DNA of 64,000 nt from Eledone cirrhosa (lineage: Eukaryota): assembly GCA_964016885.1 (NCBI GenBank), contig OZ024743.1, positions 236,220,001 to 236,284,000 on the forward strand. Reading direction: 5' to 3'. Position 1 is the stretch's first letter. Each line of letters starts with the position of its first letter. Both the position numbers and the translations under genes were made by a program. Below are positions 1 to 64,000 of the stretch, piece by piece. The notes beneath the pieces are model-generated. The model did not search any database, had not been told where the DNA came from, and saw only the letters and a program-made list of their open reading frames with translations.

Positions 1-1475
1 CTCACATAGCATTGGAGGGATAGAGCTGCATACAGTTGTCTTTTTATGTGATTTTAAATGAGTGATGTACCCAGATTTAGAGAGCAGTAAATGACCACAC
101 ACCCCACAAATCCAGCTCCCTATGTTCTTATTGAGGTTGATACTGTGGCCTTTTCGAAGCTGATGTTTATGTTTTTCATGATCAAGACATCTCTCTTCAA
201 ACATTCTGCAGCTTCCTTCACATGTCCTCTCCATTTACCCCTCTTTAAAGCAAGCACTTCCCAGTTCTAAATTTTAAACTGTAGATCTTCAAGATTGCTT
301 TTTATGCAATCCTTATATCTTTTTCTTGGTTTGTGCTGAGGACGTTTCCCTGTGTGTAATTGACTGTAAAATAGTTATTTTGGGAGTTTTTCCTCATTCA
401 TGTGCACAATGTGGCCTACCCAACACATTTGAGAGGATATGATGGTAGAATCAATGCTCGTGCAACCAGCAACTATAAGGATTTGTGTATCAGGTATTTT
501 TTGTTGCCATTTGATGTTTAGGATTCGTCTTAAACACTTTTGATTAAAGTGTTCAAGCAAATTAAGGTGTCTACGGTGTACTGTCTACTTTTCCGAAGAG
601 TACAACATAGCACTAGGAACGCAGGCCTTGTACACACTAGTGTTGGTCTTGGCATTGATCCCATGATCCACCCACACTCTCTTTTCAAGTTTTCCGAAGG
701 TTACAGAGGCCTTCTGAATGTGCAGGTGTATTTCTGCATCCAGTGAACCATCCCTTGGTAACGCACTACCCAGGTAAACAAAAGTATCAACTACACCCAA
801 CCTAGTTACATTCACCATTGGTGAATTGGCAATATCGGTAGAGGGTTGGACACCATGCTTTCTAGCATAGTTACGTCCCTTTACGGTCTGAGTTCAAATC
901 CCGCCATGGTTAACTTTGCCTTTCATCCTTGCGAGGTCGATAAAATAAAGTACCAGTAATGTGCTGGGTAATTGCTGGCCTTGTGCCAAAAGTAGAAACA
1001 ATTATATTTGACTCAATATATACTTCCCCTGGTGATGGGGTGAACATTACCTTGGTCTTTTTTATAATCGTCATGCCAAAGGCATTACAAGAAGCTATAA
1101 AAGAATCCATGATGTGTTGCATGTCATCTTGAGAGTGAACCAGAAAGTCAACTTCGTCTGCATACAGGAGTTCTCTAATTAATATTTGGAACACCTTGGA
1201 TTTGAAATTGAACCTTCTTAGGTCAAAAATCCTTCCTGTTGTTCTAACTTGCAGTGGAACACCCTTTGCACAGCCCTGGAATGCATGAGTCAGTATCACA
1301 GCAAAAAATATTGAAAACAGTGTGGGAGCCGGGATATCTCCCTGCTTCACACCATTATCAACTGGGATTTCATTGGACAATTCTCCATTCAAGACAACCC
1401 GAGCCTTCGTATTTCTGTGCAGTCGGACAAACATATCAATAAACTTTGTTGGGCACTCTATTTTCCCTATTTTAA
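1..1475 (-). mobile_element. Degenerate RTE-clade LINE ORF2 3' part (RT domain to C-terminal C2H2 finger), interrupted by a SINE
   Basis: Track ORFs give RT motifs GVKQGDIPAPTLF, LLYADE(D), FVYLGS, LLYSSE and LRRILNIKWQ. Manual reading downstream gives GKRPQHKPRKRYKDCIK and CGVCG...HLKSH. Several frameshifts and stops. Confidence 0.9.
820..1005 (+). mobile_element. tRNA-derived SINE inserted into the RTE coding sequence
   Basis: A-box-like TGGCAATATCGGTAGAG, B-box GAGTTCAAATCCC, core GCCTTTCATCCTT..GGTCGATAAAATAAAGTACCAG, tail GGCCTTGTGCCAAAAGTAGAAACAATT. Removing it restores RTE frame ESNIMVNV. Confidence 0.9.
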
Positions 1476-1721
1476 CAGTGCACCTCCGTTCACCGTATCT
1501 AAGGCCTTTGTCAGATCAACAAAAACCTGATACAGAGGTTGCTGTATCAGAGGTTGCTCAATACATTTCTCCTAAATCTGCCTTGCAGAGATCATATCAA
1601 TCGCTCCTCTGCCAGATCTAAAGACACTTTGTGATCCAGGGATTACTGTAGGACAAATGTCCTCCATTAACCTGTTCAACAATAATCTAGCAAGAACTTT
1701 GTCTTTTTAAAAAAAATATTT

Positions 1722-1900
1722 ATATACATACATACATGCATACATACATGCATACATACATGCATACATACATAAATACATACATACATGCATACATACA
1801 TAAATACATGCATAAATACATGCATACATAAATACATACATACACACATACATACATACATACATACATACATACATACATACATACATACATACATACA

Positions 1901-1934
<34 letters not shown>

Positions 1935-1952
1935 CATACATACACACATACA
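1722..1952. repeat. (CATA)n microsatellite
   Basis: Direct reading; source of the YVCM/HTYI junk ORFs. Confidence 0.95.
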
Positions 1953-2330
1953 TTGAAAACGTGTTCTGTTGTGGAGATCAGCTGCCCACTTGATGTAAAC
2001 GTTGTCAGAAAAATACAGGAGAAGGAGGACATTGATGAGGAGTTTACAAATCCAGTATCCAAGATACACCTTTAGCTTCATACCCATCATTATTGGAGCT
2101 ACGGGTTATATACCAACCCGCTTGGACCAAAGTATGACTGAACTTGGATTTGCGGACAAAGAGCGCAGCTCCCTAATTCATAGTCTACAAATGGCTGCGA
2201 TAGTTGGCACCTTCAAAATTTGCAAAACATTCTTGCGATTCAAGGGATGACAATTTCTTTTCTTTTACAACCTTGCCACCAGGAAGGTGGCCGGTCAAAA
2301 ATATACTCGAAATTAAGAGAAAGAGATAAC
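1953..2330 (+). mobile_element. 3' fragment of an R4/Dong-like non-LTR retrotransposon (restriction-like endonuclease C-terminus plus 3' UTR)
   Basis: KTCSVVEISCPLDVNVVRKIQEKED / LMRSLQIQYPRYTFSFIPIIIGATGYIP...GTFKICKTFL* fits the RLE tail pattern (D/E-x-x-x-P ... EK ... IPIIIGA.G). One small deletion/frameshift; flanked by (CATA)n on both sides. Confidence 0.75.
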
Positions 2331-2490
2331 ATACATGCGTACATACATACGTGCATACATACATATATACATACATACATACATACATATATAAGTACGC
2401 ACATACATACATACATACATACATACATACATACATACATACATACATACATACATACATACATACATACATACATAAGTACGCACATAC
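2329..2490. repeat. (CATA)n microsatellite
   Basis: Direct reading. Confidence 0.95.
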
Positions 2491-2510
2491 AACGTCCTCT
2501 TTTTCCTGGA

Positions 2511-2548
2511 TTTACTCTGATGAAGGACTAACGTTCGATACTTTAAGT
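2511..2548 (+). ncRNA. Degenerate minimal hammerhead motif (same family as 4815 and 11879)
   Basis: CTGATGA-A-GGAC-TAAC-GTTC-GATA-CTTT; GAAA mutated to GATA. Confidence 0.5.
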
Positions 2549-2739
2549 CATTCTGTTTGCTTTTTACCCCATCATGAAAGACTTTGTGTATTGCTCTGAC
2601 GAGGTCAGGCTGGTGGAATGGGACGGAAGACAACTGCCTAGACGTCAACCTCAGTGAAACAGGCTTCATGGAGATAGAAAGAAACCTGAATACAACTGTT
2701 TCGCCTTCGGTCTATTTAATACTCCCCCTCTCTCTCATT

Positions 2740-2813
<74 letters not shown>

Positions 2814-2949
2814 TATGTCTGTGTGCGTGTGTCTGTGTGTCTGTGTGTCTGTGTATCTGTGTGTGTGTCTGTCCGTGTCCCGGGTTCAATCGGGGGTAAC
2901 CGCAGTAAGTAAGGTACTCAATACATTAGTAGAATGTATACAACGAAAC

Positions 2950-3058
2950 TTAATATCGAAATTGCTTCTACAGGACTAGAACTGTTTCATCAGGGCTTCT
3001 CTGGTGATTTCCTTCGATTGAAACAGTTCTAGTCCTGTAGAAGCTATTTCTGTATTAG
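2950..3058. repeat. Short fold-back with a degenerate hammerhead-like motif
   Basis: GCTTCTACAGGACTAGAACTGTTTCA is inverted to TGAAACAGTTCTAGTCCTGTAGAAGC. Inside is CTGGTGA...GAAACAGTT. A related copy lies at 8725-8770. Confidence 0.7.
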
Positions 3059-3796
3059 ATTTTGTTTTATAAATGTGTGTGTGTGTGCATGTGTGTGTGT
3101 ATGTGTCTGTGTGCGTGTGTGTGCGTGTGTGTGTGCATGTGTGTGTGTGTCTGTGTGCGCGTGTGCATGTGTGTGCATGTGTATGTGTGTGTGTGTGCGT
3201 GTGCGGGCGTATGTGCGCGTGTGCGGGCGTATGTGTGCGTGTGTGGGCTAATATTTGAGACAGTATCTGTTATGTCAGTAACTTAACGATTCGACAAAAA
3301 GTAATCGATAAAATATATATCAGATTTTAAAAAATATAAAAATTCTTGAGGTCGATTTGATTGCCCAAATCCTATTGAAGAGGGCGCCACTGTATGACCG
3401 CAGTTTAATGGTTGAAACTAGTAAAAGTGGAAGATAATAAAATAATTTTACATTAAATTTGCAGGTTTTATGCAAAATGTTTTATAAAGTTATTTCTAGA
3501 AGTTTTAACGGAAACTTTGTCAAGCTACTGCTGCAACTAGCATTGATTTTGTTGAAGTTATTTTTTTACTGTCAGTTGGTCTTCGGTCCTCGACAAAGAT
3601 ACTTGATTTTCTATACGTCATTCAATCTTTGAAAAGGAGTTTTTGTGTTTGAAGACTTGAAGTAGAAAGCGGAATAGAATAATCAATCTAAATGGGTTCC
3701 TTTATCATCATTATTTAACTATATTGATTTTGGGTTTCTGTTCAAGTTATATGTTGTAGTTGTTGTTGTTGTTATCATTATTATTATTATCATTAT

Positions 3797-4030
3797 CACT
3801 GGGTAATTGCTGGCCTTGTGCCTAAAGTAGAAACAATTATTATTATCATTAGCAGTATCGTTCGATTTGCAATAGATTGGCAGTAATAGGCAGAGCGTCA
3901 GACAACATGCTTCGCGGCATAGTGTTACGTCCTTTTACATTTTGAGTTCAAATCCCGCCGAGGTTAGCATTGCCCTTCATTCTTACGGGGCCAATAAACC
4001 ACTAGTAATGCACTGGGGTCAATTTAATCG
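3797..4030 (+). mobile_element. SINE 3' fragment followed by an older diverged SINE copy
   Basis: CTGGGTAATTGCTGGCCTTGTGCCTAAAGTAGAAACAATT, then TTGGCAGTAAT...GAGTTCAAATCCCGCCGAGGTT. Confidence 0.8.
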
Positions 4031-4382
4031 ACGTTCGCACCCCATTCAAAATACTAATTATAATAATTCAGTTTAAACTTATCTACGGAACAGGTTTGAT
4101 TTTGAAATTTAAATTTGTCCAAGTACCACGGCCATTTGCCAATATCGTTTGTTTTTATTGATTTATTATTTTAAATCGAGACAGGCAAACTGTATTATTA
4201 TAATTAGTATTTTTCAATCTAGCTAACTTAGTCATTTACAATACAAACACTTATATGTTGGTATTTGTGTTTTATCATATATATTAATTTATATTAACTT
4301 GTATTACACGGCTCAGAAATACTTCTTTCTTTGAGCTATTTCATTGTAAAGGACTACTTGAGTTTAGAACTCATTATTCTTA

Positions 4383-4445
<63 letters not shown>

Positions 4446-4620
4446 AAAGTTCTATTTAAAGTTGTTGGGATACAACAAGTAAATATTTTTATAACTGATA
4501 TAAAGCACTCGACAAATTTTTGGAGTAGATATACGATATTAATAAATGGAAACTATATTTATAAAACTATATTTATTTCATTATACATATTTCAGGGATA
4601 CCACAATAAATTATAATATC

Positions 4621-4721
<101 letters not shown>

Positions 4722-4730
4722 TGTGTGTGT

Positions 4731-4860
4731 AAAAGGTAAAAAGAAATAACAACACAATCGGTACAGTATATGAAAGGGATATATTAGGTTAACGCATGAT
4801 TTAGCAGGAAGAGGGTCTTAACGTTTCGGACACTAGTCCTTCATCAGAGAAAGAATGAGA
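4731..4860 (-). mobile_element. PLE-type terminal repeat (pLTR-like) ending at (CA)n and carrying a hammerhead
   Basis: 4731-4800 is repeated at 16337-16402; the hammerhead region is shared with 11879-11960. Confidence 0.6.
4815..4853 (-). ncRNA. Minimal type-I hammerhead ribozyme motif
   Basis: Minus strand: CTGATGA-A-GGAC-TAGT-GTCC-GAAA-CG-TT-AAGAC. Confidence 0.75.
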
Positions 4861-5203
4861 AGTAAGATAGATTGAAAGGACGGGTGGGATGGAATTGGAA
4901 AAAATGTCTTTAGATAAGAATAACAGGTCCATTCATGTTGACATCTCTTGCAAAACTGTTGGTGCTGGCTTTTTGTGTATGATTTATTTTTTTAGAAACG
5001 TGGATGATGGAGCGCGTCTACCTGAAATGGAAAAAAAAAACTTTTGTAAAAAGAGCTATACTTGAGCACATGCGTAAGCATGTGTGTGTGTTATATACGC
5101 CCGTACGAAGCTAAAAAGAAATGTGTGTGTATATGTAAGTAAAAGAGTGTATATATATATATATATATACATAAATATATATATATATATGTGTGTGTGT
5201 ATG

Positions 5204-5236
<33 letters not shown>

Positions 5237-5695
5237 ATGTATATATATATGTGTTTGTGTGTATATATATATGTATGTGTGTGTGTATATATATATATGT
5301 GTGTGTGTATATATATGTGTGTGTGTGTGTTTATGTGTGTGTATGTATATGTATATATGTGTGTGTGTATATATATATATGTGTGTGTATGTTTATATAT
5401 ATATATATATGAGTGTGTGTGTAATCATATATATATGAGTGTGTGTGTAATCATATATATATATGTGTGTGTGTAACCATACTCCCACACACACATATAA
5501 CTCCCTCCCCCATTTCTACTAATAGAATCATCTTCCTATCCACACACACACACACACCAGCACACAAATAAAAATATATATTTCTACTTTATTTCAATAG
5601 AAAGTCCAAATTTTGACACCCAAACGCACCATCCATACTCACTGAACCAGAACATTTCTCCCCATCCCTTTTTTCTTGAACATTATCTTTTGTTT

Positions 5696-5885
5696 GGCGG
5701 TGGATTGGCAGTATCGGTAGAGAGTCGAACGCCATGCTTTCCAGCATAGTTACGTCCCTTTACGGTCTGAGTTCAAATCCCGCCGAGGTTAACTTTGCCT
5801 TTCATCCTTACGGGGTCTAAAAAATAAAGTACCAGTGATGTACTGGGTGATTGCTGGCCTTGTGCCAAAAGTAGAAACAATTATC
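5696..5885 (+). mobile_element. Full-length tRNA-derived SINE with TSD
   Basis: Same family as 820. ATTATCTTTTGTTTGGC is duplicated at 5682-5698 and 5880-5896. Confidence 0.95.
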
Positions 5886-5934
5886 TTTTGTTTGGCACAA
5901 AATTCTCTAAATGGCTACAAAAAAATTCCCAAAT

Positions 5935-6250
5935 ACGGGCGCGAAATTTAATGTACTTGTTCACGTGACAGTCATAATTTCATTTATACCAATCAAATTA
6001 CATATATAAAAAAAACCTTCTTGAACCACTTTTTTTAAGTAAAAAGAAATTCAAACACAAACTGGCGCGAAAATTGATGTGCTTATTCATGTGACTGCAT
6101 CAACCAATCAAATTTCACTCATATATGAAAATACAATCTGACCCCCCCCCCCTTTTTTTTAAAGGCAAATATAATAAGAACTTTGTAACGCGAACTGGCG
6201 CGAAATTTATTATACTTATTCACGTGACAGTCTTCAACCAACCAAATCAC
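5935..6250. repeat. Three diverged ~130-bp tandem units, each with GGCGCGAAA, (T)CACGTGAC and a CCAAT-like motif
   Basis: GGCGCGAAA at 5938, 6064 and 6197, each followed by TCACGTGAC/TCATGTGAC and ACCAATCAAAT/ACCAACCAAAT. Confidence 0.75.
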
Positions 6251-6504
6251 TTTTCTAAAAACCTAGCATTTCCAGCCACTTTTTTCCATATAAAACAGAA
6301 GTAACATTCAAACACCAACCGGATGTGAGAAAAACCCTCCATCTCAATTCTACTTTTGAAAAGCACAAGAACTGCCAAACCGGTAAAGGAACCAAATAAA
6401 TATTTTTAAAAAGACTCCAGTTGCATTTTCGAATTCATCTTTTTTCCTTATACTTTCACTCGTGTAGGACATCTCTTTTTTTTTTATTTTGTAAAAAAAA
6501 CCTC

Positions 6505-6599
<95 letters not shown>

Positions 6600-6795
6600 G
6601 AGAGAGAGATAGGTTGATAGATTGCTAAACATCAGTCTCGGAATATTTCTCTGTTCTGCTGCCAACAGAGTTGTTGATTTATGTTATTACATTGCCAACA
6701 ACTCGAGATATCTAAATATTACAAGATTTATTGTTTCACTCAAGTTTAAATATTAATCAGAACTATTCAAATGGAAGAACTATGTGTGTGGGTAA

Positions 6796-6857
<62 letters not shown>

Positions 6858-6870
6858 GTATGTGTGTGGG

Positions 6871-6911
<41 letters not shown>

Positions 6912-7568
6912 ATAATAAATAATAATGAAAATATTGTGTACAGTGCTCAGGTGCACTACAACTCATCAAAAGTGTATGTATAGTGCATAGGGTAATGTAC
7001 AAACGTCAGGAAAATGAACAGTGCATGAGTCATGATATACACATGTGTGCATGTGTATAGAAGGGGGACATCAATCTAGATGGGAAGTATAGTATATCTA
7101 CGATTTTAGCGTGTAAAACTAGCTGACATGAGGCAGATGTATAAAATTGACATGTAAAGCTGTCGTGGGGTGTATTATATCTAGTGTAAAGATAAGCCGG
7201 TGTCTTTAAACAATGTAGGTCAGGTGGCCGTAAGAGTCGTTTATTATCTGACAGATGAAGAATTTATCACTATAGTGAGATTTGTGTGGTCTATATTAGA
7301 TGAAAGGGTTGTCTAGCTTTCTCATCATCAATAACATACATGTATAAGACAACATTAACAGAGTAGCAATATAATGGGCAAGTTAGCACAGAGGTTACGG
7401 AGGCAATATATATATATACACACATGCACACAAACATATACTTCCCAACTAGATTGATGTTGTGATTATTTCAAATAATTTATTGCTAGCATTGTTGGTA
7501 TTGTTGTTGTTCTGATTGAATGCCATTACTACTATATATAGTAACCATGCCTGTATATTCCTTTCATT

Positions 7569-7687
7569 CTCACAAGCTCCGATGAATTGACAGATTATAA
7601 CTTTGTATTGGTGATCGAGTAACGTAAAAATAAGCGGGTAGCGATCTCTAGACCTACCGGTTCAGAGAAACAATTGTCAGCAATGAG
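7569..7687 (+). ncRNA. Hammerhead-like motif with long stem II insert and a core substitution
   Basis: CTCA..GCT-CCGATGA...GAAA-CAATTG-TC-AGC..TGAG. Stem III ACAATTGT is palindromic. The downstream tail resembles 13130-13200 (minus). Confidence 0.55.
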
Positions 7688-7737
7688 ATTAAAAACCTTT
7701 TTTGTATAGCAAACCGTGTCACTCTTCTTTCCTGATT

Positions 7738-7823
<86 letters not shown>

Positions 7824-7842
7824 GATATGTGTATGTGTGTGG

Positions 7843-7896
<54 letters not shown>

Positions 7897-7912
7897 TGTA
7901 TGTGTGTGCGTG

Positions 7913-7969
<57 letters not shown>

Positions 7970-7977
<8 letters not shown>

Positions 7978-8036
7978 GTTAGAACACGAAAAGTGTGAAA
8001 CAACAGAATGTTCACTTTTCGTGTTCTAACATATAT
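7970..8036. repeat. Small hairpin abutting (TA)n
   Basis: TGTTAGAACACGAAAAGTG / CACTTTTCGTGTTCTAACA. Confidence 0.8.
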
Positions 8037-8534
8037 GCCTAGCTTCTATAAACATTTTTCGGGGATAGCCGTGGTGGTGGTGATCGTATGTCATTGGCTA
8101 ATTTTCAACCAATCAGAGTACCTCTCTCTATATCTCTTCCACTGTTACTTACGCCTGTTTATCTCTATCTGTTCCGTCTCTCTATATATATCTCTCTTAC
8201 TCTTTCGCTTTGCACTCCTCCCCTTCAATACCATCTCTCCCCCTCTCTATATATTTGTTACTCTATCGCTGCACGCTCCTCTCCTTCAATATATCAATTA
8301 CACACGCTTTACACTCCTTTATCCCCAGCGCCCCTATATATACACCCCCCCCTCTCCCGCATCTATATTTTAATGTACCGTTGCACCGTGAATATATGTG
8401 TCTATATATATATACATATATATTGTATATACACATTCATGTATGTGTATACACACTCATGTATGTATATACACTGGTTTTATGTGTGTATTGTAAATTT
8501 GTACTGTTAAAACACGAAACTAACATTCGATTGA

Positions 8535-8612
8535 CACTTTGATTACCTGTACAGGCAATAGTTATTAGAATGCTGTTGAAGTGTGTATATATTTTTGGGG
8601 GACATCCTGTAT
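8535..8612 (-). mobile_element. Possible Tc1/mariner-type terminal inverted repeat remnant
   Basis: Minus strand TA|CAGGATGTCCCCCAAAAATATATACAC resembles CAGGGTGTCC-type TIRs; no partner end seen. Confidence 0.35.
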
Positions 8613-8969
8613 ATACACACATTATATATAATACAATAAACAGATAAATACACACATATATATATGAGCTTATTTAATTATAAATATTGTGAATTTTTAA
8701 CTCAGTTCAATTATATATATAAATGGCTTCTACAGGACTAGAACTGTTTCATTCGAAAGAAATCATCATAATATTGAGAGGGGGGACTAGATAAAATATT
8801 TCAAATCAAATGTGTATAAGTTATAAGTTAAAATGTATAAATAGAGACGATAGTGGAGGTATATCTGTTTAGTGGAACAGTAGACGATAGAATTAAATAC
8901 AGACGAGAATCTCCCTTTAATGAAACAGCAGACGATAGAATTAAGGCAATTTAAATTTTAAACATTTGC

Positions 8970-9025
8970 ATTTTTGCCTTTCATCGTTACGGGGTCGATA
9001 AAATAAAGTACCAGTAATACACTGT
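8970..9025 (+). mobile_element. SINE central-domain fragment
   Basis: TTTGCCTTTCATCGTTACGGGGTCGATAAAATAAAGTACCAGTAA. Confidence 0.75.
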
Positions 9026-9399
9026 CACTATAAGTAGACGACTTTCAAATTGAATTGTTGGTTCCATTTCTTTAGTATTTTCAATTGTAGTTATCTACTT
9101 AAAAAGCGTTACACGGTTAGAGACATAATTGGTAAGTTATATCTTCCCTATTAAACCATTGCATTATTTCGCCTACAATAGAACAAAAATGAAATGTTCT
9201 TTAAAGAAACAGGAATATAACTTTATAAAAAAAAAAGTTGCATCCGCTTCTTTTATCATTGATAATTTTTTCGTTTTAATATTAATTGTTTTTTGTAGTT
9301 GTTTATATTAAAAATCTTACTGTAATATTTACTTAAACGAAGGCAAACATCTAAACTTATAGATTAATCTTGAGCGAAGGACTAGATAAATCTCTCTCC

Positions 9400-9442
<43 letters not shown>

Positions 9443-9834
9443 AACGAAGAATGATAAAATTTCAAGCAAAGAGTTTAATTAGGTATATTTTGTAATATTA
9501 TTAACTAATTATTATAATTAACGCGCATATTTTGCTATCCTCAAACACGTTTACACATGGCATGAAATATAACTAATCCGAGATGGCTAGGTTTCATCTT
9601 CTAACTGGATATACGAAATCCATTATGTCTTGACAACAACATGAGGTAACATTATGTTATTCACAGACACACTTTGTACACTGTTCCATATCAGAATGTA
9701 TTTCCTTCGTCACATTCACAAACAGTATTGAAAATATGTTCTTCGGCAAATAAAAATGTTTTGTTCATAATATTTCAACTAGCGATTGCTCTACTCCACG
9801 CACGACCACCATAAATTAATGACCAGCTCAACAC

Positions 9835-10008
9835 AAGTATTGGTAGAGCGTCAGACACCATGCTTTGCAGTATTGTTATGGTCCTTTGCATTCTAAGTTC
9901 AAATCCTGCCGAGGTTAACTTCGACTTTCATACTTACTAATTCGATAAAATAAAGTACCAGTAATGGACTGCCGTAATGGATTTGTGCCGAAAAATAGAA
10001 ACACTATT
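9835..10008 (+). mobile_element. Diverged SINE copy
   Basis: GGTAGAGCGTCAGACACCATGC...AAGTTCAAATCCTGCCGAGG...GATAAAATAAAGTACCAG...AGAAACACTATT. Confidence 0.85.
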
Positions 10009-10558
10009 AATGTGCAATAAGAGCAAAATATAACGACATTGCTCAATTATTTTATCTAATGTTGTAATAACACAAGGAAATGTTGTTTGTGTATTTTTTT
10101 TTATATTTGCTCATAGGCTTTTACAATTTCGCTCAGCCAACAACTATTAAAAAGTGAGTTGCTTAAGATAACAATTTAATCACAAATTGTTGCTATCTTT
10201 TAATACACTCCAACAAGTCATCAAATTATGTACAATAAAAACAAATCTTATTAATTTGCTCAGGGAATATAAAGAAAATGTATATACACTGATAATTGCA
10301 ATTGTATGTAAATATTTTGTTTTTGTATTGTATATTTTATGTTTTCTATTATGTATAATATATTGATTTAATATTGATTGTTTTTTGTAGTTGTTTATAT
10401 TAAAAGTCTGAAAATATTTTTATACATCTTACACTAATATTTATAAGATAATTTATAATAACAATTACATAATCTAATTACATTACAACGATAATTTATT
10501 ATTAATATATATCCTGTTTAACTAGAGTTATTACAAGCGTTGCCTTAAAAAAATATTA

Positions 10559-11517
10559 AACTAGACATGAAAAATGCGCAAGCTCAAAAGTGCCACAGAA
10601 TGTTATAATAAACCTTCAAAAGTGTGGGACTAGAGTTGTTGCTAAAAAATATTGTAATCATTATATATCGTACATTCTGTGGCATCCTTTATAAAAATAG
10701 CTTAAACCAACGAAACCTTTATTTTTACGCTATTTCACTTAGTTAATTCTTAGAGTGTAACATATAAAAATAAATACATCTATGTTTAATGTAATAACAG
10801 CTATAAATAATTACGTAATATTATTATCATATACTCATAGTAACAAAATAATTGTGTTGAAACTTAATATGATGCTTATATGAACGATCAAATCTATAAT
10901 GATAATTTCTTAAATATACTAATAGTAAAATAATTTAGTTATCTATTGTTACATTTTCATAGAACTATAATATTAACAATCGTATTGCATTATCAAATTT
11001 TTATCACTACAAACTTTCATATTGGAATTACCTTAAGCCACTTATTATTACTTCGCTTTCGTACTTTTACAGCTGTAGATATTGCGCTGTATCTTATATC
11101 TAATATCAATATCTCGTGGTAATTTGCATGAAGTGTAAAATAGGTTTATTAATAACTTTAATATGAAATGTATTATACAGGGCTGCGGAGTCGGCCAAAA
11201 ATTGACTGGCTCCAACTCAGGATCCGATACTCCATTATTTCCTAAATTTCAGCTCCGCAGCTCTGTTATTATATTAATTAATTTATTTTATAGTTGTAAA
11301 TCATATTTTTATATGTTACACTCTAAGAATTAACTAAGTGAAATAGCGTAAAAATAAAGGCTTCGTTGGTTTAAGCTATTTTTATAAAGGATGCCACAGA
11401 ATGTACGATATATAATGATTACAATATTTTTTAGCAACAACTCTAGTCCCACACTTTTGAAGGTTTATTATAACATTCTGTGGCACTTTTGAGCTTGCGC
11501 ATTTTTCATGTCTAGTT
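10559..11517. repeat. ~213-bp near-perfect inverted repeat pair (10559-10772 / 11305-11517) with a ~530-bp spacer
   Basis: AACTAGACATGAAAAATGCGCAAGC...GTAACATATAAAAATA matches its reverse complement, with one mismatch noticed. Confidence 0.9.
11178..11265. mobile_element. 88-bp hAT-like MITE
   Basis: TIRs CAGGGCTGCGGAG / CTCCGCAGCTCTG; 8-bp flanks GTATTATA / TTATTATA. Confidence 0.7.
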
Positions 11518-11539
11518 ATATATATATGTGTGTGTGTGT

Positions 11540-11710
11540 GGAGAATGAGAGAGACAGAGAGAGAGGGAGAGAGAGGGGAAGAGAGAGAGGGAGAGAGAGA
11601 GGGCGAGAGAGGAAGGGAGAGAGAGAGAGAGTGAGTGAGAGAGAGAGAGGGAGAGAGCGGGAGAGAGAGAGTGAGAGAGAGGGGGCGAGAGAGAGAGGGA
11701 GAGAGACAAA
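11540..11710. repeat. (GA)n-rich microsatellite
   Basis: Direct reading. Confidence 0.9.
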
Positions 11711-11878
11711 GAGCTGTAGTAGTTATAAGATCCAAGGATGTAGAGTAAAGTATATCTTGTTAAAAGAGATGATTTTGATATAGACAGATCCTTATATTTA
11801 TAAGCTACACATGTTTCTCAGAATCTCCTCACATATTTATCAATTATTTTCGCAATTTATCTTTCTATCTCTTATATT

Positions 11879-11916
11879 ATCTTCTGATGAAGGACTACCG
11901 TCCGAAACGTTAAGAC
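11879..11916 (+). ncRNA. Minimal type-I hammerhead ribozyme motif
   Basis: TCTT-CTGATGA-A-GGAC-TACC-GTCC-GAAA-CG-TT-AAGA; stem I TCTT/AAGA. Confidence 0.8.
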
Positions 11917-12230
11917 ACTTTTCCTACTATATGAAGCATTAAACTAATATATATCGCTCTCTTCTCTCGTTTTTACTCGGTGACTTTTCGGACATATGTA
12001 TATATATATATAAGTATGTATACGTACATGCATATATGTATACAGACGTACAGTAGTATGTATATATATATATATACATACATGCACACACATATATATA
12101 TATATATGTACGTATGGATTTACCGAACATTTATTATAATGCTCGGTGTGTTTGTAAACAAACATCCCGAATTAAGCCGTACAGTGTTTAGCAACCATCG
12201 TTGCTCTTTTGTTCAATACTGACAAAGGAA

Positions 12231-12271
12231 CGATGTACTAGTTTCAAGCTTATTAGCTATCGTCAGCACCG
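12231..12271 (-). ncRNA. Type-I hammerhead ribozyme motif
   Basis: Minus: CGGTG-CTGACGA-T-AGCT-AATA-AGCT-T-GAAA-CTAG-TA-CATCG; palindromic stem III ACTAGT. Confidence 0.8.
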
Positions 12272-12795
12272 TATGCCTTCGTGCCAGATGATTGAACGTC
12301 TGAAAGTATATACTTTCCTTATGCATATTAACGGCTGAGCAGCCTAATTTGCATATCGAGTGAGTTAATCGGCCGGGCGCACGGAAAACGATAAACGGAA
12401 AAAATGAAACGAAATTTCATTTCTCACTCTTAGTACGGCTGTTACTTAAATATAAGTATGTATACGTACATACATATATGTATACAGACGTACAGTAGTA
12501 TGTATACATACATGCACATATATATATATATATATATATATGTACGTATGGATTTACCGAAGATTTATTATAATGCTCGGTGTGTTTGTAAACAAACATC
12601 CCGAATTAAGCCGTACAGTGTTTAGCAACCATCGTTGCTCTTTTGTTTCATTTTTCGTTTCATTTTTTCCGTTTATCGTTTTCGGTGCGCCCGGCCGATT
12701 AACTCACTCGATATGCAAATTAGGCTGCTCAGCCGTTAATATGCATACGGAAAGTATATACTTTCAGACGTTCAATCATCTGGCAGGAAGGTATA

Positions 12796-12836
12796 CGGTG
12801 CTGACGATAGCTAATAAGCTTGAAACTAGTACAGCG
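12796..12836 (+). ncRNA. Type-I hammerhead ribozyme motif
   Basis: CGGTG-CTGACGA-TAGCTAATAAGCTT-GAAA-CTAG-TA-CAGCG. Confidence 0.75.
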
Positions 12837-13096
12837 TTCCTTTGTCAGTGTTGAACAAAAGAGCAACGATGGTTGCTAAACACTGTACAGCTTAATTCGG
12901 GATGTTTGTTTACAAACACACCGAGCATTATAATAAATGTTCGGTAAATCCATACGTACACATATATATGTGTGCATGTATGTATATATACATTCTACAG
13001 TACGTCTGTACACATATATGTATGTACGTATACATACTTATATTTAAGTAACAGCCATACTAAGAGTGAGAAATGAAATTTCGTTTCATTTTTTCC

Positions 13097-13135
<39 letters not shown>

Positions 13136-13370
13136 AAGAGTGAAGAATAACATGATCGGTTGTACAAAAAGGCTTTTATTTAGAGTATTAACAATTGTTT
13201 CATTGGTCAGGTGAGTCTAAAGGCCGTTAATCACTCGAAGTTGCGTCACTCGACCTTAAATACCTTATATACAAGAAGTGTAAGTTAAGAGGTTAAAATG
13301 AACTTTGTTTATTCATATCCGCTGTTATATACATATATATACATACATACATATATCTATATACATACAA

Positions 13371-13464
<94 letters not shown>

Positions 13465-13535
13465 TGGTAGCTAAGATGCTTCCATAGGCGGTATGCCGGT
13501 TGGGCACTCTATGCTCTTACAGAGCAGAGTATGAT

Positions 13536-13777
13536 ATAATATAAAACGAAATATCAGTGATGCATCTGATCTCAGTTTATTGCGTGTTACAATTGTTTCG
13601 CCGGCGGACAGCTCGAGACACGATCATTGTGTGGATCTGTCTGATTCTGGATCTGCTCGAATCTGCAGATCCAGAATCAGACAGATCCACACAATGATCG
13701 TGTCTCGAGCTGTCCGCCGGCGAAACAAGTGTAACACGCAATAAACTGAGTTCAGATGAATCACTGATTTTTCGTTT

Positions 13778-13786
<9 letters not shown>
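13536..13786. repeat. ~120-bp-arm hairpin of PLE terminal sequence
   Basis: Arms meet at GGATCTGC-TCGAATCT-GCAGATCC. GATCGTGTCTCGAGCTG..GCC..GAAACAA(T)TGTAA is shared with the PLE end at 24579-24620. Confidence 0.9.
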
Positions 13787-13850
<64 letters not shown>

Positions 13851-13883
13851 AAGAAATTAAAAGATGGTTAAAAAAGTTCCATG

Positions 13884-13954
13884 TATTTTATTATGCGCAT
13901 TTCAAAAACAAATATCATCCTGGGACGATATGTGCGTTCTCATCAGAAAAAATA
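13884..13954 (-). ncRNA. Type-I hammerhead ribozyme motif
   Basis: Minus: TATTTTTT-CTGATGA-[long stem II]-GAAA-TGCGCA-TA-ATAAAATA; palindromic ATGCGCAT. Confidence 0.75.
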
Positions 13955-14085
13955 GGAAGACATGATCATATGAAGCTTAAAAAAACCCCTTGTGAGCAAG
14001 GTAGTGTCTAATCAACATAATGACATGTTGATTAGACACTACCTTGCTCACAAGGGTTTTTTTTAAGCTTCATATCATGTCTCCC

Positions 14086-14156
14086 TATTTTATCTGACGA
14101 GAACGCAAATATCATCCCAGGATGATATTTGTTTTTGAAATGAGCATAATAAAATA
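14086..14156 (+). ncRNA. Type-I hammerhead ribozyme motif
   Basis: TATTTTAT-CTGACGA-GAACG-CAAATATCATCC-CA-GGATGATATTTG-TTTTT-GAAA-TGAGCA-TA-ATAAAATA; perfect 8-bp stem I. Confidence 0.8.
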
Positions 14157-14280
14157 CATGGAACTTTTTTAACCAACTTTTCATTTCTTCTTATATATAC
14201 TCCAGTCCAATAAACTGCTGAGTGCTACTTATCCGATATTTGCATTGCTTTATTGTGCTACAATAAAACTCACCTCCTAC

Positions 14281-14312
<32 letters not shown>

Positions 14313-14317
<5 letters not shown>

Positions 14318-14370
14318 TTTGAAGAGGTCACAGAGTGTGTGACGAAAGGACTATGACTATATATAAACAA
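14313..14370 (+). ncRNA. Degenerate hammerhead-like motif
   Basis: TTGTTT-TTGAAGA-G-GTCACA-GAGTG-TGTGAC-GAAA...AAACAA; core C mutated and stem III unclear. Confidence 0.4.
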
Positions 14371-14519
14371 CTATCTGGTTGTGGAACCAACCAACCAACC
14401 AGAAATTTATAAGTTTGTGGATTTGTAAATTTATAAATTTATAAATATATAATAAATTGAAGTGAAAGCAACTGGTGCGTGTGTTTCTTATTGGCAACAT
14501 GACCCTCCCAAAGTATAAA

Positions 14520-15062
<543 letters not shown>

Positions 15063-15067
<5 letters not shown>

Positions 15068-15690
15068 TCTTCTCTACTTTTGCCCGACCACACCTTGAAT
15101 ACTGTTGTCCACTGTGGTCTCCCCACATGAAACAAAGTATCATGAAACTTGAAGCTTCTCAAAGGGCAATCACGAAAAAGATAGATGGCATGTCAGACCT
15201 TGACTACTGGGGTCGATTAGAAAACCTGAAACTTTACTCACTCCAACGTCGCCGTGAGCGTTATATTATCTGCATGATGTGGAAAATGTTCCATCATCAC
15301 TGCCCAAATGATGTTGGCATCGCCTTCAAGATACACCCAAGGCTTGGGCCCCGTGCTATCCGTCCCATTCAAAAATCTAAATCGCAACTCATAACAACAA
15401 TACGGCACAATTATTTCACCTCAATCGGCCCTGCTCTCTTCAACATCACACCAGGACACGTCAAAACAGAAACTGACCACACAAAATTCAAGAAGTCTTT
15501 GGACAAATTCCTCCAAGTAATCCCGGACAAACCACCCACACCCGGATATGTCTCCGCAAACAGTAATTCTCTTCTCGAATGGGCCATGGTGCCCAAATCC
15601 TGAATTGAAAGACTTCGCCAGGTGGTGCTATTAAGTTAGACATGGCCTGGGCCAATACTGGCCAAAACATTTCAAAGTTATTCAAAGTTA
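15063..15690 (+). mobile_element. 5'-truncated CR1/L2-group LINE 3' end
   Basis: [14 protein letters not shown]...[10 protein letters not shown]...[20 protein letters not shown]...FKKSLDKFL; open to the stop at 15603; short repeated tail TTCAAAGTTA x2. Confidence 0.85.
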
Positions 15691-15710
15691 TATGTATATA
15701 CATATATATG

Positions 15711-15757
<47 letters not shown>

Positions 15758-15886
15758 GTATATACATATATATGTATATACATATATATGTATATACATA
15801 TATATGTATATACATATATATGTATATACATATATATGTATATACATATATATGTATATACATATATATGTATATACATATATATG

Positions 15887-15921
<35 letters not shown>

Positions 15922-15925
15922 GTAT
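15690..15925. repeat. TA-rich array with a 16-bp palindromic unit (TATATGTATATACATA)
   Basis: Direct reading. Confidence 0.85.
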
Positions 15926-16251
15926 TAGAATTGGTGCTCTGAAATAGCGATGTATACATGAATGTATATATAGTATATTTGGCAATATACTGTATGCTTA
16001 ATTAAAAACATTTTGAAGACCTTGCACTATTATTGTAAAGCAGTGACTATGTCACTTACTTCTTTTTTCAACAAACACAGGGAGAGAAGCTGACAGATCT
16101 GTTTCCTACTGTTGGTAATCATCAGAGCTTAGCACTCGCCTTTGCCTGTTGAAAATTATAGATGTTGGATTCTTATAGAATTCCAGTAATAATCAGGAAC
16201 TGACTATACAGAGCCATTATATATATAAATATATACAGACCCCCCCCCCCG

Positions 16252-16305
<54 letters not shown>

Positions 16306-16404
16306 CTATGTGTCTGTGTGTCTGTGTGTGTGTGTAAAAGGTAAACAGAAATAACAACACAATCGGTACAGTATATTGAAGGGTTATATGAGGTTAACGT
16401 TTGA

Positions 16405-16737
16405 TATACCAGGTTGCGGCTGGCGAAAGTGTCGCTGCAAGTGGCATCTCAGACGAGGGGTTTGCCACCGCGGAACGGGAAGATGGTCATACCGTCTGGA
16501 CTTTTGCCATCCCTTCGGTCCAGCCCCACCGGCTCGAGCTGGGAGGGGAAGCCTGCAGCGTCCAAGCCATGCTTAATGACCTTTTTGAGGTCAGCATGGC
16601 GTGGAAGGCGGCCGGCACTGTGGCGACAGGAAAGCTGGTGGAGTCCGAAAGAGTCCACGGTAGATCCACAGCGACATTTATGTGTCTCGCAGATCCAGAG
16701 CCCAAGCCGCAAGGAAACGCCGATGTGCAGGATATCG

Positions 16738-16738
<1 letters not shown>
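16405..16738 (-). mobile_element. CRE-clade non-LTR retrotransposon fragment (CCHC finger plus RLE)
   Basis: RLGL...CRCG...GLHQLSC...RH...[31 protein letters not shown]. Confidence 0.8.
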
Positions 16739-16811
<73 letters not shown>

Positions 16812-16907
16812 TTCAGGAGGGATTCAGTATGAAACTAGTTAGACCATTACTCCCCAGAGTACTCGATACTTGGGCTAGTAGAGTATGGTTATATTATAAA
16901 GAGTCGA

Positions 16908-17003
16908 GACCCCGACGGCTGAGCTCTTGCCGTTTCAACAGCTAGTTCCAGACTGATTGTCGAAGGCATTGGCTGTGAACTGACTGTCTCATCAGGAGGG
17001 GTC
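16908..17003 (-). ncRNA. Full-size type-I hammerhead ribozyme motif
   Basis: Minus: GACCCC-TC-CTGATGA-GACAG...CTGTT-GAAA-CGGC-AAGAGCTCA-GCCG-TC-GGGGTC; all three stems pair, with a GUC cleavage triplet. Confidence 0.85.
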
Positions 17004-17084
17004 ATTTGTCCAAATAAGGGCATAAATTGTTTATCCAATTGTAAACACTTTTTCACAAAAGTGTTTTTTGTTGAGGGAGGAGTT

Positions 17085-17335
17085 GTATGTGGTTGTGTGT
17101 ATATCTGGTATAGTGAGTGTATATATATATATATGTGTGTCTGTGTTTATATATATCGGGTATAGTGAGTGTATATATATATATATATATATGTGTGTCT
17201 GTGTGTATATATATCTGGTATAGTGAGTGTATATATATATGTGTGTGTGTGTGTATATGGTTGTGTGTATATATATCTGGTATAGTGAGTGTATATATAT
17301 AAATGTGTGTGTCTACATGCGGGTGTGTGTATATA
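17085..17335. repeat. ~60-bp minisatellite (ATATCTGGTATAGTGAGTG plus TA/TG), 4 units
   Basis: Motif at ~17101, 17153, 17212 and 17273. Confidence 0.8.
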
Positions 17336-17370
17336 TATATGTGTACATCTACATATGCGTTCAAGTGTTT

Positions 17371-17439
<69 letters not shown>

Positions 17440-17442
<3 letters not shown>

Positions 17443-17585
17443 TTCGCTTCAAGCATAGCTTTATACAATATCTATAAATATTTCGTATCTCCAAAGAAAT
17501 ACGGTTTTAGGAAGCCGTAGCTATGCAAACACCGAGGGGAAATATTTATACATATTGTATAAAGCTATGCGTGAAGCGAAATCCT
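17440..17585. repeat. Fold-back with ~47-bp arms abutting (TA)n
   Basis: GATTTCGCTTCAAGCATAGCTTTATACAATAT / ATATTGTATAAAGCTATGCGTGAAGCGAAATC. Confidence 0.85.
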
Positions 17586-17664
17586 ATTTCTTTTCTATTA
17601 TAATTTGACCCCACTTATGCAGCTTCATATGCAAATGAGATTAATCACCTCATTTACACAGACG

Positions 17665-18363
17665 AGAATAGAAATGGCTGTGTAGTTGCTATTTAAGGTA
17701 ACTTAAAATGCAGTGAGAGTGGTATCTTGTCTTTAAAGCGTAGAAATATCCGAGACCCCTAGTAGACAACTGATGGGGACCCCCCCCCCGTTCTTCCTTT
17801 CTTTATATTCCCACTGCATTTTAAGTTACCTTAAATAGCAACTACACAACCATTTCTATTCTCCATATATTTCATCATGTTTCTCTCCCCTTCTACCTTC
17901 CTATTTCGCCACTTTCTACTCTCACCCCTCTTTCTTCGCCTCCCTTTCTCCCTATCTACTCTTACCCCACTTTCTCCATCTCCCTTTCTCCCTCTCACTT
18001 TCACCCCCTCGTCTGACCGTTTAGCAGTTCTCTTCTCACTTACAACTGCGGCCATCGGACGTGTGTCTTTGCTCTCGATTACTCGGTCTCGAACTTAAGT
18101 TCTATTATCGAGTGGTCTTGGATTTCCTACCTATAACTGCTCGCACATTGCTCGGTTTGTGTATTTTTTTCACTGTTTTGTTACTGTTTCTCTTTTCTTC
18201 CCCTTTGCTTTCCTTCCCTCCTGCCTTCGTTTTCCCAATAACTTATCCAGTTATTGACGCCCTGGGGTGAAGTGGTATCTTGTCTTTAAAGCGTAGAAAT
18301 ATCCAAGATCCCCAGTAGACAACTGATGAGAACCCCCCCCCCCTGTTCTTGCTTTCTTCGTTT
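17665..18363 (+). mobile_element. Rearranged PLE-like end: 55-bp inverted arms enclosing a ~85-bp segment that is directly repeated at 18272-18360
   Basis: 17665-17720 is inverted to 17809-17863. GTGGTATCTTGTCTTTAAAGCG...AGACAACTGATG occurs at 17719 and 18272. Ends CTTCGTT-TATATA. Confidence 0.55.
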
Positions 18364-18375
18364 ATATATATATAT

Positions 18376-20262
18376 AACGAAGGAGGTGTGGTAAGTATGG
18401 ACCTTAACCCACCAGAGTACTCAATACTTAGGGTAGTAGAGTGGGTAATAGGAAAATGTTCAAGACCAGACGACAGAGCTCAAGCCGTTTCGACGGCTAT
18501 TTCTGTACTAAAGTAGAATTTTTATCGTGGTAATAAATAGCCGAACTTTTCAAGGGGTAATTCCTTATATGGGAAGATTGTAGTTGTCAAAAGGATTGGT
18601 CAAAATTTCTTGTAAACACAATTAAATCTTTCATGGCAGTGGGTGGGAGGTGGGGGTCACCGTACTTGCCTGTAGAACAATGAGGGAGTGGGTGGAGCCG
18701 GTCAAGCGTTGAAAGTGAATTCTATACAGAAAATTCTAAGGAGTGTGTATGAAATTAGGCTAGCTAGAAAGCAGGCGAAAGAAGAATTCTGGAGGAATTT
18801 GAGAGTGGGAAGTTATAAAATTAAAAGGTTAATAAATTGAAATTAAAAAGTTAAAAAATAATTGTTTCTACTTTTAGGCACAAGGCCAGCAATTACCCAG
18901 TGCATTACTGGTACTTTTATTTTATCGACCCCGTAAGGATGAAAGGCAAAGTCAACCTCGGCGGGATTTGAACTCAGATCGTAAAGGGACGTAACTATGC
19001 TGGAAAGCATGGCGTCCGACGCCTCTAGAAAATAATAAATAAAAATAATAATAATGTTAAAAAATAAAATAATTAAAAAAATAAAAAATAATAAAAAGCC
19101 TAGAGTCTAAAGCAGCTGCTATATTTTTTAGCTGGTATTGCGTTTTCGGCCAGTGTTATATAGAATTTACTGGGGTGGGGGTACTGAGACAACAAAAGCT
19201 CGATGGGCTGCTTCATGGTAAGCAAAAGAGGATAAGGGAAAAGGAAGAAGAGAGGGAGTGGAAGGAAGTGAGAAGAAGAGATAAAAGGAAAAAAGAAAAG
19301 AGGTGCATCTACTTATGTAAGGTGGGGTTTCCCCTATCTTGTTCGGCAAGTGGGGAAAAGAAGGATGTTGCAGCCATTGTCTACCCACCTGGGTCATGAG
19401 GGAGTTTACATGCAGTTACAAGTTCGTCTTTTTTGTTTAGGAGTTGGTCCTTCGTAAACAGCATTTGTATTGTTTCCTCCGAGCATAATTTCCACCAACG
19501 GCGTCCTCCCGTGTAGGAGTTAGCTCTGAACAGTAAGCTCCAAGTAAGATGGTATGTTATGTTATTATCTTGGAGGTCCCAGATGTGACCCAAAAGGATA
19601 GTGGCATGTTTCCGGGTCGGGTTTCTGAACGTATGTCGGTGTTGGTAGAGCCGGGTCTTAAAGTCACAAGCGCTTAATCCTCTTTAGGTTTTGTTGGAGT
19701 TTTCCGTCCTCACGTTGCATTGGTAGATCACGTTACGTTCTCGGCATCTGTTGTTGAGGGGGAACGTAGATCTATCATGGCAGTTACACCTCCTGGTCGG
19801 CTCTCCACTAATGTCTAGGTTGTTTCTTCGATAGGAGTTGAGTTTTTTGTCGTTTGAGGAGGCGATGTTTTGTGCGAAGTTGGGTGTAGTGCTGTAGGAG
19901 AGTTTCATAGTGTTTTTGTTGATTATGTTGTGGTAGCGGTGTTGTGGTGGGAAGTGTTTTTCGAGGAGCCTAAAGAAGATTTTCCCGATTGGTGTTGCAA
20001 CCTCTGCATTGTGGGGAGGGTTGAACCACGTTACGTGGCATGAGCGGCGGCGTCGCCTGCTGGTTCCGCTAAGGGAAGCTGGATAAAAGGAGATTTCCTC
20101 CAGAAAGCCGATTTACTTGAGGGCCTGATTGTAATGAGGCGCATGTTCATCGAATATCGGCTCATTAGCGGACAAACGAGATATGCGGAAGGAGATATTT
20201 TTAACCAGGTTATTGGTGATGTTTCTAGGATGGTTAGAGTGGCGGTTGCTGTCCAACATCTC
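18376..20262 (-). mobile_element. 5'-truncated Penelope-like element: RT thumb, linker, GIY-YIG endonuclease, 3' UTR and terminal repeat
   Basis: SNHPRNI...ISRLSANEPIF...YNQALK; WFNPP; KLSYS; CNCHDRSTFPLNNRC..NVIYQC; FKTRLYQH; HIWDL...TW...KLCSEE...LLNKKDELVTACK. Pseudogenised. The terminal part shares GAAACGGC(T)TGAGCTC with 16908 and 22390. Confidence 0.85.
18858..19022 (-). mobile_element. SINE inserted in the PLE 3' UTR
   Basis: Reverse complement of the SINE family, slightly 5' truncated. Confidence 0.9.
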
Positions 20263-20394
20263 TCTTGGACTGGTCTGTTTCCCTGAAACCTTTGGTAAAT
20301 AGAATAATTGTCTTTTGTTGTTTATTACATAATTAAATAGCCCTGTAGCATACATAGAACACTCTCCTTTCCTTTACCCTTCCTATAGAAATAC

Positions 20395-20474
<80 letters not shown>

Positions 20475-20544
20475 ATGATCGAAACTGACTCTGAAATCGC
20501 AAGGTCTTCAGATACGTCTCGTTTCTACGTTCAGAGTTTCCAGT

Positions 20545-22346
<1,802 letters not shown>

Positions 22347-22348
<2 letters not shown>

Positions 22349-22428
22349 CGAAGGAAATGTGGTAAGGAACCAGGTGGTCCAGAATTAGCCGTCGAAACGG
22401 CTTGAGCTCAGCCGTAGGGGGTCTTACT

Positions 22429-22431
<3 letters not shown>
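22347..22431. mobile_element. 85-bp PLE mini-fragment between (TA)n tracts: element end joined to an inverted hammerhead 3' half
   Basis: AACGAAGGA..TGTGGTAAG (cf. 18377), then GAAA-CGGC-TTGAGCTCA-GCCG-TA-GGGGGTC. Confidence 0.65.
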
Positions 22432-22523
<92 letters not shown>

Positions 22524-22526
<3 letters not shown>

Positions 22527-23180
22527 GGAATAGAATGAAACGAAATTTCATTTCTCACTCTTAGTACGGCACTTACTTAAATGTAAGTATGTATGTATGT
22601 ATACGTACATACATATATGTATACAGACGTACAGTAGTATGTATATATATACATACATGCACACATATATATATATGCACGTATCGGTTTACCGAACATT
22701 TATTATAATGTGAACATTTATTATAATGTAGCTAATAAGCTTGAAACTAGTACATCGTTCTTGTGTCAGTGTTGAACAAAAAGGTGACGTGGTTGCCTAA
22801 ACATTGTACGGCGTAATTCGGGCTGTTTGTTTGTTTACAAACAAACAAACCGAGCATTATAATAAATGTTCGGTAAACCGATACGTGCATATATATATAT
22901 GTGTGCATGTATGTATATATATACATACTACTGTACGTCTGTATACATATATGTATGTACGTATACATACATACATACTTACATTTAAGTAAGTGCCGTA
23001 CTAAGAGTGAGAAATGAAATTTCGTTTCATTCTATTCCATTTATCGTTTTCGGTGCGCCCGGCCGACTGAACTCACTCGATATGCAAATTAGGCTGCTCA
23101 GCCGTTAATATGCATAAGGAAAGTATATACTTTCAGACGTTCAACCTTCTGGCAGGAAGTTATACGATGCTGACGATAGC
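22524..23180. mobile_element. Second locus of the ~445-bp hammerhead repeat: partial unit plus one inverted, permuted monomer
   Basis: 22524-22710 is inverted to ~22855-23042. 22729-23180 starts with TAGCTAATAAGCTTGAAACTAGTACATCG and ends with CGATGCTGACGATAGC. Confidence 0.85.
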
Positions 23181-24787
<1,607 letters not shown>

Positions 24788-24913
24788 ATGTGTGTGTGTG
24801 TGTATGTGTGTCTGGTGAATTTATGATAAATAGGTGAAACTCCTGAGTTACAAGACTCACTATTTATCCTTAATAAAAAAAAATATATATATATATATTC
24901 ACACACACATATA

Positions 24914-25252
24914 TTAGGTTGGGCTGAAAGTTCTCACCATTTTTTCAAATTTTTATTGATGTTGGCATCAAATTAATCACCATTAGCAGCGATTACCATC
25001 TGTCATCGTTTAGGAAGACATGATTCCATCCTTGTAGAACTCTTCTGGCTTCGATTCAAAGATTTTCTCAGCCACTGATTTAACTGGTCTTCATTGTGGA
25101 AGGTATTTGACTGGATTGCTCATTAAAAGGAAAAGGTGAGAGTCTGTAGGTGTGAGGTCGGGCAAATATGGTGGGTGGGGCAGAACCTCCCAATCTAGCT
25201 CCAGCAGCTTCTCGTGGGTCATCCTTGATGTATGCGGCCAAGCGTTACCACG
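24914..25252 (-). mobile_element. mariner transposon 3' fragment with one TIR
   Basis: Minus: NAWPHTS...KLLELDWEVLPHPPYLPDLTPTDSHLF (cf. mariner HPPYSPDLAPSD). TA|TTAGGTTGG TIR at 24914. Confidence 0.85.
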
Positions 25253-25854
25253 GAGGAATTAAACAGGACCACGACGTGAGTGCGTCTGAGAGATTTTCGT
25301 CTCTAATTTGTCAAGCTGTGGGCAATAATTGTCAGAGGTTATGTTGGTGTGCAATAGTGCCTCTTGAGTCAGTAAATATAGTCTTTACAAACCGTACAGA
25401 ACACAAATGTGGGGTCTATGTAGTTGACCATTTTAAATTGTGGACAACCTACGTTATTCCTATCTGCTGACCTACAGAATACACTATCTAGATAGGAGCT
25501 GAATGACCTAATGTGTTTGACCGTGTCCATACTAGCACATTCGAGAAGTCCAGACGGTACCAATCAGACAGTTGGAAACATCTAAGCAGGTTTGCGAGGA
25601 CTTTGTACCGTCCTTCACTAGTTTTTAGTCTCATACAGTCCCAGGATGCGTCTAAGATACTGTTCCAATCTTCTACTGAGTAGTTCCGATGGTATTTGTG
25701 TAACTCTTACTTTTGCCAATCTCTGGTCACAAATAGGATTAGATCTTCACTTTTCAGCTGAGTTGGATCTTTCCTCTGTGACAACCTCACACCATTCCAT
25801 ATCTCTTTCCTCGATCGATGTGGCTTTTGTGTTAATATTAATTATTGTTTTCTA

Positions 25855-26045
25855 AGGGCGGGGATTGGCAGTATCGGTAGAGGGTCGGACGCCATGCTTT
25901 GCAGCAAAGAGTTATGGCTTTTTATGGTCTAAGTTCAAATCCTGCCGCGGTTAACTTTGCCTTTCATCCTTACAGGGTCGATAAAATAAAGTACCAGTAA
26001 CACACTGGGGTAATTGCTGGCCTTGTGTCAAAAGTAGAAACAATT
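25855..26045 (+). mobile_element. Full-length SINE with 18-bp TSD
   Basis: ATTAATTATTGTTTTCTA at 25837-25854 and 26043-26060. Confidence 0.95.
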
Positions 26046-26109
26046 AATTATTGTTTTCTACCATAACAAGACCATTAATTTGGGGAATGGCGAAGACGAT
26101 CAAAGGAAA

Positions 26110-26768
26110 GTCGATTAAATCACCTCTAGTACTTTACTGGTTCTTTATTTTACCGAGACTAGGATAATGAAAGGTGAGGTTTATCTCCGAGGAATTTGAT
26201 TTCAGAACGTAAAGGGCCGCAACTATGTGCCGTGAAACATAACGCTGTACCGATACATCCAATAATAATTGTTTCTACTTTTGGCACAAGGCCAGCAATT
26301 ACCCCAGTGTATTACTGGTATTTTATTTTATCGACCCCGTAGGAATGAAAGGCAAAGTTAACCTCGACGGGATTTGAACTCAGACTGTAAAGGGACGTAA
26401 CTATGCTGGAAAGCATGGTGTCCAACCCTCTACCGATACTGCCAATTCCTCAACACTAAGATAATTGTTTCTACTTTTGGCACAAGGCCAGCAATTGTCC
26501 AGTACATTACTGGTACTTTATTTTATCGACCCCGTAAGGATGAAAGGCAAAATTGACCTCGGCGGGATTTGAACTCAGAATGGAAAGGGCCGTAACTCTA
26601 TGCGTCAAAGCAATACGTCCGACCCTTTACCGATACTGCCAATCCACCGCCCTACACTAAGATAATGAAAGGTGAAGTTGATCTCGGAGGAATTTAAACT
26701 CAGAACGTAAAGGGCCGCAACTCTGTGTCGTGAAACATAACGCTCTACCGATACATACAATAATAATA
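26110..26768 (-). mobile_element. Nested cluster of four SINE copies (two old partial, two young full-length)
   Basis: Young copies at ~26266-26450 and ~26463-26652 (TSD ACACTAAGATAAT at 26453 and 26654). Old segment 26158-26268 is similar to 26656-26767. Confidence 0.9.
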
Positions 26769-27365
26769 GAAGTCATCTCGGTAGAGTGGTTAGAAGTCAT
26801 CTCGGAATAAACAGCGCAAAGAAAGAAAGCACTTCACTTTGTATGTATATGGCTTCTAGAAAGTTGAACTTTTCTAGGTAACCATATTTAATAAAATATA
26901 TGAAAGATGTCTCCCCTGAGAAAACAGTGAGGTTAATATTAGCTTCAGGGTATCAAAGATGCTGGATTCTTAGTTTTTCGATTTCAGATAATAAAAGTAG
27001 TGAAATATTCTTCTGTTTTGTGAAAGAAACCTTAAGAAGGTTAGAATGGAGGTGATAAAGTATTTATCGCTCTTATATCTTGGAACTCCCCAATCGATTC
27101 TACAATTCGATTTACATTTTATGATTTCAGGTTATATTTTTTACTTTCTGACATATTTCTGGTGTCCTCGGTGATGTTTACCTGTGGAAAATATTCAAGT
27201 TTGTTGCCATAGTTTTCATAATTGGAAAATAAAGGTGAATATGACTCCGAGTGTCTAATGTCTGAAAGTTAGGTAAAGTTAAGACCAAGATACTAAGCTG
27301 TGTGTTGGCAGACCTGTTAGAGTTTAGCAGATGTCTGGCAGTATTCTACATCTCAGTACTCTACT

Positions 27366-30300
27366 CTGGGATATAGTGGGGTAAAGTTGGGTATAGTGGG
27401 GTATAGTGGGGTATAGTGGGTTAGTGTGGGGTATAGTGGGATATAGTGGGATATAGTGGGATGTAGAGGGGTATAGTGGGATATAGTGGGATACAGTAGG
27501 ATATAGTAGGATATAGTGGGGTATAGTGGGATATAGTGGGGCATAGTGGGGTATAGTGGGATATAGTGTGATATAGTGGGATATAGTGGGGTATAGTGAG
27601 ATATAGTGGACTATAGTGCGGTATAATGGCGTATAGTGGGATATAGTGGGATATAGTGGGATATAGTGGGGTATAGTGGGATATAGTGGGGTAGAGTGGG
27701 ATATAGTGGAGTATAGTGGGGTATAGTGGGGTATAGTGGGATATAGTGAGATAATGTGGGTAATAGTGGGATATAATTTTGTATAGTGGGATATAGTGGG
27801 GTATAGTCGGGTACAGTGGGGTATAGTGGGTTATAGTGGGATATAGTGGGATATAGTGGGATATAGTGGGGTATAGTGGGATATAGTGGGATATAGTGGG
27901 ATATAATGGGGTATAGTGGGATATAGTGGGATATAGTGGGATATAGTGGGATATAGTGGGACATAGTGAGATATAGTGGGATATAGTGAGATATAGTGGG
28001 ATATAGTGGGATATAGAGGGGTATAGGGGGATATAGTGGGATATAGTGGGGTATAGTGGGGAATAGTGGGATATAGTGGGGTGTAGTGGCATATAGTGGC
28101 ATATAGTGGCATATAGTGGGGTATAGTGGGATATAGTGGCGTACAGTGGCATATAGTGGTGTATAGTGGGATATAGTGGGATATAGTGGGGTATACTGGG
28201 GTATAGTGGGATTTAGTGGGATATAGTGGGATATAGGGGGTATAGTGGGGTATAGTGTGATATAGAGGGATATAGTGGAATATAGTGGGATATAGTGGTA
28301 TATAGTGGGGTATAGTGGGATATAGTGGGATATATTGGGGTATAGTGGAGTATAGTGGGGTATAGTGGATATAGTCGGGTATAGTGTGGTATAGAGGGAT
28401 ACAATAGGATATAGTGGGGTATTGTGGGATATAGTGGGATATACTGGTATATAGTGGGATATAGTGGTATATAATGGGATATGGTGGTATATAGTGGGAT
28501 ATAGTGATATATAGTGGGATATAATGGGATATATTGGGGTATAGTGGGGTGTATTGGGATATAGTGGGGTATAGTGGGATATAGTGGGCTATAGTGCGAT
28601 ATAGTGGGATATAGTGGGATATAGTGGGGTATAGTGGTGTATAGTGGTATAGAGTGGGGTATAGTGGTATATAGTGGGATATAGTGGGATATATTGGGGG
28701 ATAGTGGGGTGTAGTGGGATATAGTGGGGTATAGTGGGATATAGTGGGGTATAGTGTGGTATAGTGGGATATAGTGGGATATAGTGGGATATAGTGGGGT
28801 ATGGTGGGATATAGTGGGGTATAGTGGGATATGGTGCGAGATAGTGGGATATAGTGGGGTAAAGTGAGGTATAGTGGGTTATAGTGGGTTATAGTTGGAT
28901 ATAGGGGGGTATAATGGGATAAAGTGGGGTATATTGGGATATAGTGGGATATAGTGTGATATAGTGGGGTTATAGTGGGGAATAGTGGGATATAGTGGGG
29001 TGCTGTGGCATATAGTGTGGTATAGTGGGTTATAGTGGCATATAGTGGGGTATATTGGGATATAGTTGGATATAATCGGATATATTGGGGTATAGTTGCG
29101 TGTAGTGGGATATAGTGGGGTATAGTGGGATATAGTGTTATATAGTGGGGTATAGTGAGATATAGTGGTGTATACTGGGGTATAGTAGGATATAGTGGGG
29201 TATAGTGGGATATTGTGAGATATAGTGGGATATAGTGGAATATAGTGGGGTATAGTGGGTTATAGTGGGATATAGAGAGGTATAGTCGGATATAGTGGGA
29301 TATAGTGGGGTATAGTGGCATATAGTAAGAAATAGTGGGATATAGTGGGGTATAGTGGGGTATCGTGGGATATAGTGGGTACAGTGGGATATAGTGGGAT
29401 ATAATGTGATATAGTGGGATATAGTGGTGTACAGTGGGATATAATGGAAAATAGTGGGATATAGTGATGTATAGTGGGATATAGTGGGATATAGTGGGAT
29501 ATATTGGGGTATAGTGGCGTATAGTGGGGTATAGAGGGATTCAATAGGATATAGTGGGGTATTGTGGGATATATTGGGATATAGGGGTTTATAGTGTGAT
29601 ATTGTGATAGTGGGATATAGTGTTATATAGTGGGATATATTGAGATATAGTGGGATATAGTGGGATATAGTGCTATATAGTGAGGTATAGTGGGAGTATT
29701 GTGGGATATAGTAGGGCATAGTGCGTTATAGTGAGATATAGTGGGAGTATTGTGGGATATAGTAGGGCATAGTGGGATATAGTGAGATATAGTGGGGTAT
29801 GGTGGTGTATAGTGGGGTATTGTGGGATATAGTAGGATATAGTGTGATATAGTGGCGTATAGTGGGATATAGTGGGGGTATAGGGGCATAAAGTGACGTA
29901 TAATGGGATATATTGGGATATATTGGGGTATAGTGGGGTATAGTGGGTTATAGTGGGATATAGTCGGGTATAGTGTGATAATGTGGGATATAGTGGGATA
30001 TAGTGGCGTATAGTGAGGTATAGTGGGATATAGTGGGATATAGTGGGATATAGTGGGATATAGTGAGATATAGTGGGATATAGTGGGATATGGTGCGATA
30101 TAGTGGGATATAGTGGGGTATAGTGGTGTATAGTGGGATATAGTGGGGTATAGTCGGGTACAGTGGGGTATAGTGGGTTATAGTGGGATATAGTGGGATA
30201 TAGTGGGATATAGTGGGGTATAGTGGGATATAGTGGGATATAGTGGGATATAGTGGGGTATAGTGGGATATAGTGGGATATAGTGAGATATAGTGGGATA

Positions 30301-33300
30301 TAGTGGGACATAGTGAGATATAGTGGGATATAGTGAGATATAGTGGGATATAGTGGGATATAGAGGGGTATAGGGGGATATAGTGGGATATAGTGGGGTA
30401 TAGTGGGGAATAGTGGGATATAGTGGGGTATAGTGGCATATAGTGGCATATAGTGGCATATAGTGGGGTATAGTGGGATATAGTGGCGTACAGTGGGATA
30501 TAGTGGTGTATAGTGGGATATAGTGTTATATAGTGGGGTATACTGGGGTATAGTGGGATTTAGTGGGATATAGTGGGATATAGGGGGTATAGTGGGGTAT
30601 AGTGTGATATAGAGGGATATAGTGGAATATAGTGGGATATAGTGGTATATAGTGGGGTATAGTGGGATATAGTGGGATATATTGGGGTATAGTGGAGTAT
30701 AGTGGGGTATAGTGGATATAGTCGGGTATAGTGTGGTATAGAGGGATACAATAGGATATAGTGGGGTATTGTGGGATATAGTGGGATATACTGGTATATA
30801 GTGGGATATAGTGGTATATAATGGGATATGGTGGTATATAGTGGGATATAGTGATATATAGTGGGATATAATGGGATATATTGGGGTATAGTGGGGTGTA
30901 TTGGGATATAGTGGGGTATAGTGGGATATAGTGGGCTATAGTGCGATATAGTGGGATATAGTGGGATATAGTGGGGTATAGTGGTGTATAGTGGTATAGA
31001 GTGGGGTATAGTGGTATATAGTGGGATATAGTGGGATATATTGGGGGATAGTGGGGTGTAGTGGGATATAGTGGGGTATAGTGGGATATAGTGGGGTATA
31101 GTGTGGTATAGTGGGATATAGTGGGATATAGTGGGATATAGTGGGGTATGGTGGGATATAGTGGGGTATAGTGGGATATGGTGCGATATAGTGGGATATA
31201 GTGGGGTAAAGTGAGGTATAGTGGGTTATAGTGGGTTATAGTTGGATATAGGGGGGTATAATGGGATAAAGTGGGGTATATTGGGATATAGTGGGATATA
31301 GTGTGATATAGTGGGGTTATAGTGGGGAATAGTGGGATATAGTGGGGTGCTGTGGCATATAGTGTGGTATAGTGGGGTATAGTGGCATATAGTGGGGTAT
31401 ATTGGGATATAGTTGGATATAATCGGATATATTGGGGTATAGTTGCGTGTAGTGGGATATAGTGGGGTATAGTGGGATATAGTGTTATATAGTGGGGTAT
31501 AGTGAGATATAGTGGTGTATACTGGGGTATAGTAGGATATAGTGGGGTATAGTGGGATATTGTGAGATATAGTGGGATATAGTGGAATATAGTGGGGTAT
31601 AGTGGGTTATAGTGGGATATAGTGTGGTATAGTGGGATATAGAGAGGTATAGTCGGATATAGTGGGATATAGTGGGGTATAGTGGCATATAGTAAGAAAT
31701 AGTGGGATATAGTGGGGTATAGTGGGGTATCGTGGGATATAGTGGGTACAGTGGGATATAGTGGGATATAATGTGATATAGTGGGATATAGTGGTGTACA
31801 GTGGGATATAATGGAAAATAGTGGGATATAGTGATGTATAGTGGGATATAGTGGGATATAGTGGGATATATTGGGGTATAGTGGCGTATAGTGGGGTATA
31901 GAGGGATTTAATAGGATATAGTGGGGTATTGTGGGATATATTGGGATATAGGGGTTTATAGTGTGATATTGTGATAGTGGGATATAGTGTTATATAGTGG
32001 GATATAGTGAGATATAGTGGGGTATGTTGGTGTATAGTGGGGTATTGTGGGATATAGTAGGATATAGTGTGATATAGTGGCGTATAGTGGGATATAGTGG
32101 GGGTATAGGGGCATAAAGTGACGTATAATGGGATATATTGGGATATATTGGGGTATAGTGGGGTATAGTGGGTTATAGTGGGATATAGTCGGGTATAGTG
32201 TGATAATGTGGGATATAGTGGGATATAGTGGCGTATAGTGAGGTATAGTGGGATATAGTGGGATATAGTGGGATATAGTGGGATATAGTGAGATATAGTG
32301 GGATATAGTGGGATATGGTGCGATATAGTGGGATATAGTGGGGTATAGTGGTGTATAGTGGGATATAGTGGGGTATAGTGGTATATAGTGGGATATAGTG
32401 GGATATAGTCGGATATAGTGCGATATAGTGGGGAATAGTGGTGTATAGTGGGATATAGTGGGGTATAGTGCGATATAGTGGGGAATAGTGGTGTATAGTT
32501 GGATATAGTGGGGTATAGTGGGTTATAGTGGGTTATAGTGGGATATAGTGGGGTATAATGGGATAAAGTGGGGGTATATTGGGATATAGCAGGATATAGT
32601 GGGGTATAGTGGGGTATAGTGGGGTGTATTGGGATATAGTGGGATATAGTGGGATATAGTGGGGTATAGTCGGATAAATTGGGGTTATAGTGGGTTATAG
32701 TTGGATATATTTGGGTATAATGGGATAAAGTGGGGTATTTTGGGATATAGTGGGGTTATAGTGGGGATTAGTGGGATATAGTGGAGTGCTGTGGCATATA
32801 GTCTGGTATAGTGGGGTATAGTGGCATATAGTGGGGTATATTGGGATATAGTAGGATATAGTCGGATATATTGGGGTATAGTTGCGTGTAGTGGGATATA
32901 GTGGGCTATAGTGGGATATAGTGTTATATAGTGGTGTATACTGGGTATAGTAGGATATAGTGGGGTATAGTGGGATATAGTGAGATATAGTGGGATATAG
33001 TGGAATATAGTGGTGTATAGTAGGTTATAGTGGGATGTAGTGTGCTATAGTGGGATATAGAGAGGTATAGTCGGATATAGTGGGATATAGTGGGGTATAG
33101 TGGCATATAGTGGGAAATAGTGGGATATAGTGGGGTTTAGTGGGGTATCGTGGGATATAGCGGGGACAGTGGGATATAGTGGGACATAATGTGATATAGT
33201 GGGATATAGTGGTGTACAGTGGGATATAATGAGAAATAGTGGGATATAGTCAGGTATAGTGGGATATAGTGGGATATAGTGGGATATATTTGGGTATAGT

Positions 33301-36300
33301 GGGGTATAGTGGGGTACAGAGTGATTCAATAGGATATAGTGGTGTATTGTGGGACATATTGGGATATGGGGGTATATAGTGTGATATAGTGATAGTGGGA
33401 TATAGTGTTATATAGTGGGATATATTGAGATATAGTGGGATATAGTGGGATATAGTGGGATATAGTGGGATATAGTGGAGTATAGTAGGTATAGTGGTGT
33501 ATAGTGGGATATAGTGGGATATAATGGGATATATTGGGGTATAGTTGCGTGTAGTGGGATATAGTGGGGTATAGTGGGATATAGTGGGTTATAGTGGGGT
33601 ATAGTGGAATATAGTGGGTTATACTGGGGTATAGTAGGATATAGTGGGGTATAGTGGGATATAGTGAGATATAGTGGGATATAGTGGAGTATAGTAGGGT
33701 ATAGTTTTTTATAGTGGGATATAGTCGGGTATAGTGGGATATAGAGGAGTATAGTCGGAAATAGTGGGATATGGTGGGGGTATAGTGGTGTATAATGGCA
33801 TATAGTGGGAAATAGTGGGATATAGTGGCGTATAGTGGGCTAAAGTGGGAAATAGTGGGGTACAGTGGGATATAGTGGGATACAGTGTGATATAGTGGGA
33901 TATAGTGGTGTACAGTGGGATATAGTGGGAAATAGTGTGGTATAGTGGGGTATAGAGGGATATGGTGGGATATAGTGGGATATAGTGGGGTTAGAGTGGG
34001 GTATACTGGGTTATTATGGGATATAGTGGGGTATAGTCGGATAAATTGGGGTATAGTGGCATATATTGGGATATAGTGGGATATAGTGGGATATAATGGG
34101 ATATAGTGGGGTATTCTGGGGTATATTGTGATATAGTGGGGTATAGTGGTATATAGTGTGGTATAGTGGGATATAGTGGGGTATAGTGCGATAGAGTTGG
34201 ATATAGTGGGATATGGTGGGATATATTGGGGTATAGTGGGATATAGTGGGTTAAAATGGGGTATAGTGGTATATAGTGCTGTATATTGGGATATAGTGGG
34301 ATATCGTGGGATATAGTGCGGTATAGTGGGAAATAGTGGGATATAGTGGCGTATAGTGGGGTAAAGTGGGAAATAGTGGGGTACAGTGGGATATAGTGGG
34401 ATATAGTGTGATATAGTGGGATATAGTGGTGTACAGTGGGATATAGTGGGAAATAGTGGGATATAGTGGGGTATAATGGGATATAGTGGGATATAGTGGG
34501 ATATAGTGGGATATATTGGGGTATAGTGGTGTATAGTGGGGTATAGTGGAATATAGTGGGATGTAATGGTATATAGTAGGATATAGTGGGGTATAATGGG
34601 ATATAGTGGGGTATAGTGGGATATAGTGGGGCATAGAGGGATATAGGTGGGATATAGTGGGGTATAGTGGGATATAGTGGGATATAGTGGGATATAGTGC
34701 GATATAGTGGGATATAGTTGGATATAGTGGGATATAGTGGGATATAGTGGGATATAGTTGGGTATAATGGCGTATAGTGGGATATAGTGGGATATAGTGT
34801 AATATAGTGGGGTACAGTGGTGTATCGTGGAATATAGTAGGGTATAGTGGTATATAGTGGTATATAGTGGGATATATTCGGGTATAGTGGGGTGTAGTGG
34901 GATATAGAGGGATATGGTGGGATATAGTGGGATATAGTGGGGTTAGAGTGGGGTATACTGGGTTATTATGGGATATAGTGGGGTATAGTCGGATAAATTG
35001 GCGTATAGTGGCATATATGGGGATATAGTGGGATATAGTGGGATATAATGGGATATAGTGGGGTATACTGGGGTATAGTGTGATATAGTGGGGTATAGTG
35101 GTATATAGTGTGGTATAGTGGGATATAGTGGCGTATAGTGCGATATAGTTAGATATAGTGGGATATGGTTGGATATATTGGGGTATAGTGGGGTATAGTG
35201 GGTTATAATGGGGTATAGTGATATATAGTGCTGTATATTGAGATATAGTGGGATATAGTGGGATATAATGCGGTATAGTGGGGAATAGTGGGATATAGTG
35301 GGGTCTAGTGGCATATAGTGGGATATGTGGGGTATAGTGGGATATAGTGGGATATAGTCTGATATAGTGTGGTATAGTGGGATATAGTGGGATATAGTGG
35401 GATATAGTGTTATATAGTGGGATATATTGAAATATAGTGGGATACAGTGGTATATAGTGGAATATAGTGGGATATAGTGGGGGGGGGGTTATAGTGGGAT
35501 ATAGTGGGGTATTGTGGGATATAGTGGGGTATAGGGATGTATAGTGGGGTATAGTGTGATATAGTGGGATATAGTAGGATATAGTGGGATATAGTGGAAT
35601 ATAGTGGGATATAGTGGACTATATTGGTGTATAGTGGGATATATAGGGTATAGTAGGATATAGCTGGGTATAATAGGATATAGTGCGATATAGTGGGATA
35701 TAGTGGGGTATAGTGGGGAATACTGGGATATAGTGGGCTATTTTGGCAGATAGTGGGATATAGTGGTGTGTAGTGGCATATAGTGGGGTTTAGTTGAATA
35801 TAGTAGGGTATAGTGGGGTATAGTGGTATTTAGTGGGATATAGTGGGATATAGTGGGATATTGTGGGGTTTAGATGGGTATTTTGGGATATAGGGGGATA
35901 TAATGGGGTATAGTGGAGTATAGTGGGATATAGGTGGGATCTAGTGCCGTATAGTGGGATATAGTGTGGGATAGTGGGATATAGTTGAGTATATTGGGGT
36001 ATAGTGGGGTATAGTGGGACATAGGTGGATATAGTAGGATATAGTGGGGTACAGTTGGCTATAGTATGATATAGTGGGATATAGTGGGATATAGTGAGAT
36101 ATAGTGTGGTATAGTGGCATATAGTGTGATTTAGTGTGATATATTGGGATATAGTGGGTGTATAGTGTGATATAGTGTTATATAGTGGGATATAGTGGGA
36201 TATAGTGGTGTATAGTGGGATATAGTGGGATATAATGGGATATAGTGGGATATAGTAGGATATAGTGTGGTATAGTGGGGTATAGTAGGATATAGTGGGA

Positions 36301-38115
36301 TATAGTTCGATATAGTGAGATATAGCGGGATATAGTGGGGTATATTAAGGTATAGTAGGGTATAGTGGGATATTATGTGATATAGTGGGATATAGTGGGG
36401 GTATAGTGAGGTATAGTGGGGTATAGTGGGATATAGTGGGATACAGTGGGATATAGTGGGATATTATGGGGTATAGTGGTGTATAGTGGGATATAGTAGG
36501 GCATAGTGGGATATAGTGGGGTATAGTGGTATTTAGTGGGGTATAGAGAGATATATTGGGGTATAGTGGGGTATAGTGTGGTATAGTGGGTATAGTGGGA
36601 TATAGTGGGATATAGTGGGGAATAGTGGGATATAGTGGGGTATAGTGGCCTATAGTGGGATATGTGGGGTATAGTGGCATATAGTGGGATATAGTGGGGT
36701 TTAGATGGATATTATGGGATATAGGGGGATATAATGGGGTATAGTGGTGTATAGTGGGATATAGGTGGGATATAGTGCTGTATAGTGGGATATAGTGTGG
36801 GATAGTGGGATATAGTGGAGTATATTGGGGTATAGTGGGGTATAGTGGGATATAGGGAGATATAGTAGGATATAGTGGGGTATAGTGGGGTATAGTATGA
36901 TATAGTGGGATATAGAGTGATATAGTGAGATATAGTGTGGTATAGTGGGATATAGTGTGATTTAGTGCGATATATTGGGATATAGTGGGGTATAGTGTGA
37001 TATAGTGTGATATAGTGTGATATAGTGGGATATAGTGGTGTATAGTGGGATATAGTGGGATATAATGGGATACAGTGGGATATAGTGGGATATAGTGTGG
37101 TATAGTGGGGTATAGTGGGATATAGTTGGATATAGTGCGATATAGTGAGATATAGTGGGATATAGTGGGGTATAGTGTGGTATAGTAGGGTATAGTGGGA
37201 TATAGTGGGATATAGTGGGATATATTGGGGTGTAGTGGGATATAGTGGGGTATAGTGTGAAAAGTGTGATATAGTGGGGTATAATGGGGTATAGTGTGAT
37301 ATAGTGGGATATAGTGGGATATAGTGGGGGTATAGTGGGATACAGTGGAATATAATGGGATATAATGGGATATAGTGGGATATAGTGGGATATAGTGGGG
37401 TATAGTGGTATATAGTGGGATATTATGGGATATAGTGGGATATAGTGGGGGTATAGTGAGGTATAGTGGGGTGTAGTGGGATATAGTGGGATACAGTGGG
37501 ATATAGTGGGATATAGTTGGATATAGTGGGGTATAGTGGTGTATAGTGGGATATAGTGGGATATAGTGGGATATAGTGGGATATAGTGGCGTACAATCGA
37601 ATATAGTGGGATATAGTGGGCTACAGTGGTATATAGTGGGATATAGTGGGGTGTATAGTGGCATATAGTGGTATATAGTGGGGTATTGTGGGATATAGTG
37701 GGATATAGTAGGGTACAATGGGATATAGTGGGATATAGTGGCATTTAGTGGGATATAGTGGGATATAGTGGGATATAGTGGGATATAGTGGGATATAGTG
37801 GTATATAGTGGAATATAGTCGGGTATAGTGGGATATTTTGGGATATAGTGGGATATAATGGGCTATAGTGGAGTATAGTGTTATATAGTGGGATATAGTG
37901 GGATATAGTGGAGTATAGTGGGAGATAGTGGGATATAGTGGGTCATAGTGGGATATAGTGGCGTAAATGGGATATAGTGGTATATGGTGGGGTATAGTGT
38001 GGTATAGTGGGATATAGTGGACTATAGTGGGATATAGTGGGGTATAGTGGCGTATAGTGGCTTATAGTGGGATATAGTAATGTATAGTGAGATATAGTGG
38101 TGTATAGTGGGGTAT
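27366..38115. repeat. 10-bp satellite, consensus TATAGTGGG(A/G), ~10.7 kb
   Basis: Direct reading; about 1070 units by length; source of the PLYPTISHY junk ORFs. Confidence 0.98.
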
Positions 38116-38389
38116 ACTATGCCATTGACACAATATATGTCTAGTTTCTGTTTTATTTCTTCTTTAGAATCTCTGAAGTTGAGAGTAAGAAATCAATGTA
38201 AACAAAGACTGTAGTCGAAGGTGGACTGTTGCTTATCTAGGATCAACTATCACGTGTCTCTACATTATCTACACTTTACTAAGTTCACTTAGTTAATATA
38301 GATCGATATTGAAATCAATCAATTAGTAAGTAGGATTGTTTTAAAGTAAAAATTGTATAAATGCCAGCAATCCTACCCCAGAACTTGTG

Positions 38390-39385
38390 AAATATAACAG
38401 CGGTGAACACATTACTATATATGGAAGAAATATAACAGCGGTGAACACATTACTATATATGGAAGAAATATAACAGCGGTGAACACATTACCATATATGG
38501 GGGAAATATGACAGCGGTGAACACATTACCATATATGGGGGAAATATAACAGCGGTGAACACATTACCATATATGGGGGAAATATAACAGCGGTGAACAC
38601 ATTACCATATATGGGGGAAATATGACAGCGGTGAACACATTACCATATATGGGGGAAATATAACAGCGGTGAACACATTACCATATATGGGGGAAATATA
38701 ACAGCGGTGAACACATTACCATATATGGGGGAAATATAACAGCGGTGAACACATTACCATATATGGGGGAAATATAACAGCGGTGAACACATTACCATAT
38801 ATGGGGGAAATATAACAGCGGTGAACACATTACCATATATGGGGGAAATATAACAGCGGTGAACACATTACCATATATGGGGGAAATATAACAGCGGTGA
38901 ACACATTACCATATATGGGGGAAATATAACAGCGGTGAACACATTACCATATATGGGGGAAATATGACAGCGGTGAACACATTACCATATATGGGGGAAA
39001 TATAACAGCGGTGAACACATTACCATATATGGAAGAAATATAACAGCGGTGAACACATTACCATATATGGAAGAAATATAACAGCGGTGAACACATTACT
39101 ATATATGGAAGAAATATAACAGCGGTGAACACATTACCATATATGGGGGAAATATGACAGCGGTGAACACATTACCATATATGGGAGAAATATAACAGTT
39201 GTGAATACATTACCATATATGGAAGAAATATAACAGCGGTGAACACATTACCATATATGGAAGAAATATAACAGCAGTGAACACATTACCATATATGGGG
39301 GAAATATAACAGTTGTGAATACATTACCATATATGGAAGAAATATAACAGCGGTGAGCACATTACCATATATGGAAGAAATATAT
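38390..39385. repeat. 38-bp minisatellite (AAATATAACAGCGGTGAACACATTACCATATATGGGGG), ~26 units
   Basis: Period 38 (38581 to 38619); no spacers. Confidence 0.97.
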
Positions 39386-39439
39386 GATTGACATGCATTG
39401 AAACATTGGTGCATTTTCATACAATAACACACACACGCA

Positions 39440-42400
39440 CATATCTTGGTTGTCCATTGTAAACGATGATGACATCTTTTTTATTTTAGTTCTCGTCTTC
39501 CATGGGCACAAAGGTGACTGCGGAGGCCGATCCTAAACTTGCAGGTCTGGGGACAGTGGGGGAAGGGGAAGAGACCGGAGTCGCTTGGGGCAGCTGTTGA
39601 TGCCTTTCTCCTCCTTTCATGGGCCTCAGTGTCCTCTGCCCGTCTCTTCTCTTCAAAAGAGTCTTTGGCGTGTCTGGTAAGGGCTCGCCACTCAGTCCTG
39701 TCCTGAGCATGAGACTCGAGTTGTTTTGGCGCGATTCCAGTGTTGTTGATACTGGACTTCACGCAGTCTTTGAATCTCTTGAGAGGCCTGCCCTGCTTTC
39801 GTTTCCCCGAACAGAGTTCCCCATACATCAGTTGCTTCGGAAGCCTGTGATCGTCCATCCGGATGACATGTCCCACCCATCGAAGTTAGCTCTTCAGTAT
39901 CATAGCTTCGACACTGGTTGTCTCAGCCATGTCAAGAACTTCGATGTTGGAGACCTTGTCCTGCCATTTGATGTTCATGATTTCCAGCAGGCTGCGCATG
40001 TGGAACCGTTCCAGCTGCTTCAGGTGCCTTCTGTACAGGGTCCATGTATCACATCCGTAGAGGAGGCTGGTGAGAACAACGGCCCTGTACACCTTGAGCT
40101 TGGTGGACTGCCTGATGTTGTGCTGGTTCAGGACGCGTGTCCTCAGGCGGCTGAGGGCTTGACTGGCCTTGCAGATTCTGGCGTTTATCTCCTTGTCGAG
40201 CTACCATCGTTGCTGATGACACTGCAGAGGTACTTGAAGTCGTCCACCGTCTTTAGCTGGGTGCCTCCGATGGAGATGGAAGGACGGTGGGCGACGGAGA
40301 CAGGTGCAGGCTGGAACAGGACCTCAGTCTTGCCAAGGATAATTGTGAGGCCGAAGAGGCAGGGGGCCTCCGAGAACTTGTTAACGATGAGTTGGAGGTC
40401 AGACTCCCTGTGGGCCATGAGGTCACAGTCGTCAGCAAAAAGTGCCTCCAGGACGATCCTCTGCACGGTCTTTGTCTTGGCCGTCAGGCGCCGTAGGTCA
40501 AACAGGGAGCCGTCCAGTCTGTATCGCAGATACACTCCTGACGGCATGATTGAGCACGCAGGTGAAGAACAGGTTGAAGAGGATGGGAGCCAGCACGCAT
40601 CCTTGCTTGACGCCGTTGGTGATTCCGAACGGTTCCGATGCCTCTCCGCCTGAGCGCACCTGCCCGGTCATGTCGTCATGGAATTGCCGTATCAGGTTCA
40701 CAAACTTTGTCGGGCATCCAAACTTCGACAGGATCGACCAGAGGGCTTCTCTGTTGACAGTGTCGAATGCCTTCGTCAAGTCTATGAAGACGGCAAAGAG
40801 ATCCATGTTCTGCTCGACACACTTCTCCTGCACCTGGCGTACAGAGAAGATCATGTCGATCGTGTTGCGGTTTGGGCGGAACCCACACTGGGCCTCAGGC
40901 AGGTTGTCCTCCGAGATGTTGGCAATGAGGCGGTTGGGCATGACTCGAGCCAGGACCTTCCCAGCGATGGACAGGAGAGAACAGCCCCGATAGTTGCCAC
41001 AGTCAGTTTTGCTGCCTTTGTTCTTAAAAAGCAAGACAACTGTGGCATCCCTGAAGTCTTTGGGCATCTCTTCTTCCTCGCATATGCTGAGGGTGTGGAA
41101 GGCCCCCAGGGCAGCTGGACCGGCCGACTTGAAGATCTCGGCAGGAATCCCGTACCTCCCAGGGGCCTTTCCTGAGCTGGTCTGGTTGATTGCCTTCGTG
41201 ACTTCATCCAACGTGGGGGGGGGGGGGGTCGTCGGTGCCGACTACGGGCTTCTTTGGGATCTGGTCGAGGGTGGCAGGGTCGACAGTGGAAGGCCTGTTG
41301 AGCAGGTTGCTGAAGTGCTCTCTCCACCTCGAGTTGATGCTGCATTTCTTCTTCAGCAGGATCGAGCCGACAGCAGACAGCAGCGGTGTGGTGACAGGCT
41401 TGGGGGTCCGTAGACGTCCCTGATGGCGCTGAAGAACATCTTGGAGTTCTTTGTGTCAGCGTATCTCTCGACTTCTTCGGCCTTCTTTTCCCACCACTTC
41501 TCCTGCATTCTGCGTAGCGCTGCTTGGGTCTGCCTCTGGAGGGGGTTGAAGCGGTCGCGCTTCGAGGTGGAGGAGCTGTCATTCTGCCACTCAATGAAAG
41601 CCCTCCTCTTCTCGTCCAGGAGTTGTCTGATGCGCTCATCGTTTTCATCAAACCAGTCCTGGTGGACCCTCTTCCTCGGCCGATGGTTGCCTTGGCTGAC
41701 TCTGTCACCAGCGACCTAAACTGGTCCCACTGTTGAGTTGGGGGTCCGGTCAGTGGTCCATGGGCAGTCAGCCGGCCGTCGAGGTCTTCCGTGAATGCAT
41801 CACGATGCTCTGGCTGCTTGAGTCGTGCGACGTCGAAAGCTGGCCTACAGACTTTCTGAGTCTTGCGATGCGTCGAGGTGATGTGCAGTGACATGATGGT
41901 CCTGACAAGGCGATGGTCGGTCCAACAATCTGCACCACACATGGCCCTGGTGATTCTGACGTCACGGATGTCCCTCCTGCGGCATATGACAAAGTCAATC
42001 AGATGCCACTGTTTGGATCTGGCGTGCATCCATGTTGTCTTGAAGTTGTCTGCCTGGCGGAACAGTGTGCTGGTGATGGTGAGGTCGTTTTCAGCGCAGA
42101 AACTCAACAGTATGAGGCCCTTAGAGTTCAGCTTCCCTATGCCGTGAGGACCCAGGACCCCTCTCCAGTTGCTGCTGTCAGACCCGTCTCTTGCGTTGAA
42201 GTCCCTCAGTAGGATGAGTTTATCGCTTGGGGAGACGCCCTTCACGAGTGCGTTGAGTTCCCCGTAGAAAGCGTCCCTTGCTTCATCGCTGCTGGTGAGA
42301 GTGGGGGCGTACGCGCTGATGACTGTGACATGCCGAGATGGGTCGAGGGGGAAGCGGAGCTTCATCAGCCGCTCACTCACAGGTGTTGTGGGGTCTGGTA

Positions 42401-43450
42401 GCTGCTTGCAGAGTGAAGTCCTGATGGCCAGGCCTACCCCGTGGATTCTGTCCTCGTCCTTTGCATTGCCCTTCCAGAAGAAGGTGTAGCCTCCTTTCGG
42501 TTCTGCTACCTATCCTTCTTCGGCAAGTCTAGTCTCGCTGAGGGCGGCTATGTCGATCCGGTAGCGAGCTAATTCCTTTGCTATGAGGGCAGTTCTCTCT
42601 GGCCTCAAGGAGGTTTCCCTATCTATGAGGGTGCGCACATTCCATGCGCCAAGAATCAAGTTCTTCTTTCTATTATGTTGGTTTCAACCGCTTGCAAGGG
42701 TAAAACCGCCAGCCGCGGTAGACTGGTCGGCTTTGTGTGGGACGAGCATTTGGTTAGGGATCCTTTTATCGCCCCTCACCTCCTGCGAGGGTGAGTAGTG
42801 CTGCCTTGAAAAGAGTTTCCATTCGCCCGGTGGAATACCTGAACTCCTCTGTCATCCCAGGGTCAGGAGGAGAATGACTTGCTCATCCAGGCCGCCCACG
42901 TGTGGGTTTGAGACTGGCAACTCCCAGAGGTTACCTCCACCTGTTATCTCCGCCTCTCGCCAATCGCCGCAGGGTTTGGGGAGTGCACGCTAAAGAAGAA
43001 ACATTTGCGTGAAAGGTTTATAGTGAGGGGGCCAGTGCACAGTGATGGTCCCACTCACTCAGCCGCAGAACCCAGAATCCGGTGGTACGGAGGACCGTCA
43101 CGACCAGGGACTTCCTTGGCTGCAATGGATAGCCCCGATGTCTGTAGTGCCTTGCCGTGCGCTAGCGCTCCACACCGCTTGCTGTCGCCGTCTTCGCATG
43201 CAGGGGCAGGCATCCCCTATCTAACTCACCGGGGGGGGGGGGGGGTAAGACCCGTTCGGCTCCCCACAACCTGGTTTGGCCCACCAGCCAAGGCGGTTTA
43301 CCAGGGTGTGGAGGCTGTCGCATGCTACAGCTTCTTGGGGCCACAGGTGAGAGCTGAGTGTCAGATGGGACCCAATGCAGGACGAGCTGTCCTGAAAGGG
43401 GCATGGCTAGCTCCTCCTACAGAGGTACATGCCTCTCCCTGACACCCCAG
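39440..43450 (-). mobile_element. Near full-length RTE/BovB-type LINE (APE plus RT plus C-terminal finger), frameshifted
   Basis: LILGAWNVRTL (~42630), ISAYAPTL, DFNAR, WHLIDF, TDH, KAPG, GNYRG, QCGFR, FIDLTKAFD, GVKQGCVLAP, LFADD (~40430), LLYGC, GHVIRM..RLPK. ~780-bp 5' UTR; GC-rich relative to its flanks. Confidence 0.95.
43265..43448 (-). ncRNA. Candidate HDV-like ribozyme at the RTE 5' end
   Basis: Minus: P1 GGGGTGT/ACACCCT (G.U at position 1), GG, P4 CCGCC/GGTGG, GC-CAA, P2 ACCTG/CAGGT; loop 3 is expanded. Folded by eye. Confidence 0.55.
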
Positions 43451-43753
43451 GCATATACACACGTATATACATACATATGTACATGTGTATATACATATAT
43501 ATGTACATGTGTATATACATATTTACACATTTTTGGAAGGCCGTTGACTCTTATCAGTTCTTTCGTCCTCACCAAGTAAACTTGGTGGGGATGCCATTTT
43601 AGTTGCTGACGACCCGACCATGCGACAGGTTGTACTGGTTTACATGTTACCAGTAGCACTCAAGGGTGACCTGACCACTACGCACATATACACACATGCA
43701 AATACACATACATACATAAATACATACATACACAAATGCATACATGCATATTC

Positions 43754-43784
<31 letters not shown>

Positions 43785-43889
43785 TGTATGTATGTATGTA
43801 TGTATGTGTATGTGTGTGTGTATATATATATATATATACATACATACACACATAGGTGTGTTTGCGTATGCGAGTGTATGTATGTGTGT

Positions 43890-44005
43890 GGGATCTCTGC
43901 TTCGATGACGAGTGTTCCAGTTGTTTGATCCACGGATTAGCCTCCTTGTGAAGCTGTGCTGTGTCATTTATCTGGTGTTCACCAACACATGTCTAACTTT
44001 GATTT
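43890..44005 (+). mobile_element. Possible old SINE fragment of a second family
   Basis: GATGACGAGTGTTCCAGTTG..GATCCACGGA..AGCCT.CTTGTGAA resembles a mollusc SINE core as recalled; not verified. Confidence 0.35.
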
Positions 44006-44024
44006 ACATATCTACACACGCACA

Positions 44025-44062
<38 letters not shown>

Positions 44063-44147
44063 CACACACACATCCACACACATGTACACACCCATGTACA
44101 CCCATATACATACACACACATGTACACACAAACATACACACGCACAT

Positions 44148-44219
<72 letters not shown>

Positions 44220-44339
44220 TCCTAAGGTAAATATTGATACAAACAATTCAAGCACTCAACGCATTTTTCCACATAGGAGTGACGGAGTATATTTAGAATA
44301 AGAAAATGCGAAGTAGTTTCTATGTTAAAGTCCTGTATT

Positions 44340-44590
44340 GATAATGCTGTGATACATATTTTAATAACGGCAGTGGCCACACGATTCCGTGTACCCAATT
44401 TCGTGATCTCATTCATTACATAATAAGGTAATATTCTCGAGGTAATCCAAACTAAAACGAAAGGGAACGGACACAGGTGATGTTTTTGAAAACCTTAATA
44501 TGTAATGAAGCTGTCTGATGAGATCATGGCACTGGTTACGCGGAATCGCGTGGCCACTGCCGTCATTGAAATATGTATAACAATGCTTAC
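44340..44590. repeat. Diverged inverted duplication (~90-bp arms) built on a hammerhead
   Basis: ACGGCAGTGGCCACACGATTCCGTGTACCCA / TGGTTACGCGGAATCGCGTGGCCACTGCCGT. Confidence 0.85.
44510..44588 (+). ncRNA. Type-I hammerhead motif with extended stem II
   Basis: GCTGT-CTGATGA-GATCATGGCAC-TGGTTACGCG-GAAT-CGCGTGGCCA-CTGCCGTCATT-GAAA-TATGTA-TA-ACA. The inverted copy supplies TC-ACAGC, a perfect stem I partner. Confidence 0.75.
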
Positions 44591-44649
44591 GCAATAAAAA
44601 AGAACGATGGAAATCTGAACCTACTGGCTTCACATTCAATATATACATA

Positions 44650-44739
<90 letters not shown>

Positions 44740-45090
44740 GTGTGTATGTGTGCGCGCGCGCGCGGTGTGTGTGTGTGTGTTGTAGTTCGTTTGAAGCAAT
44801 GTTAGTGTGTAAAGCAGTGTTATTCCCAAATACACATAAAAGACAATTTCATTGGAATTTAGAGGACATCAACTAGGTAAATACGTCCGTATGTCTGTTT
44901 GTGTTTGTTTGTGTGTGCGTGTCACCATGTGTGTGTGTGTGTGTGTGTGTGTCTGTATGTGTGTGTGTGTGCGTGTGTCGGTATGTGTGCGTGTGCATAT
45001 ATAGATGCAATTGCATGTGTGGATCTGTATGTTTTGTGTTATAGGTGCACAAACACATAGGTTTCTATATCTAAACGTGTGTATATGCAA

Positions 45091-45376
45091 TTATTGCATA
45101 CAAAATGTCTTGAGGTTTTTAGATATTTTTACACATCCATTAATGGACTGCACTTGAAAATTCCTAATTAGCTGTGATCTTTCTGTTTCTGTCAACATTC
45201 TCAAGATTTGTACTGAGGCAGTAACATATTCACGGACCCCAATAATCACAGGTACAAATCTAAAGACATATTCAAGGTGAACTCTCTGCAGATTCCTCAT
45301 TAATTCCGCATAGATATTCTCCTTCTCACTACTTTATAACAATATATTTACATCTGTTGGACAGTTGATAGCTACT
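45091..45376 (-). mobile_element. R4/Dong-like RLE C-terminal fragment, contiguous with the 46-bp satellite
   Basis: Minus: VAINCPTDVNILL*SSEKENIYAELMRNLQRVHLEYVFRFVPVIIG...ERSQLI..Q...I.G.VKI.K; homologous to 1953-2250. Confidence 0.8.
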
Positions 45377-48300
45377 ACTTTATAACAATATATTTACATC
45401 TGCTGGACAGTTAGTTGATAGCTACTACTTTATAACAATATATTTACATCTGTTGGACAGTTGATAGCTACTACTTTATAACAATATATTTACATCTGTT
45501 GGACAGTTGATAGCTACTACTTTATAACAATATATTTCCATCTGCTGGACAGTTGATAGCTCCTACTTTATAACAATATATTTACATCTGCTGGACAGTT
45601 GATAGCTACTACTTTATAACAATATATTTACATCTGCTGGACAGTTGATAGCTACTACTTCATAACAATATATTTCCATCTGCTGGACAGTTGATAGCTA
45701 CTACTGTATAACAATATATTTACATCTGCTGGACAGCAGATAGCTACTACTTTATAACAATATATTTACATCTGTTGGGCAACTGATAACGACTACTTTA
45801 TAACAATATATTTACATCTGTTGGGGAGTTGATAGCCACTATTTTATAACAATATATTTACATCTGTTGGGGAGTTGATAGCCACTACTTTATAACAATA
45901 TATTTCCATCTGTTGGACAGTTGATAGCCACTACTTTATAAAAATATATTTCCATCTGCTGGACAGTTGATAGCTACTACATTATAACAATATATTTACA
46001 TCTGCTGGACAGCTGATAGCTACTACTTTATAACAATATATTTACATCCGTTGGGGAGTTGATAGCCACTACTTTATAACAATATATTTCTATCTGCTGG
46101 ACAGTTGATAGCCACTACTTTATAACAATATATTTACATCTGCTGGACAGTTGATAGCCACTACTTTATAACAATATATTTACATCTGCTGGACAGCTGA
46201 TAGCTACTACTTTATAACAATAAATTTACATCTGCTGGACAGCTGATAGCTACTACTTTATAACAATATATTTACATCTGTTGGGGAGTTGATAGCTACT
46301 ACTTTATAACAATATATTTACATCTGTTGGGGAGTTGATAGCCACTACGTTATAACAATATATTTACATCTGTTGGACAGTTGATAGCCACTATTTTATA
46401 ACAATATATTTACATCTGCTGGACAGTTGATAGCTACTACTTTATAACAATATATTTCCATCTGTTGGGGAGTTGATAGCTACTACTTTATAGCAATATA
46501 TTTCCATCTGCTGGACAGTTGATAGCTACGACTTTATAACAATATATTTACATCTGCTGGACAGTTGATAGCCACTACTTTATAACAATATATTTCCATC
46601 TGCTGGACAGTTGATAGCCACTAATTTATAACAATATATTTACATCTGCTGGACAGTTGATAGCTACTACTTTATAACAATATATTTCCATCTGCTGGAC
46701 AGTTGATAGCCACTACTTTATAACAATATATTTCCATCTGCTGGACAGTTGATAGCCACTACTTTATAACAATATATTTACATCTGCTGGACAGTTGATA
46801 GCCACTACTTTATAACAATATATTTCCATCTGCTGAACAGTTGATAGCCACTACTTTATAACAATATATTTACATCTGCTGGACAGTTGATAGCCACTAC
46901 TTTATAACAATATATTTACATCTGCTGGACAGTTGATAGCCACTACTTTATAACAATATATTTACATCTGCTGGACAGTTGATAGCCACTACTTTATAAC
47001 AATATATTTACATCTGCTGGACAGTTGATAGCCACTACTTTATAACAATATATTTACATCTGCTGGACAGTTGATAGCCACTACTTTATAACAATATATT
47101 TACATCTGCTGGACAGTTGATAGCCACTACTTTATAACAATATATTTACATCTGCTGGACAGTTGATAGCTACTAATTTATAACAATATATTTACATCTG
47201 CTGGACAGTTGATAGCTACTACTTTATAACAATATATTTACATCTGCTGGACAGTTGATAGCCACTACTTTATAACAATATATTTACATCTGCTGGACAG
47301 TTGATAGCCACTACTTTATAACAATATATTTACATCTGCTGGACAGTTGATAGCCACTACTTTATAACAATATATTTACATCTGCTGGACAGTTGATAGC
47401 CACTACTTTATAACAATATATTTACATCTGCTGGACAGTTGATAGCCACTACTTTATAACAATATATTTACATCTGCTGGACAGTTGATAGCCACTACTT
47501 TATAACAATATATTTACATCTGCTGGACAGTTGATAGCCACTACTTTATAACAATATATTTACATCTGCTGGACAGTTGATAGCTACTAATTTATAACAA
47601 TATATTTACATCTGCTGGACAGTTGATAGCTACTACTTTATAACAATATATTTACATCTGCTGGACAGTTGATAGCCACTACTTTAAAACAATATATTTA
47701 CATCTGCTGGACAGTTGATAGCCACTACTTTATAACAATATATTTACATCTGCTGGACAGTTGATAGCCACTAATTTATAACAATATATTTACATCTGCT
47801 GGACAGGTGATAGCTACTACTTTATAACAATATATTTACATCTGCTGGACAGCTGATAGCTACTACTTTATAACAATATATTTACATCTGCTGGACAGCT
47901 GATAGCTACTACTTTATAACAATATATTTACATCTGTTGGGGAGTTGATAGCTACTACTTTATAACAATATATTTACATCTGTTGGGGAGTTGATAGCCA
48001 CTACGTTATAACAATATATTTACATCTGTTGGACAGTTGATAGCCACTACTTTATAACAATATATTTACATCTGCTGGACAGTTGATAGCTACTACTTTA
48101 TAACAATATATTTCCATCTGTTGGGGAGTTGATAGCTACTACTTTATAGCAATATATTTCCATCTGCTGGACAGTTGATAGCTACGACTTTATAACAATA
48201 TATTTACATCTGCTGGACAGTTGATAGCCACTACTTTATAACAATATATTTCCATCTGCTGGACAGTTGATAGCCACTAATTTATAACAATATATTTACA

Positions 48301-51300
48301 TCTGCTGGACAGTTGATAGCTACTACTTTATAACAATATATTTCCATCTGCTGGACAGTTGATAGCCACTACTTTATAACAATATATTTCCATCTGCTGG
48401 ACAGTTGATAGCTACTACTTTATAACAATATATTTACATCTGCTGGACAGTTGATAGCCAATACTTTATAACAATATATTCCCGTCTGCTGGACAGTTGA
48501 TAGCCACTACTTTATAACAATATATTTACATCTGCTGGACAGTTGATAGCCACTAATTTATAACAATATATTTACATCGGGTGGACAGTTGATAGCTACT
48601 ATTTTATAACAATATATTTCCATCTGCTGGACAGTTGATAGCCACTACTTTATAACAATATATTCCCGTCTGCTGGACAGTTGATAGCCACTACTTTATA
48701 ACAATATATTTACATCTGCTGGACAGTTGATAGCCACTAATTTATAACAATATATTTACATCTGCTGGACAGTTGATAGCTACTACTTTATAACAATATA
48801 TTTCCATCTGCTGGACAGTTGATAGCCACTACTTTATAACAATATATTTACATCTGCTGGACAGTTGATAGCCACTACTTTATAACAATATATTTACATC
48901 TGCTGGACAGTTGATAGCTACTACTTTATAACAATATATTTACATCTGCTGGACAGTTGATAGCTAATAATTTATAACAATATATTTACATCTGCTGGAC
49001 AGTTGATAGCCACTACTTTATAACAATATATTTACATCTGCTGGACAGTTGATAGCCACTACTTTATAACAATATATTTACATCTGCTGGACAGTTGATA
49101 GCCACTACTTTATAACAAGATATTTACATCTGCTGGACAGTTGATAGCCACTACTTTTTAACAATATATTTCAATCTGCTGGACAGTTGATAGCTACTAC
49201 TTTATAACAATATATTTACATCTGCTGGACAGCTGATAGCTACTACTTTATAACAATATATTTACATCCGTTGGGGAGTTGATAGCCACTACTTTATAAC
49301 GATATATTAACATCTGTTGGGGAGTTGATAGCCACTACTTTATAACAATATATTTACATCTGTTGGACAGTTGATAGCCACTACATTATAACAATATATT
49401 TACATCTGTTGGGGAGTTGATAGCCACTACTTTATAACAATATATTTACATCTGCTGGACAGTTGATAGCCACTACTTTATAACAATATATTTCCATCTG
49501 TTGGACAGTTGATAGCCACTACATTATAACAATATATTTCCATCTGCTGGACAGTTGATAGCTACTACTTTATAACAATATATTTACATCTGCTGGACAG
49601 CTGATAGCTACTACTTTATAACGATATATTTACATCCGTTGGGGAGTTGATAGCCACTACTTTATAACAATATATTTACATCTGCTGGACAGTTGATAGC
49701 CACTATTTTATAACAATATATCTACATCTGCTGGACAGCTGATAGCTACTACTTTATAACAATATATTTACATCTGTTGGACAGTTGATAGCCACTACTT
49801 TATAACAATATATTTCCATCTGCTGGACAGTTGATAGCCACTAATTTATAACAATATATTTACATCTGCTGGACAGTTGATAGCTACTACTTTATAACAA
49901 TATATTTCCATCTGCTGGACAGTTGATAGCCACTACTTTATAACAATATATTTCCATCTGCTGAACAGTTGATAGCCACTACTTTATAACAATATATTTA
50001 CATCTGCTGGACAGTTGATAGCCACTACTTTATAACAATATATTTCCATCTGATGGACAGTTGATAGCCACTACTTTATAACAATATATTTACATCTGCT
50101 GGACAGTTGATAGCCACTACTTTATAACAATATATTTACATCTGCTGGACAGTTGATAGCCACTACTTTATAACAATATATTCCCGTCTGCTGGACAGTT
50201 GATAGCCACTACTTTATAACAATATATTTACATCTGCTGGACAGTTGATAGCCACTAATTTATAACAATATATTTACATCTGCTGGACAGTAGATAGCTA
50301 CTACTTTATAACAATATATTTCCATCTGCTGGACAGTTGATAGCCACTACTTTATAACAATATATTTACATCTGCTGGACAGTTGATAGCCACTACTTTA
50401 TAACAATATATTTACATCTGCTGGACAGTTGGTAGCCACTACTTTATAACAATATATTTACATCTGCTGGACAGTTGATAATCACTATTTTATAACAATA
50501 TATTTACATCTGCTGGACAGTTGATAGCCACTACTTTATAACAATATATTTACATCTGCTGGACAGTTGATAGCCACTACTTTATAACAATATATTTCCA
50601 TCTGCTGGACAGTTGATAGCCACTACTTTATAACAATATATTTACATCTGCTGGACAGTTGATAGCCACTACTTTATAACAATATATTTACATCTGCTGG
50701 ACAGTTGATAGCCACTACTTTATAACAATATATTTACATCTGCTGGACAGTTGATAGCCACTAATTTATAACAATATATTTACATCTGCTGGACAGTTGA
50801 TAGCTACTACTTTATAACAATATATTTACATCTGCTGGACAGTTGATAGCTACTACTTTATAACAATATATTTACATCTGCTGGACAGTTGATAGCCACT
50901 ACTTTATAACAATATATTTACATCTGCTGGACAGTTGATAGCCACTACATTATAACAATATATTTCCATCTGCTGAACAGTTGATAGCCACTACTTTATA
51001 ACAATATATTTACATCTGCTGGACAGTTGATAGCCACTACTTTATAACAATATATTTACATCTGCTGGACAGTTGATAGCCACTACTTTATAACAATATA
51101 TTTCCATCTGCTGAACAGTTGATAGCCACTACTTTATAACAATATATTTACATCTGTTGGACAGTTGATAGCTACTACTTTATAACAATATATTTACATC
51201 TGCTGGACAGTTGATAGCCACTACTTTATAACAATATATTTACATCTGCTGGACAGTTGATAGCCACTACTTTATAACAATATATTTACATCTGCTGGAC

Positions 51301-54300
51301 AGTTGATAGCTACTACTTTATAACTATATATTTACATCTGCTGGACAGTTGATAGCTACTACTTTATAACAATATATTTACATCTTCTGGACAGTTGATA
51401 GCCACTACTTTATAACAATATATTTACATCTGCTGGACAGTTGATAGCCACTACTTTATAACAATATATTTCCATCTGCTGGACAGTTGATAGCCACTAC
51501 TTTATAACAATATATTTACATCTGCTGGACAGTTGATAGCCACTACTTTATAACAATATATTTACATCTGCTGGACAGTTGATAGCCACTACTTTATAAC
51601 AATATATTTACATCTGCTGGACAGTTGATAGCCACTACTTTATAACAATATATTTCCATCTGCTGGACAGTTGATAGCCACTACTTTATAACAATATATT
51701 TACATCTGCTGGACAGTTGATAGCCACTACTTTATAACAATATATGTACATCTGCTGGACAGTTGATAGCCACTACTTTATAACAATATATTTCCATCTG
51801 CTGGACAGTTGATAGCTACTACTTTACTTTATAACAATATATTTCCATCTGCTGGACAGTTGATAGCTACTACTTTATAACAATATATTTCCATCTGCTG
51901 GACAGTTGATAGCTACTACTTTATAACAATATATTTCCATCTGCTGGACAGTTGATAGCTACTACTTTATAACAATATATTTCCATCTGCTGGACAGTTA
52001 GTTGATAGCTACTACTTTATAACAATATATTTACATCTGTTGGACAGTTGATAGCTACTACTTTATAACAATCTATTTACATCTGTTGGACAGATGATAG
52101 CTACTACTTTATAACAATATATTTACATCTGCTGGACAGCAGATAGCTACTACTTTATAACAATATATTTACATCTGTTGGGCAACGGATAACGACTACT
52201 TTATAAGAAAATATTTACATCTGTTGCGGAGTGGATAGCCACTACTTTATAACAATATATTTACATCTGTTGGACAGTCGATAGCCACAATATTATAACA
52301 ATATATTTACATCTGTTGGGGAGTTGATAGCCACTACTTTATAACAATATATTTACATCTGTTGGGGAGTTGATAGCCACTACTTTATAACAATATATTT
52401 ACATCCGTTGGGGAGTTGATAACCACTACTTTATAACAATATATTTACATCTGCTGGACAGTTGATAGCCACTACTTTATAACAATATATTTCCATCTGC
52501 TGGACAGCTGATAGCCACTACTTTATAACAATATATTTACATCTGCTGGACAGTTGATAGCCACTACTTTATAACAATATATTTACATCAGCTGGACAGT
52601 TGATAGCTACTACTTTATAACAATATATTTACATCTGCTGGACAGTTGATAGCTACTACTTTATAACAATATATTTACATCTGCTGGACAGTTGATAGCC
52701 ACTACTTTATAACAATATATTTACATCTGCTGGACAGTTGATAGCCACTACTTTATAACAATATATTTACATCTGCTGGACAGTTGATAGCAACTACTTT
52801 ATAACAATATATTTACATCTGCTGGACAGTTGATAGCTACTACTTTATAACAATATATTTACATCTACTGGACAGTTGATAGCCACTACTTTATAACAAT
52901 ATATTTACATCTGCTGGACAGTTGTTAGCCACTACTTTATAACAATATATTTACATCTGCTGGACAGTTGATAGCCACTACTTTATAACAATATATTTAC
53001 ATCTGCTGGACAGTTCATAGCTACTACTTTATAACAATATATTTACATCTGCTGGACAGTTGATAGCTACTACTTTATAACAATATATTTACATCTGTTG
53101 GACAGTTGATAGCTACTACTTTATAACAATATATTTACATCTGCTGGACAGTTGATAGCCACTACTTTATAACAATATATTTACATCTGCTGGACAGTTG
53201 ATAGCTACTACTTTATAACAATATATTTACATCTGCTGGACAGTTGATAGCTACTACTTTATAACAATATATTTACAGCTGCTGGACAGTTGGTAGCCAC
53301 TACTTTATAACAATATATTTACATCTGCTGGACAGTTGATAGCCACTACTTTATAACAATATATTTCCATCTGCTGGACAGTTGATAGCCACTACTTTAT
53401 AATAATATATTTACATATGCTGGACAGTTGATAGCCACTACTTTATAACAATATATTTACATCTGCTGGACAGTTGATAGCGACTACTTTATAACAATAT
53501 ATTTACATCGGCTGGACAGTTGATAGCCACTACTTTATAACAATATATTTCCATCTGCTGGACAGTTAATAGCCACTACTTTATAACAATATATTTACAT
53601 CTGCTGGATAGTTGATAGGCACTACTTTATAACAATATATTTACATCTGCTGGACAGTTGATAGCCACTACTTTATAACAATATATTTCCATCTGCTGTA
53701 CAGTTGATAGCTACTACTTTATAACAATATATTTACATCTGCTGGACAGTTGATAGCTAATACTTTATAACAATATATTTCCATCTGCTGGACAGTTGAT
53801 AGCTACTACTTTATAACAATATATTTCCATCTGCTGGACAGTTAGTTGATAGCTACTACTTTATAACAATATATTTACATCTGTTGGACAGTTGATAGCT
53901 ACTACTTTATAACAATCTATTTACATCTGTTGGACAGTTGATAGCTACTACTTTATAACAATATATTTACATCTGCTGGACAGCAGATAGCTACTAATTT
54001 ATAACAATATATTTACATCTGTTGGGCAACTGATAACGACTACTTCATAAGAATAGATTTACATCTGTTGCGGAGTTGATAGCCAATACTTTATAACAAT
54101 ATATTTACATCTGTTGGACAGTCGATAGCCACTACATTATAACAATATATTTACATCTGTTGGGGAGTTGATAGCCCCTACTTTATAACAATATATTTAC
54201 ATCTGTTGGGGAGTTGATAGCCACTACTTTATAACAATATATTTACATCCGTTGGAGAGTTGATAGCCACTACTTTATAACAATATATTTACATCTTTTG

Positions 54301-57300
54301 CGGAGTTGATAGCCACTACTTTATAACAATATATTTACATCTGTTGGACAGTCGATAGCCACTACATTATAACAATATATTTACACTGTTGGACAGTCGA
54401 TAGCCACTACATTATAACAATATATTTACATCTGTTGGGGAGTTGATAGCCACTACTTTAAAACAACATATTTACATCTGTTGCGGAGTTGATAGCCACT
54501 ACTTTATAACAATATATTTACATCTGTTGCGGAGTTGATAGCCACTACTTTATAACAATATATTTACATCTGTTGGACAGTCGATAGCCACTACATTATA
54601 ACAATATATTTACATCTGTTGGGGAGTTGATAGCTACTACTTTATAACAATATATTTACATCTGTTGGGGAGTTGATAGCCACTACTTTATAACAATATA
54701 TTTACATCCGTTGGGGAGTTGATAGCCACTACTTTATAACAATATATTTCCATCTGCTGGACAGTTGATAGCTACTACTTTATAACAATATATTTCCATC
54801 TGTTGGACAGTTGATAGCCACTACATTATAACAATATATTTACATCTGCTGGACAGCTGATAGCTACTACTTCATAACAATATATTTACATCTGCTGGAC
54901 AGCTGATAGCTACTACTTTATAACAATATATTTACATCTGTTGGACAGTTGATAACCACTACTTTATAACAATATATTTCCATCTGCTGGACAGTTGATA
55001 GCCACTACTTTATAACAATATATTTACATCTGCTGGACAGTTGATAGCTACTACTTTATAACAATATATTTCCATCTGCTGGACAGTTGATAGCCACTAC
55101 TTTATAACAATATATTTACATCTGCTGGACAGTTGATAGCCACTACTTTATAACAATATATTTCCATCTGCTGGACAGTTGATAGCCACTACCTTATAAC
55201 AATATATTTCCATCTGCTGGACAGTTGATAGCCACTACTTTATAACAATATATTTACATATGCTGGACAGTTGATAGCCACTACTTTATATCAATATATT
55301 TCCATCTGCTGGACAGTTGATAGCCACTACTTTATAACAATATATTTACATCTGCTGGACAGTTGATAGCCACTACTTTATAAAAATATATTTCCATCCG
55401 CTGGACAGTTGATAGCCACTACTTTATAACAATATATTTACATCTGCTGGACAGTTGATAGCCACTACTTTATAACAATATATTTACATCTGCTGGACAG
55501 TTGATAGCTACTACTTTATAACAATATATTTCCATTTGCTGGACAGTTGATAGCTACTACTTTATAACAATATATTTACATCTGCTGGACAGTTGATAGC
55601 CACTACTTTATAACAATATATTTACATCTGCTGGACAGTTGATAGCTACTACTTTATAACAATATATTTCCATCTGCTGGACAGTTGATAGCTACTACTT
55701 TATAACAATATATTTACATCTGCTGGACAGTTGATAGCTACTACTTTATAACAATATATTTCCATCTGCTGGACAGTTGATAGCTACTACTTTATAACAA
55801 TATATTTACATCTGCTGGACAGTTGATAGCCACTACTTTATAACAATATATTTACATCTGCTGGACAGTTGATAGCTACTACTTTATAACAATATATTTC
55901 CATCTGCTGGACAGTTGATAGCTACTACTTTATAACAATATATTTACATCTGCTGGACAGTTGATAGCCACTACTTTATAACAATATATTTACATCTGCT
56001 GGACAGTTGATAACCACTACATTATAACAATATATTTCCATCTGCTGGACAGTTGATAGCTACTACTTTATAACAATATATTTACATCTGCTGGACAGTT
56101 GATAGCCACTACTTTATAACAATATATTTACATCTGCTGGACAGTTGATAGCCACTACTTTATAACAATATATTTCCATCTGCTGCACAGTTGATAGCTA
56201 CTACTTTATAACAATATATTTATATCTGCTGGACAGTTGATAGCCACTATTTTATAACAATATATTTACATCTGCTGGACAGTTAGTTGATAGCTACTAC
56301 TTTATAACAATATATTTACATCTACTGGACAGTTGATAGTCACTACTTTATAACAATATATTTACATCTGCTGGACAGTTGATAGCCACTACTTTATAAC
56401 AATATATTTACATCTGCTGGACAGTTGATAGCCACTACTTTATAACAATATATTTACATCTGCTGGACAGTTGATAGCCACTACTTTATAACAATATATT
56501 TCCATCTGCTGGACAGTTGATACCCACTACTTTATAACAATATATTTACATCTGCTGGACAGTTAGTTGATAGCTACTATTTTAAAGCAATATATTTACA
56601 TCTGTTGGACCGTTGATAGCTACTACTTTATAAGAATCTATTTACATCTGTCGGACAGTTGATAGCTACTACTTTATAACAATATATTTACATCTGCTGG
56701 ACAGCAGATAGCTACTACTTTATTACAATATATTTACATCTGTTGGGCAACTGATAACGACTACTTTATAACAATATATTTACATCTGTTGCGGAGTTGA
56801 TAGCCACTACTTTATAACAATATATTTACATCTGTTGGACAGTTGATAGCCACTACATTATAACAATATATTTCCATCTGCTGGACAGTTGATAGCTACT
56901 ACTTTATAACAATATATTTACATCTGCTGGACAGTTGATAGCCACTACTTTATAACAATATATTTCCATCTGCTGGACAGTTGATAGCTACTACTTTATA
57001 ACAATACATTTACATCTGCTGGACAGCTGATAGCTACTACTTTATAACAATATATTTACATCTGCTGGACAGCTGATAGCTACTACTTTATAACAATATA
57101 TTTACATCTGCTGGACAGCTGATAGCTACTACTTTATAACAATATATTTCCATCTGCTGGACAGTTGATAGCTACTACTTTATAACAATATATTTACATC
57201 TGCTGGACAGTTGATAGCCACTACTTTATAACAATATATTTACATCTGCTGGACAGTTGATAGCTCCTACTTTATAACAATATATTTCCATCTGCTGGAC

Positions 57301-60300
57301 AGTTGATAGCTACTACTTTATAACAATATATTTACATCTGCTGGACAGTTGATAGCTACTACTTTATAACAATATATTTACATCTGCTGGACAGTTGATA
57401 GCCACTACTTTATAACAATATATTTACATCTGCTGGACAGTTGATAGCTACTACTTTATAACAATATATTTCCATCTGCTGGACAGTTGATAGCTACTAC
57501 TTTATAACAATATATTTACATCTGCTGGACAGTTGATAGCCACTACTTTATAACAATATATTTACATCTGCTGGACAGTTGATAGCCACTACATTATAAC
57601 AATATATTTACATCTGCTGGACAGTTGATAGCTACTACTTTATAACAATATATTTACATCTGCTGGACAGTTGATAGCCACTACTATATAACAATATATT
57701 TCCATCTGCTGCACAGTTGATAGCCACTACTTTATAACAATATATTTACATCTGCTGGACAGTTGATAGCCACTATTTTATAACAATATATTTACATCTG
57801 CTGGACAGTTAGTTGATAGCTACTACTTTATAACAATATATTTACATCTGCTGGACAGTTGATAGCCACTACTTTATAACAATATATTTACATCTGCTGG
57901 ACAGTTGATAGCCACTACTTTATAACAATATATTTACATCTGCTGGACAGTTGATAGCCACTACTTTATAACAATATATTTACATCTGCTGGACAGTTGA
58001 TAGCCACTACTTTATAACAATATATTTCCATCTGCTGGACAGTTGATAGCCACTACTTTATAACAATATATTTACATCTGCTGGACAGTTAGTTGATAGC
58101 TACTATTTTATAACAATATATTTACATCTGTTGGACCGTTGATAGCTACTACTTTATAAGAATCTATTTACATCTGTCGGACAGTTGATAGCTACTACTT
58201 TATAACAATATATTTACATCTGCTGGACAGCAGATAGCTACTACTTTATAACAATATATTTACATCTGTTGGGCAACTGATAACGACTACTTTATAACAA
58301 TATATTTACATCTGTTGCGGAGTTGATAGCCACTACTTTATAACAATATATTTACATCTGTTGGACAGTTGATAGCCACTACATTATAACAATATATTTA
58401 CATCTGTTGGGGAGTTGATAGCCACTACTTTATAACAATATATTTACATCTGTTGCGGAGTTGATAGCCACTACTTTATAACAATATATTTACATCTGTT
58501 GGACAGTTGATAGCCACTACATTATAACAATATATTTACATCTGCTGGACAGCTGATAGCTACTACTTTATAACAATATATTTACATCTGCTGGACAGCT
58601 GATAGCTACTACTTTATAACAATATATTTACATCTGCTGGACAGCTGATAGCTACTACTTTATAACAATATATTTCCATCTGCTGGACAGTTGATAGCTA
58701 CTACTTTATAACAATATATTTCCATCTGCTGGACAGTTGATAGCCACTACTTTATAACAATATATTTACATCTGCTGGACAGTTGATAGCTCCTAATTTA
58801 TAACAATATATTTCCATCTGCTGGACAGTTGATAGCTACTACTTTATAACAATATATTTACATCTGCTGGACAGTTGATAGCTACTACTTTATAACAAAA
58901 TATTTCCATCTGCTGGACAGTTGATAGCTACTACTTTATAACAATATATTTCCATCTGCTGGACAGTTGATAGCTCCTACTTTATAACAATATATTTACA
59001 TCTGCTGGACAGTTGATAGCTACTACTTTATAACAATATATTTACATCTGCTGGACAGTTGATAGCTACTACTTCATAACAATATATTTCCATCTGCTGG
59101 ACAGTTGATAGCTACTACTTTATAACAATATATTTACATCTGCTGGACAGTTGATAGCTACTACTTTATAACAATATATTTACCTCTGCTGGACAGTTGA
59201 TAGCCACTACTTTATAACAATATATTTCCATCTGCTGGACAGTTGATAGCCACTACTTTATAACAATATATTTACATCTGCTGGACAGTTGATAGCCACT
59301 ATTTTATAACAATATATTTACATCTGCTGGACAGTTGATAGCTACTATTTTATAACAATATATTTCCACCTGCTGGACAGTTGATAGCTACTACTTTATA
59401 ACAATATATTTCCATCTGCTGGACAGTTGATAGCTACTACTTTATAACAATATATTTACATCGGCTGGACAGTTGATAGCTACTACTTTATAACAATATA
59501 TTTACATCTGCTGGACAGTTGATAGCTACTAATTTATAACAATATATTTACATCTGCTGGACAGTTGATAGCTACTACTTTATAACAATATATTTACATC
59601 TGCTGGACAGTTGATAGCTACTACTTTATAACAATATATTTACATCTGCTGGACAGTTGATAGCCACTACTTTATAACAATATATTTCCATCCGCTGGAC
59701 AGTTGATAGCTACTACTTTATAACAATATATTTCCATCTGCTGGACAGTTGATAGCCACTACTTTATTACAATATATTTCCATCTGCTGGACAGTTGATA
59801 GCCACTACTTTAAAACAATATATTTTCATCTGCTGGACAGTTGATAGCTACTACTTTATAACAATATATTTACATCTGCTGGACAGTTGATAGCCACTAC
59901 TTTATAACAATATATTTCCATCTGCTGGACAGTTGATAGCCACTACTTTATAACAATATATTTACATCTGCTGGACAGTTGATAGCCACTACTTTATAAC
60001 AATATATTTACATCTGCTGGACAGTTGATAGCTACTACTTTATAACAATATATTTCCATCTGCTGGACAGTTGATAACTACTACTTTATAACAATATATT
60101 TACATCTGCTGGACAGTTGATAGCTACTAATTTATAACAATATATTTCCATCTGCTGGACAGTTGATAGCTATTACTTTATAACAATATATTTACATCTG
60201 CTGGACAGTTGATAGCTACTACTTTATAACAATATATTTCCATCTGCTGGACAGTTGATAGCTACTACTTTATAACAATATATTTCCATCTGCTGGACAG

Positions 60301-63300
60301 TTGATAGCTACTAGTTTATAACAATATATTTACATCTGCTGGACAGTTGATAGCTACTACTTTATAACAATATATTTACATCTGCTGGACAGTTGATAGC
60401 CACTACTTTATAACAATATATTTTCATCTGCTGGACAGTTGATAGCTACTACTTTATAACAATATATTTACATCTGCTGGACAGTTGATAGCTACTACTT
60501 TATAACAATATATTTCCATCTGCTGGACAGTTGATAGCTACTACTTTATAACAATATATTTACATCTGCTGGACAGTTGATAGCTACTACTTTATAACAA
60601 TATATTTACATCTGCTGGACAGTTGATAGCTACTACTTTATAACAATATATTTACATCTGCTGGACAGTTGATAGCCACTACTTTATAACAATATATTTC
60701 CATCTGCTGGACAGTTGATAGCCACTACTTTATAACAATATATTTACATCTGCTGGACAGTTGATAGCCACTACTTTATAACAATATATTTACATCTGCT
60801 GGACAGTTGATAGCTACTACTTTATAACAATATATTTCCATCTGCTGGACAGTTGATAGCTACTAATTTATAACAATATATTTACATCTGCTGGACAGTT
60901 GATAGCTACTACTTTATAACAATATATTTACATCTGCTGGACAGTTGATAGCTACTACTTTATAACAATATATTTACATCTGCTGGACAGTTGATAGCCA
61001 CTACTTTATAACAATATATTTCCATCTGCTGGACAGTTGATAGCTACCCCTTTATAACAATATATTTCCATCTGCTGGACAGTTGATAGCCACTACTTTA
61101 TAACAATATATTTCCATCTGCTGGACAGTTGATAGCCACTACTTTAAAACAATATATTTCCATCTGCTGGACAGTTGATAGCCACTACTTTAAAACAATA
61201 TATTTCCATCTGCTGGACAGTTGATAGCTCCTACTTTATAACAATATATTTACATCTGCTGGACAGTTGATAGCCACTACTTTATAACAATATATTTCCA
61301 TCTGCTGGACAGTTGATAGCTACTACTTTATAACAATATATTTCCATCTGCTGGACAGTTGATAGCCACTACTTTATAACAATATATTTCCATCTGCTGG
61401 ACAGTTGATAGCCACTACTTTAAAACAATATATTTCCATCTGCTGGACAGTTGATAGCTCCTACTTTATAACAATATATTTACATCTGCTGGACAGTTGA
61501 TAGCCACTACTTTATAACAATATATTTCCATCTGCTGGACAGTTGATAGCTACTCCTTTATAACAATATATTTCCATCTGCTGGACAGTTGATAGCCATT
61601 ACTTTATAACAATATATTTCCATCTGCTGGACAGTTGATAGCCACTACTTTAAAACAATATATTTCCATCTGCTGGACAGTTGATAGCCACTACTTTAAA
61701 ACAATATATTTCCATCTGCTGGACAGTTGATAGCTCCTACTTTATAACAATATATTTACATCTGCTGGACAGTTGATAGCTACTACTTTATAACAATATA
61801 TTTCCATCTGCTGGACAGTTGATAGCTACTACTTTATAACAATATATTTACATCTGCTGGACAGTTGATAGCTCCTACTTTATAACAATATATTTACATG
61901 TGCTGGACAGTTGATAGCTACTACTTTATAACAATATATTTACATCTGCTGGACAGTTGATAGCTACTACTTCATAACAATATATTTACATCTACTGGAC
62001 AGTTGATAGCTACTACTTTATAACAATATATTTACATCTGCTGGACAGTTGATAGCCACTACTTTATAACAATATATTTCCATATGCTGGACAGTTGATA
62101 GCTACTACTTTATAACAATATATTTCCATCTGCTGGACAGTTGATAGCCACTAATTTATAACAATATATTTACATGTGCTGTACAGTTGATAGCCACTAC
62201 TTTATAACAATATATTTCCATATGCTGGACAGTTGATAGCTACTACTTTATAACAATATATTTCCATCTGCTGGACAGTTGATAGCCACTACTTTATAAC
62301 AATATATTTACATCTGCTGGACAGTTGATAGCTACTACTTTATAACAATATATTTACATCTGCTGGACAGTTGATAGCTACTACTTTATAACAATATATT
62401 TCCATCTGCTGGACAGTTGATAACTACTACTTTATAACAATATATTTACATCTGCTGGACAGTTGATAGCTACTACTTCATAACAATATATTTACATCTG
62501 CTGGACAGTTGATAGCTACTACTTTATAACAATATATTTTCATCTACTGGACAGTTGATAGCTACTACTTTATAACAATATATTTACATCTGCTGGACAG
62601 TTGATAGCTACTAATTTATAACAATATATTTACATGTGCTGTACAGTTGATAGCCACACTTTATAACAATATATTTCCATATGCTGGACAGTTGATAGCT
62701 ACTACTTTATAACAATATATTTCCATCTGCTGGACAGTTGATAGCCACTACTTTATAACAATATATTTACATCTGCTGGACAGTTGATAGCCACTACTTT
62801 ATAACAATATATTTACATCTGCTGGACAGTTGATAGCTACTACTTTATAACAATATATTTCCATCTGCTGGACAGTTGATAACTACTACTTTATAACAAT
62901 ATATTTACCTCTGCTGGACAGTTGATAGCTACTACTTTATAACAATATATTTCCATCTGCTGGACAGTTGATAGCTACTACTTTATAACAATATATTTCC
63001 ATCTGCTGGACAGTTGATAGCCACTACTTTAAAACAATATATTTCCATCTGCTGGACAGTTGATAACTCCTACTTTATAACAATATATTTACATCTGCTG
63101 GACAGTTGATAGCCACTACTTTATAACGATATATTTCCATCTGCTGGACAGTTGATAGCTACTCCTTTATAACAATACATTTCCATCTGCTGGACAGTTG
63201 ATAGCCATTACTTTATAACAATATATTTCCATCTGCTGGACAGTTGATAGCCACTACTTTAAAACAATATATTTCCATCTGCTGGACAGTTGATAGCCAC

Positions 63301-64000
63301 TACTTTAAAACAATATATTTCCATCTGCTGGACAGTTGATAGCTCCTACTTTATAACAATATATTTACATCTGCTGGACAGTTGATAGCTACTACTTTAT
63401 AACAATATATTTCCATCTGCTGGATAGTTGATAGCTACTACTTTATAACAATATATTTACATCTGCTGGACAGTTGATAGCTCCTACTTTATAACAATAT
63501 ATTTACATCTGCTGGACAGTTGATAGCTACTACTTTATAACAATATATTTCCATCTGCTGGACAGTTGATAGCTACTACTTCATAACAATATATTTACAT
63601 CTGCTGGACAGTTGATAGCTACTACTTTATAACAATATATTTACATCTACTGGACAGTTGATAGCTACTACTTTATAACAATATATTTACATCTGCTGGA
63701 CAGTTGATAGCTACTAATTTATAACAATATATTTACATGTGCTGTACAGTTGATAGCCACTACTTTATAACAATATATTTCCATATGCTGGACAGTTGAT
63801 AGCTACTACTTTATAACAATATATTTCCATCTGCTGGACAGTTGATAACTACTACTTTATAACAATATATTTACATCTGCTGGACAGTTGATAGCTACTA
63901 CTTTATAACAATATATTTCCATCTGCTGGACAGTTGATAGCTACTAATTTATAACAATATATTTACATCTGCTGGACAGTTGATAGCTACTACTTTATAA
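45328..64000. repeat. 46-bp satellite (ACTTTATAACAATATATTTACATCTGCTGGACAGTTGATAGCYACT), ~405 units, runs off the window
   Basis: Direct reading, period 46, highly homogeneous. Confidence 0.99.

Follow-up and report, generated by a model that had tools for sequence, protein, structure and literature searches.

A one-unit hammerhead repeat in Eledone cirrhosa is one arm of a head-to-head retrozyme insertion with Penelope-like ends

Results

Anatomy of the Locus

The window analyzed here is a 64,000-nucleotide stretch of the Eledone cirrhosa genome (assembly GCA_964016885.1, contig OZ024743.1, positions 236,220,001 to 236,284,000 of the forward strand). Features are listed in Table 1. Unit positions are numbered from window position 22729 (unit 1) and counted round the repeat of the 448-bp family.

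The segment 22729-23180 had been described in an earlier note as a 448-bp unit opened inside a hammerhead ribozyme with TAGC repeated at its ends, and the sequence, 452 bp in all, bears this out. The same note took the segment for a lone circularly permuted monomer, overlooking a minus-strand copy at 22524-22710 that corresponds to unit 127-313 and is 100% identical to the segment over that length. Together the two copies form a head-to-head insertion, with the segment as right arm and the minus-strand copy as left arm; the left arm runs out into a (TA)n tract, and a short tandem duplication marks the place where the arms meet. Position 22729 is thus the arm-to-arm junction, and 23180 is the join to a 5'-truncated Penelope remnant. 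Taken alone, the right arm is an ordinary copy. Reads of three reduced-representation DNA runs from other samples cover 23183-23218 at a depth of 2-9, which suggests that the junction at 23180 is not an assembly artefact; no read bridging it was found among the records listed for these runs.

The window contains a second head-to-head insertion of the same family. Its minus arm (12007-12647) runs from unit 47 to unit 259 over 1.46 units and its plus arm (12653-13102) from unit 292 to unit 316 over 1.06 units. Just left of the minus arm, at 11886-11915, lies a further minimal hammerhead motif (CTGATGA...GAAAC), probably the end of a different Penelope-like element (PLE) family. At 22348-22430 there is a short, TA-flanked, hairpin-rich element, which by eye resembles the second commonest family of TA-flanked ends in the fetched loci (133 ends) and is probably a further non-autonomous derivative of a PLE. 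Periods of 10, 38, and 46 bp characterize the large tandem arrays at 27367-38116, 38389-39384, and 45327-64000.

Table 1. Positions of the features discussed (window coordinates unless a locus is named)
Feature	Position	Strand	Basis
Second head-to-head insertion of the 448-bp family, (TA)n at both ends	12007..13102	.	
(TA)47 microsatellite, left target flank	22431..22524	.	
Left retrozyme arm, covering unit 127 to about 314-316, where it reaches the far fixed 3' site; matches the right arm identically over 187 bp	22521..22710	-	
18-bp tandem duplication at the head-to-head arm junction	22694..22729	.	
Right arm, 448-bp unit plus 4 bp; begins at the arm junction and has an off-rule 3' end; carries 4 private substitutions	22729..23180	+	
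Type I hammerhead, 3' half: stem II (U.U at base), GAAA, palindromic minimal stem III ACTAGT, stem I strand CATCG	22729..22757	+	sequence
Hairpin with the near fixed 3' end (unit about 259) in its loop; putative RT start site 1	22978..22993	+	end mapping and folding
Hairpin plus CATTTAT up to the far fixed 3' end (unit 316); putative RT start site 2	23007..23044	+	end mapping and folding
Hammerhead, 5' half: CGATG, CTGACGA core, repeated TAGC	23165..23180	+	sequence
Older Penelope-like remnant, 5'-truncated at 23181, then (TA)n	23181..24670	+	
466-bp sister family	L107:2184-2736; L292-L411 (unit from L329)		

A High-copy Hammerhead Repeat

With its ends joined, the segment reads CGATG CTGACGA TAGC TAATAA GCTT GAAA CTAG TA/CATCG (the slash marks the predicted cleavage site), a type I hammerhead in which stem I is CGATG/CATCG, the base of stem II carries U.U, and stem III is minimal and palindromic. 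The reconstruction of the ribozyme proposed in the earlier note agrees with the family sequence. Exact matches to a 33-nt core spanning the join number at least 9,643 genome-wide, with none for the reversed control; natural tandem units measure 420-453 bp, narrowing to 441-450 bp among the copies closest to this one; and 1,645 reads of DNA run X21 pass over the unit join. The joined form is therefore the normal sequence of the 448-bp family. The unit is also present in sequencing runs X4-X9, assigned to several other organism codes, of which X4 and X5 carry related subfamily variants, and locus L091 displays an alternating two-unit pattern.

In the stem I pair 439/27, pairing is kept as A-T 113, T-G 77, and G-T 43 (233/244), and the non-majority rate in the hammerhead core is 0.012, against 0.055 elsewhere in the unit. 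By this covariation and the lower variability of the core, the hammerhead stem is judged to be real at the family level. The unit had no Rfam match at the gathering score; a weak match to Hammerhead_HH9 (17.6 bits, E 0.043) lies under the cut-off of 52 for that model. Folding of the hammerhead in a short window was not significant (z 0.0), and the whole unit is strongly self-paired (z -7.4 linear, -7.7 circular). The U.U at the base of stem II is as in HHR_Amex2, and the very short palindromic stem III is as in axolotl HHR_Amex1, by analogy with which the ribozyme would probably need dimers and cleave poorly (PMC7229834).

The right arm runs through the predicted cleavage site GTA/C at 22752/22753, as the earlier note had read it, and the same holds family-wide for 223 of the 228 arms that reach the site. 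A cleaved linear monomer is therefore excluded as the template. No 3' end falls at the predicted cleavage site (0/319 arms), and 8 5' ends fall at unit 25-30 against 4.3 expected (p=0.07). On the features examined, the 448-bp family is a non-LTR retrozyme for which self-cleavage and a circle are predicted.

Two Fixed 3' Ends

Ends were mapped from 792 BLAST segments in 209 loci. Filtering took out 421 hits to microsatellite alone and 14 others of low complexity, together with 15 edge-cut segments and the duplicates produced by overlapping loci, and left 319 arms. The arms are a non-random sample made up of best hits and first matches on contig C1, one set having been chosen by its end at unit 316. 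Among the 178 arms not chosen by end, 147 have fixed 3' ends, against 7.8% expected: 72 stop at unit 305-318 and 75 at unit 244-264. A (TA)n tract follows directly after 131 of these 147 on-rule ends. Exact matching genome-wide found 1,975 copies that stop into TA at unit 316, where 2,227 continue, and 2,008 TA-tailed stops at unit 259. The two sites are 57 nt apart, so that unit 259-316 forms a 57-nt tail. The near site falls in the loop of a hairpin and the far site just past a second hairpin.

Head-to-head pairs numbered 95 in 192 loci, and each arm of a pair almost always uses one site and its partner the other. By 3' ends, 68 pairs were 316/259, none 316/316, and 3 259/259, while 24 contained an off-rule end; mixed ends are thus found in 68/71 on-rule pairs and, in unselected pairs, in 28/31 (p=2e-6). 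The 5' ends of the 190 paired arms are scattered and fit a uniform distribution (p=0.29), and the target junctions have a TA-like overlap of 2-4 nt.

Arms longer than one unit are common (130/319), 15/319 extend to two units or more, arrays of 2-5 units are present, and the longest arms make as many as 4-5 turns. The length of exactly one unit, to which the earlier note had attached meaning, has no peak: 5/319 arms measure 0.98-1.02 units, against 15 at 0.90-0.98 and 17 at 1.02-1.10, and a departure of no more than 4 nt from unit length has a chance density of ~1% per arm. That note had named scattered ends together with enrichment of unit length as support and fixed ends in other copies as a refutation; the 5' ends are scattered, but the 3' ends are fixed and the enrichment is absent. 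Its conclusion that a circular or multimeric RNA was reverse transcribed nevertheless stands, on the read-through and the arms exceeding one unit, whereas its argument from a permuted copy of unit length fails.

The Neighboring Penelope Remnant

The Penelope-like remnant beyond 23180 is truncated at its 5' end, as its relatives extend further upstream. The copy is broken, with internal deletions near 23991 and 24556, and retains a DKG motif and a minimal hammerhead motif at 24531-24555. Its relatives have a YIDD motif and a weak GIY-YIG match (E 0.015, below cut-off). Private changes are about five times more frequent in the remnant (29/830 columns) than in the retrozyme (4/635 columns, p=1e-4), and by this measure the remnant came first and is a neighbor that arose in a separate event. 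The microhomology at the join is at most 1 nt. No retrozyme 16-mers occur in 24671-27300 beyond the remnant. An array interrupted by a later PLE insertion, another refuting case named in the earlier note, is thus unsupported, given that nothing continues past 24670 and that the remnant appears older. A propagated retrozyme-Penelope chimera was also considered and rejected, because the junction has one match in the genome, at this locus alone.

Clustering of TA-flanked ends and a profile search found no autonomous partner PLE sharing the tail or the hammerhead in ~1 Mb of fetched loci. Two open stretches (L262:785-2719, minus strand, and L266:1921-3408, of 645 and 496 amino acids) encode an RT-like YVDD; they belong to a family that differs from the PLE in the window and represent a candidate helper.

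A Younger Sister Family

The profile search turned up a younger retrozyme family of 466 bp that is identical to the 448-bp family in 288/477 columns and has at least 2,164 copies with an exact far end. It has the same hairpins and follows the same two-end rule, 41/47 pairs being mixed, 1 far/far, and 5 off-rule. Unit length shows no peak here either (0/96); a hint of unit length in 26 preselected sister loci was gone in 70 end-anchored loci.

Variants were counted in 96 sister insertions, with one DNA-amplified array excluded. Rare variants present on all turns of an insertion are A>G in 38/67 cases and single-turn variants in 22/260; the ratio A>G:T>C is 38:5 in the former class and 22:25 in the latter. 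Partly shared variants (n=15) include two A>G. The shared A>G variants fall in 18/96 insertions, clustered in few loci, and 17 of the sites span both arms. In locus L384, six rare A>G changes occur on each covering turn of both arms. A 32-nt stretch of this haplotype has four exact matches in the genome, all of them within the L384 insertion and on both arms. Loci L394 and L384 gained their A>G changes in a nested fashion.

These genomic footprints suggest that L384 and the shared A>G changes are best explained by one edited circle copied repeatedly from both primers. Independent editing of a linear multimer is disfavored, because the A>G excess is not seen in the single-turn and partial classes. 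The source of the changes may be ADAR, although no clear neighbor or pairing preference of that enzyme was found at the sister A>G sites, and a donor of the private haplotypes may be missing from the assembly. Some insertions (L321, L325, and L383) have mixed units, as multimers or template switching would give. Overall, a monomeric circle is well supported as the template of the sister family.

Sister 5' ends are enriched in the tail between the two start sites (L342-L411), for near arms in 11/30 (p=0.003) and for far arms in 15/63 (p=0.04), as may be expected if the RT stalls at an occupied tail. Locus L323-L324 (G000:C1:375634000-375644000) holds ~19 sister units in 3- and 4-unit higher-order repeats and is a DNA-level amplification that followed insertion.

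Discussion

Insertion of the Retrozyme

The reading that we favor, with a probability of about 0.72, is that 22729-23180 belongs, as the right arm, to a head-to-head insertion of a high-copy hammerhead repeat, a non-LTR retrozyme; that the insertion was made by a Penelope-like RT/endonuclease, which would have started at two fixed internal sites on an RNA that was circular or uncleaved; and that the length of one unit would be an accident of truncation beside an older Penelope remnant. Known PLEs leave inverted copies, have a tail on one side, and are biased toward (TA)n targets (PMC8557442). In an anole PLE, two internal RT start sites set the tail and both strands are extended; this element uses uncleaved RNA in vitro, and its start sites have no strand difference in the data described (PMC11167929). 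By analogy, the anatomy of the arms suggests PLE-type priming from both ends of a break, at one site each. The RNA would be primed at unit 316 by one end of a break in (TA)n and at unit 259 by the other; each cDNA would be extended with strand displacement and halt at a random point, and the two cDNA ends would then be joined head to head.

At the locus itself the left arm fits the rule with its end at 316, and the partner arm is therefore expected to end at 259. The right arm instead runs beyond 259 and terminates at unit 4 of the following turn. Off-rule ends of this kind occur in roughly one pair in four, and several of them are plain internal deletions. The right arm may first have ended at 259 of its second turn (at least 707 nt) and lost that end by deletion into the Penelope remnant, or it may have been primed off-rule on a resected end; trimming of a longer arm into the older neighbor or off-rule priming may be the simplest history. 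Because the right arm meets the older remnant at 23180 in an off-rule join, the length of exactly one monomer is probably due to chance, which the density of ~1% per arm makes plausible in a family of about ten thousand.

Circle or Multimer

For the 448-bp family a monomeric circle is, in our estimation, the probable template. Turns within one insertion differ by 3.5%, against 8.5% between loci, and subfamily diagnostic alleles match between adjacent turns in 349/394 cases. Common non-CpG polymorphisms are A/G in 19 cases versus C/T in 4 (p=0.003). Within-locus identity was rejected as a test in this older family, as it does not separate a circle from a multimer, and RNA junction reads cannot discriminate either, because the unit junction exists in DNA.

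The same Penelope-type insertion could have used a linear, uncleaved multimer produced by transcription of homogeneous arrays in the genome, with no circle involved, and we regard this alternative as possible but rather unlikely. It would draw on the arrays of 2-5 units, on the minimal stem III, which by the analogy with HHR_Amex1 is probably dimer-dependent and a poor cleaver (PMC7229834), and on the activity of the anole PLE on unprocessed RNA (PMC11167929). In keeping with it, the rare variants of the 448-bp family lack the shared A>G excess (5/32; A>G:T>C 5:6; p=0.07). A multimer, however, must carry the new subfamily alleles in every unit to produce the observed agreement between turns, which a monomeric circle would give free, and in the 60%-identical sister family private haplotypes extend over all turns, and the assembly contains no donor for them.

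With the monomeric circle as template, a more extended model can be formulated, toward which we lean only slightly. A Penelope RT dimer would prime both ends of a (TA)n break on one circular RNA at two structurally defined sites and carry out rolling-circle reverse transcription; A-to-I edits would enter every turn of both arms, and host RNA editing would in this way drive the evolution of retrozyme subfamilies.

Other Explanations

The copies might instead be 5'-truncated ends (pLTRs) of an autonomous PLE and no separate non-autonomous element. Xenopus retrozymes are described as close to pLTRs (bioRxiv 10.64898/2026.07.22.740005), and the insertion anatomy is PLE-like. Against this, arms circle the unit as many as 4-5 times, the 129 solo arms have no evident shared sequence upstream that lies outside the unit, and no ORF-linked homolog was found; we consider the proposal improbable.

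Equally improbable is a single chimeric event, in which a PLE RT copied PLE RNA for 1.5 kb before changing template to retrozyme RNA at 23180, after which the product was joined to the left arm. The two parts do share one orientation and a direct junction that is unique in the genome, with (TA)n on both outer sides and no retrozyme sequence past 24670. The excess of private changes in the PLE speaks against a common origin in time, no near-identical PLE donor with the same deletions was present among the best-scored 40 matches of three sequence searches (78-96%), and none of the listed off-rule 3' ends could be recognized by eye as a join to the PLE of the window.

Least probable, and already largely refuted, is an RT primed at 23180 that made one exact round of a 448-nt circle and halted at its own start, with unit length as a mechanistic outcome: the length of 448+4 fits it, at a chance density of about 1% per arm, but unit length has no peak in either family (5/319 and 0/96), several turns of RT are common, 23180 is not a family start site (2/178 ends at unit 1-10), and the left arm is left unaccounted for.

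Comparison with Known Elements

In L1 twin priming, two primers at one break yield an inverted 5' part of the element. The insertions described here differ in having no poly(A) and no TSD, in that both arms start at fixed internal sites, and in that the arms overlap in sequence and exceed one unit.

PLEs are closer: they also have an inverted 5'-truncated copy beside the main copy, a tail at one end, and (TA)n or AT-rich targets (Craig et al. 2021, PMC8557442). The repeat differs from them in its apparent lack of an ORF and in its longer tail, which measures 57 nt in the 448-bp family and about 70 nt in the sister, against 30-40. The anole Poseidon PAc studied in vitro shares the two internal RT starts downstream of the hammerhead and the read-through of the cleavage site (Frangieh et al. 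2024, PMC11167929). In the insertions analyzed here, in contrast, the two ends hardly ever share a site, while the in vitro data are described as free of any strand difference.

The animal non-LTR retrozymes of Cervera and de la Pena (2020, PMC7229834) are non-coding units of a few hundred bp that carry a single type I hammerhead. The 448-bp family, apparently non-coding as well, shares this plan, along with a copy number in the thousands, tandem repetition of the unit, low GC, strong self-pairing, and the co-occurrence of PLEs. The 448-bp family differs from them in consisting mostly of dispersed arms of 0.1-2 units, arranged head to head, with two fixed ends and few long arrays. Insertion anatomy, which is mapped here, is absent from the available text of that account. 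Vertebrate non-LTR retrozymes are likewise dispersed monomers with rarer multimers, and a PLE origin is proposed for them on the basis of co-occurrence and pLTR phylogeny; the accessible part of that preprint leaves the mechanism open and contains neither end mapping nor a test of the template (bioRxiv 10.64898/2026.07.22.740005). In the openly accessible main-text literature we found no published end mapping of retrozymes and no edited circle as a template.

Copying from a circle with a PLE as helper was put forward for retrozymes as a hypothesis (PMC7229834). In the sources available, the return of animal retrozymes to the genome with a circle as template has had that standing so far (PMC7229834; bioRxiv 10.64898/2026.07.22.740005). 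The insertions described here display a Penelope signature at retrozyme ends at scale. Identical A>G changes on all turns and both arms provide a test for a circular template that uses the genome only and can be applied to any assembly, and the rule that the two arms use different start sites constrains the mechanism of PLEs beyond the single in vitro study.
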